From positions 1 to 50,476 of the forward strand of contig JBFEYO010000001.1 of assembly GCA_041562075.1 (NCBI GenBank): a DNA stretch of 50,476 bases. Reading direction: 5' to 3'. The position numbers were made by a program, and so were the translations under genes. The first letter of the stretch is position 1; every line of letters starts with the position of its first letter. Positions 1 to 50,476 of the stretch are shown here, one piece after another. The stretch is from Sulfurimonadaceae bacterium (GTDB lineage Bacteria; Campylobacterota; Campylobacteria; Campylobacterales; Sulfurimonadaceae). Below the pieces are notes generated by a model that was given only the letters and a program-made list of their open reading frames with translations, had not been told where the DNA came from and searched no databases.

Positions 1-77
1 ATATTATCTGTAGATGCATAAAGTGATGTTGACCCTAGCAGTGCAACAAGGCTCATGCTTAGCATTGATTTTCTCAT
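1..77 (-). CDS. 5' end of a gene for a secreted or periplasmic protein that runs off the left edge (partial)
   Basis: ATG at 75-77 on the minus strand is preceded by AAGGGA. The 25 visible codons, MRKSMLSMSLVALLGSTSLYASTDN, look like a Sec signal peptide. It is absent from the ORF track because it is truncated. Confidence 0.4.
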   Translation of the reverse strand, partial: MRKSMLSMSLVALLGSTSLYASTDN

Positions 78-220
78 GCAATATTCCCTTCTGGTTTTAT
101 ATGCTGAAATTCTAGGGGAGAGAGGTTACTTTAATGTTACTCCTATGTTACATTTTGGTTACATAAAAGCTGTTATATTAAAAAAATAAATTAGAAAAAA
201 GTAGAAGGAGTATGGATAGG

Positions 221-240
221 CCAAAGCCAAAAGGCTTTGG
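221..240 (-). terminator. Perfect hairpin directly after the lipoprotein gene stop codon
   Basis: ccaaagcc-aaaa-ggctttgg forms an 8-bp stem with a 4-nt loop and abuts the stop codon at 241-243. The T-run on the minus strand lies about 20 nt further on, so this is not a textbook intrinsic terminator. Confidence 0.45.
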
Positions 241-2397
241 TTATAGTTTAAGAAGTTTTACGTCTTTAAATTTCAACAGTGAATTTTGATCTGCTGTAAA
301 TAGTTTCTTGGCGTTTAAATTTGCATCTGCGGTAGCAGTTTTTACAATCCCATTATAGAACTCAGGTGCAGTAACATCATCTTTAATATAGATACCACCT
401 TCATCTGAAGCTGAATCCTTAACAATCACAAAGTTATTGATCTTAGCCTGAGTCATCGGTGTAGCACCTACAGAAGAGATCTCCATCCCAGCATGCGCAG
501 CACTTGCCTGAGTAATGAATACACCATTAACAGTTCCAGAGTAACCTAGGTCTAGGTCAAGAGAGTCGTCTTGCGCATTAACAATCATTGCATTGGTCAA
601 GTTAACAGTACCACCCCAAATCTCAATACCATCATCAGAAGAGTTTCCAACATAGATATTCTCAATTGTTGTTCCATTACCAATACCACACAGTGAAAGA
701 CCATTGATTTCAATGTTGTCACCGATCACTTTACCAGTATGAAGAATATGTACATTTTTGAGTGATCCAGAATTATCTGCAGTATCACCCGCACCAGCTA
801 CAGCATTACCGAAAGCAAAACGTGGCTCAGTTTGATCAACTTCATAATGTGGATCGTTTTGATTAGTCGGTGCAGCACCAAGAATAGTCACACCACCCCA
901 TTGACCTGTAGCACCTGAACCTGGAATTGCCAAGTCTAGTGCAGAGGTGAAATAGATCGGCTCTGCATCAGTTCCCTCAGCAATGATTTGTCCACCTTTT
1001 TCAACTACTAAATAATCACTACCAGATGTACCATATAGTACTGTACCTGCTGGGATTGTCAGTACTTCACCTGCATTAACATATACACGTCCATTGATAT
1101 GATATTTATTTGTTTTAACCAGTGATTGTGTCGTCAAGTCGCCTGTAAGCGTTACTGTTGGTTTATTAGCATCATAAACTGAATAACCAATGTAGTCTGT
1201 TACTGTTGTACCTGAACCAGATACAAGCGTCGGTGAGTTAAAAAGTACATCCGTAAAAGATAAGGCTGCATCTTGACCAGCAGAAATTACTTTTTTAACG
1301 TTCAAGCCAGCATCTGTCCCTTGAGTAAGAACCTCACCATTAACAAATGTAGGTGCCGTTACATCATCTTTGATGTAGATCCCCCCCTCATCAGAACCAG
1401 CGACCTTACTAATCTTAAAGTTAGTGATCGTAGGTGTAGTCATTGGTGTTGCACCGACAGATGAGATTTCCATACCTGCATGTGCAATACCCACTTGTTG
1501 AATTTTAACATCTGTTACATTTCCAACATATCCTAAGTCAAGGTCAAGTGAATCATCTTGTGCATTAATGATAGTCAAACGAGTCATATCTACTGTACCA
1601 CCCCAAACTTCAATACCATCATCTGAAGAGTTAATAACAGTAATATCTTCGATTACAGTCCCATTTCCAACACCACACAGTGAAAGACCATTGATCTCAA
1701 TGTTATCACCTAGAACTTTACCTGTATTATAAATATTTACAAACTTTAAAGACCCTGAACTATCAGCAGCATCACCTGCAGCGGCAACTGCATTACCGAA
1801 AGCAAAACGTGGCTCAGTTTGATCAACTTCATAATGTGGGTCGTCTTGGTTAGTCGGTGCAGCACCAAGAATAGTCACACCACCCCATTGTCCCACGTCC
1901 GCACTAAGTGGATCAACAAGCGCTGTTCTAGAAGTAAAAATAATTGGTTCAGCCGCTGTACCATTCGCGATAATATCAGCACCTTTTTCAACGACTAAAT
2001 AATCACTTCCTGTTTCACCGAATAGAACTGTTCCCGCAGGAATTGTCAATGTTTCGCCTGTTGCCACGAAAACTCTTCCTGAAATATGGTATTGTTTTGT
2101 TTTATCTAGTGTTTGTGTACTTAAATCACCTGTCAAAGTAATAATATCCGCAGGATTGGTTGCAAGACGCGGATGGCTAGCAATAGCAGAAGCATCATTC
2201 GCAACATGTACAGCCTCAATATCAGCTGCGCCTGAACCACCATAATAAACAGTTGTTGCCGTTGCCGGTGGTGGAGTTGTTGGTGGTGGAGTTGTAGTTG
2301 TAGTATCAGTGGTACCACCACCTCCTCCACCACATCCAGTAAGTGATAACATACCTGCTGCTAAAAGACTAAGAACGATTTTCTGATTCGCTTTCAT
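241..2397 (-). CDS. Surface or periplasmic lipoprotein built from two tandem ~329-aa copies of a beta-helix-like domain; function unknown
   Basis: It has a signal peptide with lipobox LSLTGC, followed by a Gly6 run and a Thr/Pro-rich linker. Two collinear repeats share LTIPAGTVL, QWGGVTILGAAPTNQ, PHYEVDQTEPRFAFGNAV, NSSDDGIE.WGGTV, AQDDSLDLDLGY, HAGMEISSVGATPMT and DEGGIYIKDDVTAP. The parallel beta-helix fold is only an inference from the motif spacing. Confidence 0.7.
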   Translation of the reverse strand: MKANQKIVLSLLAAGMLSLTGCGGGGGGTTDTTTTTPPPTTPPPATATTVYYGGSGAADIEAVHVANDASAIASHPRLATNPADIITLTGDLSTQTLDKTKQYHISGRVFVATGETLTIPAGTVLFGETGSDYLVVEKGADIIANGTAAEPIIFTSRTALVDPLSADVGQWGGVTILGAAPTNQDDPHYEVDQTEPRFAFGNAVAAAGDAADSSGSLKFVNIYNTGKVLGDNIEINGLSLCGVGNGTVIEDITVINSSDDGIEVWGGTVDMTRLTIINAQDDSLDLDLGYVGNVTDVKIQQVGIAHAGMEISSVGATPMTTPTITNFKISKVAGSDEGGIYIKDDVTAPTFVNGEVLTQGTDAGLNVKKVISAGQDAALSFTDVLFNSPTLVSGSGTTVTDYIGYSVYDANKPTVTLTGDLTTQSLVKTNKYHINGRVYVNAGEVLTIPAGTVLYGTSGSDYLVVEKGGQIIAEGTDAEPIYFTSALDLAIPGSGATGQWGGVTILGAAPTNQNDPHYEVDQTEPRFAFGNAVAGAGDTADNSGSLKNVHILHTGKVIGDNIEINGLSLCGIGNGTTIENIYVGNSSDDGIEIWGGTVNLTNAMIVNAQDDSLDLDLGYSGTVNGVFITQASAAHAGMEISSVGATPMTQAKINNFVIVKDSASDEGGIYIKDDVTAPEFYNGIVKTATADANLNAKKLFTADQNSLLKFKDVKLLKL

Positions 2398-2441
2398 TTG
2401 ATAAAGCTCCCTTTTTGAATTGTTGACGACAGTCTAAAACA

Positions 2442-2486
2442 GTTACATTACCCAAGCGACACATGTGTATTACATTTGTGTAACAT
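2442..2486. promoter_or_regulatory. Candidate operator in the divergent promoter region between the lipoprotein and response-regulator genes
   Basis: GTTACA (2442-2447) and TGTAAC (2479-2484) flank the perfect 10-bp palindrome ACACATGTGT (2459-2468). TTACAT (2470-2475) and TAACAT (2481-2486) are direct repeats 11 bp apart. Confidence 0.3.
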
Positions 2487-2621
2487 TTTTAAAGATCCTC
2501 TTCACTTGATAACATTTTGATTACAATAATTACAGACCAGTGTAACCTTCCTGCAACATAGCTCTCATATGATGTCAAGCATGAAACCATTGAATATTAA
2601 TGATAGAAACGGGAGAAAATC

Positions 2622-3296
2622 ATGAAGGCACTTATATTGATCATTGAAGATGACAACGACCTTCTAGAACTCCTGGAACACCGATTACAAAAAGAAGGGT
2701 ATGAGACTCTGGGCTTTGTCAGTACCAAATATGTAAAGAATGTACTCGAAGAAGAAGCGATCGATCTGATCATTATGGACAGAAATCTTCCCGATATCGA
2801 AGGAAGCGAATACATTGCCCTTTTAAGAGACAAAGGAATGGATGTCCCGGTGATCTTTCTCTCGGCTAAGAACTCGCCAGCACATATTGAAGAAGGATTT
2901 TTGCGCGGCGGAGACGATTACGTGACCAAGCCCTTTGAGATCAAAGAGCTTCTTCTTCGTATCGAAGCCCTGCTTAGACGTACCAAAAAAGAGATGCAAA
3001 ACAAGATTATCAGCTTTAAAGACATTGTACTCGATCTGAATCTCCGCAATGTCACTATCAAAGGCGAACCGGTCGAACTGACCAAACTGGAATTTGATCT
3101 TTTGCATATCTTTATACAGCATCAAAGTACCGTACTCAAACGGGACTTTCTTTTGGAGCATGTCTGGGGTAAGGGCAAGACGACTGAAGAGCGCACCGTC
3201 AATGTTGCCATCAAACGGCTCAAAGAGAAGATTGACAGCGATCCCGAACACTCCTACATCAAGACCATCCGCGGGGTGGGGTATACCATTCATTAA
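2622..3296 (+). CDS. OmpR/PhoB-family response regulator (receiver domain plus winged-helix DNA-binding domain)
   Basis: The receiver domain shows LILIIEDD and the acceptor-Asp context LIIMDRNLPD. The C-terminal winged helix shows LTKLEFDLLHIF, RTVNVAIKRLKEKI and IRGVGYTI. An RBS (GGGAG) lies upstream. No histidine kinase gene is adjacent. Confidence 0.9.
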   Translation: MKALILIIEDDNDLLELLEHRLQKEGYETLGFVSTKYVKNVLEEEAIDLIIMDRNLPDIEGSEYIALLRDKGMDVPVIFLSAKNSPAHIEEGFLRGGDDYVTKPFEIKELLLRIEALLRRTKKEMQNKIISFKDIVLDLNLRNVTIKGEPVELTKLEFDLLHIFIQHQSTVLKRDFLLEHVWGKGKTTEERTVNVAIKRLKEKIDSDPEHSYIKTIRGVGYTIH

Positions 3297-3301
3297 TTGG
3301 T

Positions 3302-3627
3302 ACGCTGCGGCGAGCATAGCTCCCCTTCGCTACGATGACTCTACGTCTGCTTCGGCAGCAGGCCCTCGGCGAGATGAACCCGCCTTGGGGACTCTTTGGC
3401 GAACACTTTCCTTTTAGTATCTATTGTGATTTACTTAATTATTCTTTTTTAACGCTGCGGCGAGCATAGCTCCCCTTCGCTACGATGACTCTACGTCTGC
3501 TTCGGCAGCAGGCCCTCACCCCAAGGGCACTTGTCCCTTCGGTCGGGCGCGCCGAGATGAACCCGCCTTGGGGACTCTTTGGCGAACTCTTTCCTTTTAG
3601 TATCTATTGTGACTTACTTGGTTATTT
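3302..3627. repeat. Two tandem copies of a GC-rich ~150-bp intergenic element; copy 2 carries a ~33-bp insertion
   Basis: Positions 3302-3367 and 3452-3517 are identical over 66 bp. The tails (3368-~3445 and 3551-~3627) are near-identical. The extra segment at 3518-3550 occurs only in copy 2. Each copy contains ctgc-ttcg-gcag (3347-3358 and 3497-3508). The element sits between convergent genes. Confidence 0.9.
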
Positions 3628-3647
3628 ATTACCCATCCTTTTTACTT

Positions 3648-6368
3648 TTACACTTCAACCAGCTTGACACCATCATCCAGTAGATAAGCGATATAGCCTC
3701 TGACGGGTTGGGCTGTGATCTCTCTGACGGCTTTTTTATAAAAATTGACCTGCTTGAGATGGGATTGGGTATGACTCATGGCGGACTTATAGTCGATAAT
3801 GACCCACTCATTTTCCCGTTGTACCAAGAGATCGATATAGCGCAGTTCTCCCTCGTAGGAGATCGCTTTCTCCTTGTGTACAGTTCCTTCTATCTGAACC
3901 TTCACCTGCGCATCCTGTACAAAATATTCCACCCGTCTGCGAATAGAAGAGATCTCCGCTTCACTCAAGGTCGCTCCGTATCGATTAAGCATACTGTGCA
4001 TCGCCTGATCGATATATGCGTATTCAAAGGCCTCCATCATCTCCAACGTATAATGCAGGGCCAGGCCGAACTCAATGGCTCCGTGGTTTTCTTCTTCCTC
4101 TTTGGCAGCAGAGAGAAGGTCCGCTTGGGTACCGTAGTAAAAATCCCTAAAAGCTATTTTAGGCTTCAACTCCACCGCTGCTTGAGGCTTGGGAATCAGA
4201 TCCAGACTACCGCAGACCTCTTCACTTAGACAAAGGTCCTCAAACTTGGAGTCTTTGGATTTATGAATGACAAACAGAGAGTCCTGTGCCCTGGTAAAGG
4301 CCACATACAGTGCATTGAGTTCATCCTCCTTAGAGAGTTGTTTCTCCTTATCCACCGCCCTTGCATACTGCTCATCCAAACTTGAACGCTTACTCATACG
4401 CAGGTAAAGGTTTTGCAGCTGTATCCCTTCATACTCATAAATAATCGGATTCTTGTCCGCTGACTTTTTCCCCAGCCTGTCCAGTACGATCACGTGCTCA
4501 TACTCCAGACCCTTGGACTTATGTACCGTCAGTACGCGAACCCCGTTGAGCTCTTTTTGCGCCGCCGAAGCATCCAGACGTTCATACTCAAATAAAAAGG
4601 CCTCTATGTCCTTATAATTTGAGAGCTTCTCTATGAAACTGAAGATATTCATATCCCCGTCGTATAGACGGTATCGATGAATAAGCTTTTTCAGCTCACT
4701 GGCCAGATCAGGGGAATTGACATCGCAGGGCTTCAGTTTGCAAGGGGCTTGATTGATCAACGCAAAAAAGTTACGGGCATAGATCTCCTGATGGAAATAG
4801 CTGTATTTAAGGTATTCGATCAGGGCCTTGATGCTTTTTTGATTGATCAGCTTGGAGGTGGTCTCGGTAACCACTTCTATCCCCTCCTCTTTTAACAGCT
4901 CTTCCACCTTGGACCCGTCGGCATTGGTCGCTGTGAGCACGGCGATCTCGTTCAGGTCTGCTCCCTGCTCAATAAGAGATTTTAGGGTGCTTACCATCGT
5001 CTCAAGTACCTCATCATTGAAGATCACTTCCACATAACCCCTGGTCGCACCGGGCTTGACTTCCTGAGGAACATAACCCTTGATCTTATCGATAAAGACC
5101 CTGTTGACAAACTCGACCACCTCTTTTTCACTTCGGTAATTAGTACGCAATTGATCAACCTGCACCCCATAATGGTCCGTCACTGCATAAAAAAGCTCTT
5201 TCTTCCCTCCCCGGAAACGATAGATCGACTGTTTGACATCTCCCACCAGAAAGAGTGAGGATCGCTCTTTGGAGCCCATTCCCGACGTCATCTCATCGAT
5301 CAGCGGACGCAGGATCTCAAACTGTATGGTCGAGGTATCCTGAAACTCATCCAGCAGCATATGGTTGATACTCGCATCCAGTCTAAAATATAAAAAGTCA
5401 CTATTGATCCGGCCTTGATTACGCTCGTCCTTGAGAAGATAAAAGACCAGATAGGTGATATCATCAAAGGAGAGTTCGTCCTCCTCTTTTCCCACCCGTA
5501 TCTTGGCTTCAATATAGGTATCCAAAAGCGAAAAGAGCTCTGAGAGAAAATGGGCCTCTTTGGCCTTCATATAATGACGTATTCCTTCCTTTATCTTGAA
5601 CAACAACTCATCCATTTTCGGTTGAAAGTACTTTTTAAAATCCCAATACTCCAGCGTCTCTTTTTCAATCCAGCTTTTAGCGATCAGGGCTTCAATATCC
5701 TCCGCTTCCATGGCGGTACGGCCTCTGGGGCCGATTGCCGTGGCAAAGATCATCTCCTGAAGCTCTTTGAAATCCTGCATCACCTGCTGTTCATAAGGGA
5801 TAAACTCCTCTGCCTCAAAACGAAGCTCTCCCATCTCATTCTTTTTGGCATACAGCTCATTTAGTAGAGAAAAGATGTCTGAGAGTCGTTTGGATGCTAA
5901 CAAGGAGAGGGTCATCAACGCATCGTCCTTTCCCTGAATATTAACCAGTTTCAAGAACATGGCCATGACTTTTAGCTCATGCTGGGATTCAAAGGTGGAG
6001 AAGTTGGGCATCAGGCCCACATGCAAGGAAAACTTTCGCAGAATCTTGGCAAAAAACTTGTCCAGGGTCATCACCTTGGTATCTGAATTAAGTAGGGTCT
6101 TTAAGACCTCCGGGCGTTTAGCCAGAAGCTCTTCCTGGGTGCACTCCAACACTTTGGCTATCTCACCCAGTTCTCCCTTATGTTCCAGATCAATCAGCGT
6201 ATTGACGATACGCTCTTGCATCTCATTAGCCGCCTTGTTGGTAAAGGTCAGTGCAAGGATCTTATCGGCCTTCTCTCCGGAGAATAGCAAAGAGAGATAA
6301 CGTACGACTAGCGAAAAGGTCTTTCCGGATCCGGCCGAGGCCTCATAGGCATGTAGGTCTATAAACAT
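3648..6368 (-). CDS. addA: AddA-type helicase-nuclease (UvrD/Rep superfamily 1 helicase with a C-terminal PD-(D/E)XK nuclease)
   Basis: Walker A is present in ASAGSGKTF, along with LTFTNKAANEM, DEFQDT and VHKSKGLEY. The C-terminal nuclease motif is YIDLLV...VIIDYKS. The start is set at MFIDL (ATG 6366-6368), which overlaps the addB stop as TGATG. The ORF track extends 14 codons further upstream. Confidence 0.85.
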   Translation of the reverse strand: MFIDLHAYEASAGSGKTFSLVVRYLSLLFSGEKADKILALTFTNKAANEMQERIVNTLIDLEHKGELGEIAKVLECTQEELLAKRPEVLKTLLNSDTKVMTLDKFFAKILRKFSLHVGLMPNFSTFESQHELKVMAMFLKLVNIQGKDDALMTLSLLASKRLSDIFSLLNELYAKKNEMGELRFEAEEFIPYEQQVMQDFKELQEMIFATAIGPRGRTAMEAEDIEALIAKSWIEKETLEYWDFKKYFQPKMDELLFKIKEGIRHYMKAKEAHFLSELFSLLDTYIEAKIRVGKEEDELSFDDITYLVFYLLKDERNQGRINSDFLYFRLDASINHMLLDEFQDTSTIQFEILRPLIDEMTSGMGSKERSSLFLVGDVKQSIYRFRGGKKELFYAVTDHYGVQVDQLRTNYRSEKEVVEFVNRVFIDKIKGYVPQEVKPGATRGYVEVIFNDEVLETMVSTLKSLIEQGADLNEIAVLTATNADGSKVEELLKEEGIEVVTETTSKLINQKSIKALIEYLKYSYFHQEIYARNFFALINQAPCKLKPCDVNSPDLASELKKLIHRYRLYDGDMNIFSFIEKLSNYKDIEAFLFEYERLDASAAQKELNGVRVLTVHKSKGLEYEHVIVLDRLGKKSADKNPIIYEYEGIQLQNLYLRMSKRSSLDEQYARAVDKEKQLSKEDELNALYVAFTRAQDSLFVIHKSKDSKFEDLCLSEEVCGSLDLIPKPQAAVELKPKIAFRDFYYGTQADLLSAAKEEEENHGAIEFGLALHYTLEMMEAFEYAYIDQAMHSMLNRYGATLSEAEISSIRRRVEYFVQDAQVKVQIEGTVHKEKAISYEGELRYIDLLVQRENEWVIIDYKSAMSHTQSHLKQVNFYKKAVREITAQPVRGYIAYLLDDGVKLVEV

Positions 6369-8698
6369 CAATCCCTCCCGCACAGATGGGTATAAGGGCA
6401 ATAAAGACACTCTTTAAGCTCATCTGTCTTTTCAAAATTGATTGTTGTCATCTGTGTCAATTCACGCAGGTGTCCTTTAAGAAGTTCCAACTTCGTCTCC
6501 AGAAGCTCCTCATAAACGATCTTTCCGTTCTTAAGGTCATAATAGCCACAGGCGTTGACCTCCCCCTCTTCCTGAGCCAAGAGATAATAAAACTCCAACT
6601 GAAAGTCCTTTGCTTTTTCCACTGTACGTACCGTATAACTGGGATAAGAACCTGATTTGTAATCCAACACCTCGATACCATTTAGGGTCCGATCAATCCG
6701 GTCAATATTACCGATCAGGCGAACCCCTTCCACCTCTTTGGAAAGAGACTTTTCACAAGCAATGACCTCCGCTTCTTTAAAACGCTCAATCTCATTGTCT
6801 ATAAAACTTTCCAGGCGTTTAAGCCACATCTTCTGCAGGTATCTGTCCAAGACCGTATCGGCACTGTGGCTTCGTAGAGCCTTGGCAATCTGCGAGCCAA
6901 GCTCGCGTCTGTCCGTAAAGCGTCCCTGTGTTTCATAAACACTCTCAAGTGCTTTATGCAGTGCATTTCCGATCTCATGCTCCGCCGGTAGGTCCGTTTC
7001 GATCTGATGCTCTTGCAAACCGCTGACATAACGATGGTAATATCGTCGTTTACAGGATAGAAAATGTTTTAATCCTGTCGCTGAGAGGTTATGCCGGGTA
7101 AAATCATAAGCCTCTTCAATAACTTCCTCCTGCAGGGCTTCCTTCTCATGGATATTAAATAGCAGCTGAGCCCACTGGGACTCATCATAACTGTTTCTGG
7201 TCTCTATGCCCAGCTGGGTTAGAAATCGTGAGGGCACCGAATCGGTCGAACTCACATAAGCAATCGCCACCTCTTTGGCACGTAAAAAGAGATTGTTGTA
7301 ATAAAGCTTTTGTAAGGACTCCCTGTCCATGGCCCCCGGTAACCCGGCCTTAATACGTGTGGCCGAATTTAAAAAAAGATCTTTTTCACTCTTGCGCGGT
7401 ACCGTCCCCTCATTAAAATCCACCACGATTACACCGTCAAAACTGACCGATCGGGTCTCAAGGACCCCCATCACCGTGATCTTTCCTCCACGCACATCAT
7501 CCACACTTTTCTGCTTAAGACGGTTCATAAACAGATGCAGAGCGGACTTGAGGCTACTCCCTTGTAACGTCGGCAGCAGTTTTTTAAAATAAAAAAGTTC
7601 TTCTTTGATGATCTTGATGACCGCCCTGTTGCTCTCTTTACTTATAAACGGTTCTAAGACTGCCTCAAAATCCACGTCCTCTACCCTTGCCTTGTACTTG
7701 GGCTGTAAGCCTTCAAGCAGCTCCACGCCTATACGATTAAGTCTATGACGATTTTGTACACTCTGCGTGTCGATATATTGGCTGACTGCTTCAAGAGACT
7801 GGATAAACACTGACTCGCTCAGGCTTTCTCCCATGGCAAAGTTAAAATTACACTTCTCATCAAAACGCTTCAGATGCCTAGAAAAGTTTTCATTAGGCAG
7901 TACAACCACGATCTTTTCAGCGTCTATCCCCTTATCGATAAACTCCTGAACCTTCTGCTTGATAAAGGCCACTTGTAAAATGCGCTGAGAAAAACTTTCA
8001 CAGGATATCTTAGCCGAAGAGCGGACAGGAGAAGAGCCTTCTATACGCTTCGTACTTAAATTGATGATCTGATTTTTTTCCGGCAGAAGCTCTATTCCAA
8101 GCGCATATAATTTCTCCTGCATCTTCTGATTAAAAGCATTGGCATAAAACCGCAAACGCACAGGTACACACTCAGCGCACTCCTGCAAAAGTTTCAATTC
8201 AAAATTTGTCAGATACCCCTCAACTACCAGCAGTATCTCTTCTTGGGATCTGATATATGCCTCGTTTAAGGTGTAGTGTTTAGATAAGAAAATAGGATCG
8301 AGTATCTTCTTTTCATTACAAAGCTGCTCATACCTCTTATAGAGTTCACGTAGGATCTCAATATGCTCTTCATAATCCCCGTAAGTATCTGCCATATTCA
8401 ACGCATCTATCTCCAACAGTTCACCGCTTAGTTCCTCAAAAAACCGAAAGATATAAGAGGAGTTTTGGGTAAAAGTGAAAAAGTTCCGCTCGATATTAAG
8501 TGCGGCAAAACCTTTAAAATCAGAAGCTTCCAACAGCAGAAGGGTCCGGGTATCATCATCGATACGCTTAAACCCCTCCACAAGCAGGGCCCGCTGTAAA
8601 AATTCCGACATGGTGATATAAGATGGAAGGAAAGTATTGTGTTGTTTTTCTTTAAGAATAGCTGCACGTATGGCACGTGAGCTTGGAAGGATTGTCAT
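6368..8698 (-). CDS. addB: AddB-type nuclease subunit with an Fe-S cluster cysteine pattern
   Basis: The C-terminal motif GNIDRIDR...VLDYKSG matches PD-(D/E)XK. One upstream Cys (FLSCKRRYY) plus C-x2-C-x5-C (CLYCPYTHLC) matches the AddB iron-staple pattern. It lies immediately upstream of addA and is translationally coupled to it. Confidence 0.8.
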   Translation of the reverse strand: MTILPSSRAIRAAILKEKQHNTFLPSYITMSEFLQRALLVEGFKRIDDDTRTLLLLEASDFKGFAALNIERNFFTFTQNSSYIFRFFEELSGELLEIDALNMADTYGDYEEHIEILRELYKRYEQLCNEKKILDPIFLSKHYTLNEAYIRSQEEILLVVEGYLTNFELKLLQECAECVPVRLRFYANAFNQKMQEKLYALGIELLPEKNQIINLSTKRIEGSSPVRSSAKISCESFSQRILQVAFIKQKVQEFIDKGIDAEKIVVVLPNENFSRHLKRFDEKCNFNFAMGESLSESVFIQSLEAVSQYIDTQSVQNRHRLNRIGVELLEGLQPKYKARVEDVDFEAVLEPFISKESNRAVIKIIKEELFYFKKLLPTLQGSSLKSALHLFMNRLKQKSVDDVRGGKITVMGVLETRSVSFDGVIVVDFNEGTVPRKSEKDLFLNSATRIKAGLPGAMDRESLQKLYYNNLFLRAKEVAIAYVSSTDSVPSRFLTQLGIETRNSYDESQWAQLLFNIHEKEALQEEVIEEAYDFTRHNLSATGLKHFLSCKRRYYHRYVSGLQEHQIETDLPAEHEIGNALHKALESVYETQGRFTDRRELGSQIAKALRSHSADTVLDRYLQKMWLKRLESFIDNEIERFKEAEVIACEKSLSKEVEGVRLIGNIDRIDRTLNGIEVLDYKSGSYPSYTVRTVEKAKDFQLEFYYLLAQEEGEVNACGYYDLKNGKIVYEELLETKLELLKGHLRELTQMTTINFEKTDELKECLYCPYTHLCGRD

Positions 8699-8729
8699 CT
8701 GCTATGCCCTTGAGGTCAAGGACAAAGGA

Positions 8730-9215
8730 CTAGTGTTTTACTCGTCTCGCTTCATCCCAGAATTCATTGATCTGTAATTGTATCTTTTTAAGCCAATTAT
8801 ACAATAGAAAGATATTAATCCCAATGGCAATGAAGATGATGGAAGCCATCACATATATCCCATATTCCCCCATACCGTATCCGGCAGATACGATCAGATA
8901 AGACATCCCTACGATTGCCCATAATGCGATCGTCGGCAAAAAAAGCATCGCACCCCAGCATGAACTGATCTGCTCAAGCTTTCCGTTTTCCGAATAGAGT
9001 TTTCCGACATAAGCCGGCAATAACCAGCATGCACTGACTGCCAACGGTGGAAAAAGAACGGCTAACGCCGCATAAGAACGACCTGAAATACCCTTATTTC
9101 TATTTTTCTGTAGTTCAGAAAAGGTCTGTGCAAGCCAGTAAATACCATAAAGCCCAAAGCTCATTACCCATAGTCCGATGATTTTTTCAGGACTTCGTTT
9201 TGTTCCAATATACAT
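8730..9215 (-). CDS. Small integral membrane protein, possibly DUF4234-like
   Basis: There are four or five hydrophobic segments. The LYGIYWL motif near the N-terminus resembles DUF4234 as I remember it. A TATAAT-like box and AGGGGA lie upstream on the minus strand. Confidence 0.5.
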   Translation of the reverse strand: MYIGTKRSPEKIIGLWVMSFGLYGIYWLAQTFSELQKNRNKGISGRSYAALAVLFPPLAVSACWLLPAYVGKLYSENGKLEQISSCWGAMLFLPTIALWAIVGMSYLIVSAGYGMGEYGIYVMASIIFIAIGINIFLLYNWLKKIQLQINEFWDEARRVKH

Positions 9216-9358
9216 TCTTGATTCCCCTAATTAAGAATTTTTCGATGAAAATCAAAAAAAATTATAATTAACCTTGGTAAACGAATGTAAAATAAGAAGC
9301 TGTTTTCTACTATGCGAGAAAAAGGGAGGGGCAGCGTTTTAAATAGGAGAGAGGGGGC

Positions 9359-9910
9359 TTAAAGAGTACTTGCCCCGTTTGCTGCATAATTTCGCATCGG
9401 TTTATCAAAACCGAACTCATAGACCGCTTTATCTGTCGTATCCGACTTCAGGTTCATATGACGAAAGTCGTCCCCTACACTGATTTTTGCAAGAATGTTC
9501 CAACGTCCCTTATGAGGTACCTTGATGTTCTCAAAACGATAAACACCGTTTTCAACATTTGGACGTTCAAGATGCTGCTTGTCCTCTTCGATGATCGGAC
9601 GTGAAAGAATCACATCGATCTGCGCATCATTGATCGCCTGATCATTCATATCGGTCAATTTATAGGCGATAGTACTTCCTTGCTGGGAAACACCTTCACC
9701 CACATAACTCAATTTATACTTCTTATTAAAAATGATCCCGGCAACGATCACATCATTCGCATTCGCATCCAGGCTATGATAATCCTGCATCATATCCTGA
9801 TCCTGCTGGACCGGCTGTAACAGTGCGACATAGACCGTCGCAGCACAGGCAATCATGATCAAAATAATTGATGTGATTACCCCTATTGGCCATTGTTTGC
9901 CATCACTCAT
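9359..9910 (-). CDS. FixH-domain-like membrane-anchored periplasmic protein (cbb3 oxidase accessory cluster)
   Basis: It has an N-terminal TM segment (WPIGVITSIILIMIACAATVYVAL) followed by a beta-rich soluble domain ending in GRWNILAKISVGDDF. The start is set at MSDGKQ (ATG 9908-9910) with AAGGAG 5 nt upstream. Its position downstream of ccoNOQP supports the assignment. Confidence 0.55.
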   Translation of the reverse strand: MSDGKQWPIGVITSIILIMIACAATVYVALLQPVQQDQDMMQDYHSLDANANDVIVAGIIFNKKYKLSYVGEGVSQQGSTIAYKLTDMNDQAINDAQIDVILSRPIIEEDKQHLERPNVENGVYRFENIKVPHKGRWNILAKISVGDDFRHMNLKSDTTDKAVYEFGFDKPMRNYAANGASTL

Positions 9911-10538
9911 GATTTCTCCTTTTTTTAAACGACTCATAGCCGAGTTTTATAACGGTTATCAATGAGATCGAAAAGAGCAAGGTGATCAAGACCTTATAAA
10001 AGTTCTTGTTTGTATCGCCTATCGCCGTATCCAATACAATACCCTTATGCTCTGCGATCTGTTCGACGATCTCTGCATACCCGTTAAACATTGCTACGGC
10101 ATATTTATCTTTCTCTTCGACCTCCGGCGGTGCTTTGGCAGCAATAACCGGGATAACCCGTCCATTAAAGAAGGGCCAGATCGCCAGAGGGTCCATTATC
10201 TGCTTTCGGTCGAAAGTCTCATAAAGTGCCTTATCCTCGGCATAGATCTGAACCTGTTTGTTCTTCTCAACAAAGGAGAAAAGAATCGCAGGCTCTTGAA
10301 GGCTTGCGATCAACTCTCTTTGATGATCAATAATCGACTGGTTTGCGTCAAGTTCCTTGATCAAGCTCATATAGACATTGATACCGGTTTTTGCCGAGAG
10401 TTCCTCACCCATCGGCTCAACCTGCTCATTGAATGCTCTCTTTTTCACAACTTCATCGATGACAAGAAATTTTGCCTGCAGGGGTTGTATAAAAGACAGT
10501 ATTGCAATGAGGGCTGCAAGCCCTCTGAAAATCTTCAA
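9903..10538 (-). CDS. Periplasmic protein with a signal peptide and a C-terminal TM anchor (possibly TPM-like); cbb3 accessory cluster
   Basis: The signal peptide is MKIFRGLAALIAILSFIQPLQA and the C-terminal TM segment is YKVLITLLFSISLITVIKL. It overlaps the next gene by 8 nt. Confidence 0.5.
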   Translation of the reverse strand: MKIFRGLAALIAILSFIQPLQAKFLVIDEVVKKRAFNEQVEPMGEELSAKTGINVYMSLIKELDANQSIIDHQRELIASLQEPAILFSFVEKNKQVQIYAEDKALYETFDRKQIMDPLAIWPFFNGRVIPVIAAKAPPEVEEKDKYAVAMFNGYAEIVEQIAEHKGIVLDTAIGDTNKNFYKVLITLLFSISLITVIKLGYESFKKRRNHE

Positions 10539-10547
10539 AAAAGATCC

Positions 10548-10643
10548 TTAACCAACATATAAATGGTCAGCTACGACAACCGCATAAATCGTGTACATCG
10601 CCATTGCGAATAGGCCAACTCCAACAATTACATCTAATCTCAT
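10548..10643 (-). CDS. Unlisted 31-codon hydrophobic micro-ORF in the cbb3 accessory cluster
   Basis: My own translation gives MRLDVIVGVGLFAMAMYTIYAVVVADHLYVG. The ATG lies 3 nt after the stop of the upstream gene, with AAGGA 7 nt upstream. It encodes a single predicted TM helix and is too short for the ORF track. Confidence 0.45.
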   Translation of the reverse strand: MRLDVIVGVGLFAMAMYTIYAVVVADHLYVG

Positions 10644-10645
10644 TA

Positions 10646-10876
10646 TTAGTCCTTCTTAGTATATGGCTTGTCTTTATGTAACACGACATGAGCCGCGTTA
10701 TCAGCGCTTAGCATCTTAATGCTTTTGGCATCCTCGATATAATAATAATCTTGCGACACATCTTGTTGTACACCAACGGCAAGGAACACTAGTGTCCCTT
10801 CAACCGCCAATAACAAGACTGTAGCTATTAGCATACCTGTAATCCCGTGTAGTGCAAAAATACTTCTTTTTTCCAT
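10646..10876 (-). CDS. Small single-TM membrane protein (cbb3 accessory cluster)
   Basis: The TM segment is ITGMLIATVLLLAVEGTLVFLAV. The gene starts 9 nt after the ccoP stop on the same strand. Confidence 0.55.
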   Translation of the reverse strand: MEKRSIFALHGITGMLIATVLLLAVEGTLVFLAVGVQQDVSQDYYYIEDAKSIKMLSADNAAHVVLHKDKPYTKKD

Positions 10877-10885
10877 ATCTTACTC

Positions 10886-11956
10886 CTACTCTTCTATTTC
10901 TTTATCGGTACCGTGTGCAACATAAGCAGACAGGGCTTCGATTTGAGGGATCGTCAACATCTCAGCAAATGCTGGCATCGTACCGATCTCACCTTTTTTC
11001 ATACCGCTTCTAAGCAGGTTGTTCACTAAACATGAGTTATACCCTTTTAGACTTGGCGCGACACCCGAGTTACCCTGACCGATACAATCTTCACCTACAC
11101 AGTTAGAAGAGTACCCTTCTACACCCGTAGTATCCGACTCCGGTTTATCACCATAACTCTTATACCCTTTTACACCTTCAGCAAGTGGTGCACCATGGCA
11201 TGAAGAACAAGTACCTGCGAAGATATCTCTACCGGCAGTTGAACCTTCTTCATCCTTGAAACCTTTGCTGATATAAGTCGATACGATCTCAATCTCTTCA
11301 TCAGAGATAAGTGCGCCTGAATTAGCATTGAAGAGTGCATATCTATCGATCATACCGCCTGCATAACCTAATTGATTAGAACCTTCACGAATCACTTTAC
11401 CAACATAGTTCTTGCTCAGATGACGCGTTGTAAGGTCTTCAGCAGTCAATTGACCTGTCGCATAGTTCTCCTGACCGTTTCCGGAAGGACCGTGACAAGG
11501 AGCACATTGAACCTGAAAGATACCCTCACCCATCTTAAGCTTTTGCGTCTCAGTCATTGCATCAAACTTCTCTTTTAGTTTGGCATTTGCTTTAGCCGCA
11601 TCTTCGTTATATTCTCCCAATTGAGAATACTCATTCAATGGGTAACCTAGCGTCATATACCACATACCCCAGATCATAAGCGCAATAATAGAAAGTGCCC
11701 ATCCCATAGGTGCAAGGTTATTATACTCGCCGATACCGTCCCAGTTCTCATCTACCAGCTCACCGGTAGCTGTAGCATCTTTCATCTGCTTGACATATGA
11801 CATAACAACGACAACAGAAATAACGATGATCGCTGCTGCACCGGCCATCGCCAGTAAGTTAACAATATCATCACCCATCATATCACCGACAACAGCGTAT
11901 GTACCTGCTATCAGAATGATCATTAATGCGATACCGATAATCCATAAATTCTTCAT
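10886..11956 (-). CDS. ccoP: cbb3-type cytochrome c oxidase subunit III (dihaem cytochrome c), enlarged variant
   Basis: It carries two CxxCH haem motifs (CAPCHG and CSSCHG) and N-terminal TM helices. The gene order is ccoN-O-Q-P, and it overlaps the ccoQ stop by 4 nt. Confidence 0.9.
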   Translation of the reverse strand: MKNLWIIGIALMIILIAGTYAVVGDMMGDDIVNLLAMAGAAAIIVISVVVVMSYVKQMKDATATGELVDENWDGIGEYNNLAPMGWALSIIALMIWGMWYMTLGYPLNEYSQLGEYNEDAAKANAKLKEKFDAMTETQKLKMGEGIFQVQCAPCHGPSGNGQENYATGQLTAEDLTTRHLSKNYVGKVIREGSNQLGYAGGMIDRYALFNANSGALISDEEIEIVSTYISKGFKDEEGSTAGRDIFAGTCSSCHGAPLAEGVKGYKSYGDKPESDTTGVEGYSSNCVGEDCIGQGNSGVAPSLKGYNSCLVNNLLRSGMKKGEIGTMPAFAEMLTIPQIEALSAYVAHGTDKEIEE

Positions 11957-12183
11957 TTATCTCTCCCTATCTCATTGGAGTCCCCGTTTGTCGGGTCCTC
12001 TTCTTTTTTTTCAACTAACTCATCTGAAATTTCATCATCTATAGCCATTCTTCCATATTTTTCATAGTCCCTGGTCCCTTTTTTCTGGGCGCGATAGAGA
12101 TGGAAGATATATCCCCATAACATCACAGACAGAAAAACTGTCAGAACAAAATAACCATAGTGCGAGAATTCACCAAGAGTCAT
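11953..12183 (-). CDS. ccoQ: cbb3-type cytochrome c oxidase small subunit CcoQ
   Basis: It is 76 aa with a single TM helix (YGYFVLTVFLSVMLWGYIF) followed by HLYRAQKKG. It lies between ccoO and ccoP. Confidence 0.75.
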   Translation of the reverse strand: MTLGEFSHYGYFVLTVFLSVMLWGYIFHLYRAQKKGTRDYEKYGRMAIDDEISDELVEKKEEDPTNGDSNEIGRDK

Positions 12184-12193
12184 ACTAAATCGC

Positions 12194-12886
12194 TTACTTC
12201 AGTGAATTCAAATATGCAATTAAAGCTACGATCTCAGGAATCTTACCTGCTGCGACCATATCTTTTACATCTTGGTTTTTCATCTCGGCAGCTACCAGTT
12301 TAGCGTCTGCCAGTGCCTCAGCACGCGCATCTTCAACTGTTGCAGCCAAAGGAACCTGAACCATTGAGCCGTCTAGCATCGGGATGTCTTTGTTATACGG
12401 TACATTAAACACCTTGTTCACAGTTACAGCTTCTGCCCATGCAGTATCTACATCTGCTTCATTTTTAAAGGTCCATGGATACCTTGGCATGATTGAACCT
12501 GGAACAACCGCTTCAGGATCCATCATATGATTCTCATGCCAATCTGTCGTACGGTAGTTACCTACACGCATAAGGTCCGGACCTGTACGCTTAGAACCCC
12601 AAAGGAATGGACGATCATACGCATACTCACCACTTAAAGAGTAAGCACCGTAACGATCTGTTTCAGATTTAAACGGACGAACAAGCTGAGAGTGACATGC
12701 ATTACAGCTCTCTTTGATGTATACATGACGACCAGCAAGCTCAAGTGTCGTATACGGCTTAGTCCCGATAAGAGGACGAGACTGCTGAATAAAGTGTGGA
12801 ATGATCATTACCAAACCGGCAAATGCGATTACCACGAATATACCTACGCCGAAAAAGAATGGGCGTTCTTCTAACCAATGAAACAT
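12194..12886 (-). CDS. ccoO: cbb3-type cytochrome c oxidase subunit II (monohaem)
   Basis: It has an N-terminal TM segment, a single CNACHSQ haem motif and the conserved GPDL..VG..R and DWH..H segments. Confidence 0.92.
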   Translation of the reverse strand: MFHWLEERPFFFGVGIFVVIAFAGLVMIIPHFIQQSRPLIGTKPYTTLELAGRHVYIKESCNACHSQLVRPFKSETDRYGAYSLSGEYAYDRPFLWGSKRTGPDLMRVGNYRTTDWHENHMMDPEAVVPGSIMPRYPWTFKNEADVDTAWAEAVTVNKVFNVPYNKDIPMLDGSMVQVPLAATVEDARAEALADAKLVAAEMKNQDVKDMVAAGKIPEIVALIAYLNSLK

Positions 12887-12901
12887 ATTATCTCCCTTTC
12901 C

Positions 12902-14377
12902 TTACGCTGCCATAGGCGAAGTGTTTTGAAGCTCACGTTCCTCAACAGGACGAGCTGACATTGTTTTGATGATGTTGTAGATAAAGATCGCAAAACCGAC
13001 CAGGTACAAGATACCACCAACCGCACGGATAATGTAATACACATGAAGCGCATTTACAGAGTCGATGAAGGAGTAAGCAAGGTTACCGAACTCATCAACT
13101 GCACGCCACATCATACCCTGCGTGATACCCGCAATCCACATAGACGTAAAGTAAAGAATAACACCCAGTGTCTGTAACCAGAACTGCGTATTCATCAATG
13201 ATTTAGAATAAATTTCACGCTTGAAAACACGTGGCGCCATATGATACAGTGAAGCCATAACAATGAATCCTACCCAACCAAGGGCACCATCGTGTACGTG
13301 TCCGACAATCCATTCAGTAAAGTGTGCAATTGCATTAACCGATTTAATAGACTGAATAGGACCTTCGATTGTCGAGAACATATAGAATGTTGATGACAAG
13401 ATCATAAACTTGATCAATGGATTTGCTGCAACCTGTTTCCACTCACCTTTCATTGTAAGCAGTATGTTGATCGCAGAACCCCAAGATGGAAGGATCAAGA
13501 TAACCGAGAAGATTGAACCCATCGTCTGCATCCAGTCTGGAACCGTAGAGTAGATAAGGTGGTGACCACCTGCCCATACATATACGAACATTAATGACCA
13601 GAAACCAAGTAAAGAGAGCTTATATGAATAAACTGCCTGACCAGACTCTTTTGGAAGGAAGTAGTAGATCATACCGACAAGAGGAACCGTTAAAACGAAA
13701 CCAACCGCATTGTGACCGAACCACCATTGAACCATTGCTCCTGAAGTACCGGAATAAACAGAAACACCATTCATGATATCACCCGCACCTGCTACAAAGT
13801 ACGTAGGGATAACCATATTGTTCATGATAAATAGCATCGCAACCGCAAGGAATGATGCCATGAAATACCACATTGATACATATAAGGTCTTCTCTCTACG
13901 GATACCAACAAGTCCGGCAATACCGACACCCCAGAAAACCCAGAAAAGTACGATAACGATATCAAGAGGCCATTCAAGCTCTGAGTATTCGTTCGATTGA
14001 CCGATACCCAGGAAAAGGGTAACTACTGCAAGTAAGATTGCCAAGAAATACGTCCAGAAATGAAGTTTTCCAGCGACCATCAATAGTTTTGACTCAGCCA
14101 TTGAGACTTTCAAAATACGTTGTCCTATGTAGTACCAACTCGCGAAAATACCACTGAGGGTAAATCCAAAAATAACCCCTGACGTGTGAATTGGTCTAAT
14201 ACGACTGAAATTTATATATTCAGTCATTGTGTCACCAAGAATATAGTTAAATTCCGGCCATGCCATTTGTAAGGCTAGAATTACACCTAGTAACATACCG
14301 ATAAATCCGAATAACAGTGCAGACATCATAAACATCTTTGCGACTGTGTAGTCGTATTCTAATGGACGATTCTCCAT
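12902..14377 (-). CDS. ccoN: cbb3-type cytochrome c oxidase subunit I
   Basis: It is a 12-TM haem-copper oxidase with WWFGHNAVGF, GGHHLIYS and HFTEWIVGHVHDGALGW histidine-ligand motifs. Confidence 0.95.
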   Translation of the reverse strand: MENRPLEYDYTVAKMFMMSALLFGFIGMLLGVILALQMAWPEFNYILGDTMTEYINFSRIRPIHTSGVIFGFTLSGIFASWYYIGQRILKVSMAESKLLMVAGKLHFWTYFLAILLAVVTLFLGIGQSNEYSELEWPLDIVIVLFWVFWGVGIAGLVGIRREKTLYVSMWYFMASFLAVAMLFIMNNMVIPTYFVAGAGDIMNGVSVYSGTSGAMVQWWFGHNAVGFVLTVPLVGMIYYFLPKESGQAVYSYKLSLLGFWSLMFVYVWAGGHHLIYSTVPDWMQTMGSIFSVILILPSWGSAINILLTMKGEWKQVAANPLIKFMILSSTFYMFSTIEGPIQSIKSVNAIAHFTEWIVGHVHDGALGWVGFIVMASLYHMAPRVFKREIYSKSLMNTQFWLQTLGVILYFTSMWIAGITQGMMWRAVDEFGNLAYSFIDSVNALHVYYIIRAVGGILYLVGFAIFIYNIIKTMSARPVEERELQNTSPMAA

Positions 14378-14613
14378 ATAAGCTCCCTTTTTGTTATTTA
14401 AACTAAAGCATTCTCATTCTTTAGCATCAAAGCTTAAGCTATATTACCACCTTTTCATAGTCTTTAACTTCCCATGTAGCGGTAAAACAGCCCAAATCAA
14501 GACGTATAATATCACATAATAATCATTATTAAGCTTAAAATTAAAATCTAGATAAGCTAAAGAAAGGTAGTTATTTTTTTTAAGAAAGTGATAAGTTTGT
14601 GATATATAATTAA

Positions 14614-15381
14614 TTATAATCCGCATTTTCCGGTGCCGCATTTTCCGGTACCGCATTTCATCGAAGAATTTTCAATCGGGTGAAGATAGATATCATAGTT
14701 CACATAGGCCTTATAGAGCGTCCAGCCCCCATATAAGATTATAATCAAAGATGATACCTCGATCATGATGTGTCTAAAGCGGTTTTGCGAGATAAAACCG
14801 ACCAAAAATCCCAGGCTGAACAGTGTCGGAATCGTCGATATTCCAAAGAGTAACATTACCCCGGCACCCAATACCATAGATTTTGTCGCAATTGCTGTAA
14901 TCAGCATCGTATAGACCAGTCCACAGGGGAAAAAACCATTTAAAGCGCCCAAGGTAAAAAAACTCAGTTTACTTTTAGAATTCAGTTGTGAAAAGAATAG
15001 TTTTTTAAACCAGGCCGTTTGTGTAATAGGGTATTCAAGGTAAGAGATAAACTTCAAACGTCCTGAGAGTGAGAATCCCATCACGATCATCAACAGACCG
15101 GAGAAGCTGAACATAATCATACGCATCATCGGTGTTGCTTCCCACAATGAACCGAAAAAACCGAACAAGGCCCCAAGGAAAGTGTAGGTACTGATACGTC
15201 CAAGATTATAAAAAGCATGTCCTCTGGCCTGTGTTGACTTGGAAGTGCCTGCATCCATCTTTGCCGTCGTATAGGAGACGATAAATCCGCCGCACATACC
15301 GATGCAGTGTCCTAGGCTTCCGAAAAACCCAAAAGCAAGGATCGCTAACAGTTCTAAAGAGTTATGATCATAAAAGTTCAA
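14614..15381 (-). CDS. DsbD_2 / UreH-like (TauE-related) membrane protein with a Cys-rich repeat tail
   Basis: The HCIGMCGGF motif sits in TM1, there are about six TM helices, and FFPCGLVY is present. The C-terminus is MKCGTGKCGTGKCGL. The start appears to be TTG (15379-15381), with AAAGGG 6 nt upstream. Confidence 0.6.
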   Translation of the reverse strand: MNFYDHNSLELLAILAFGFFGSLGHCIGMCGGFIVSYTTAKMDAGTSKSTQARGHAFYNLGRISTYTFLGALFGFFGSLWEATPMMRMIMFSFSGLLMIVMGFSLSGRLKFISYLEYPITQTAWFKKLFFSQLNSKSKLSFFTLGALNGFFPCGLVYTMLITAIATKSMVLGAGVMLLFGISTIPTLFSLGFLVGFISQNRFRHIMIEVSSLIIILYGGWTLYKAYVNYDIYLHPIENSSMKCGTGKCGTGKCGL

Positions 15382-15528
15382 GAAAGACCCTTTATCTGGA
15401 CAAAGGTTAGACCCAAGGAGAGAGGCCTAAGGAGAATAGTTTAAGCTTTGAAGTCAACAGTGTAGCACTAGAGTGTTACAAGAGTGTTAATTCCCCCAAA
15501 ACCGGGCATTATTACAACAGGCTATACG

Positions 15529-16656
15529 CTACTTATTCATCAAGGCTAAAAACTCGCCAAAGATATACGCCGACTCTTTAGGTCCCGGGCTTGCCTCCGG
15601 GTGATGCTGTACCGAAAATACATGACCGGATTTATATTTCAGTCCCTCAATCGTATTATCAAAGAGGTTCGTATGGGTCACATCTGCGACCTCGGTGATA
15701 TTGTCCGGTACATTGTAGTTATGATTCTGTGCCGTGATCTCAACCATGCCCGTCTTCACGTTTTTAACCGGATGATTCCCCCCATGATGACCGAACTTCA
15801 ACTTGAAAGTGTCATATCCATGGGAAATGGAGAGCAATTGATGTCCCAGACAGATACCGAACATCGGCACCTTTGCGGCAATCAGCTTCTTGATCTGTTC
15901 CTGTTCATTCTTCAACACAAGTGGATCTCCGGGACCATTGGATAAAAATACACCGTCGATCTCATTCGCTTCTATACGGGAGATCAGAGTATCCGCATCA
16001 AAATTATTAGGAATCACTTCCACATCCATACCTGCCTGTGTCAGCTCATTCAATATATTACGCTTGACACCGAAATCGATGGCAACGATCTTGGCCTTGG
16101 CCTGCGGAGCATCCTGGTATTTGAAGTGTGTTGCATCATAGGTTCCGTGAGGATGTTTATAAGCAGTTTTTGTACTGACCTCTTCGATATAGTTCACCTC
16201 TTCAATACGCGGTGAACTCTCCAGTACTTTTTTCAACTCTTCCTTGTCTGAGATCTCCGTAGAAGCGATCATCATCATCGCCCCTTCGCTTCGGATCATC
16301 TTCGTCAAAAAACGGGTATCAATATCACAAATACCCATCACACCCTGCTCTTTTAGGAAATTGCCCAGAGAGTCCGTACCTCGGAAATTAGAATAACGGT
16401 CCTGGTAGGTACGTACGATTACACCCTTGGCAAAGGCACCCTTGGACTCCATGTCCTCTTCATTCACACCCACATTCCCGATCTCAGGCATTGTAAAGGT
16501 CACAAACTGTCCAGCATAAGAGGGATCAGAAGTGATCTCCTGATACCCGCTCATAGAGGTGTTAAAGACGATCTCTCCGACCGAAGTCGTCTCAGCACCA
16601 AAACTTTCTGCCTCTAAATAGGTCCCGTTTTCAAGATAGATATAAACTTTTGCCAT
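15529..16656 (-). CDS. carA: Carbamoyl-phosphate synthase small (glutamine amidotransferase) subunit
   Basis: It contains GICLGHQLL (catalytic Cys), HGGNHPV and HHPEASPGP. The start overlaps the upstream stop as TAATG. Confidence 0.95.
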   Translation of the reverse strand: MAKVYIYLENGTYLEAESFGAETTSVGEIVFNTSMSGYQEITSDPSYAGQFVTFTMPEIGNVGVNEEDMESKGAFAKGVIVRTYQDRYSNFRGTDSLGNFLKEQGVMGICDIDTRFLTKMIRSEGAMMMIASTEISDKEELKKVLESSPRIEEVNYIEEVSTKTAYKHPHGTYDATHFKYQDAPQAKAKIVAIDFGVKRNILNELTQAGMDVEVIPNNFDADTLISRIEANEIDGVFLSNGPGDPLVLKNEQEQIKKLIAAKVPMFGICLGHQLLSISHGYDTFKLKFGHHGGNHPVKNVKTGMVEITAQNHNYNVPDNITEVADVTHTNLFDNTIEGLKYKSGHVFSVQHHPEASPGPKESAYIFGEFLALMNK

Positions 16657-17207
16657 TACGCCATCCCTCTTTTGACCAGCTCTTCCCCGTAAAGCTTCTC
16701 AAAGAGAATATTATAATCATCCGTGCCCGGAATAATATCTCTTTTATAGGTCTTGATCTTCTCATATACGGCATCTTCGATCGCATCATTATCGGCGATA
16801 AACCCGGTGATCGCACCGTAGATGACATTTTTGATACGGATTTCGTCAATATCATAATGAATAAGATCTTCCTCATACAGCTCATCTAAAATCTTATGGG
16901 CGATATCCGAAAAACGGTCTTCATATGAAAGGATCACTCCGTACTCCGGTGCGATCTTCTTTTTGATCATGAAAAAGAGCTGGCGGTCATCGACATTTTG
17001 CTCGTCCATCGCATCTTCATTCTCTTCAAGGATATCGTGGACCTTCTCTTCAAGGGCCTTCTCTTTTTTAATCGACTCTTCAAGGATTTTACGTGCTTCA
17101 TCTGCAACAGGCTCCAGGCCTCTGGTCATTGTAACAATACCACTCTTGTTTAACTCGATCGCAACCTTCTGGGCGATATGGGGAACGTGTTGCAGTTTTA
17201 CCTTCAT
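16656..17207 (-). CDS. DUF507-family protein
   Basis: It is an acidic 183-aa protein with two related halves (..IAQKVAIEL.. and ..IAHKILDEL..). The pattern matches my recollection of DUF507 proteins in epsilonproteobacteria. Confidence 0.5.
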   Translation of the reverse strand: MKVKLQHVPHIAQKVAIELNKSGIVTMTRGLEPVADEARKILEESIKKEKALEEKVHDILEENEDAMDEQNVDDRQLFFMIKKKIAPEYGVILSYEDRFSDIAHKILDELYEEDLIHYDIDEIRIKNVIYGAITGFIADNDAIEDAVYEKIKTYKRDIIPGTDDYNILFEKLYGEELVKRGMA

Positions 17208-17348
17208 CGAAGCACCTTTTATCTTATAAATTTTGTGATTTTATCCTAAGTTAGGTAAAGAACTGCTTTTATCACACTTCGCTGCTTTGTACATACAACA
17301 AAACTTCGTATGATAATTCGATTTTTATCCTTTAAAAACGATAGGCTT

Positions 17349-17858
17349 TTATTCGCTCCTAGTATCGCTCATCAGACGGGTCATTTCCGATGCTTTGGCC
17401 GTTTCCATTTTCCCCAGGATCTTTGCCATCGTTTTTGGTTTTAGGGTACTGAGGATTTCTGAGGCCTCTTCGGGTTTGAGTTTAGAGAGTATATCCGCCG
17501 CAGCCTGAGCCTTCATCTTGGAATAGGTCTGGGCGACCTTGTTCATCTTCTGCTCTTTAAGATCTTTCAAAAGGGTCTGCATTTTTTGAAGCTTCTTCTC
17601 TACCTCGTCTTCGCGTGCTTTGAGGTCACTCTCTTGGGCATTCAGCCGCTGCTCTTTCTCATTCAGTTTGACCTCTTTGGTCTTTAGCAGCTCCTGGGTC
17701 GCTTCTTTAAGGGCGTTAAGGGCCTGCTCTTGTTCATCAATACGTTCGAGTTCCAGAATCAGCTCTTCTTTACGCTCTTCAAAGACCTTGGTACAGTCAT
17801 ACAGTTCGCTTTTCGCAAAAAGCTGCATACCCAATAAAAGTAATAAAACAAGCCTCAA
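17349..17858 (-). CDS. Secreted coiled-coil protein with an MgtE_N / MotE-like C-terminal region (flagellar-associated)
   Basis: It has the signal peptide MRLVLLLLLGMQLFA, a long Glu/Lys coiled coil, and then AADILSKLKPEEASEILSTLKPKTMAKILGKM. Confidence 0.5.
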   Translation of the reverse strand: MRLVLLLLLGMQLFAKSELYDCTKVFEERKEELILELERIDEQEQALNALKEATQELLKTKEVKLNEKEQRLNAQESDLKAREDEVEKKLQKMQTLLKDLKEQKMNKVAQTYSKMKAQAAADILSKLKPEEASEILSTLKPKTMAKILGKMETAKASEMTRLMSDTRSE

Positions 17859-17867
17859 ATTGATTTC

Positions 17868-18293
17868 CTAACCTCTGTTATTAGTACGATTATAGCCGAT
17901 AAGAGCCGCCTCATCCAGGTCTTTTGCCTCTTTGACTTTTCGTGCCTTGAGTACCTTCTCTACCTCAGTGGTTTCAAGATACTTGAATTTTTCGTACTCT
18001 ATGTTAGCAGTTTTGAGCTGTTGCATTGCTTTGAGCAGGGCGTTTTGTGCCAGAGCCAGATTATGCTTATTAAAATTGATCTCATCTTGTACTCTGTGTT
18101 TCAACAACTGCATCTGTCGAAAGAGTGAAAAATCACCGGCACCGGGCATCTGCATCCCTCTAAGCTCACTGTATGCAGCGTCTATTTTTTCTTCGATGGT
18201 AGCAATGGTCTGATGACAGGACTGAACGGCTTTTTCCATCATATCCAAACGGTCTTTTTTGATTTTGACAAGGGAAGTGTATTGGGTCTTCAA
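17868..18293 (-). CDS. fliJ: FliJ-like flagellar export chaperone homologue
   Basis: It is a 141-aa all-helical protein lying directly downstream of purA. As I recall, this is the position of the FliJ homologue HP0256 next to purA in Helicobacter pylori. The apparent start is TTG. Confidence 0.5.
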   Translation of the reverse strand: MKTQYTSLVKIKKDRLDMMEKAVQSCHQTIATIEEKIDAAYSELRGMQMPGAGDFSLFRQMQLLKHRVQDEINFNKHNLALAQNALLKAMQQLKTANIEYEKFKYLETTEVEKVLKARKVKEAKDLDEAALIGYNRTNNRG

Positions 18294-18356
18294 GGCAGTA
18301 GCCTTGAAGCATATGAAAGGGAGAGATCAGTAAACACTTTATCTCCTTTGAGGAAA

Positions 18357-20455
<2,099 letters not shown>

Positions 20456-20457
20456 GC

Positions 20458-21573
20458 CTAGGCTTCCACTGCTTTGAAATAGACGTCATTGAAGATACGG
20501 TTTGCCGTACCGTCATACTCACGTCTACCCAGTTTTGCCAAAGCAAGCTCAACCGCATTAACAACCCAAGCGGATTCATAGGGCTTGATCAGTCCCATCT
20601 GATTGATACGGAAGATCTTGCCCTTAAGGTGATCCTGACCACCGGCCACATTCACATCATAATCTGATTTTAGAATGTTGCGGATTTCAGAAGCATGCTC
20701 ATCATCGATCGTCGTCATTGACTTTGCCGGGCTTGCCGGATAGGAGTGTAATCCTATCGCTTCAAGAGCGCTTCGCGTCGCAACTGCCCGTGCAGCTGTC
20801 TGCTTATACAGCTTCTCCAGTCCACCCTGGGCATCGATCTCTTTTAGAATCGCATTCAGACCGATCGTCAATGTCGTCGCTGCAGTCCATGCCGTAGTGT
20901 TTTGGCGTTGTTTCTTGATCTCTGTTGCCAGATTAAGGTAGTACCCCTTGCCTGCACCGATCTTTTCAATCGCAGCATTACTAAGACCAAGAATGGCAAG
21001 TCCCGGAGGTAGCATCAATGCTTTTTGACTCCCTGCCAGTACGGCATCGATATTCGTCACATCGATCTTTTCCACACCCATTGCCGTAATACCGTCAGCA
21101 ATGATCATCACTTCCGGACGTAGGTTCTTTACCGCTTGTGCGATCTCTTCGACCGGATGACGGAGTCCCCCTGCCGATTCAGAGATCTGCACCGCAATCG
21201 CATCGATCTGAGGGTTTGCTTCAAGGGCCTTAAGCACATCCTCTACCGAAGAAGGCGTGTCCCATTCATACTTAAGCTCGACATTTCCCAAGCCGTTGGC
21301 TTGAGCAATCTTTCCAAAACGCTCACCGAATTTTCCGGCATTGACATTTAAAAGCGTATCATGACAAAGATTAATCACCGCAGCTTCCATCGCGCCCGTA
21401 CCGCTGGTAGCAAGCATTACCACCTCATCTGTATTAAAAAGCTTGAACAGCTCTTTACGTGTCTCTTCGAAAATTGCTTCAAACTCCGGTGTACGGTGGT
21501 GAAGTGTTGGTTCCGCCATCGCTAGACGAATTGACTCTGGAACAGGGGTCGGCCCCGGTGTAAACAGTAACAT
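20458..21573 (-). CDS. Class V pyridoxal-phosphate aminotransferase (serine-pyruvate/alanine-glyoxylate or phosphoserine aminotransferase type)
   Basis: LLFTPGPTPVP is at the N-terminus and the PLP-lysine context is GSQKALMLPPG. The start is set at MLLFT (ATG 21571-21573), with AAGGA 6 nt upstream. The track ORF begins 33 codons earlier. Confidence 0.8.
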   Translation of the reverse strand: MLLFTPGPTPVPESIRLAMAEPTLHHRTPEFEAIFEETRKELFKLFNTDEVVMLATSGTGAMEAAVINLCHDTLLNVNAGKFGERFGKIAQANGLGNVELKYEWDTPSSVEDVLKALEANPQIDAIAVQISESAGGLRHPVEEIAQAVKNLRPEVMIIADGITAMGVEKIDVTNIDAVLAGSQKALMLPPGLAILGLSNAAIEKIGAGKGYYLNLATEIKKQRQNTTAWTAATTLTIGLNAILKEIDAQGGLEKLYKQTAARAVATRSALEAIGLHSYPASPAKSMTTIDDEHASEIRNILKSDYDVNVAGGQDHLKGKIFRINQMGLIKPYESAWVVNAVELALAKLGRREYDGTANRIFNDVYFKAVEA

Positions 21574-21768
21574 CTGTTTCCTTTGCATTAGATCTGTAGA
21601 TTTAAAACAGAGGTCCAAAAACCCATTTTTTAAACATACGGGCGCAATTATAGCTAAAGCATTGTTAGACAATGATAAAGCCTCTTATCTTTTCATATTT
21701 AACATGTGTTACCAAAATTTAACCCTTCCTCTGCTATCCTATCATTCGTAATCACAGCAAGGACTCTT

Positions 21769-22545
21769 ATGACACTTTACGAAGCGACGATTTTAGGTAT
21801 TGTCGAAGGTATTACCGAATATCTTCCCGTCTCCTCAACTGCACATATCGCACTGGCATCTCAAATGATGGGAATTCCCCAAGACAACTTCATGAATGCC
21901 TTTAATATCATTATACAGATCGCCCCTATTTTTTCAGTCATGATCATCTATTACGAGACCCTCTTTCAAAGCATTGATATCTGGAAGAAACTGATCGCTT
22001 CATTTATCCCAACAGGGGCCATAGGCTTTTTGTTTCACAAGCAGATCGAGCAGATGTTCTCTGCAAACAGCATCGTTTTATGGATGATTGCGACGGGTAT
22101 CTTCTTTTTGATCATCGAGTTTTTATATTCCAAGAGATCCCATTCTACTGAGGAGCTGGAAAATGTGAGCTATAAACAGGCAATACTGATTGGCTTTATT
22201 CAGGCCTTTTCTCTTATCCCCGGAGTTTCCCGCTCCGGAAGTACGATTCTTGGTGGCATGATGCTTGGTCTAAAACGTGAAACGGCGATGAGTTTCTCAT
22301 TTTTATTGGCCATACCTACGATGAGTGCCGCTTCGGGATATACCCTTTTAAAAGAGTATGCCAACTTCTCCTTTGACGGTATTTCTCTTATTCTTATCGG
22401 TTTTGTCGTCTCCTTTTTGGTCGGATGGGCAGCGGTCAAAGGCTTTTTAGCCCTTGTCGCCAAATACAACTTTACGCCATTTGGAATCTATCTGATTGCT
22501 TCTGGTGTACTATTTGGCCTATTTGGAGTAGAACTTCAAGGCTGA
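21769..22545 (+). CDS. uppP: Undecaprenyl-diphosphate phosphatase
   Basis: Motifs EGITEYLPVSSTAHI and PGVSRSGSTI are present, with eight TM segments. The start is set at MTLYEA (ATG 21769), with AAGGAC upstream. Confidence 0.9.
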   Translation: MTLYEATILGIVEGITEYLPVSSTAHIALASQMMGIPQDNFMNAFNIIIQIAPIFSVMIIYYETLFQSIDIWKKLIASFIPTGAIGFLFHKQIEQMFSANSIVLWMIATGIFFLIIEFLYSKRSHSTEELENVSYKQAILIGFIQAFSLIPGVSRSGSTILGGMMLGLKRETAMSFSFLLAIPTMSAASGYTLLKEYANFSFDGISLILIGFVVSFLVGWAAVKGFLALVAKYNFTPFGIYLIASGVLFGLFGVELQG

Positions 22546-22694
22546 CTTTCAAATTGTCAGCATGATTACGCAGATGACGCTGATTTTAAATCATCAGATA
22601 GATCCGTTTAATTATGCTGACGACTTTCTTATTCTCTTTTTTAACATCAGCCTGATGAATCCATGAAATCATGCTGACTTCTACCCTGGTTTGA

Positions 22695-22850
22695 TGCGGC
22701 TTCGCCTGACGTGTGTTCCAAACCGTTTCAAAGTTTGGAATAAACTTTTTTGCTAACGCAAAAACCGCTTTCGCTAGTTCATTTGCGGCTTCGCCTGAAA
22801 CTTTTCACTTCGTGAAACCGCCATACGGCTAGTTTTGGAATTAAAATTGC
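22695..22850. repeat. Diverged tandem repeat (~89-bp period) in a non-coding gap
   Basis: The exact 15-mer tgcggcttcgcctga occurs at 22695-22709 and 22784-22798. Both units end with (a)gtttggaat(a/t)aaa. The related segments aaaccgctttcgctagtt and aaaccgccatacggctagtt also occur. Confidence 0.7.
22716..22751 (+). terminator. Intrinsic-terminator-like hairpin with a T-run
   Basis: ttccaaac-cgtttcaaa-gtttggaa forms an 8-bp stem followed by taaactttttt. It lies 170 nt after the uppP stop. Confidence 0.5.
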
Positions 22851-22890
22851 TTATTAATTTGTGTGGGGAAACTGACACAAAGGAACAACC

Positions 22891-22977
22891 ATGCCATTGA
22901 AAACACTTCACACCATTGAGCGCATCTTCCAATCACTCGACTCACTATTATACGCGTTCAGTAAAAAAGTACTCTAA
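22891..22977 (+). CDS. Possible 28-codon small protein
   Basis: The ATG is preceded by AAGGA at 6-nt spacing. The product, MPLKTLHTIERIFQSLDSLLYAFSKKVL, could form an amphipathic helix. A strong hairpin follows the stop. There is no homology evidence. Confidence 0.25.
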   Translation: MPLKTLHTIERIFQSLDSLLYAFSKKVL

Positions 22978-22988
22978 TTACGAACATT

Positions 22989-23013
22989 GTACTTCGGAAC
23001 CATTCCGAAGTGC
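22989..23013 (+). terminator. Strong stem-loop after the small ORF (no U-tract)
   Basis: In gtacttcggaa-cca-ttccgaagtgc, the 8 core pairs are perfect and the stem extends to about 11 pairs including one G-T pair. Confidence 0.3.
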
Positions 23014-23080
23014 GGTGCCTCATAAATCACAAACTCAACTTATGCTATACTAATTCTTTCAAGCTATTCTAGGACTATAA

Positions 23081-24721
23081 TTGATTCGCCTCTGGCTACT
23101 ATTTATCTGCTCACTGCAACTACTCCATGCCTCACTTCTTTTAACCAACGACACGCTTCCAGCCAAAAATTTTAAATTATCATACTACTATGATATCAGC
23201 AATACACAAGACATCAATGATATTCAAAACATCTCCTTTGATAAAGAACTCGACAGCCAATTTGCACTGGGTTACCTGGATGGGACCAGCTGGTTTAAGA
23301 TCGACCTGACAAACCAAAGCGAAACAGAGGATTTCATACTTTACTTTACTGAACCCTCAACGGAACGCTTCAATCTCTACACCAAAGAAGATGGAAAATG
23401 GAGTAAACAAGAACTCGGGTTTTTAACACCCATGGATGAACGGGAAATATATGATGCCAATCCGGTATTTCAACTCCATCTCAAACAGGGTCAGAGCAAG
23501 ACCTACTACATCCAGTTCTACGCCAAGTTTTCCCATATTGGAGAGTTTCAGCTGTATGATCTAAAATCCTTTTTAACCCATGACAAGATGATCATGACGA
23601 ATCTCTACCTGTTTTACTTTGGCGCCCTTTTGATGATCATCCTATTAAATGCCTTTTTATTCTTACGTCTGGGTGAGATTATCTATGCCTATTATGCAGC
23701 CTATGTCGGTTTTTTCTTTTTGTTTATTATCATTTTTGCAGGATTTGACATACTGGCAGGATTTGGAGAATGGCACTATCCATTACACTTTTCCGTACCA
23801 ATGGTAATGTTCTTTTTAATTCTTTTTTCATCCCATTTTCTTGAACTCAAGCAGTATATGCCTCGGATAGATAATATCCTTAAAACGATGATCTTTGCTT
23901 ATTTTATCTTTGCTATACTGATCTTTATCAGCGTTGATCCCTGGTATGAATATATGAATCATCTCAGCACCCTCGCCTTTATCATCCTTCTATGGGCATC
24001 AGTTTATATGTCGACGAAAGGCCATAAGGCCGCACAATATTATCTTGTCATTATGCTACCTAATATTATTTTTCTAGGCTTGATGGCCAATGTTTTTACC
24101 GGACAGATAGAGAATAACGATCTGAATCGTTACGGTTTTCTTTTTACCTCATTCTTTGAGATCAACTTTTTTGCACTCATACTCGCAAACCGCTTTTATG
24201 AGACAAAGGAACTGGCTAACCGCGATCCGTTGACCGGTCTATACAACCGACGTTATTTTGCCGGAATAGCCAATGACTTTGTACATAATGCGATCCGATA
24301 TCAACACCCTTTGACACTCTTCATGATCGATATCGATGACTTTAAGGTGATCAATGACACTTACGGACATGATGTCGGCGATGACGTTATCATCAAACTC
24401 TCCCGTTTACTTAAAAAACATGCACGTGAGAGTGATATTATTGTTCGATTTGGAGGCGAAGAGTTCGTCATCCTTCTGCCGGAGACCTCCTTGCTTGAAG
24501 CCCAGACACTAGCTTCAAGGATTCTGCGTCAATTTTCCAGCGAAGGTTTTCAAATAGCAAACAAGGAACTTGAACTTACTATCAGTATTGGCTTGGCTGA
24601 GTTTAACAGACAACGGGATCATCATATTGAAGATCTAATCAAAAAAGCAGACCTTGGGCTTTACAAAGCCAAAGAAAGCGGTAAGAATCAGATCATTACC
24701 TTTGAACACCCCGTATCCTAA
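23081..24721 (+). CDS. 7TMR-DISM-type sensor diguanylate cyclase (extracytoplasmic domain, 7 TM helices, GGDEF domain)
   Basis: It has a signal-like N-terminus, a ~170-aa periplasmic domain and seven hydrophobic helices. These are followed by [27 protein letters not shown] and RESD..RFGGEEF (active site plus I-site). The apparent start is TTG, with AGGAC 5 nt upstream. Confidence 0.8.
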
Positions 24722-25323
24722 CGTGATCTACGCTGATAGATACTATGCAGAATATATGCGGCATTATTCAATGCCTGGGAACGGTGTGACAATTTCGACT
24801 TTATCATGTCATCCAACTCCCCTAGGGTCTTATCAAACCCCAAAGGGATAAAACAAGGGTCATATCCAAATCCGCCTTCCCCTCTGGCCTCGGTGATCAC
24901 TTCTCCGTACATCCATCCGTGAGTCGTATATTCCCCTTCCTTGCAGACGATGGCAATAGCCGCTGTATAATGTGCCGGTGAACGTTCCAGACCTTTGGCC
25001 TTCACCTCTTCCATCAACTTATTCAGGTTCTCCTTGTCACCGGCTTTCTCCCCGGCATAACGGGCCGAAAAAACACCGGGTTCACCATCCAGTCCTTCCA
25101 CACTGATACCGCTGTCATCAGAAAGTACGATAAGTTCATCATCTCCCAAAGCGTCATACACTGCACGGGCCTTGATCAGAGCATTTCCCTTAAAGTCCGG
25201 CTTATCTTCAACGATCTCAAATGCCTCGATCAGATCACTGTAGGGCACCACCTCAAACTCGCTATACAGTTGTGTGATCTCACGTACCTTTCCCTTGTTC
25301 CCCGTCGCTAAAACCAGTTTCAT
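24718..25323 (-). CDS. rdgB: Non-canonical purine NTP (dITP/XTP) pyrophosphatase
   Basis: Motifs [23 protein letters not shown] and [10 protein letters not shown] are present. Its stop overlaps the convergent GGDEF gene stop by 4 nt. Confidence 0.92.
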
Positions 25324-25500
25324 GCATTTCCTTTGGCTGATACTATTTCTTCATTATGAATAAGACTTAAAAATAATGCTCAACATATAAATAGAGGTTT
25401 ACTTAAATAAAATTCATTATAATTGCGTAATTTTAACGTAAATGTAGGGATGCATCACCCTTGGTCATCCTTACCATCGTTTATTTCAAGGAATTTCTGT

Positions 25501-26832
25501 ATGTTTAAAAAGATTTGGTCCCTCTCTGCGATCCTTGCACTTCGTTTTCTTGGTCTCTTCCTCGTACTTCCAGTTCTCTCGGTTTATGCCATGGGGATGC
25601 AAGATGCAACTGCCTTATTGGTTGGAATTATTGTTGGAGGATATGCACTGACACAGGCAATCTTTCAAGTTCCTTTTGGAAGTATCAGTGACAAAATAGG
25701 ACGTAAACCCACTCTTGTCTTTGGTCTTTTAATCTTCCTTGCCGGTTCCGTTCTTGCTGCAGTAAGTGAGTCTATCTGGACGCTGATGCTGGGACGTTTC
25801 CTGCAGGGTGCCGGTGCTATCGGTTCCGTTATTCCAGCAATGATCTCAGATCTGGTACCTGAAGAATCCCGCGGTAAGGCTATGGCGATGATGGGCGGTT
25901 CCATTGCACTGAGTTTCGCTCTGGCCATGGGTCTTGGTCCTGTACTTGGCGCTTCTTTTGGTGTCGCATCCCTCTTTTGGCTGACAGCTGCTTTTGCTTT
26001 TATCGCCATTATCCTTGTCTTTATCAAGGTTCCTACACCACCGCGTATCCATCATGTCTATCATGATAAAATCAAAACCAAGGACATCTTCAAAGACTCC
26101 AATCTTTTGGGAATGTTTATCATCAACGGGATGCAAAAAGGCCTCATGACCATCTCCTTTGTACTGATCCCGCTTATCATGACCTCTAAAATTGAAGAGG
26201 GCGGTTTTGCCTGGGAAAAATCCGAACTCTGGATGGTCTATCTTCCGGCCATGATCTTTGGACTGATCGCCATGGGACCTGCGGCAGTATTTGGTGAAAA
26301 ACATAATAAAGCCAAACAGATCTTCCTTGTCTCTATCGTACTTTTTATCACCTCTTTCCTGCTCATGGGACTGAGTAACTCAGCAACGCTTTTTATCGTC
26401 GGTGTCGTTTCTTTCTTTATCGGTTTTAATATGATGGAGCCATTAGTGCAGTCACTTATTTCTAAATATGCCAAGGTTCACCAAAAGGGTACGGCTTTAG
26501 GGATATCGAATACCGCAGCCTATCTGATGACCTTTATCGGAGGTACCTTCGCGGGACTGATGCTTGATCATGCGGACCGTTCACTTCTTGGGCTATCCCT
26601 TGCCGGAGTAGGTCTATTATGGTTAATCTGGACAGCACTTCGCCTCTCCAACCCTATCCCTCATGCACATCTCTATGCTGCACAGGAGAGTGTTGATATG
26701 CAAAAACTTGAAGCCTTGGAGCATGATGCCATTGCCGAATGGTATCTTAATGAGACCGAAAAACTTGTCGTTGTTAAATATAAAAAAGATGCTATCAGTG
26801 AAGAGGATCTGCGAACTAAAATCATACATTAA
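25501..26832 (+). CDS. MFS transporter with a ~60-aa C-terminal soluble extension (YajR-like architecture)
   Basis: There are 12 TM segments and the MFS motif A is GSISDKIGRKPTL. The hydrophilic tail is ..EALEHDAIAEWYLNETEKLVVVKYKKDAISEEDL... The start is set at MFKKIW (ATG 25501). The track ORF begins 26 codons earlier. Confidence 0.8.
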   Translation: MFKKIWSLSAILALRFLGLFLVLPVLSVYAMGMQDATALLVGIIVGGYALTQAIFQVPFGSISDKIGRKPTLVFGLLIFLAGSVLAAVSESIWTLMLGRFLQGAGAIGSVIPAMISDLVPEESRGKAMAMMGGSIALSFALAMGLGPVLGASFGVASLFWLTAAFAFIAIILVFIKVPTPPRIHHVYHDKIKTKDIFKDSNLLGMFIINGMQKGLMTISFVLIPLIMTSKIEEGGFAWEKSELWMVYLPAMIFGLIAMGPAAVFGEKHNKAKQIFLVSIVLFITSFLLMGLSNSATLFIVGVVSFFIGFNMMEPLVQSLISKYAKVHQKGTALGISNTAAYLMTFIGGTFAGLMLDHADRSLLGLSLAGVGLLWLIWTALRLSNPIPHAHLYAAQESVDMQKLEALEHDAIAEWYLNETEKLVVVKYKKDAISEEDLRTKIIH

Positions 26833-26848
26833 GTCTTCTCTTATCCGA

Positions 26849-26887
26849 AAACAAATATCATAAAATTATCTTATAGGATATTTGTTT
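26849..26887. promoter_or_regulatory. Perfect 11-bp inverted repeat between the MFS gene and the next GGDEF gene (terminator or operator)
   Basis: The repeat is aaacaaatatc (26849-26859) - 17 nt - gatatttgttt (26877-26887). It overlaps the TTG that the ORF track uses as the start. Confidence 0.4.
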
Positions 26888-26896
26888 AGGACTTCC

Positions 26897-28561
26897 ATGC
26901 GTAAAAGCCGTTTTGTCACCTTTTCCTTTATGTTGATCGTTTACTTCATCACGATGAGCCTATATTATCAACAAACCCACCATATTATTATCAATGAGAC
27001 GGAGAAGAATATTGAGGATACTCTGCTTTCTCAACGGGCTCTGGCAAACCTTGTCAGCAAGGTTCAAAAACCTGAAATCTATAAGCTGAAGATAGATGGT
27101 GTCTTAGACCGGGACTATTTCTCTCCCGCCCTTCTTTCAAGCTCCTTCATCACTACCAAACTCAATGAGTATGCCAATGTCGAGCGCAAGAAGCTGGGAA
27201 GAGACCCCTTGCACTTCAAATATGCCTCACCTAATCCTACCAATCCTAAAAACATGGCAGATCTGTTTGAACTTAATATCTATCAAAAGTTTCAGTCTAC
27301 TTCCATACGCACTTATAAAGAAGTCATTGTTCAAGACAATGAAGAGTATCTCTATTATGCTATCGCCGGGCAAATCATGGAAAAGCGCTGTCTTAGATGC
27401 CATGGAGATCCGGCAAAAGCACCTGGGGCCTTGGTTGATGCATACGGCACGGAGAACGGATTCGGTTATAAAACAGGAGAACTCTCTTCCATAATCTCTG
27501 TCAAAGTCCCCTTGGAAGGTATCTATAAGAAAAATGACGAACAGTTCTTCAAGATCGCAATGATTATTCTTTGTGCCTTTATCCTGCTCTATATCATTGC
27601 TGAGCTTTTCAACACCCGCATGGAGAAAAAAGAACGCGCCTTCCAAGAAGCCAAACTGCAACAAGAAGCCGATAAAATCCGAACTCAAGCACTTGAAAAT
27701 TCCCTGGAGCATCTGTATGAACACGTCATCTCCTCCCAATTTGACATGAAAGGAAAACTGATCAATGTCAGCGATGCCCTTTGCCGTCTCTCCGGCTATA
27801 ATAAAGAAGAATTAATCGGGCAGAACTTCTGTTACTTCAGACACCCCGATACTCCAGATTCCATCTTCCAAAGTATTTGGAAGACCCTCATCAAAGGTGG
27901 AAAGTGGACGGGAGAAGTCAAGAATATCTCCAAAACAGGTGAAGTATTCTGGGTAGAAACGGTCATTTCACCAATGAAAAACGAGCATAATATCACCTAT
28001 GCCTTTGAAGCGGTGATGCGAGTTATTACGGAGAAAAAGGCCCTTTTGGAAGATATCAATATCGATCCTTTAACCTCACTGCTCAATCGTCGCAGCTTCG
28101 AAAAACATTACCTAAAAGAAAAGAATCGTGCCAAACGCGATCGTAAGTATTTCGCCCTGTTAATGATCGACATTGACCACTTTAAAGAATATAATGACCT
28201 ATACGGCCATGTCAAAGGAGATGAAGCCCTCCAAAAAGTATCCCGCAATCTGCAGCGAAGCTTCCGTCGTTCTTCAGATCTGATCTTTCGTCTGGGGGGA
28301 GAAGAGTTTGCTGTACTCACTTCAGAAAAAGAGATAGAACGGGTTATTGAATCCGCCGAAAATGCCTGTGATAAACTGTCCCAGGAGTGTATCACGCATG
28401 AAAAAAATGATGAGCTAAAGTGTATGACAATCTCTATTGGTGTTGCTATCATCCCCCAAGACTCCAATCTAAGTCTTGAAGAGGTCTATCAAAAAAGTGA
28501 TGAAGCCCTTTACCGGGCGAAACAAAACGGTAGAAACCGTGTCGAAGTTGTAGAGCTCTAA
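26897..28561 (+). CDS. Haem-c sensor (DUF3365-like) / TM / PAS / GGDEF diguanylate cyclase
   Basis: The periplasmic domain carries CLRCHG with GDPAKAPGALVDAYG. It is followed by a TM segment, a PAS domain (NKEELIGQNFCYF..GEVFWVE) and then DPLTSLLNRRSF, DIDHFKEYNDLYGH and RSSD..RLGGEEF. The start is set at ATG 26897, with AGGA 5 nt upstream. Confidence 0.75.
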   Translation: MRKSRFVTFSFMLIVYFITMSLYYQQTHHIIINETEKNIEDTLLSQRALANLVSKVQKPEIYKLKIDGVLDRDYFSPALLSSSFITTKLNEYANVERKKLGRDPLHFKYASPNPTNPKNMADLFELNIYQKFQSTSIRTYKEVIVQDNEEYLYYAIAGQIMEKRCLRCHGDPAKAPGALVDAYGTENGFGYKTGELSSIISVKVPLEGIYKKNDEQFFKIAMIILCAFILLYIIAELFNTRMEKKERAFQEAKLQQEADKIRTQALENSLEHLYEHVISSQFDMKGKLINVSDALCRLSGYNKEELIGQNFCYFRHPDTPDSIFQSIWKTLIKGGKWTGEVKNISKTGEVFWVETVISPMKNEHNITYAFEAVMRVITEKKALLEDINIDPLTSLLNRRSFEKHYLKEKNRAKRDRKYFALLMIDIDHFKEYNDLYGHVKGDEALQKVSRNLQRSFRRSSDLIFRLGGEEFAVLTSEKEIERVIESAENACDKLSQECITHEKNDELKCMTISIGVAIIPQDSNLSLEEVYQKSDEALYRAKQNGRNRVEVVEL

Positions 28562-28567
28562 AAAATA

Positions 28568-29776
28568 CTACAGGGCTAAAAGATTGATTACACGGGCTGT
28601 TTCACCCGCCTTTAATCCACCCTCGTCTTCCCCGGTCATCAAGAGAGCACATGCACCAAGCATATTCGTAAGGATCGCTGAAGACCCCACCTTTTTACCC
28701 TCAAAATCAATTTCATAGCGGCCATGGTTAAAAGAGAGATTACAAGGAGTAAATTCCGTCTTTTTCGCCCGCTTATTAAAGTCTTGTAACAGTGTCGCTT
28801 CAACTATCGGAAGCGCAGCATCAAGGGCCATCATGCGTCTAAGGATTGGAATAACATACAAGATGAACGTCACCGTTGAAGAAAAAGCGAATCCCGGTAA
28901 TGCGACAATGAACTTATTCCCCTTTTGTGCCAACATCACATGCTGTCCCGGTTTAATACGCACTCCCTTGTAGATCACTTCTGCACCCAGGGCCGGGATG
29001 ATATCTTTGACGAAATCGTAATCCCCTACACTCACGCCCCCTGTCGTCACAATAATATCCGCGCCCAACAAAGCATTTTCAAAGGCCTGAGTGATGGAAG
29101 CTCTGTCATCCTTAACGATTCCCAACTGTACAGCGGTACCTCCCGCCTGTTCAGCCAGTGCGGCAAGGGTATAGTTATTGGACGAACGTATCTGAGAGGC
29201 GTGGTGAGCATTCTCACCAAGATCCAATATCTCAGAACCTGTGGAGAGTACCGCTATCCGCGGTCGTACAAAGACGGCTGCCATGACGACGTTCAACGAA
29301 GCCATCACGCCGATCTCGGCATATCCCAGTTTCGTGCCCTTCTTGATCAGGACCTCACCCTCGTGGAAACTTTCACCTACCGGACGTACTGCAAAACCTT
29401 CTGGCACCTTCTCATTAATACGGATCACTCCATCCTCAAAAGTGACATTTTCAATCGGAATCAAAGTATCCGCACCCGCAGGCATCAAGGAACCGGTAAA
29501 GGTCTTGATACACACGCCCGGAGTAACAACTCCGATCTCTTCTGCCCCTGCAGGGTTATCGGCACTGGAAACTTGCAGTTCCCCTTTTTCCTGATCCGAA
29601 AAGATCAGTGCATAGCCATCCATGGCCGAAGTGGGATACATGGGAGAGTTCTCTTGGGCGACAATATCCTCTGCCAGTATATGCCCGAGAGCATCCGATA
29701 AAAAGACTCTTTCAACTGCTGTTGTACCTATCTCAACCTTTGCCAGCTGTTCTACGGACTCATTATATGAGATCAT
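28568..29776 (-). CDS. moeA: Molybdopterin molybdenumtransferase
   Basis: Motifs PTSAMDGYA, STGSEI and TTGGVSVGDYD are present, and the length is 402 aa. Confidence 0.92.
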   Translation of the reverse strand: MISYNESVEQLAKVEIGTTAVERVFLSDALGHILAEDIVAQENSPMYPTSAMDGYALIFSDQEKGELQVSSADNPAGAEEIGVVTPGVCIKTFTGSLMPAGADTLIPIENVTFEDGVIRINEKVPEGFAVRPVGESFHEGEVLIKKGTKLGYAEIGVMASLNVVMAAVFVRPRIAVLSTGSEILDLGENAHHASQIRSSNNYTLAALAEQAGGTAVQLGIVKDDRASITQAFENALLGADIIVTTGGVSVGDYDFVKDIIPALGAEVIYKGVRIKPGQHVMLAQKGNKFIVALPGFAFSSTVTFILYVIPILRRMMALDAALPIVEATLLQDFNKRAKKTEFTPCNLSFNHGRYEIDFEGKKVGSSAILTNMLGACALLMTGEDEGGLKAGETARVINLLAL

Positions 29777-29803
29777 TCACACTTTCCTTTTTCATTATCC
29801 TGT

Positions 29804-30256
29804 CTATTTTGACCCGGAGATGTCCAAAAGACCACTTCCCTTGATCTGTGTCGAACGCTCCTTGGCATAAACACGCTGACCATCCTTGAGGTCATATTTC
29901 CATATAGGGGCACTGGCCTTGAAATCCTCAACAAATTCCTGAATCATCTCCAGAGCCACACGGCGTTTGGGCGAGAATACTGCCGCAATATAAGAAGATT
30001 GGTGTAAAGGAACATCACCTCGGGAGTGCGCCATCTTCAAAATAGCCCCAGCCTGCTTGGCCTTAAGCTGCCAGGCGTCATACCAGGAATTAAGAATCGG
30101 CTCATAGATATCAAAACTGAGGCCGCTGATACCATCCTCATCACGGATGGTACCGATGAAGGGGATAAAGGCACCGTAATTACTGTTGGCCTCTTCCTGG
30201 TACCAACGGGCAAGGGTCTCTTCTACGGGAACAGGACCATCATATAATTCTAACAT
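29804..30256 (-). CDS. moaE: Molybdopterin synthase catalytic subunit
   Basis: It has the MoaE-like segment HSRGDV...AAVFSPKRRVA...APIWKYD. The start is set at MLELYDG, overlapping the moaD stop as TGATG. Confidence 0.85.
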   Translation of the reverse strand: MLELYDGPVPVEETLARWYQEEANSNYGAFIPFIGTIRDEDGISGLSFDIYEPILNSWYDAWQLKAKQAGAILKMAHSRGDVPLHQSSYIAAVFSPKRRVALEMIQEFVEDFKASAPIWKYDLKDGQRVYAKERSTQIKGSGLLDISGSK

Positions 30257-30477
30257 CAACCACCACACACTGGAGGGAGTAATGAGACCTTATCCCCACT
30301 GTTCAAGGCTGTATTTAAATCCATGACCATCACATCATTAACGGCTACCGCACAGGTTTCTATCCAGGTTTTAAGTTCCGCGTCCTCACTTAAATGTTTT
30401 GCAACATCATTAAGCGTCTGCGCCTGCATCTTTATACTCTCTTTTTGTATCGGCCCTAAAAATTCGATAGTAATCAT
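30256..30477 (-). CDS. moaD: Molybdopterin synthase sulfur-carrier subunit
   Basis: It is a 73-aa ubiquitin-like protein ending in PPVCGG (C-terminal Gly-Gly) and is coupled to moaE. Confidence 0.85.
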   Translation of the reverse strand: MITIEFLGPIQKESIKMQAQTLNDVAKHLSEDAELKTWIETCAVAVNDVMVMDLNTALNSGDKVSLLPPVCGG

Positions 30478-30611
30478 GACATCTCTCCATACACATCTAT
30501 CTCGTATTGTAAATAATCGTGATTATATCCAAATTAGGCTCATACCTAGGTTAGACAGCCATATTGGATGCTTCAACACACAACAATTAAGGTTTTTTAT
30601 GTTTTTTTTAG

Positions 30612-30617
30612 TATAAT
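30612..30617 (+). promoter_or_regulatory. -10 box (tagTATAAT) for the first degenerate-GGDEF paralogue
   Basis: The sequence ttttttttagTATAATtc matches the 9-mer tagtataat found upstream of the second paralogue. It lies 22 nt upstream of GTG 30640. Confidence 0.4.
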
Positions 30618-30639
30618 TCAATTAAAAAAAGTATCTGAC

Positions 30640-31419
30640 GTGTCCAATTTACAAGAAGTCAAAACCGTTATTTTTGATAAAAACCTCAACCGTATCATCC
30701 AGTCCGATCCAATCTTTGAAGCCCTCTTTCAAAATATCTATACCCTGACGGCTCTTAATGCCTTTCTTGCACAAAACGCCATGCTCGATGAGGGCTTCTT
30801 ACACAAATTGAAGATGAGTGGGAAAGAGTATCACCTCTGTTATCAGATGGCCGATTTAGATGAGACCTTTGAGTTTCGGTTCTTTTTGTTATCGGATTCC
30901 TGGTTCGTCGTCAATCCGACCGGTTGTTACGATCTATATGATCAACTTACCGGACTGATGACGGAAAAGAACATCCTCTCTACCCTGAAGCATGAGATCA
31001 AACGTACCATTCGCGATAAGAATGCCACCACCGCTCTTATTCTTGATGTCAAGCACCTTAAAAATATCAACGAGATGTTTGGATACCTCGCCGGTGATCA
31101 TGTGTTGCAGGAGATTGCCCGTACGCTTAGAGAAAATACACGGGGTTCAGATGCCCTGGGGCGATTCAAAGGGGATAAGTATCTAATCCTCCTACATAAC
31201 ACGGATGCCCACGGCACCATGCAGTATGTCAAAAAATTTGAAAACGCACTGAGCAAAATCGATTTCAGTTTCAATGACTTTAATTTTGATGTGGAACTGA
31301 ATTTCGGTGTCACGCTTACCAGTGAAGGTGATACGGTCCATACCCTCATTGACCGGGCAAGCAAAGCCCTCATCAAAGCAAAAAAAAGCAAGTCCTCCAA
31401 TATCGAATACCTTTTGTAG
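30640..31419 (+). CDS. Degenerate GGDEF-domain protein with an unassigned ~115-aa N-terminal domain (paralogue 1)
   Basis: The GGDEF-fold markers DQLTGL, LDVKHLKNINEMFGYLAGD and RGSD-ALG-RFKGDKY show a lost active site and a retained RxxD. The GTG start was chosen by collinearity with the downstream paralogue, which gives 259 codons for each, and by its position after the -10 box. The track ORF starts at ATG 30568. Confidence 0.65.
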   Translation: MSNLQEVKTVIFDKNLNRIIQSDPIFEALFQNIYTLTALNAFLAQNAMLDEGFLHKLKMSGKEYHLCYQMADLDETFEFRFFLLSDSWFVVNPTGCYDLYDQLTGLMTEKNILSTLKHEIKRTIRDKNATTALILDVKHLKNINEMFGYLAGDHVLQEIARTLRENTRGSDALGRFKGDKYLILLHNTDAHGTMQYVKKFENALSKIDFSFNDFNFDVELNFGVTLTSEGDTVHTLIDRASKALIKAKKSKSSNIEYLL

Positions 31420-31425
31420 TATAAT
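31420..31425 (+). promoter_or_regulatory. -10 box (tagTATAAT) for the second degenerate-GGDEF paralogue
   Basis: In ttttgtagTATAATcc, the tag is the stop codon of paralogue 1. The box lies 34 nt upstream of ATG 31460. Confidence 0.4.
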
Positions 31426-31459
31426 CCTAGCCATAGTTTTATGCTCAAAGGCCATCAAG

Positions 31460-32239
31460 ATGTCTGCCATGCTTCAAAAAATCATTACTGTTGTCTTTGA
31501 TAAGAACATGAATATGCTTCTACGTTCAGACCCGGTCTTTGATTATCTTTTTCCCAAGATCACTACCCTCACCGACTTTCAGCACTTTTTAGATCAAAAC
31601 AGTTTTCATGATGAAAACTTTTTGGCCCGCTTAAACGTCGAAGGTAGAGAACACCACATCTGCTACAAGGGATTTGATCTGCAGGAACAATATAAATTTG
31701 AGTTTTTTCTTCTGGATGAGGAGTGGACAATCATCCACCCTTCCGGACGCCACGACATTCATGACAGACTCACAGGGGTCCTGACACAAAAAAGTTTCCT
31801 GCCCATACTCGATCATGAGATCCACCGAAGCCAGCGGAACAAGGAGCCCTACACCCTTTTGCTCATTGATATCTCCCACCTCAAAGATATCAATGAGGCC
31901 TTTGGATACATTGCAGGAGATTCTCTTATCAAAGCCGTGGCTGGTCTTTTACAGCAACACTCCCGTGCGTCTGACATTCTTGGTCGTTATCATGGAGATA
32001 AGTTTTTGCTCCTTCTGAACAAAACCGATCGTGCCGGTGCCGTGCATTTCATCCAGAAGCTCAACACCCAGATCAATGAACTGACCATGCACTTTGGCGA
32101 AGTAAACCTGCAGGTTCAAGTCCGCTATGGTATGAGCGGGCATGATCACGAAGATACGGTTGACACCCTTCTTCAGGGAGTTACGGCCAGTCTCAAACAG
32201 ACGAAGATCGACAATCCTGCTCAAATCATGGAGTTTTAA
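31460..32239 (+). CDS. Degenerate GGDEF-domain protein with an unassigned ~115-aa N-terminal domain (paralogue 2)
   Basis: Markers are DRLTGV, IDISHLKDINEAFGYIAGD and RASD-ILG-RYHGDKF. The start is set at MSAMLQK, with AAGG upstream. The track ORF starts inside the upstream gene at 31307. Confidence 0.65.
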   Translation: MSAMLQKIITVVFDKNMNMLLRSDPVFDYLFPKITTLTDFQHFLDQNSFHDENFLARLNVEGREHHICYKGFDLQEQYKFEFFLLDEEWTIIHPSGRHDIHDRLTGVLTQKSFLPILDHEIHRSQRNKEPYTLLLIDISHLKDINEAFGYIAGDSLIKAVAGLLQQHSRASDILGRYHGDKFLLLLNKTDRAGAVHFIQKLNTQINELTMHFGEVNLQVQVRYGMSGHDHEDTVDTLLQGVTASLKQTKIDNPAQIMEF

Positions 32240-32273
32240 GATGACTCTATATCCCAACCCATTATAATGCCCC

Positions 32274-32939
32274 ATGATTTTCGGAAAAATAGAGTATTTG
32301 AACCTGCTGCCCTTCCATGTCTTTATGAAGCGATATGCCAAGAGTGCTCAACAAGGCCAAAGTCTTCATTATAAACGCGGGGTTCCCTCAGCCATCAACA
32401 AAGCCTTCAAATACCGTCGTGTAAACGCTGCTTTTATCTCCAGTATTGCATCTGCGAAATGTCACTGTCTGGATCTGGGTATCATCTCCAAAAAGGAAGT
32501 AAAGTCTGTTTTACTTATTCCCGGAAATGACAAGTGCGATAAAGAATCCGCTACCTCCAATATGCTTGCACAGGTATTGGGCTTGCATGGAGAAGTTCTT
32601 ATCGGCGATAAAGCCCTTAAATACTCCCTAAACCATCCCGAAGAAGGGTATGTCGATCTGGCTGAGACCTGGTATAAAGAGCATAAACTTCCTTTCGTTT
32701 TTGCCCGTTTATGCTATCACGGGAACCGTCAAAAATATCAAAAACTCTCTCGGGAGTTTTTAAAAAAGCAGTACAAAATCCCCTATTACATCCTTCAAGG
32801 AGCCAGTGCTAAAAGCGGTATAGATGCAGGGGATATTCTGGAATACCTCAAACTGATCGAATACCGTATAGATACCCGTGCTGCCGCTTCGTTAAAGCGT
32901 TTTTTACATCTCAGTCAAAAGGGCTTAAAAAGAAGCTGA
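32274..32939 (+). CDS. mqnA: Chorismate dehydratase (futalosine pathway of menaquinone synthesis)
   Basis: The N-terminus MIFGKIEYLNLLPFHVF and the ~220-aa periplasmic-binding-protein-like length are typical of MqnA in Campylobacterota. Confidence 0.7.
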   Translation: MIFGKIEYLNLLPFHVFMKRYAKSAQQGQSLHYKRGVPSAINKAFKYRRVNAAFISSIASAKCHCLDLGIISKKEVKSVLLIPGNDKCDKESATSNMLAQVLGLHGEVLIGDKALKYSLNHPEEGYVDLAETWYKEHKLPFVFARLCYHGNRQKYQKLSREFLKKQYKIPYYILQGASAKSGIDAGDILEYLKLIEYRIDTRAAASLKRFLHLSQKGLKRS

Positions 32940-33012
32940 TTTAACATCCTGCTAAGAATATCTGAAATACAATAGAATACTATTATATACTATCCTTTTT
33001 TCGGAGCTTTCC

Positions 33013-36000
33013 ATGCCAGAAACAACTGCACTCAATGCTGTCTGTTCCCAACTCTTACGTGCCGATGACTTAAAGATCTCTCCTGAACTGTATGAACAGA
33101 TTTTAAACGATCATATCGTCAGCAAGATCTATATCAATAAACAAAATGTATCTATTAAGATCTATGCCACTGAGGCCCTCCACCTCTCTTGCATGACTCC
33201 GGTGTTACATGACTTCAGTTTTCGTATTATTGATGAAGTCACCTATGAAATACCTCAAAAACGCGGATCCGTATTTGTCAACCGTTTTAATCTTGATATC
33301 AAAGATCTGAAAAAATTCGAACATGCTCAAGAGAACATCGAAAAGATCATCAGTCTATCCCTCCTGGGACAAACCTTTGATCGATGCCGACTATATTCCC
33401 TTGTCTATCTTGAAAACTTTTCCCTGCGTCATATCAAATTCATACGTGCACTTATCGAATACCTTGATCAGGCAGTATTGACCTTCAATGATGCGACCAT
33501 TATCCATACCTTGAACCACCATCACGAGATCACCAATCTTTTCTTGCAGTACTTTCTCACCAAGTTTGATCCTTCCATCAAACAACGCAGCAGTAAAATC
33601 AAGCAGATCAGTGAGGCGATCGAAGAACAGATCAAAGAGGTACCCAATATCCTCGAAGACAAGGTACTTAAACTCACCTACACGCTCTTGCAATCTCTAC
33701 TGCGTACGAATTACTTCTTGGATCAAGACGGTATTGCACTGAAGATTCACACCGAACTCTTTGCAGAGCACCTTAAAGGCATTCAACCCAAATACGAGAT
33801 TTTCGTATATCACCCTGAGTTCAGTGGTCTTCATCTACGCATGAGCCGCATTAGCCGCGGTGGTCTGCGCTGGAGTGAACGGCATGAGGATTACCGTACC
33901 GAGATCAAGTCCCTGATGATCACTCAAGAAGGTAAGAACTCTATCATCGTGCCCGACGGTGCCAAAGGTGGGTTCATCATCAGAAAGGATAAGAGTCAGA
34001 TATCCAAAGCCTATTTTGAAGAGATCTATACCAAATTTATCAATAACCTTTTGGATATGGTGGATAATGTCGTGGATGGAAAGGTCGTCAAAGATAAAAA
34101 GATCATTGCCTATGATGAAGATGATACTTATTTTGTCGTCGCAGCGGACAAGGGTACTGCTAGTATGAGTGATGTCGCCAACAAGATCTCCATAGAACGG
34201 AACTTTTGGCTCAAAGATGCCTTCGCCTCAGGCGGTTCCAATGGATTTGGACATAAGGACCTTGGCATTACCGCCAAAGGTGCGATCATCTCTACACAGC
34301 GTTTCTTTATAGAAAAAGGTGTGGACTTTTATAAGGAACCTATTACCGTCGTTGGCCTTGGTTCCATGAACGGTGACGTATTTGGAAACGGCATGCTCGA
34401 ATCCAAGGCCTTCAAACTGCTTGCCGCAATCTCTCACAAAGAGGTCTTTGTCGATCCTGATCCCATACCGAAATCTGCCTATGAAGAGCGTCGGCGACTT
34501 TTTGTAGCAAAAGACGGTTCCTGGTCTGCCTACGACAAAAAGCTCATCTCCAAAGGAGGAGGTGTTTTCCTGCGTTCGGAGAAATCCATTGAACTATCCG
34601 ATGAGATAAAGAAAATGATCGGAACGACTAAAAACAGCTTAAGTGGAGAAGAGCTTGCCAAGAGCCTCCTGTGTATGAAAGTGGATATGCTCTTTAACGG
34701 TGGTGTCGGTACCTATGTGAAGAGTTCTGATGAAAGCAGTCTGGACATCGGAGACAAACAAAACGAAGCCGTACGGGTAGATGCCAATGAACTCAAAGCC
34801 TATTGTGTCTGTGAAGGGGGGAACCTGGGATTTACCCAAAGGGCCCGTATCGAATATGCCAATGAGGGGGGACGTATAAATCTGGACGGTATTGATAATT
34901 CCGCCGGTGTTAACATCTCTGATCATGAAGTCAATCTCAAGATACTTCTCAATGCGATTCAGGAGAAGGGTCTGTTAAATGATGAAGAGCGTAATACAAC
35001 CCTTAGCAGTCTTACTGATCAGATTGTCAATATGGTCCTGTGGGATAACTATAATCAAAGTCTTGCCCTCTCCAGGGATGAGCAGCTTTCTCGTATCTAT
35101 ATCAAGGACTTTTTAGACACAATCAAGATCCTTGAACAGAACATTCCTGCCTTTAAACGTAGGGACTTTTACATCCCCAAAGATGAGAACATCAATGCCA
35201 TGCTTAATGATGACGGTTCTATTGTCCGGCCTATTCTCGCGTCCATGCTCTCTTATGCCAAGATATTTATCAAAAACCTGCTGCTTGATTCCACCCTAGT
35301 CGATGAAAATTTCGCCCTTGGATACCTGCATAAATATTTTCCTAAGTCCTTTGTAGGCATCTATGAACATGAGATCTCCAACCACCCGCTCAAGCGCGAA
35401 TTGATTGCCACGACCATTGCAGACAAGGTCATCAACTTTCAAGGGGTCAGCTTTATCTGTGATTTCGAACGTATCGGTGAAGAGAAATTTATCAATAAGA
35501 TCAAATCCTACCTCATCTGTAATCAGCTCTTTGAGACAAATGATATACGCCATGAGATCTTTAGACAGGATTTCATCATGAAGAGTGAGGAACAATATGC
35601 CCTGCTCTCGGAGATGGAGCGCACCCTGATCTTCTCCGTCAAATGGATGATCAAATATCTCAATAAAAACCAGATCGATGCCAATCATATCCTCGAAAAT
35701 CGACAGGCACTTTTTAGCATGCTTGATAAGATCAACGGTGAGCACCGTATCGAGATTATCCCGGGGAATGACACTTTTAACAGCTTTTTTGCCCATATCG
35801 AATATCTTCGCTTTGCCGTGGCCGCTATCACTATCAAAGAGTCCACTCAGCATAACTTTGAGGATGTGGCAACGCTTTTTTACATGATTATCAGTGAGTT
35901 TAAGATCATCGAGCTCATCTCTGCCCTGGACGATATACCGCTCTCCCTTGAAAGCGATCGCGTCCTGAAGCGGCAGATGTTACAGTTTATCGACTTTATC

Positions 36001-36201
36001 GTCGTGCACTACACGCACAAGATTCTTAGTTTTCAACGGGTTGATGAAAGCCCTGAAGATGCTTTTACTTCCTTTATCTCAAATGAGAATGAGAGTTTCG
36101 CAGGGACAAAAGAGCAGCTGGAAGCCTTTGTAAACTATGAAAACAGAGGGCTTAAAGAGATCACCGTAACAGTGAACCAGCTAATGGCGTCTGCTATTTG
36201 A
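33013..36201 (+). CDS. Large NAD-specific glutamate dehydrogenase (~1060-aa class)
   Basis: The central catalytic core shows SRISRGGLRWSERHEDYRTE, VPDGAKGGF, VVAADKGTA and GGSNGFGHK. It is flanked by long N- and C-terminal helical regions typical of large bacterial GDHs. Confidence 0.85.
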   Translation: MPETTALNAVCSQLLRADDLKISPELYEQILNDHIVSKIYINKQNVSIKIYATEALHLSCMTPVLHDFSFRIIDEVTYEIPQKRGSVFVNRFNLDIKDLKKFEHAQENIEKIISLSLLGQTFDRCRLYSLVYLENFSLRHIKFIRALIEYLDQAVLTFNDATIIHTLNHHHEITNLFLQYFLTKFDPSIKQRSSKIKQISEAIEEQIKEVPNILEDKVLKLTYTLLQSLLRTNYFLDQDGIALKIHTELFAEHLKGIQPKYEIFVYHPEFSGLHLRMSRISRGGLRWSERHEDYRTEIKSLMITQEGKNSIIVPDGAKGGFIIRKDKSQISKAYFEEIYTKFINNLLDMVDNVVDGKVVKDKKIIAYDEDDTYFVVAADKGTASMSDVANKISIERNFWLKDAFASGGSNGFGHKDLGITAKGAIISTQRFFIEKGVDFYKEPITVVGLGSMNGDVFGNGMLESKAFKLLAAISHKEVFVDPDPIPKSAYEERRRLFVAKDGSWSAYDKKLISKGGGVFLRSEKSIELSDEIKKMIGTTKNSLSGEELAKSLLCMKVDMLFNGGVGTYVKSSDESSLDIGDKQNEAVRVDANELKAYCVCEGGNLGFTQRARIEYANEGGRINLDGIDNSAGVNISDHEVNLKILLNAIQEKGLLNDEERNTTLSSLTDQIVNMVLWDNYNQSLALSRDEQLSRIYIKDFLDTIKILEQNIPAFKRRDFYIPKDENINAMLNDDGSIVRPILASMLSYAKIFIKNLLLDSTLVDENFALGYLHKYFPKSFVGIYEHEISNHPLKRELIATTIADKVINFQGVSFICDFERIGEEKFINKIKSYLICNQLFETNDIRHEIFRQDFIMKSEEQYALLSEMERTLIFSVKWMIKYLNKNQIDANHILENRQALFSMLDKINGEHRIEIIPGNDTFNSFFAHIEYLRFAVAAITIKESTQHNFEDVATLFYMIISEFKIIELISALDDIPLSLESDRVLKRQMLQFIDFIVVHYTHKILSFQRVDESPEDAFTSFISNENESFAGTKEQLEAFVNYENRGLKEITVTVNQLMASAI

Positions 36202-36247
36202 TAACGCCATACCCGCTTTGTTTTCCTTTACTTGATGTTCTTTAGCA

Positions 36248-37705
36248 TTAATGTGCCTGAGAATGGCCCTCTTCAAATTTCTCATGGGTACGGGCAATCT
36301 CGGCACGGATCAGGTTAACACGGGCTTTTTGTGATTCAAGAGGCTCCGGAAGCACACAATATTCACCCTCAGTCAGTTCATCATTAAACAACTCTTCATC
36401 AAAGTTTTTGCCCAGATACTCTACGATGATACGCAAATCCCTCTCGGCATTTCCCAGACACGACGTCGCCCCGGGAGAAGGCGTCATATTAAAGAGGATC
36501 CCTGTTCCCGGATTAATCGATGCCTCTCCCAGCATCAGTTTTTGCTCATCCTTGTTCAGTACCTGAGGACGTACGCCTCCAAACCCCGAGGCATATCTAA
36601 ACTCGTCGATCTTTAAAGAGGGCACAATTTTTCGAGCATCTCTTAAAAAAAGATATTTATTAAGGATCGGTACTTCAAAGAGGAAGTTCCTAAAGATATA
36701 GTTTCGAATATCACTCTCTTTAAGCAGTTTCCACAAGGCCGTCGCAATATGTCTGTCAAAACGCAGGGTCTTCCAAAAATCCATATAGGTACCGCTCTTA
36801 TAACGCTCCAGTTTAGGCAGCACCAGGGCAGTCGGCCCAAAACGGGTATTTCCATCGGCCAGTACATCCGGATCTCCATGTAAGGCTGCAAAAGGGAGTT
36901 TCGGGTTTTGAATCATATATACCTTACCATTGAGCATCTTCTCATTGGTCATATAAAAACTTCCCGCGATCGGAAGACAGCCAAGGTTATGCCCATACCC
37001 CATCTCATGAGCGATATACAGACTGTGTGCCCCGGCATCCACCACGACAAAGTCCGCCGTATAGGTCTGCTCACCGCAATGTACGACATGTCGTCGTTCT
37101 CCATCTTTCTCGATCTTTGTCACCGGCGAATTAAAGAAAACATCCACCCGTTTTCCTTCTTGGCTTTTGGCATTCTCGATCAAGGATGCTGCCATCTTTC
37201 CAAAATCAACGGTGGTCCATTGACCTCTGGCACCGACACCGACCACAGGCTCAGAACGTTCATTCCCATTAGCGTCCAAGACCACCCGAGGTTCATACTC
37301 TTTTAACTTCTCCTTGTCCCATACCTCAAGGTAGGGAAAAAGCTTGGAGAACTCCTCAAAACGGTGAAGTAAGAACTCCACCTCCTTCTCACCTACACCA
37401 AGGGCCATCTTCTGATGGGAGAAAATGATCTCATCCTGATAATGATATTGTAGACAGTATTTCTCGACCATCTTTGCCGTACGCTTGGTGATTGCTGCTT
37501 TCTCCAGGGTATAGTTTGTCTCGATATCACCTACGTGGATCGTCTGAGAGTTGGAAGTGCCAGAACTGTTCAGTGTGGCGACATCTTCATACTTTTCTAC
37601 CAGTCCGATCGACTCGATATTCGTATAACGCGCCAGCTCATACGCCAAAGCCGCACCCGATATACCGGCACCGACAATCAACACTTCATAATGGTTTTCT
37701 CTCAT
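36248..37705 (-). CDS. mqo: FAD-dependent malate:quinone oxidoreductase-like enzyme
   Basis: It has an N-terminal dinucleotide fold (VLIVGAGISGAALAYEL), NSSGTSNSQTIHVGDIETNYT (compare the Mqo NAGTGH..E.NYT region), and a size typical of the epsilonproteobacterial Mqo type. Confidence 0.6.
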   Translation of the reverse strand: MRENHYEVLIVGAGISGAALAYELARYTNIESIGLVEKYEDVATLNSSGTSNSQTIHVGDIETNYTLEKAAITKRTAKMVEKYCLQYHYQDEIIFSHQKMALGVGEKEVEFLLHRFEEFSKLFPYLEVWDKEKLKEYEPRVVLDANGNERSEPVVGVGARGQWTTVDFGKMAASLIENAKSQEGKRVDVFFNSPVTKIEKDGERRHVVHCGEQTYTADFVVVDAGAHSLYIAHEMGYGHNLGCLPIAGSFYMTNEKMLNGKVYMIQNPKLPFAALHGDPDVLADGNTRFGPTALVLPKLERYKSGTYMDFWKTLRFDRHIATALWKLLKESDIRNYIFRNFLFEVPILNKYLFLRDARKIVPSLKIDEFRYASGFGGVRPQVLNKDEQKLMLGEASINPGTGILFNMTPSPGATSCLGNAERDLRIIVEYLGKNFDEELFNDELTEGEYCVLPEPLESQKARVNLIRAEIARTHEKFEEGHSQAH

Positions 37706-37756
37706 CTTTGTCCTTATAATTTATAATTTACACCAGCTCAAAAGTGAACAGTTATA

Positions 37757-39454
37757 CTATTTAAGCAGATCAGGAAGCGGCTCGCCCAGATGAAATCCCT
37801 GAGCATAGGTCACACCCATCTTCTCAACCAGATCCAATACTTCTTGAGAATGGACAAACTCTGCAACCGTAGGGATATTAAGACGTTTAGCAAAATTCAC
37901 TATAGACTCTGTAATCACTCGGTGATTTGGATTTTCAGGGAGATCCCGGATAAAAGCACCATCGATTTTCAAAGTCGATATAGGCAGATTGATAAGTTGC
38001 CCAAAGTTAGAACACTCTGCACCAAAATCATCAATTATAATCGAGCACCCTTTGTCATGCAATGTAAACAGACGCTCTTTTATCAACTCATTGTTCATGA
38101 TACTCTTCTCCTCAAGTATCTCGATACCTATCTGCCGGGGGTCAACGCTGTACTTCTGGAACATTCCCTCCATAAACTCGATAAGATCCGGCTCTTGAAA
38201 ATCCTGATCTGTCATATTCACCGTCAACTTCCCACTGAACTCTTTTGTCTTTTTGCAGGCACTTTCAAACATCACCTGAAAAATCGCATACATCTGACCA
38301 CTGTTCTTAGCTGCTTCCAGAAATTCAAAAGGAGAGATGACTTTCCCCTCATGAAGCATACGTACCAGGCATTCATACTTGAGAACCTCTCCTGTCTCAA
38401 TAGAGAAAATTGGCTGATAATAACTCACGATGCGATTAGTTTCCAAGGCATCACGAATCCGTTTGACCCAGATAGAGTTCGTCTTGATGGTTTTGATAAT
38501 CTTGATGTCATCGGTATATTTTTTCGCTCTGTTTCGTCCAAGGGAGCGGGCCTCTTTAAGGGCAAACTCTGCCTTTTGGATCAGATTTCCTTCCTCATGC
38601 ATCGCCAGGCCAAGGGTCACACTCAATCGATTTTCCACGCCTCCAAGCAAGAAACTCATCTCATTGATCTCTTTTTGTATGGCAAAGAGCTTCTCTTCAC
38701 TGATCTCCTCACCTGAACTGAGAATACCGAAAGTATCCACTTCCAGATGAAACACCTCCATCTCTTCACCATACATGCTCTGTAAAAAACCGCCCATCTG
38801 CATTAATAGATCATCGCCGATCTCAAATCCCTGGGTTTCATTAATCATACTGAAACTGTCAATGTTTAACAACACAAGGTTTTTTGCCCCGTGGCTGTCC
38901 AGTCTTTCATTCAGTTTTTGACGATTGGGAAGTTTGGTCAAAGGATGGGTAGTCATCTGCTTGTACACATCTTCATACTTATGTTCCAATTCAAGCAAAT
39001 GCGTATATTGGCGAATCGAAGAGCGTACTACCGTATAAAACTTATCAATGGAGAGTTCTGTCTTCTCCTTATAGTCCGTGATATCATAATGATCGATAAT
39101 ATCTCTTTCGGGGACCTCATCGGGCTGACCGGTCCGTACGACAAGCCGAATAAGCTTATTTCCAAGATCATTACGAATATAATTGATCAGATCCAAGCCC
39201 GCAGTTGATGTCTCCATGATCACATCTACCAAGGCCAAGGCAATGTCATCATGTTCATTTAATTTCTCTTTAGCTTCCTCTGCGCTCATGGCGTTAATAA
39301 GCTCAAGTCGGCGTCCATCGATCAGAACAGACTTCAAGGCATTCGCTGTAATATCATGAACGGAAGCCTCATCATCTATGACCAGGATCTTCCATGATTC
39401 CTTAGGAAGCGCTTTGTCTTCACGCTCCTGGGCAAACTCAAATAAATCGCTCAT
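37757..39454 (-). CDS. Response regulator with REC, degenerate GGDEF and EAL domains (c-di-GMP phosphodiesterase type)
   Basis: The REC domain shows ILVIDDE, ALVDVIME and RTGQPDE. The GGDEF-like domain has EVDTF in place of GGDEF and no RxxD. The EAL domain retains ECLVR, N, EILE, IIDDFG, KIDG and QGF. Confidence 0.8.
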   Translation of the reverse strand: MSDLFEFAQEREDKALPKESWKILVIDDEASVHDITANALKSVLIDGRRLELINAMSAEEAKEKLNEHDDIALALVDVIMETSTAGLDLINYIRNDLGNKLIRLVVRTGQPDEVPERDIIDHYDITDYKEKTELSIDKFYTVVRSSIRQYTHLLELEHKYEDVYKQMTTHPLTKLPNRQKLNERLDSHGAKNLVLLNIDSFSMINETQGFEIGDDLLMQMGGFLQSMYGEEMEVFHLEVDTFGILSSGEEISEEKLFAIQKEINEMSFLLGGVENRLSVTLGLAMHEEGNLIQKAEFALKEARSLGRNRAKKYTDDIKIIKTIKTNSIWVKRIRDALETNRIVSYYQPIFSIETGEVLKYECLVRMLHEGKVISPFEFLEAAKNSGQMYAIFQVMFESACKKTKEFSGKLTVNMTDQDFQEPDLIEFMEGMFQKYSVDPRQIGIEILEEKSIMNNELIKERLFTLHDKGCSIIIDDFGAECSNFGQLINLPISTLKIDGAFIRDLPENPNHRVITESIVNFAKRLNIPTVAEFVHSQEVLDLVEKMGVTYAQGFHLGEPLPDLLK

Positions 39455-39547
39455 ACAACAACACCTAGAATAAAATATACTTATAGAATAACAGTAAACA
39501 TTTTAAAGGGGTATTAATCCCAGGGCGAAGAGGGTGCCCAAGAAGGA

Positions 39548-40951
39548 TTATGCTTCAGGAAGGTTCTGTTTGTACTCCAGGAGTGCTTCAATTCGGTTCA
39601 GTGTCTCATCCTTGCCGATAATCGCCATGACCTCATCCAGTCCGGGTCCGGAAAGTTTTCCAAGGAGTGCGATACGCAGAGGCTGACCAATCTTTCCAAA
39701 ACCCACCTCCATCTCGGTGATCGTCGTCTCCATTACATGATGGTAGTCCGTAGGAAGGTGAAGTTCTTCACTGGTCTCAAGCTGTTGCGCAAAACGTTTA
39801 AGCACGTCATCCGCATTCCCCTTAAACGCCTTTTTCATGGATTTTTCGTCATATGATTGAGGAGCATTCAGAATCTCCCTGATCAATTCTGCCATCTCCT
39901 TAAGGGTCTTTGCGCGTTCTTTGACTGCATCCAGGAGAATCTCTTTTTTATCATGACTTGTCAAGACGATCTCATAGGCGGCCAAAAGATCTGCCAAAGT
40001 CTCATTATTCATATTCTTGAGATAATGGGCATTAAGCCAATCCAGCTTCTCCGGGTTATAGATAGAAGCGGACTTGTTGATGTCTGAAGGGTCAAACAGT
40101 TCGAGCATCTCTTCCATAGAGAATATCTCTTGATCTCCATGGGACCATCCAAGACGTACCAAAAAGTTCAAGAGTGCTTCAGGGGTATAGCCCATCTCCT
40201 TGTACGCCATCACATCTGTCGCACCGTCACGCTTGGAAAGCTTTTTGCCATTGGAGTTGTGAATCATAGGCACATGATAAAACTTCGGAAGCTCAAATCC
40301 CAGAGCATTATAAACGACCATCTGTTTTGGTGTATTGGAGAGATGGTCATCTCCGCGTACCACCTCATTGATCCCCATCAATGCATCATCAATTGCCACG
40401 ACAAAATTATACGTCGGCGTCATGTCTGAGCGGGCGATGATAAAGTCATCTAAAATATCCTCAGCCTGGAATGTCACCTTTCCCTTGATCCCGTCATCAA
40501 TAATAATTGCACCGGTTTCAGGAGCTTTAATGCGAATCACCGGTTCAATACCTTCCGGAGGAGTTCCTGTAAAATCTCTGTACCGGTTATCATAACGCGG
40601 GCGCTCTTTATTGGCTGTTTGCTCTTCACGTAGAGCTTCAAGCTCCTCTTTAGACATATAACATTTATAGGCCTTACCCTCATCCAGAAGCTGGTTGATA
40701 TACGTCTTATAGATTTCCATACGCTGGGACTGATAGGTGATCTCTCCATCATGTTTGAGCCCAACCCATTCGAAGGCATCAACAATCGCCTTTGCTGCTT
40801 CTTCATTATTACGACTCATATCCGTGTCTTCAATACGAAGGACAAACTTTCCTCCATTCTTTTTTGCCCATAGGTAAGAGAAGAGAGCGGTTCTTAGTCC
40901 ACCAATGTGAAGATAGCCCGTAGGACTCGGTGCAAAACGTGTTACGATCAT
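39548..40951 (-). CDS. gltX: Glutamyl-tRNA synthetase
   Basis: It has PSPTGYLHIGGLRTAL (HIGH motif) and KLSKRDG (KMSKS motif). Confidence 0.95.
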   Translation of the reverse strand: MIVTRFAPSPTGYLHIGGLRTALFSYLWAKKNGGKFVLRIEDTDMSRNNEEAAKAIVDAFEWVGLKHDGEITYQSQRMEIYKTYINQLLDEGKAYKCYMSKEELEALREEQTANKERPRYDNRYRDFTGTPPEGIEPVIRIKAPETGAIIIDDGIKGKVTFQAEDILDDFIIARSDMTPTYNFVVAIDDALMGINEVVRGDDHLSNTPKQMVVYNALGFELPKFYHVPMIHNSNGKKLSKRDGATDVMAYKEMGYTPEALLNFLVRLGWSHGDQEIFSMEEMLELFDPSDINKSASIYNPEKLDWLNAHYLKNMNNETLADLLAAYEIVLTSHDKKEILLDAVKERAKTLKEMAELIREILNAPQSYDEKSMKKAFKGNADDVLKRFAQQLETSEELHLPTDYHHVMETTITEMEVGFGKIGQPLRIALLGKLSGPGLDEVMAIIGKDETLNRIEALLEYKQNLPEA

Positions 40952-41040
40952 TATGTTTTCCTGATTTATAGTCTTGCAATTTTAGTCTATCCTTGGTTAA
41001 AAGATGGTAAAGTTTCCTACTTTAATTACACGGACATTAT

Positions 41041-41880
41041 ATGAGACTATTATTCACTTTTTTTCTGTTATGTGCAAGCCTTTTAGCTAATATTGTCGGA
41101 GGGATTGCCGTCAAAGTCGATGATGAAACGATTACCCTCTACGAGATTGAACAAGAGCGCGAAATTTCCCAGGAGAGTGTCAAACAGACCGTCGACAGAC
41201 TGATCCGTGTCAAACTTGAACGAATCGAGGCCAAAAAACGTAATATCAATGTTACGAATCAGGAAGTTCTGGATGACCTTAAAAAGATGGCCGAGCAAAA
41301 CAATCTGACCCTCCCCCAGTTGTATGAAGCCATGAGTTCGGTACGTCATCTTAGCGAATCACAGACCAAGGCAAAGACCAAGGAAAAACTACTCAAACAA
41401 AAACTCTTTAATGCCATTGCCATGTCTCAGATGGAAGAGCCGACTGAAGAAGAGATCCAGGAGTATTATCAACTGCATCTAAGCGAGTATCAGATGCCTA
41501 AAAGTATCGATACTGTCGTCTACAGTGCCGCTGATGAGCAGACACTCAAACTCAAGATTTCCAATCCCATGATGAATGCGCCGGGAGTCAGAACAGAAAA
41601 CACACGCCTGGAGATGGCCAAGATCAATCCACGTCTGGCAAGCATATTGGTACAGACAGAAGATGGGAAGTTTAGTCCTATTCTCCCTCAAGCCGGGGGT
41701 TCAGGGCATATGGCCTTTTATGTTTTGCGTAAAAATGAGATCAATACTCCGCCTCTGGAGCTGATCCGATCCCAGGTGGAAAACAAGATCATGGAAGCCA
41801 ACAGAGAACATATCCTTAACGATCATTTTCAACGTATGCGTGTCAATGCAGACATTAAAGTCCTTCGGCTCCCTGAGTAA
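41041..41880 (+). CDS. SurA-like periplasmic chaperone
   Basis: It has a signal peptide and a SurA_N-like helical N-terminal region. It sits between gltX and accC, as I recall for the SurA-like chaperone Cj1289 in Campylobacter jejuni. Confidence 0.6.
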   Translation: MRLLFTFFLLCASLLANIVGGIAVKVDDETITLYEIEQEREISQESVKQTVDRLIRVKLERIEAKKRNINVTNQEVLDDLKKMAEQNNLTLPQLYEAMSSVRHLSESQTKAKTKEKLLKQKLFNAIAMSQMEEPTEEEIQEYYQLHLSEYQMPKSIDTVVYSAADEQTLKLKISNPMMNAPGVRTENTRLEMAKINPRLASILVQTEDGKFSPILPQAGGSGHMAFYVLRKNEINTPPLELIRSQVENKIMEANREHILNDHFQRMRVNADIKVLRLPE

Positions 41881-42183
41881 TCACTTCTCATAAACCGGCA
41901 AAAAGGCCGGATTGTCAACCACCTCACACTCAGCAACTACGATTTTATACTCACCCAAAGAAACCGAACTGCTTGCAGACACTAAAGCAGCCCCGGTACC
42001 CGAAAGTCTGGGTGAACTGACCGAGGCCGTCCCATCCTTGGATACGATTTTAAAACTACACCCATCTTTGAGAACATAAGGTGCACTCTCCCCCGCATAC
42101 TTTGTATACTGCGATTCTTCCGTTCCCGAACACCCCAGAATAAGACCCAATAGCACACAGATATATAGACTGTTTCGAATCAT
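41881..42183 (-). CDS. Small lipoprotein, function unknown
   Basis: It has the lipobox LLGLILGCSG, is 100 aa long, and its stop abuts the convergent SurA-like gene. Confidence 0.55.
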   Translation of the reverse strand: MIRNSLYICVLLGLILGCSGTEESQYTKYAGESAPYVLKDGCSFKIVSKDGTASVSSPRLSGTGAALVSASSSVSLGEYKIVVAECEVVDNPAFLPVYEK

Positions 42184-42242
42184 CCTAAACTCCTTATAAG
42201 AGGCCTATTATAGATCATAACAACGATAAAGTAAACGGGAGT

Positions 42243-42271
42243 AAAAAAAGGCAGCAGCCAAGAATGGCTGC
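42243..42271 (-). terminator. Intrinsic terminator of accB-accC
   Basis: On the minus strand, gcagcca-ttct-tggctgc forms a 7-bp GC-rich stem followed by tgccttttttt. It lies 18 nt after the accC stop. Confidence 0.7.
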
Positions 42272-42288
42272 ATCAAAGAAAAAGGAGA

Positions 42289-43629
42289 CTATCCTTGATA
42301 GCGCTCCAGGTATTTGGTGTCGAAGTTATTGGAGATGAAGTCTTCATTCTCCATCATCTTCTTATGAAAGGCGATGGTCGTTTTAATACCGGTCACCTTG
42401 AACTCGCTTAACGCACGGTGCATCTTGGCAATCGCTTTGTCACGTGTCTCATCATGAATGATCAGTTTCCCGATCATAGAATCATAAATCGTCGGTACGA
42501 TATAGCCCGCATGGGCATGGGAATCGATACGCACCCCATAACCGCCAGGAAGCATCCAGTCACCGATCTTGCCGGGACATGGAAGGAACTTCACCGGATC
42601 TTCCGCGGTGATACGGCACTCAATCGCGTGTCCACGAAGTTCTATCTCTTCTTGACTAGGAAGTTTTTCGCCTTCAGCCACACGGATCATCATCTCGATC
42701 AGGTCAATCCCCGAGACCATCTCAGAAACCGTATGTTCTACCTGAAGGCGGGTATTCATCTCCATAAAATAGAAATCAAGATTTGAATCCAGCAGGAACT
42801 CAAAGGTGCCCGCTCCCTCATACTTGATATACTTGGTCGCGCGAACCGCAGCATCCCACACCTTCTGACGAACCTCAGGAGTCAAGACTACCGCCGGTGA
42901 CTCTTCGATCAGTTTTTGGTGACGACGTTGCATCGAACAGTCACGCTCACCTACATGGATCACATTCCCGTGGGAGTCGGCCATGATCTGTACTTCGATA
43001 TGGCGAGGATCTTTAATGAACTTCTCCATATAGATCGTCCCGTCTCCAAAGGCTGTGATCGCTTCTGATTCCGCTGCCAAAAAGGCATTTTCAAGATAAG
43101 ATTCGTCTTCTACCACGCGCATACCGCGTCCGCCGCCGCCCTGAGCAGCTTTCAGGATAACAGGATAACCAACGTCTTTGGCTCGTTTTTTGGCATCTTC
43201 AATATCATCAATAGCCCCGTCTGAACCCGGTACTACCGGTACATCTGCAGCGATCATGACATCTTTCGCCTTAGACTTGTCAGACATCAATTGCATGACT
43301 TCAACCGTCGGCCCGATGAACTTGATCTTATGATGGGTACAGATCTCTACAAAATGCTGGTTTTCAGACAAGAAACCGTAACCCGGGAAGATTGCATCAC
43401 AATGGGTCACTTCCGCTGCCGCGATAACTGCAGGAATATTTAGATATGAAGAAGATGAAGGGCCGTCACCGATACAGATCGCTGCATCTGCTAATTCCAG
43501 ATAATGAGCACCTCTGTCCGCGGCTGAATAAACGGCTACCGCTTCCTTGCCCATCTCTTTGATCGTACGGATCGCGCGAAGAGCAATCTCCCCGCGATTG
43601 GCCACTAAGATTCTTTTGATCTCAGCCAT
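42289..43629 (-). CDS. accC: Acetyl-CoA carboxylase biotin carboxylase subunit
   Basis: It begins ILVANRGEIALR, has the ATP-grasp motif KAAQGGGGRGMR, and contains EMNTRLQVEH. Confidence 0.97.
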   Translation of the reverse strand: MAEIKRILVANRGEIALRAIRTIKEMGKEAVAVYSAADRGAHYLELADAAICIGDGPSSSSYLNIPAVIAAAEVTHCDAIFPGYGFLSENQHFVEICTHHKIKFIGPTVEVMQLMSDKSKAKDVMIAADVPVVPGSDGAIDDIEDAKKRAKDVGYPVILKAAQGGGGRGMRVVEDESYLENAFLAAESEAITAFGDGTIYMEKFIKDPRHIEVQIMADSHGNVIHVGERDCSMQRRHQKLIEESPAVVLTPEVRQKVWDAAVRATKYIKYEGAGTFEFLLDSNLDFYFMEMNTRLQVEHTVSEMVSGIDLIEMMIRVAEGEKLPSQEEIELRGHAIECRITAEDPVKFLPCPGKIGDWMLPGGYGVRIDSHAHAGYIVPTIYDSMIGKLIIHDETRDKAIAKMHRALSEFKVTGIKTTIAFHKKMMENEDFISNNFDTKYLERYQG

Positions 43630-43630
43630 A

Positions 43631-44086
43631 TTACATTTTCTCTACGACAAACAGTGGCATATCATATTCAACCGGCTTACCGTCATCCACAAGGATCTTA
43701 AGTATTTTACAGTCGAACTCGGCTTCAAGCTCATTCATAATCTTCATCGCTTCAAGAATTGCCAGAGGCTGACCTTTTTTCACTACGTCACCCTCTTTCA
43801 CAAAGGCAGGAGAATCCGGAGACGGAGAAGCATAGAACGTCCCCACCATTGGAGATAAAATCTTATCACCTGCGATCTCTTCAACTGCGGCAGAAGCTGC
43901 TGCCGGTGCTGCACTTTCCGCTACCGGAGCTGCCACAGGCGCTACTGCTACGGGAGCCGCTGCCACTGCTGTAGCAATGGTCGCTTTTTCAAGCTCAATT
44001 GAGAAACCTTCTTTGTTAATCTTCAAAGAGCTGAGCGTACTGTCATCGAACTCTTTCATTAATGATTTTATCTGTTTCATATCCAT
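43631..44086 (-). CDS. accB: Biotin carboxyl carrier protein
   Basis: It has an Ala/Pro-rich linker and the biotinylation motif LEAMKIMNE. The start is set at MDMKQIK (ATG 44084-44086), with AGGAGA upstream. The track ORF extends 44 codons further. Confidence 0.9.
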   Translation of the reverse strand: MDMKQIKSLMKEFDDSTLSSLKINKEGFSIELEKATIATAVAAAPVAVAPVAAPVAESAAPAAASAAVEEIAGDKILSPMVGTFYASPSPDSPAFVKEGDVVKKGQPLAILEAMKIMNELEAEFDCKILKILVDDGKPVEYDMPLFVVEKM

Positions 44087-44196
44087 CGGATTTTCTCTCC
44101 TAAAGCAAATTTTGTAAAAAATAGTGTGATATAATACCGAAAGAAAAATTAAGAAACAGTTATAATGAAATATATGCCAAACAGCAAGGAGTAGGA

Positions 44197-44763
44197 ATGG
44201 GCTTAAAAGCAGATACATGGATACGTGAAGAAGCAGTCAAGAACGGGATGATCACACCCTTTTGCGAAGATCAGGTCGGAAAAGGTGTCGTCTCTTACGG
44301 ACTAAGCTCTTACGGTTATGACATCCGTGTCAGCAACGAGTTCAAGATCTTTACAAACCTTAATTCGACTGTCGTCGATCCCAAACATTTTGATGATGCC
44401 AATGTCGTTGATTTCACCGGGGATGTCTGTATCGTTCCACCCAACTCCTTTGCTCTGGCACGTACCGTTGAATACTTTAAGATTCCCCGCGATGTCCTCG
44501 CAATCTGTCTGGGTAAATCGACCTATGCACGCTGCGGTATCATCGTGAATGTAACACCGTTTGAGCCGGAATTTGAGGGACATATCACTATTGAGATCTC
44601 CAACACCACTCCGCTTCCGGCAAAGATCTATGCCAACGAGGGGATTGCACAGGTCCTTTTCCTGCAGGGAGATGAAGTGTGTGAGACCTCTTACCGGGAT
44701 AAAAGCGGTAAATATCAAGGACAAGAGGGGATCACTCTTCCTCGAATTCTGGATAAGCACTAA
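44197..44763 (+). CDS. dcd: dCTP deaminase
   Basis: It is 188 aa and contains SSYGYD(I)[27 protein letters not shown] and the C-terminal [11 protein letters not shown]. Confidence 0.92.
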
Positions 44764-44766
44764 GCC

Positions 44767-45168
44767 TTGAAACACTCCCTCTCTGCTCCTTTTGGAGCTG
44801 TCATACTCGTCTTTTTTTCCGGCTTTTTATTCCCTTTGATCTTCAGTCTTTTGGATAAACTACTTAGAGAACTTCTTATCTCCCTTCCCCCGCTGCTGTT
44901 AACCATCCTAAGCTTTTCATGGCTCTTGCTGCTTTATTATTTCGGGATCAAGTTTTCCATCGACTATATTTCTGAGCACTTCGAGTTCACATCAGAACAG
45001 AGTCTGTTTACTTACAGCAACATCATCTTTGCGTCCTTGAACCTCTTCTCCTACAGTCTGATGATCTCCCCGTCGATCCTCTCTAACCTGCTTTGGGGTA
45101 TGTTCTATCTCTGTATCATGGGATTTTTCTATTACTTGAGCAGCCGCAGGCTGCTGCAAAAGGCCTAA
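44767..45168 (+). CDS. Hypothetical four-TM membrane protein
   Basis: The TTG start lies 4 nt after the dcd stop. It has four hydrophobic segments and no recognisable motif. Confidence 0.4.
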   Translation: MKHSLSAPFGAVILVFFSGFLFPLIFSLLDKLLRELLISLPPLLLTILSFSWLLLLYYFGIKFSIDYISEHFEFTSEQSLFTYSNIIFASLNLFSYSLMISPSILSNLLWGMFYLCIMGFFYYLSSRRLLQKA

Positions 45169-45176
45169 GAAGCCTC

Positions 45177-45527
45177 TTAAAACAGCTCCAAGACCTTCTC
45201 AGGCGGTCTTCCCAGTACAGCCTTGTCACCTTTGATCACAATCGGACGTTCGATCAATTTAGGGTTTTCCGCCATTGCCTGGATCAAAGCCTCTTCGTCT
45301 TCTACCGCTTTCAGGTTCAACTCTTTATAGATAGCCTCTTTTGTACGCATCAATTCACGTGCTTTCAATCCCAGTTTCTTCAAAATACCGCGGATAGTAT
45401 CTGCATCCGGTGTCTCATCAAGATATTTGAATACCTCCATGTCTGCATTTTGTTCCTCCAGTATTCCCAATGTCTGTCGCGATTTCGTACAGCGCGGGTT
45501 ATGCCAGATGGTATATTCACTCATCAT
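45177..45527 (-). CDS. arsC: ArsC/Spx-family (glutaredoxin-type arsenate reductase-like) protein
   Basis: It has the IWHNPRCTKSR catalytic-Cys context, a length of ~116 aa and the ending ...LIERPIV. Confidence 0.8.
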   Translation of the reverse strand: MMSEYTIWHNPRCTKSRQTLGILEEQNADMEVFKYLDETPDADTIRGILKKLGLKARELMRTKEAIYKELNLKAVEDEEALIQAMAENPKLIERPIVIKGDKAVLGRPPEKVLELF

Positions 45528-45642
45528 TGCTCCTTTGTCAAATTTTTCATAATTATACTCAGATTCATGTTTTACGCGATGAAAGCCATCATATTTCCAG
45601 TCTATAAAATTATTTTTAGTTATATGGCGCTAATATAAGCCT

Positions 45643-46155
45643 ATGTATAAAAATATCAAGTCATTTACCAAGATCGCCGAGTTTGGACGCAAGCTTCTTG
45701 CCCGCCCTTCACTGGAACTGGCCATACCGATGATCTCATCCTATGCCAAGGAACTTCTTGAAGCCGATCGCTGTTCCGTATTTATCTATGATAAAAAGAA
45801 CAATATGCTCTGGACCGTACTGGCTGATGGCGTGGAGACCATTCGTATCTCCACTGAGGAAGGCATTGTCGGTGCAGCTTTCAGGGATAAAAAAGCACTG
45901 ATTGTTAATGATCCTTATGCTGATCAACGTTTCTCTTCCAAGATTGATCACGAAACAGGCTATATCACTAAAAACATCATCGCCATTCCCATCATGAATG
46001 CTTTCAATGAACCTATCGGTGTCCTGCAGCTTCTGAATAAAAGCAGCGGAGATTTTGACAAGGAAGACAAACGTCTGCTAACCTTTTTCAACCACTACAT
46101 CAGTGGATATGTAGAACTTTCGATCCTCTTTAGTGAAGAATCAGCCAAAGAATGA
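45643..46155 (+). CDS. Stand-alone GAF-domain protein (paralogue 1)
   Basis: Motifs are [41 protein letters not shown] and [16 protein letters not shown]. Its stop overlaps the next gene start as ATGA. Confidence 0.7.
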
Positions 46156-47675
46156 GACATGCGAAACTGATTGCTTCACTTCTGTTAGACTCCTTTAAAG
46201 ACCTTCTGCCTATTATCTTGGTCATTGCCTTTTTTCAGATAGTCATTCTTCAGCAAATTCCTCAAAACCTCGGATCTATCATTCTTGGATTGATCATTGT
46301 CGCCATCGGTTTGGCCATCTTTATCCAGGGTCTGGAGATCGGTATTTTTCCCATTGGCGAGAATCTCGCTCATGAATTTGCGGCTAAAGGTTCGGTCTTC
46401 TGGCTACTTCTGTTTGCCTTTGCCATTGGTTTTTCCACGACCGTTGCCGAACCGGCGCTCATTGCCATCGCTAAAAAGGCCCAGGTGATCTCCTCCGGTA
46501 AGATCAATGCCGACACCCTTCGTCTCACCGTTGCATTCTCCGTCGGCCTCGCCATTGCCCTGGGCTCCTGGCGTATCATCACCGGTCATCCGATCCATCT
46601 GTATATCATTACGGGGTATGTCATTGTGGTACTCTTTACGTTTTTTGTACCCGTTGAAATTGTTGGGCTGGCCTATGATTCCGGCGGGGTGACGACCTCA
46701 ACCGTCACCGTACCCCTCGTCGCCGCGCTGGGTGTCGGACTTGCTTCAAGTATTCGCGGTCGCAATCCGGTAATCGACGGCTTTGGACTGATTGCCTTTG
46801 CATCCCTGACACCCATGATCTTTGTACAAGCCTATGGACTCATCGTTTATAACCTTGACTTTACACCCCTTGATCCTCTGACCGAGATCACCGGTGTCAT
46901 CCCCGAAGCTGCCATTGACAAGTTCTCAAGCATGAATCTCTTTTACGAGCTTATGAGTGTTATCAAGGACATCTTCCCTATTTTGGCGGTGATCTTCTTT
47001 TTCCAATACCTCATCATCAAGCAGCCATTGGCAGGGCTTCGCCGTATTTCCATAGGTATAGTCTTTGTCATCATTGGACTGTATGCCTTTATCGTAGGCC
47101 TTGAGATGGGTCTATTTCCCATCGGTGAGACCATGGCCCTGCAGCTTACTGCCCAGGATAATCTCTTTTATATTTATCTTTTTGGTTTCCTTATCGGCTT
47201 TTCGACGACCATGGCCGAACCGGCTCTGCTCGCAGTAGCCATCAAGGTGGAAGAGATCTCCCAGCAGCGTATTCGTCAGAGCATTCTGCGTCTTTCCGTT
47301 GCCTTTGGAGTCGCCATCGGTATCGCGCTCGGGGCTTATCGGATCGTACAGGGAGATGCCATCCACTACTATATCATCGTCGGCTATATCATCGTCATCA
47401 TCCTGACCTTTTTTGCCCCCAAATATATCATCCCGATCGCCTATGATTCCGGCGGGGTGACGACCTCCACCGTCACCGTTCCCCTGGTCGCTGCCCTGGG
47501 CCTGGGACTGGCAACCCAGATCGAGGGCAGAAGTGCCCTCATCGACGGGTTTGGATTGATCGCTTTTGCCTCCCTCTTTCCGATGATCACGGTTATGGGT
47601 TATGGAGTCATCAGTCAATACCTGGCCTATTATGACAAGCAAAGAAAATCACAAACCAAAGGAGATCCATCATGA
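46152..47675 (+). CDS. Fused double DUF1538-family integral membrane protein
   Basis: It has two homologous ~250-aa halves, each with about six TM helices and the motifs GLE(I/M)G(I/L)FPIGE, GFSTT(V/M)[25 protein letters not shown] and [12 protein letters not shown]. The family assignment is from memory of DUF1538 sequences. Confidence 0.6.
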
Positions 47676-48010
47676 ATTTCGCAACTGTTGTCGCCGTCGT
47701 ATCTGAAGAGAACGAAGATACTGCCATCGATATCGCCCAAGCAAACGGCGCGGGAGGTGTTACTATTCTCAAAGGAAGAGGCCTAGGCCTGGGAGACAAA
47801 ACCACCTTTTTAGGAATCTCGTATGAGCGTTCCGAGTCGGTGTTACTGTTTGTATTGGAAAAGCAGATCGCCTGCAGGGTTATCGAAGCGATGACCCAAG
47901 AGCTTGAGCTTGACAAATCAGGTAATGGACTGATTTTTTCCATGCCCATAGAAAATCTCTCCGGTATCCCGGAAAAACAGATCCGAAAATTTCAAGAGAA
48001 CATACAATAA
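47672..48010 (+). CDS. PII (GlnB)-like small regulatory protein
   Basis: It is 112 aa. The pattern ATVVAVV..ED.AIDIA...[14 protein letters not shown]..-loop-..VLLFVLEK......IEAM........[11 protein letters not shown] matches the PII beta-alpha-beta x2 fold with a short T-loop. Its start overlaps the upstream stop as ATGA. Confidence 0.6.
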
Positions 48011-48037
48011 AAGATTCAATTACTCCGGGGTTGATGT

Positions 48038-48062
48038 AAATTGGATATAATAATCCAAATTT
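48038..48062. promoter_or_regulatory. AT-rich palindrome centred on a TATAAT box upstream of the second GAF gene
   Basis: aaattggat-ataata-atccaaattt forms 9 pairs with one bulge. TATAAT lies at 48046-48051, 33 nt upstream of ATG 48085. Confidence 0.3.
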
Positions 48063-48084
48063 AAAACGAGCACAAAGGGTAGCA

Positions 48085-48585
48085 ATGGCAGCAAAAGTCG
48101 ATTCATATAAAAAAATAGCGGAATTTGGAAAACAACTACTTTCGGATACCTCATTAGACAATGCCCTTCTTCTCATCGCCGATCAAGCCAAAGACCTTGT
48201 CCATGCCGACCGCTGTTCCATCTTTATGTATGACAGCGAAGCCGATATGCTCTGGACCAAATTAGCTGACGGTATCGGTAAGATCGCCATCTCCAAAAGT
48301 TCAGGTATTGCGGGAGATACCTACATGAAGGGTGAACCGCAGGTCGTCAACAAGCCCTATGAAGATGACCGTTTCCTCGCCAATATCGACAAAAAAAGCG
48401 GGTATGAGACCAAAAACATGATCACCGTTCCCATCTTTGACTCACAGCGTACTGTTATCGGTCTGTTTCAGCTGCTAAACAAGGATGAGGGAGATTTTGA
48501 GGCCGAGGATCTGAAGGTTCTAACCTTCTTCGCCAATTACATCTCCGGAACCCTGGAACTCTCCTTTATGATGAAGGATGACTAA
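48085..48585 (+). CDS. Stand-alone GAF-domain protein (paralogue 2)
   Basis: It is collinear with the 45643 protein: KIAEFGKQLL, ADRCSIFMYD, MLWTKLADG, YEDDRF, GYETKNMITVPI, LFQLLNKDEGDFEAED and LTFFANYISG. Confidence 0.7.
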   Translation: MAAKVDSYKKIAEFGKQLLSDTSLDNALLLIADQAKDLVHADRCSIFMYDSEADMLWTKLADGIGKIAISKSSGIAGDTYMKGEPQVVNKPYEDDRFLANIDKKSGYETKNMITVPIFDSQRTVIGLFQLLNKDEGDFEAEDLKVLTFFANYISGTLELSFMMKDD

Positions 48586-48616
48586 CTCCCTCACATTGAT
48601 GTAACTTTATCCCTTA

Positions 48617-48641
48617 CACTCCTGCCATTCAGGCAGAAGTG
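48617..48641. terminator. Hairpin between the convergent GAF and asnB genes
   Basis: cactcctgcc-attca-ggcagaagtg forms a 10-bp stem with one mismatch. There is no adjacent T-run on either strand. Confidence 0.35.
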
Positions 48642-48657
48642 CTTAAGAGGGCATATC

Positions 48658-50457
48658 TTATAAAAACTGTTTTTCAAACCAATAAGAGAAAATATACAAG
48701 CCCCATACATGCTGTTTAAAGCGTCCCTGTTTTCCCCGCTGTATATACTCTTCCAGAGTTTCAGGATAAAACAATCCATGCACGTCATTCATCCGCATAA
48801 TGCGCTCTAACTCATTCTCCTGAATAAGCCATTCCAAGTAAGGTGATGAGAAACCCTTTTTCTTACGATTGATGATTGATTCGGGAAGATAGGGCTGTGC
48901 TATCTTCTTTAACAGGTCCTTCGTCCTGCCCTGGGCATAACGAAGCTTCGGATCAATCGAAAAGACCAGTTCCACAAGCTTATGATCCATAAAGGGTGTA
49001 CGACCCTCGATCCCGTGAGCCATGGAGACCCGATCAAGTTTGCTTAAAAAATGCTCTGCCTGAAACTGCTTTAGATCCACGTAGGAATACCACTGGCTTT
49101 CATCTCCATTGCCGTAAGCCTCAAACCTATCCCGATATCCCTGCAGATAACTCATGGAAAAACCGTCTTTGACGTTTTGACGCATCAAACGGTTCTTCTG
49201 CATATCCGTAAACTTTTCTCCGCTCGTACGAAAAAGCACCTCCCCGTCAAAGACCCGTTTGTACCACTCCCACTCCCGGTTCATGGAAAAATTAGAGCGA
49301 AAGTACTTTTTCAACCAGTTCTTATGCTCCAATTGCGCGGCTTTTTGAACATCCAGGTACTCAAAATACTGCCTATATCCCAAAAAGAGTTCATCCGCAC
49401 CCTCACCGGAGAGAACGACCTTGATGCCCTCTTGCTTGATACGTTTAAAAAGCATATACAAAGGCATGGCTGCAGGATCGTTGATCGGCTCATCCAAAGC
49501 CTGCATCACCCCCTCAAAATTCTCAAAGAATTCCGCTTTGTTAAGTTCGACATCGATGTTTTCCAGACCAAGATGAGATGCTACCTCCCGTGCATAGGGA
49601 CGTTCATCATACTGCTTATATCCCTCATATCCTAATGAGAATGTCTTCAGCTTACCGCCTTTTTCTTGGATCATCGCCGCGATCAAAGAGCTGTCTACTC
49701 CGCCTGATAACAAAGAGGCGATCTCGACATCTCCCATCAGACGTTTTTGAATACTCTCCTGAATTGAACCCTTCAGCTGCTCAAGGGCTTCTTCTTGCGA
49801 AAATATGCTCAGCTTGCTCGGAAGCAGATCATAATAGGCTTTGATCTGCAGGTCTCCCCTTTGGAACAGGGCAAAATGACCCGATTCAAGCTTAGATATT
49901 CCCTGATAAAAGGTATGCGGCGGTGTAGGGGCTAAAAAGCTTAGAAAAGAGTGCAAGGCATCTCTGTTCAGCTCTTTTTTCTTCAAAAAAGGCACCAATG
50001 CCTTGATTTCCGAGGCAAAAATAAAAGCCTTATCATGATGCAGGTAATACAGGGGTTTCTTGCCCAGACGGTCCCTGAAAAGATGGAGCTTACCCCTCTC
50101 ATAGATCGCTATGGCAAACATCCCTTCCAGATGATCTACAAAGGCCGGACCCCATTTCTGATAAGCTCTGAGCACGACCTCGGTATCACTCTGGGTCTCA
50201 AAGGGAATATCCAGAAGTTTTTGAAGCGTACGGAAATTATAGATCTCCCCGTTAAAACTGACGATCACCCCGTCGCGCACCATTGGTTGAACCGAGCGCT
50301 CATGCAGATCCACGATACTTAAACGGTTATGAGCAATAAAGAGTTCATCCTCTTCAATAATACCGCAGTAATCCGGCCCGCGATGAGACAGCAGTGCGAC
50401 ACAGCGACGTGCCTGGGCACTATCATACTCGCCGATAATACCAAAAATAGCACACAT
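48658..50457 (-). CDS. asnB: Asparagine synthase (glutamine-hydrolysing) family amidotransferase
   Basis: It has the N-terminal nucleophile MCAIFG, the PP-loop LLSGGVDSS, a length of 599 aa, and AAGGAGG upstream at the window edge. Confidence 0.85.
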   Translation of the reverse strand: MCAIFGIIGEYDSAQARRCVALLSHRGPDYCGIIEEDELFIAHNRLSIVDLHERSVQPMVRDGVIVSFNGEIYNFRTLQKLLDIPFETQSDTEVVLRAYQKWGPAFVDHLEGMFAIAIYERGKLHLFRDRLGKKPLYYLHHDKAFIFASEIKALVPFLKKKELNRDALHSFLSFLAPTPPHTFYQGISKLESGHFALFQRGDLQIKAYYDLLPSKLSIFSQEEALEQLKGSIQESIQKRLMGDVEIASLLSGGVDSSLIAAMIQEKGGKLKTFSLGYEGYKQYDERPYAREVASHLGLENIDVELNKAEFFENFEGVMQALDEPINDPAAMPLYMLFKRIKQEGIKVVLSGEGADELFLGYRQYFEYLDVQKAAQLEHKNWLKKYFRSNFSMNREWEWYKRVFDGEVLFRTSGEKFTDMQKNRLMRQNVKDGFSMSYLQGYRDRFEAYGNGDESQWYSYVDLKQFQAEHFLSKLDRVSMAHGIEGRTPFMDHKLVELVFSIDPKLRYAQGRTKDLLKKIAQPYLPESIINRKKKGFSSPYLEWLIQENELERIMRMNDVHGLFYPETLEEYIQRGKQGRFKQHVWGLYIFSYWFEKQFL

Positions 50458-50476
50458 CTACACCTCCTCCTTTCTC

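Follow-up and report, generated by a model that had tools for sequence, protein, structure and literature searches.

It was found that two adjacent genes of an uncultured marine Sulfurimonas-like bacterium, here called A and B, encode paralogous proteins in which a degenerate GGDEF domain follows a family-specific N-terminal domain of predicted PAS-like fold. Since the seemingly dead GGDEF domain keeps its nucleotide-binding pockets, A and B are probably c-di-GMP sensors. Specifically, I give about an even chance to the reading that they are non-catalytic PAS-like-GGDEF proteins which would bind c-di-GMP at the inhibitory site (I-site), would probably also take up a guanine nucleotide in the active site (A-site), and would act through protein contacts. 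I infer ligand binding, loss of activity, and output from sequence features, homology, conservation, predicted fold, and distribution. The window, that is, the whole stretch of DNA analysed, is 50,476 nucleotides long, and the features concerned are as follows.

30609 to 30617, plus strand: TAGTATAAT, a -10-like box after a T-run, 22 nt upstream of the start of gene A (putative function)
30640 to 31419, plus strand: gene A (A-type paralogue), 780 nt, GTG start, 259 aa, PAS-like (predicted) plus degenerate GGDEF
30640 to 30936, plus strand: N-terminal domain of A, aa 1-99, specific to the family, with a predicted PAS-like fold of reduced size
30937 to 31419, plus strand: GGDEF domain of A, aa 100-259, with Pfam and NCBIfam matches and a Foldseek TM of 0.9 to 3ign
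31141 to 31152, plus strand: I-site RGSD of A, R168 to D171, aligned to RQSD (3ign) and RSSD (WspR)
31168 to 31182, plus strand: degenerate motif KGDKY of A, aa 177-181, aligned to GGEEF
31417 to 31425, plus strand: TAG stop codon of A plus TATAAT, a possible -10 box of B's own, 34 nt upstream of the ATG of B
31460 to 32239, plus strand: gene B (B-type paralogue), 780 nt, ATG start, 259 aa, PAS-like (predicted) plus degenerate GGDEF
31460 to 31759, plus strand: N-terminal domain of B, aa 1-100, predicted PAS-like from its likeness to the N-terminal domain of A
31964 to 31975, plus strand: I-site RASD of B, aa 169-172, read from the sequence itself and matched by alignment to RQSD (3ign)
31991 to 32005, plus strand: degenerate motif HGDKF of B, aa 178-182, aligned to GGEEF

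The preliminary description of this DNA had reported two adjacent paralogous genes of 780 nt. Both ORFs were confirmed at the coordinates above, and A and B share 41% identity over 252 residues without a gap (E 2e-81). Their N-terminal domains are 46% identical and have identical invariant residues. Both starts are supported by the homologues, all of which are about 259 aa in length and start from the same residue position; the start codon at that one position is GTG, TTG, or ATG. Longer ORF versions of 283 aa and 310 aa were dropped, since the 259-aa starts are those common to the homologues.

The GGDEF fold noticed earlier is evident in both proteins. Pfam GGDEF covers aa 100-252 of A (E 4.4e-30) and aa 100-249 of B (E 2.1e-28), and the scores of A and B lie far over the cut-offs with both PF00990 (105 and 99.6 bits; cut-off 23.8) and TIGR00254 (106 and 102 bits; cut-off 37.4). 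In HMMER alignments, KGDKY and HGDKF line up with GGEEF of 3ign and WspR, and do the same against the two canonical cyclases encoded in the window, both of which carry GGEEF. Thus, the replacement of GG(D/E)EF was read correctly, as were the altered LTGLxNRR and GH positions (LTGLMTEK or LTGVLTQK, and GY). Conservation was counted over 61 family sequences of 47-100% identity, with residue numbers as in A. Position 4 of the motif is Lys (K180) instead of Glu in 61/61, so that the degeneracy already noted hits the position that matters, and the intact GG(D/E)EF expected of an active cyclase, especially its Glu at position 4, is missing. Following the residue roles given in a review (metal, guanine, and phosphate contacts; PMC7288161), the metal ligands (PleD D327 and E370) and the guanine contacts (N335 and D344) of a cyclase are present. 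The phosphate contacts of a cyclase, taken as a set (K442, R446, and the LTGLxNRR turn), are incomplete: the K442 equivalent K248 is retained, the position of R446 is variable in the family (S/T/I), and the NRR turn is T-E/Q-K. Judging from the sequences, the GGDEF domain of A and B is probably dead as a c-di-GMP-making enzyme.

The placing of RxxD at the canonical I-site spacing also withstood alignment. In HMMER alignments, RGSD and RASD fall on RQSD in 3ign and on RSSD in WspR, with an unbroken register up to the active-site motif, and the register is likewise gapless against the two canonical cyclases of the window. In both A and B, the RxxD lies five residues ahead of the motif, as in an I-site. 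R168 is conserved in 60/61 and D171 in 61/61 sequences, and R175 is kept in all 61. A basic residue (K/R199; 59/61) occupies the position of PleD R390 according to a register counted by hand, which is putative. The first helix has R122 (57/61) and R125 (61/61), which align to the RRSLR arginines of WspR and fall in the region of PleD R313 and WspR R198, the PleD register again being a putative one obtained by counting. Thus, the basic residue and the first-helix arginine that belong to an I-site are both present. The substrate pocket is conserved as well: D136, N144, D153, and K248 (PleD D327, N335, D344, and K442) are found in 61/61 and D179 in 60/61. Both the I-site set (p about 0.008) and the A-site contact set (p < 1e-5) are more conserved than random GGDEF-domain positions, the latter more strictly. 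The preliminary description had read A and B as receptors by their I-site. It was right about the conserved RxxD but overlooked the pocket (D136, N144, D153, D179, and K248), whose stricter conservation is left unexplained by an I-site-only receptor model and suggests that the A-site could be the primary ligand site. Moreover, RxxD is common in active cyclases too, so that it is not enough by itself to call a protein a receptor. With pS saturated at 0.72-0.87, pN reaches 0.04-0.25, which points to strong purifying selection on the family.

Several other readings must be weighed against this conservation pattern. A and B may be sensors of a guanine nucleotide (GTP, GDP, pGpG, or (p)ppGpp) at the degenerate active site, with a secondary or vestigial I-site, although I consider this unlikely from the sequences. 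The invariant Lys would then take the place of a metal ion in the phosphate contact, and the proteins would resemble CC3396/PdeA, whose inactive GGDEF domain (GEDEF) has a substrate pocket and uses GTP as the signal (PMC7288161). The four invariant pocket residues and the nearly invariant D179, conserved above the I-site set, fit this reading, and the Asp at the position of PleD D344 stands for guanine specificity (PMC7288161). The phosphate contacts seem remodelled rather than merely lost, as the R446 position and NRR are gone and K180 is gained, and PleD structures with ppGpp or pppGpp exist (9g85 and 9g86). However, the I-site residues are significantly conserved as well, and the GGDEF domain of CC3396 is fused to and activates an EAL phosphodiesterase, whereas A and B have no EAL domain. 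The invariant position-4 Lys, the conserved guanine pocket, and the remodelled phosphate contacts also suggest a more adventurous version, which I regard as quite doubtful. Here, A and B would be either metal-independent sensors of a guanine nucleotide such as GTP, pGpG, or (p)ppGpp and not of c-di-GMP, or half-site partners of cyclases, with the PAS-like domain integrating a second signal. In the half-site variant, pairing with active cyclases may alter their product or activity, and in both variants the orphan PAS-like domain may bind a ligand as the second signal.

It is rather unlikely that A and B are trans-acting inhibitors or scaffolds of active cyclases, in which a dead subunit would pair with a catalytic GGDEF protein through the PAS-like domain or c-di-GMP cross-links at the I-site and form unproductive heterodimers. 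Cyclase activity requires two GTP-loaded GGDEF domains. I-site cross-linking uses RxxD and an arginine of the neighbouring domain (PMC7288161), both of which are conserved in the family, complexes of cyclases and phosphodiesterases with degenerate members have been discussed (PMC3974145), and three further GGDEF-domain genes lie within about 8 kb. On the other hand, no specific partner co-varies with the family, the idea is a purely inferential one, and several loci, some of them incomplete, lack the neighbouring 559-aa cyclase or do not have it next to these genes. That A and B still make c-di-GMP or another product with a non-canonical [KH]GDK[FY] active site is, on sequence grounds, very unlikely. 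The metal and guanine contacts are retained, AGDEF and SGDEF enzymes can be active despite the change at position 1 (PMC3974145), and the I-site is typical of active, product-inhibited cyclases. Nevertheless, position 4 is Lys in all members against GGEEF in the canonical cyclases of the window, a change of this Glu to Ala served as the A-site knock-out mutant in one study (PMC3974145), the R446 position and the NRR turn are lost too, and the helical linker that positions GGDEF dimers in regulated PAS-GGDEF cyclases is missing. Lastly, the genes could hardly be functionless, decaying relics of a duplicated cyclase gene. Some loci do carry damaged copies (L005 has a truncated second copy, and in L014 the first copy is broken into two frames) and B evolves faster than A, but both ORFs are intact here, the 259-aa length is maintained in about 60 protein clusters, pN is far under the saturated pS, and the degenerate motif is invariant rather than drifting. 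The pseudogene reading is effectively refuted by this pattern of selection and motif invariance.

The N-terminal domain is about 99 aa in length rather than the about 115 aa proposed earlier. It had been described as unassignable to any family, and this remains so by sequence. Pfam searches with the full proteins and 35 isolated N-terminal domains (E <= 10) gave only noise, for instance BUD31 and EAD8, and no PAS family; PF00989, PF08447, PF13426, and other PAS profiles matched none of the 35 members at that threshold. NCBIfam left the N-terminal region of both full-length proteins unmatched save for one noise match in A, and when the profile was run against PDB sequences, the sole match was a chance one to a designed TPR protein. 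An hhalign comparison of the N-terminal domain profile with the PAS domain of a neighbouring gene gave a probability of 0.3%. The same run did place FDKNLNRIIQSDP on the first two strands of PAS, as expected. Among 1.84 billion representatives, a profile search gave 9 matches, namely the family, two distant relatives of the same architecture, fragments, and two repetitive junk proteins, and no relatives beyond the family and distant same-architecture proteins. Thus, the domain was never found with another partner domain.

By predicted fold, in contrast, the domain can be assigned tentatively. The full-length AF2 model of A has a mean pLDDT of 82.6, and the model of the isolated N-terminal domain has a pLDDT of 69 (moderate confidence). 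The predicted order of elements in A, b-b-a-a-b-b-b, fits the PAS order. In Foldseek, PAS, LOV, or phytochrome PAS domains make up almost all of the top 50 matches of the isolated domain, although these matches are weak (E 9e-3 to 0.13, TM 0.31-0.54; E 9e-3 to 0.1 and TM 0.4-0.54 for the leading PAS/LOV matches). The full-length model is matched best by PA0861, a PAS-GGDEF-EAL protein, over 277 aligned columns (E 2.4e-15). A likeness to a known sensor domain, which counts in part against the preliminary description, is thus suggested by weak structural PAS/LOV matches and by no sequence match. A reduced PAS-like fold is therefore a prediction, based on an isolated-domain model of pLDDT 69 and Foldseek E-values above 1e-3. 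If it is correct, the N-terminal domain is not a new kind of output module and more likely serves input or dimerisation.

In the reading that I prefer, A and B would be soluble two-domain signalling proteins, in which a short linker that is not helical joins a reduced PAS-like domain of about 85 structured residues to the GGDEF domain. Two-metal catalysis would be lost through the invariant change of Glu to Lys at position 4 and the change of Gly to Lys or His at position 1, as well as the loss of the Arg at the PleD R446 position and of the NRR turn. The inhibitory site is complete in its residues: RxxD, a basic residue equivalent to PleD R390, and the helix arginines for the secondary contact. 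The substrate pocket retains its contacts to guanine and metal. Most likely, c-di-GMP would bind the I-site, probably as an intercalated dimer, and the conserved helix arginines would let it cross-link two GGDEF domains, of A with A, of A with B, or of either with another GGDEF protein. Such cross-linking may alter the oligomeric state or partner binding, while the A-site pocket probably holds a guanine nucleotide without turnover. The PAS-like domain, the most constrained part, may provide a second input or an interface for a partner or dimer.

PelD and PopA bind c-di-GMP through RxxD, and c-di-GMP at the RxxD I-site of PopA drives partner binding or localisation. CdgI/YeaI of E. coli is a degenerate GGDEF protein proposed or shown to be a c-di-GMP-binding effector. 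Degenerate GGDEF proteins are established c-di-GMP receptors, including PopA, PelD, and CdgA, the last as an effector (PMC3974145). PopA of Caulobacter crescentus resembles the proposed A and B in being soluble with a degenerate A-site, an intact RxxD, and no enzymatic output domain, but it has two N-terminal receiver domains instead of one PAS-like domain, and its motif differs. There is no close sequence relationship to PopA and no Response_reg match in A or B, whose N-terminal region is without a Pfam match. PelD of Pseudomonas aeruginosa is alike in its degenerate GGDEF domain, c-di-GMP binding at RxxD, and regulation via protein contacts; in contrast, it is membrane-anchored, contains a GAF domain, and has an A-site that has degenerated much further, whereas A and B keep the guanine and metal contacts. 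No PelD chain occurs among the PDB sequence matches of A and B, and neither has a GAF match. CdgA (Bd3125) of Bdellovibrio and CdgI/YeaI share the degenerate GGDEF domain and the effector role but differ in motif and in N-terminal region, and neither was seen to be specifically related to A and B in sequence. Since Pfam finds no EAL domain in A or B, they are not GGDEF-EAL proteins of the LapD, FimX, or CC3396 type; with the NCBIfam LapD model they score 39 and 49 bits, where the cut-off is 1020. The active PAS-GGDEF proteins PA0861/RbdA (5xgb) and the LOV-GGDEF protein 8c05 have the same domain order as A and B. However, their motif is GG(D/E)EF, their PAS domain is of full size and recognised by Pfam, and their linker is helical, while A and B have [KH]GDK[FY], a reduced PAS-like domain that sequence searches do not recognise, and a short linker predicted with low confidence. 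By sequence, no known receptor family is as near to A and B as are active cyclases such as 3ign, WspR, SiaD, and PleD.

The family consists of about 60 protein clusters and was found in 14 genomes, all Sulfurimonadaceae or Campylobacterales MAGs. A single full-length copy is present in 7/14 related genomes, five with the A-type and two with the B-type, and gene B of the window sits in the B clade of the tree. A and B go back to an old duplication, after which one copy or the other was lost in some lineages, so that they are not an obligate pair. The tandem pair is not supported as a functional unit, and an obligate A-B heterodimer was rejected because of the reciprocal single-copy genomes. All 14 genomes share the gene order moeA-moaE-moaD / A [B] / mqnA / gdh. 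Two distant relatives, P0068 (RDSD...GGDKF) and P0069 (RSAD...EGDSF), retain RxxD and lack the Glu; they lie in unrelated gene contexts with entirely different neighbours. A functional tie to the molybdopterin and menaquinone neighbours was rejected, since the 14 genomes are collinear close relatives and the contexts of P0068 and P0069 are unrelated; moaD/E, moeA, mqnA, and gdh are uninformative on the function of A and B. Neither an output domain nor a conserved partner gene turned up for them. The window also carries c-di-GMP genes: the three GGDEF-domain genes nearby comprise two with canonical motifs and one GGDEF-EAL gene, so that c-di-GMP is probably made in the organism. GGDEF proteins are encoded, among other places, at 23081 to 24721 and 26882 to 28561.

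To my knowledge, the c-di-GMP networks of free-living sulfur-oxidising Campylobacterota are large yet uncharacterised. No paper was found on the GGDKF, KGDKF, or HGDKF motifs, and a literature search for Sulfurimonas and GGDEF gave nothing specific. By its sequence, this seems a fairly ordinary kind of protein, and what is new is the narrowly distributed family itself. If confirmed, it would be one more family of c-di-GMP effectors with a degenerate GGDEF domain, evolved independently of the others, and among the first candidate effectors in these bacteria. The family is also a clean natural experiment, since the catalytic Glu is invariably changed to Lys and yet the substrate pocket and the I-site are fully conserved; it could reveal selection on a GGDEF domain after catalysis is lost. 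The practical weight is limited, as the hosts are uncultured and the general idea is well established.

As for expression, no terminator-like site was found between A and B on the plus strand, and Rfam at the gathering threshold gave no match in the whole window (e.g. a c-di-GMP riboswitch upstream of A). No RNA runs were found; the sequencing-run search gave three marine metagenome runs, probably of DNA. The preliminary description had pointed to the same 9-mer upstream of each gene, and these two copies of TAGTATAAT are indeed the only ones in the 50 kb window, where 0.36 is expected. Upstream of B, its TAG doubles as the stop codon of A. The 9-mer is found upstream of B only in the window and the closest relative (L001), and upstream of A in most relatives; most orthologous A loci keep a T-run and (T)AGTATAAT, GTTATAAT, or AGTACAAT at about the same distance. 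The shared 9-mer is a -10-like TATAAT box with a putative promoter role.

Two adjacent paralogous genes, A and B, each encode a 259-residue protein with an N-terminal domain and a degenerate GGDEF domain (motif KGDKY in A and HGDKF in B).

30640-31419, plus strand: gene A, ORF of 780 nt with a GTG start
31460-32239, plus strand: gene B, ORF of 780 nt with an ATG start

Both ORFs are present as stated in the preliminary description, and their products align gap-free across 252 residues at 41% identity. The 259-residue starts were chosen over longer versions of 283 and 310 residues, since they are common to about 60 homologous protein clusters; the start position is constant in orthologous loci, while the codon itself varies (GTG, TTG, or ATG). 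It was also correct that the same 9-mer precedes each gene: TAGTATAAT occurs at 30609-30617 and 31417-31425 and nowhere else in the window (0.36 copies expected). The copy upstream of A follows a T-run, 22 nt from the start, and an equivalent -10-like box is kept in most orthologous loci. The TAG of the other copy is the stop codon of A, and this box is common only to the window and its closest relative. A two-hexamer promoter scan of the region called neither box. Since no terminator-like site was found on the plus strand between A and B, B may be transcribed from the promoter of A and additionally from its own promoter.

The Pfam GGDEF model covers residues 100-252 in A, at E 4.4e-30, and residues 100-249 in B, at E 2.1e-28; TIGR00254 also matches both. 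Is their RxxD homologous to the allosteric c-di-GMP site (I-site) of known cyclases? In HMMER alignments, RGSD (A) and RASD (B) align to RQSD of 3ign and RSSD of WspR, and KGDKY and HGDKF align to GGEEF of solved cyclases, with zero indels between RxxD and the motif. The two canonical cyclases of the window (GGEEF, with RSSD or RESD) give the same register. Thus, the I-site homology holds. Conservation was counted in a family of 61 sequences (47-100% identity; gene A numbering), and the register to PleD and WspR numbering was counted by hand.

PleD residues and their counterparts in the family (ligand roles after PMC7288161; the PleD I-site also includes R313′)
D327, metal: D136, 61/61
E370, metal: D179, 60/61
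N335, guanine: N144, 61/61
D344, guanine: D153, 61/61
K442, phosphate: K248, 61/61
R446, phosphate: position 252, variable
E371, motif position 4: K180, Lys in 61/61
G368, motif position 1: position 177, K, H, Q, or M
R359, I-site: R168, 60/61
D362, I-site: D171, 61/61
R390, I-site: K/R199, 59/61

R122 (57/61) and R125 (61/61) align to arginines of the WspR RRSLR helix, the region supplying a secondary I-site arginine. In a permutation test, conservation at the four I-site positions exceeded that of positions drawn at random from the GGDEF domain (p about 0.008), and the five retained contacts of the active site (A-site) were conserved even more than the I-site positions (p < 1e-5). The GGDEF domain is not drifting; it is fixed without the catalytic Glu and with both nucleotide pockets kept.

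I give even chances to the reading of A and B as non-catalytic PAS-like-GGDEF proteins, which would bind c-di-GMP at the complete I-site and signal via oligomerization or partner binding. The conserved helix arginines would let c-di-GMP cross-link two GGDEF domains. The receptor role proposed in the preliminary description gains from the homology and conservation of the I-site, while it seems incomplete because the substrate pocket is conserved more strictly; thus, the mechanism is likely to involve a guanine nucleotide at the A-site. The same excess of conservation favors the idea that this nucleotide is the main ligand of A and B, which I consider unlikely.

It is quite doubtful that A and B act in trans on active cyclases, as a poison or scaffold subunit. 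To knock out the A-site of a Vibrio cyclase, motif position 4 was changed from E to A, and variants at the first position can stay active (PMC3974145); a residual non-canonical cyclase is highly improbable. Synonymous sites are saturated (pS 0.72-0.87) and pN is low (0.04-0.25), indicating strong purifying selection on both genes, and a functionless relic is hardly conceivable.

In a scan of 185,579 species (one genome per species), the family was found in 14 genomes only, all of them MAGs labelled Sulfurimonadaceae, Sulfurimonas, Campylobacterales, or "Arcobacter sp."; the window sequence is also present in marine metagenome runs. The order moeA-moaE-moaD (minus strand), A (with or without B), mqnA, and NAD-glutamate dehydrogenase is kept in 14/14 genomes. 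The full tandem pair occurs in six relatives, and a single full-length copy in seven genomes. A neighbor-joining tree rooted on P0068 and P0069, distant relatives, has two reciprocally monophyletic clades: the A-type, of first-position genes with FDKNLNR, and the B-type, of second-position genes with FDKNMNL and longer branches. In the tree, L012 and L013 have a single gene of the B-type, and L003, L010, and L011 one of the A-type, while the single copies of L008 (with FDKNLNR) and L014 best match A. Thus, the duplication is old and a genome can lose either A or B, which argues against an obligate A-B heterodimer.

A few loci deviate. The second (B-type) copy of L005 (3550-3927) is truncated, matching over only about 92-132 residues, and the first (A-type) copy of L014 (4725-5502) is split across two reading frames; the cause is either decay of the genes or faulty assembly of the MAGs. 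In L008, a 183-aa NifU_N-like gene (3191-3742) lies between the A-type gene and mqnA, the slot of B elsewhere. Two MAGs labelled "Arcobacter sp." (L002 and L011) have the full moeA-moaE-moaD, GGDEF, mqnA, gdh order of the Sulfurimonadaceae MAGs with flanking proteins 65-87% identical to those of the window; thus, the genus label may be wrong.

The N-terminal domain, estimated at about 115 residues in the preliminary description, is about 99 residues long. By sequence, it indeed resists assignment: the first 99 residues of A and B have no meaningful Pfam or TIGR00254 match, 35 members searched against Pfam (E <= 10) gave nothing meaningful, a PDB profile search gave no match of value, and hhalign against the PAS domain of the neighboring gene was not significant. 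Among 1.84 billion representatives, a profile search returned only the family, the two distant relatives, fragments, and two repetitive junk proteins. P0068 (RDSD...GGDKF) and P0069 (RSAD...EGDSF) have the architecture of the family, at 258 aa. The predicted fold, on the other hand, is PAS-like. Given the family alignment, AlphaFold2 (mean pLDDT 82.6) predicted strands 8-13 and 18-21, helices 24-29 and 36-45, and strands 55-59, 62-72, and 76-84, the order of a reduced PAS domain, followed by a non-helical, low-confidence linker (89-100). In Foldseek, the full model best matched the PAS-GGDEF-EAL protein PA0861 (E 2.4e-15, 277 columns), its GGDEF part fitting 3ign with TM 0.91. The isolated N-domain model (pLDDT 68.7) had no match below E 1e-3; its top 50 were nearly all PAS, LOV, or phytochrome PAS (TraJ PAS, E 9e-3; FlrB and VC2136 PAS, TM 0.5-0.54). 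With moderate confidence, the N-domain can be taken as a probable PAS-like domain of divergent, minimal form. Thus, it would be an input or dimerization module and not a new kind of output domain. Within the protein, constraint is strongest in the N-domain: pN between the window and its closest relative is 0.038 vs 0.108 for the GGDEF domain, and mean column entropy is 1.00 vs 1.25. Three residues of strand 62-72, namely H65, C67, and Y68, hardly vary within the core family and are not retained in P0068 or P0069.

The contexts of P0068 and P0069 are unrelated to that of the family (beside a DUF234 gene, or within a ribosomal-protein/secY/infA region), so the gene neighborhood gives no clue to function. 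The insertion that carries the P0069 gene (locus at 6001-7562 of L029 and 449-2010 of L030) lies in another Campylobacterota-like genome, in its ribosomal-protein/secY/map/infA/rpmJ region. Facing the P0069 gene convergently there is a GGDEF-like gene for 262 aa, very degenerate (Pfam GGDEF E 2e-6), whose product begins with a coiled-coil-like region; dead GGDEF genes are thus paired a second time, independently of A and B.

Nearest in proposed function are the degenerate-GGDEF effectors of the PopA, PelD, and CdgA types (PMC3974145) and the GTP-binding GEDEF domain of CC3396 (PMC7288161). Judged by domain content, A and B fall outside these families, as they lack receiver, GAF, transmembrane, and EAL domains, and their scores for NCBIfam LapD and other equivalogs are far under the cut-offs. 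In sequence and fold, active PAS-GGDEF cyclases are closest, suggesting an independent degeneration event. A literature search for GGDKF, KGDKF, and HGDKF found no paper mentioning them. The family is real, conserved, and narrowly distributed, and its members are candidates for degenerate GGDEF effectors, a kind already known; its one puzzling feature is that an invariant Lys accompanies a guanine pocket left intact.

The window is an ordinary chromosomal stretch (cbb3 oxidase genes, carA, purA, AddAB-like helicase/nuclease, gltX, accBC, asnB, and others) rich in c-di-GMP genes, with three more at distances of up to about 8 kb from the pair.

23081-24721, plus strand: 7TMR-DISMED2/7TM-GGDEF (7TMR-DISM-GGDEF) protein
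26882-28561, plus strand: Tll0287-like, PAS, and GGDEF protein with GGEEF and an RSSD I-site
37757-39454, minus strand: GGDEF-EAL protein with a degenerate GGDEF motif (HLEVDTF at the aligned position)

Rfam found no family over the window, including c-di-GMP riboswitches. Four ORFs have no Pfam match at E <= 1e-5.

241-2397, minus strand: 718-aa ORF
8730-9215, minus strand: 161-aa ORF
41041-41880, plus strand: 279-aa ORF
45093-45638, plus strand: 181-aa ORF

The last of these lies directly upstream of the genes for a stand-alone GAF-domain protein (45643-46155) and a DUF1538 membrane protein (46152-47675).

Follow-up and report, generated by a model that had tools for sequence, protein, structure and literature searches.

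A DUF1538 membrane protein gene of UmpAB type, coupled to a PII-like gene and set within a separable pair of GAF genes in a Sulfurimonadaceae bacterium

The window analysed here is a 50,476-nucleotide stretch of contig JBFEYO010000001.1 (assembly GCA_041562075.1) from a Sulfurimonadaceae bacterium. Four genes on one strand, encoding two stand-alone GAF proteins, a fused double-DUF1538 membrane protein and a PII-like protein, occupy the chromosomal slot accBC-dcd-arsC...asnB (Table 1), with the last of the four convergent with asnB. The open reading frames agree exactly with the positions given in a preliminary description made from the letters alone, and its domain calls (GAF, two DUF1538 repeats, PII and GAF) were upheld by Pfam. 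Both ATGA overlaps that it reported were read in the sequence: at 46152-46155 the stop codon of GAF-a (GAF-1) overlaps the start codon of the transporter gene, and at 47672-47675 the stop codon of the transporter gene overlaps the start codon of the PII-like gene.

Table 1. Features of the locus, with positions counted from the first letter of the window.
Feature	Position	Strand	Description
GAF-a (GAF-1)	45643-46155	+	170 aa, stand-alone single-domain GAF; Pfam GAF
Membrane protein, fused double-DUF1538	46152-47675	+	507 aa; Pfam DUF1538
PII-like protein	47672-48010	+	112 aa; Pfam P-II, AF2 fold
Spacer between PII-like gene and GAF-b	48011-48084	+	74 nt; position of the CBS gene in most relatives
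GAF-b (GAF-2)	48085-48585	+	166 aa, stand-alone GAF, paralog of GAF-a

The TATAAT box previously placed in the 74-nt gap before GAF-b (GAF-2) is present at 48046-48051 and falls within a short inverted repeat; the spacer also contains, ahead of GAF-b, a ribosome-binding site (AAAGGG). A consensus promoter scan called no promoter at this TATAAT, predicted promoters and terminators were no more frequent in this region than expected from shuffled sequence, and the hairpin of the spacer RNA was not significant when its fold was compared with shuffled sequence (z -1.15). As the scans and the RNA fold were close to shuffled sequence, the boundaries of the operon could not be set computationally.

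The membrane protein matches the Pfam family DUF1538 (PF07556) in two stretches with 467.8 bits, and its C-terminal repeat spans profile positions 1-211 of 211. When the halves were scanned separately, the N-terminal half scored best in NCBIfam with UmpA (302 bits) and the C-terminal half with UmpB (261 bits), scores that fall short of the equivalog cut-offs, 490 for UmpA and 500 for UmpB (NF041627/NF041628). The whole 507-aa protein reached 516 bits, an apparent pass that arises because the scores of both halves are summed. In the AF2 model, which is all-helical (pLDDT 79.5), the UmpA-like and UmpB-like halves are joined by a linker of about 25 residues, with low confidence at residues 238-256. 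A phmmer search of the PDB with the membrane protein returned no match, and a Foldseek search of the PDB with its model yielded no fold relative (best E 0.04, TM below 0.2), so that no mechanism can be transferred from a solved transporter. Acidic residues are invariant at matching positions of the two repeats, namely E62/E318, E70/E326, E100/E356 and D176/D432. Invariant glutamate or aspartate in both repeats is typical for cation/proton coupling.

The preliminary description regarded DUF1538 as a family without defined function. This is outdated, since Na+(Li+,K+)/H+ antiport has been measured for the DUF1538 pair UmpAB of Halomonas zhaodongensis expressed in E. coli KNabc (PMC5484666) and NCBIfam places the two halves of the window protein with UmpA and UmpB. 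The functional data on UmpAB come from a single heterologous complementation and vesicle study (PMC5484666), beyond which a search of the literature on DUF1538 and UmpAB found no functional evidence. Borrelia BB0017, considered as a relevant match in the literature, was set aside because it is a YitT/DUF2179 protein. The window protein resembles UmpAB in its Pfam family, in its construction from two homologous multi-helix halves and in their order, the N-terminal half being closer to UmpA and the C-terminal half to UmpB. It differs from UmpAB in that both subunits are fused in one chain and in that the halves score well under the cut-offs given above; moreover, UmpAB was characterised without a PII partner, and none is mentioned in the paper (PMC5484666). 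Membership of the membrane protein in a characterised transporter family, which the preliminary description had named as evidence against its own reading, holds in part. Homology to Halomonas UmpAB, together with the conserved membrane-embedded acidic residues of each repeat, makes exchange of monovalent cations for protons the most likely activity of the transporter.

The PII-like protein scored 29.9 bits with the Pfam family P-II, above the gathering score of 25, and its best phmmer match in the PDB, A. fulgidus GlnB, was weak (E 0.007). Its AF2 model, calculated as a monomer (pLDDT 78.8), has the beta-alpha-beta-beta-alpha-beta fold with residues 38-52 of the T-loop disordered. All of the top 50 Foldseek matches to this model were PII or PII-like proteins (E about 2e-5, probability 1.0), headed by GlnK, SbtB, CPII or PotN, and fold and matches together confirm the earlier assignment of this protein as PII-like. 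Within the T-loop, the family alignment (A1) shows no variation at F46, G48 and E52 and hardly any at Y51, a degree of conservation expected for a partner-binding loop. The canonical ATP/2-oxoglutarate contacts, namely R38, Q39, K58, K90, R101 and R103 with a GDGK B-loop and a C-terminal RxR, are not conserved in the same alignment, in which L38, G39, L58 and a G-N-G-L B-loop are found and RxR is absent.

The gating of ammonium and bicarbonate transporters by PII proteins is a textbook regulatory theme. As in GlnK-AmtB, SbtB-SbtA and PotN-PotABCD, a small PII-fold gene whose product has a flexible T-loop adjoins a transporter gene in the window; the two genes are translationally coupled, and the T-loop residues are strongly conserved in the family. 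The window pair differs from these systems in its partner, which belongs to a different transporter family without a fold relative in the PDB, and in the missing canonical ATP/2-oxoglutarate residues.

Conservation of the pair was followed through 80 species-level loci from Campylobacterota, Aquificota and Nitrospinota. In 79 of them the PII gene is the next gene after DUF1538 (on the same strand in 78), and a 4-nt overlap of stop and start codons is found in 56. The pairing recurs in 5/5 distant homologs with 25-34% identity, from Alphaproteobacteria, where DUF1538 is a split pair, and from Clostridia, where it is fused. Conservation this tight and this wide agrees with the presumed role of the PII-like protein as the cognate regulator of the DUF1538 transporter. 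A search of the literature on DUF1538, UmpAB and PII-like proteins with CBS or genomic context found no paper on a DUF1538-PII pair; a survey of the rTCA in FEMS Microbes was discarded as irrelevant, because PII-like appears there just in a reference.

It is highly improbable that the adjacency is merely syntenic and that the PII-like protein acts elsewhere, for example in nitrogen metabolism. Such a role would suit the RefSeq name 'P-II family nitrogen regulator' and the fact that in 8 loci the gene immediately before DUF1538 encodes an argB-like kinase, NAGK being a classical PII target. However, the pairing spans phyla and both split and fused forms of DUF1538, with its stop and start codons overlapping. 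The effector-binding residues of canonical PII are missing, and canonical PII is matched only at the weak E-value given above. The recurrent flanking families examined in the 80 loci included histidine kinases, response regulators, the argB-like kinase and unrelated housekeeping genes, and clustering of the neighbours revealed no metabolic gene that recurs and could point to the substrate.

A PII-gated transporter with a substrate other than an alkali cation, such as bicarbonate or another metabolite, is conceivable by analogy with SbtA-SbtB and the partner of CPII, but is rather unlikely. In the Foldseek search SbtB and CPII stand at the same level as GlnK, and homologs with at least 66% identity come mainly from Campylobacterota, Aquificota and Nitrospinota, which are mostly chemolithoautotrophic lineages; the sub-cut-off UmpAB assignment with its one heterologous study, and the transporter fold without solved relative, leave further room for such a substrate. 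The invariant Glu/Asp residues at equivalent positions of both repeats speak for cations instead, PII-paired distant homologs are carried by heterotrophic Clostridia and by plasmids of Alphaproteobacteria, and the flanking-gene families examined include no recurrent carbon-fixation gene.

The two GAF proteins were recognised by Pfam with 58.7 bits (GAF-a) and 60.4 bits (GAF-b) and are 48% identical over 166 residues without gaps (E 7e-59). The collinear motifs listed for them in the preliminary description are shared, except that the last one reads LTFF..YISG, because GAF-1 differs there. Their matches among solved structures span E 6e-30 to 2e-19, the best being PmGH (Persephonella marina HD-GYP, 4mcw, 6e-30), CyaB2 of Anabaena (1ykd, 8e-26) and the GAF-B domains of mammalian PDE2A (1mc0, 2e-21) and PDE10A. 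As the closest solved relatives are cNMP-binding GAF domains, the view of both proteins as cyclic-nucleotide-type domains is supported. Both proteins keep the motif D-x-x-(T/S)-G-Y-x-T and the N-K...F...D of the NKFDE motif; K or L stands in place of the final E (GAF-2 reads NKDEGDFEAEDL in this region). Besides the missing final E, they differ from the cNMP-binding domains named above in being stand-alone single domains without an output domain. An exhaustive representative search with GAF-1 yielded for the most part large signalling proteins with several GAF domains, besides a few proteins of about 165-176 aa, and added no functional clue. Free methionine-sulfoxide reductase is a stand-alone GAF enzyme; an assignment of the window proteins to it was rejected, as NCBIfam gave only weak matches to the regulatory GAF domains of NifA and PtsP, far under cut-off, and the PDB neighbours are of cNMP type.

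At the level of the locus, the occurrence of the GAF genes does not follow that of the transporter. With a family HMM used in addition, GAF genes were found beside the DUF1538-PII pair in 9 of the 80 species-level loci, all of them in a subset of Sulfurimonadaceae; the other 71 have no GAF gene within 6 kb, and none was found near the pair in the 5/5 distant homologs from Alphaproteobacteria and Clostridia. The survey of co-occurrence proposed in the preliminary description thus bore out the association of DUF1538 with PII but not that of either with GAF. The slot itself was found in three configurations: with the transporter flanked by GAF genes, with transporter-PII-CBS and no GAF genes (7 loci), and, in close relatives, with two adjacent GAF genes and no transporter, CP147918.1 being an example with the GAF pair only. 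In the GAF tree, GAF-a falls into an orthologous group 'a' and GAF-b into a group 'b'; these groups are orthologous with or without the transporter, and the GAFs of the loci L081 and L084 are 82% and 78% identical. Loci with and without GAF genes are interleaved in the transporter tree. In six of the seven sampled contexts of GAF homologs, two or three GAF genes simply follow one another in tandem with no DUF1538, and some tandems or triplets at other loci adjoin unrelated genes.

These distributions do not sustain the 'two dedicated GAF sensors' of the preliminary description, as GAF genes are absent from most loci and pairs of them occur without the transporter beside them, nor its four-part GAF/DUF1538/PII/GAF system, the conserved third partner of the DUF1538-PII pair being a CBS-pair protein. 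We regard as improbable a single ligand-gated module of all four proteins, in which PII would plug the DUF1538 permease and the GAFs would supply a dedicated second, cyclic-nucleotide input. The arrangement does have features that would suit such a module, including the tight packing of the operon with its ATGA overlaps, the gap of 2 nt between the PII gene and GAF-b in L084, the similarity of the GAFs to cNMP-binding domains and a concentration of CBS loss in GAF-bearing loci, which hints at substitution. Against it stand the absence of GAF genes from 71 of the 80 closest species-level loci and from five of five distant homologs, the 7 loci in which transporter-PII-CBS fills the same slot, the intact GAF pairs that close relatives keep without a transporter beside them, and the GAF tandems and triplets beside unrelated genes. 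In 10/10 GAF-bearing loci, GAF-a and the transporter gene are spaced by -8 to +21 nt, and GAF-1 is therefore likely co-transcribed with the transporter.

The locus is probably best read, with moderate confidence, as a PII-gated UmpAB-type transporter set within, and co-transcribed with, an independent pair of cNMP-type GAFs that are not dedicated to it. Its core would consist of two genes, a fused UmpA-UmpB-type secondary transporter and the translationally coupled gene of its cognate PII-like protein. The latter, presumably trimeric, would dock on the cytoplasmic face of the transporter, and a small ligand would determine whether its conserved T-loop inhibits the transporter or releases it; this ligand is probably an adenine nucleotide, which would be bound in a non-canonical manner. 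The GAF genes would represent an older, independent tandem of single-domain cNMP-type GAFs typical of Sulfurimonadaceae, between the two members of which the transporter-PII(-CBS) unit sits in the accBC-dcd-arsC...asnB slot of the family; this position would make GAF-a co-transcribed and translationally coupled with the transporter. The GAFs would accordingly be neither obligate nor dedicated components of the transporter unit, and any cross-talk between them and the transporter is hypothetical. The tight packing of GAF-a and the persistence of the GAF-flanked arrangement in Sulfurimonadaceae lineages, in which the GAFs have diverged to about 50% identity, count against their independence.

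In several phyla, the genes of a divergent PII subfamily are firmly tied to those of another transporter family, DUF1538/UmpAB. For the PII field this offers a concrete new transporter-regulator pair, and for the field of ion homeostasis a likely missing regulator of UmpAB-type antiporters. It is the DUF1538-PII(-CBS) unit, rather than the GAF cassette, that has been studied too little, and because the GAF genes are local and separable from it, effort is better directed to the triad of PII, CBS and transporter than to the four-part arrangement.

The third member of the DUF1538-PII operon is a stand-alone CBS-pair gene of about 135 aa in 76 of 81 loci. Its product resembles CbpB/DarB, c-di-AMP receptors that belong to the stand-alone CBS-pair regulators of transporters and enzymes, in being a stand-alone CBS-pair protein; the match of the relatives' protein to CbpB is insignificant (25 bits versus a cut-off of 125). 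No such protein is present in the window, where the 74-nt spacer takes its place, and the gene has been lost from this genome. It is doubtful that DUF1538-PII(-CBS) represents a phylum-spanning, hitherto unstudied class of PII-gated ion transporters with a new membrane fold, in which the flanking cNMP-type GAFs of Sulfurimonadaceae were co-opted as additional second-messenger inputs and replaced CBS functionally in lineages, this one included, where it was lost. Since the loss of CBS falls mostly in GAF-bearing loci, there is room for a functional co-option of the GAFs: the CBS-less loci are the GAF-bearing window, L006 and L084, and, among about 70 GAF-less loci, L033 only.

Four same-strand ORFs lie where the preliminary description placed them, and its GAF, double-DUF1538 and P-II assignments were confirmed by Pfam. 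The ATGA overlaps that it reported at the GAF-1/membrane gene and membrane gene/PII-like gene junctions, and the 74-nt spacer with a TATAAT motif ahead of GAF-2, are likewise present in the sequence. Consensus scans of the region for promoters and terminators gave nothing better than shuffled sequence, and no significant hairpin was found in the spacer. GAF-1 and GAF-2 share 48% identity over 166 residues in a gap-free alignment.

Positions of the features discussed, in the window and in related loci compared with it (L numbers).
Feature	Sequence	Position	Strand	Remark
GAF-1	window	45643-46155	+	Pfam GAF, 58.7 bits
Membrane protein, 507 aa	window	46152-47675	+	two DUF1538 repeats, Pfam 467.8 bits
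PII-like protein, 112 aa	window	47672-48010	+	Pfam P-II, 29.9 bits (cut-off 25)
Spacer	window	48011-48084		
TATAAT	window	48046-48051		
GAF-2	window	48085-48585	+	Pfam GAF, 60.4 bits
accB-like ORF	window	43631-44218	-	
Hydrophobic ORF, 133 aa	window	44767-45168	+	TTG start, between dcd and arsC
CBS-pair gene	L002	5580-6032		
CBS-pair gene	L010	7808-8260		
PII-like and CBS genes	L028	7533-8272		Nitrospinota MAG
argB-like kinase gene	L047	4979-5830		neighbour cluster 12
Long P-II family gene	L088	5316-5984		Clostridia
Long P-II family gene	L089	5316-5984		Clostridia
Long P-II family gene	L090	5515-6189		Clostridia
GAF array	L091	3501-5033		
GAF array	L094	3501-5033		
GAF array	L093	1362-4501		

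The membrane protein matches the NCBIfam families UmpA and UmpB, which together make up a Na+,Li+,K+/H+ antiporter. A DUF1538 protein pair of Halomonas zhaodongensis, when co-expressed, rescues E. coli KNabc, and pH-dependent Na+(Li+,K+)/H+ antiport was measured for it in everted vesicles (PMC5484666); the earlier view that DUF1538 lacks a defined function is thus superseded. When the halves were scanned apart, UmpA was the top family for the N half, with 302 bits against an equivalog cut-off of 490, and UmpB for the C half, with 261 bits against 500; both scores fall far short. The protein is accordingly a fusion homologous to UmpA and UmpB that belongs to DUF1538/UmpAB at family and not at equivalog level. 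Acidic residues are invariant at equivalent sites of both repeats in an alignment of 59 homologs (E62/E318, E70/E326, E100/E356, D176/D432), a pattern that fits cation/proton coupling. An alkali cation/H+ substrate is proposed tentatively, at slightly less than even chances. The fold is structurally uncharacterised: the sequence had no match in the PDB, and Foldseek found no significant match for the AF2 model (pLDDT 79.5; best E 0.04, TM below 0.2). One homolog, P0001 (759 aa, ENA contig of 2487 nt), has three DUF1538 repeats rather than two, with three overlapping BLASTP matches, and could reflect either a genuine triple fusion or a chimeric assembly.

Scanning a single genome from each species yielded 80 loci with 66-85% transporter identity, from Sulfurimonadaceae, Sulfurovum, Sulfurospirillum, Hydrogenimonas, Aquificota and Nitrospinota. 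In 79 of these the DUF1538 gene is followed directly by a PII-like gene, once on the opposite strand; in the remaining locus the contig ends there. The 4-nt stop/start overlap of the window recurs in 56/80 loci. All five distant homologs examined (25-34% identity) are also followed immediately by a 'P-II family nitrogen regulator' gene, both where DUF1538 is a split pair (Chelativorans, Methylocystis, on plasmids or chromids) and where it is fused (Paraclostridium, Peptoclostridium, Vescimonas). Such conservation argues strongly, on comparative grounds, for a cognate pair of transporter and regulator, and the two proteins very probably function together. The adjacency is already visible in RefSeq annotation; the literature search found no paper that joins DUF1538 to PII.

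The inverted case, L028, is the only one among the 80 loci and has both its PII-like and CBS genes downstream on the opposite strand. In eight loci (L047 and seven others) the gene directly 5' of DUF1538, in the same orientation, encodes an argB-like amino-acid kinase (Pfam AA_kinase). Since N-acetylglutamate kinase is among the classical targets of PII, the placement may or may not be coincidental.

The AF2 model of the PII-like protein (pLDDT 78.8) has the beta-alpha-beta-beta-alpha-beta fold with a T-loop disordered at residues 38-52, and its top Foldseek matches are all PII or PII-like proteins (GlnK1, SbtB, TTHA0516, GlnK3, CPII, PotN). The family alignment shows no variation at T-loop residues F46, G48 and E52 and almost none at Y51. 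The residues that contact ATP and 2-oxoglutarate in canonical PII proteins (R38, Q39, K58, K90, RxR) are not conserved, so a canonical ligand cannot be assumed. The Clostridia 'P-II family' proteins encoded after fused DUF1538 genes are of double the usual length (~222-224 aa) and are probably tandem double-PII proteins.

A stand-alone CBS-pair protein of ~131-140 aa (Pfam CBS 70-74 bits) is encoded directly 3' of the PII-like gene in 76/81 related loci; the conserved operon of the clade is therefore DUF1538x2 - PII-like - CBS. At this position the window has the spacer alone, and the gene is also missing from L006, L033 and L084/85.

GAF genes were detected within 6 kb of the transporter in only 9/80 loci, all Sulfurimonadaceae (tblastn and family HMM), so that the co-occurrence expected for two dedicated GAF sensors was not borne out. 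Three arrangements of the slot (accBC - dcd or dCMP deaminase - arsC ... asnB) are found. Form A is GAFa-transporter-PII(-CBS)-GAFb (window, L001-L008, L015, L084), form B is transporter-PII-CBS lacking GAFs (L009-L012, L014, L017, L021), and form C is adjoining GAFa-GAFb without transporter (L082/83 and L081, the latter a locus of the complete Sulfurimonas sp. HSL-1716 genome). On the GAF tree the upstream copies fall in one orthologous group and the downstream copies in another, and L081 is 82% identical to L084 in one GAF and 78% in the other. Gain or loss of the transporter unit between them therefore took place in close relatives and left both GAF genes intact. Forms A and B interleave on the transporter tree, which implies repeated loss or gain. 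Four further GAF homologs lie in GAF-GAF or GAF-GAF-GAF arrays without DUF1538, beside SLT, methyltransferase and PAS-GGDEF genes, and 6/7 sampled GAF contexts lack the transporter. Pure coincidence of the adjacency is disfavoured, since GAFa is tightly packed against the transporter gene (-8 to +21 nt in 10/10 form-A loci) and 3/4 CBS-less configurations bear GAFs. The GAFs are thus passengers or accessory inputs, probably transcribed together with the transporter unit, and not dedicated parts; that they are not obligate to the transporter unit is held with high confidence. Their closest solved relatives are of cNMP type (PmGH 6e-30, CyaB2 8e-26, PDE2A GAF-B 2e-21), which makes a cyclic nucleotide ligand plausible from homology; an exhaustive search placed the domain in the broad signalling-GAF superfamily and nothing further.

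The fused UmpAB-type protein would act as a monovalent-cation/proton exchanger, its activity set by the cognate PII-like protein through the conserved T-loop and normally assisted by the CBS-pair protein. In this lineage the transporter unit is nested within an independent tandem pair of genes for GAF proteins of cNMP type and would be co-expressed with them. The unit would work like GlnK-AmtB, SbtB-SbtA and PotN-PotABCD, by PII-type control of a transporter, but differs from them in its transporter family and its non-canonical PII. What deserves attention is the DUF1538-PII-CBS triad and not the GAF cassette.

Sulfurimonadaceae contigs L091, L094 and L093 carry two or three stand-alone GAF genes in an array, remote from any DUF1538. 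On L093 the gene before the GAF pair encodes a PAS-GGDEF protein of diguanylate-cyclase type and ends 34 nt 5' of the pair, which may point to a connection with c-di-GMP signalling. The 133-aa hydrophobic ORF, without a Pfam match, has conserved counterparts of 50-60% identity in L001-L004 and L007. In the accB-like ORF the first 45 residues form a hydrophobic N-terminal extension that is implausible, and the true start is probably the internal MDMKQIK.
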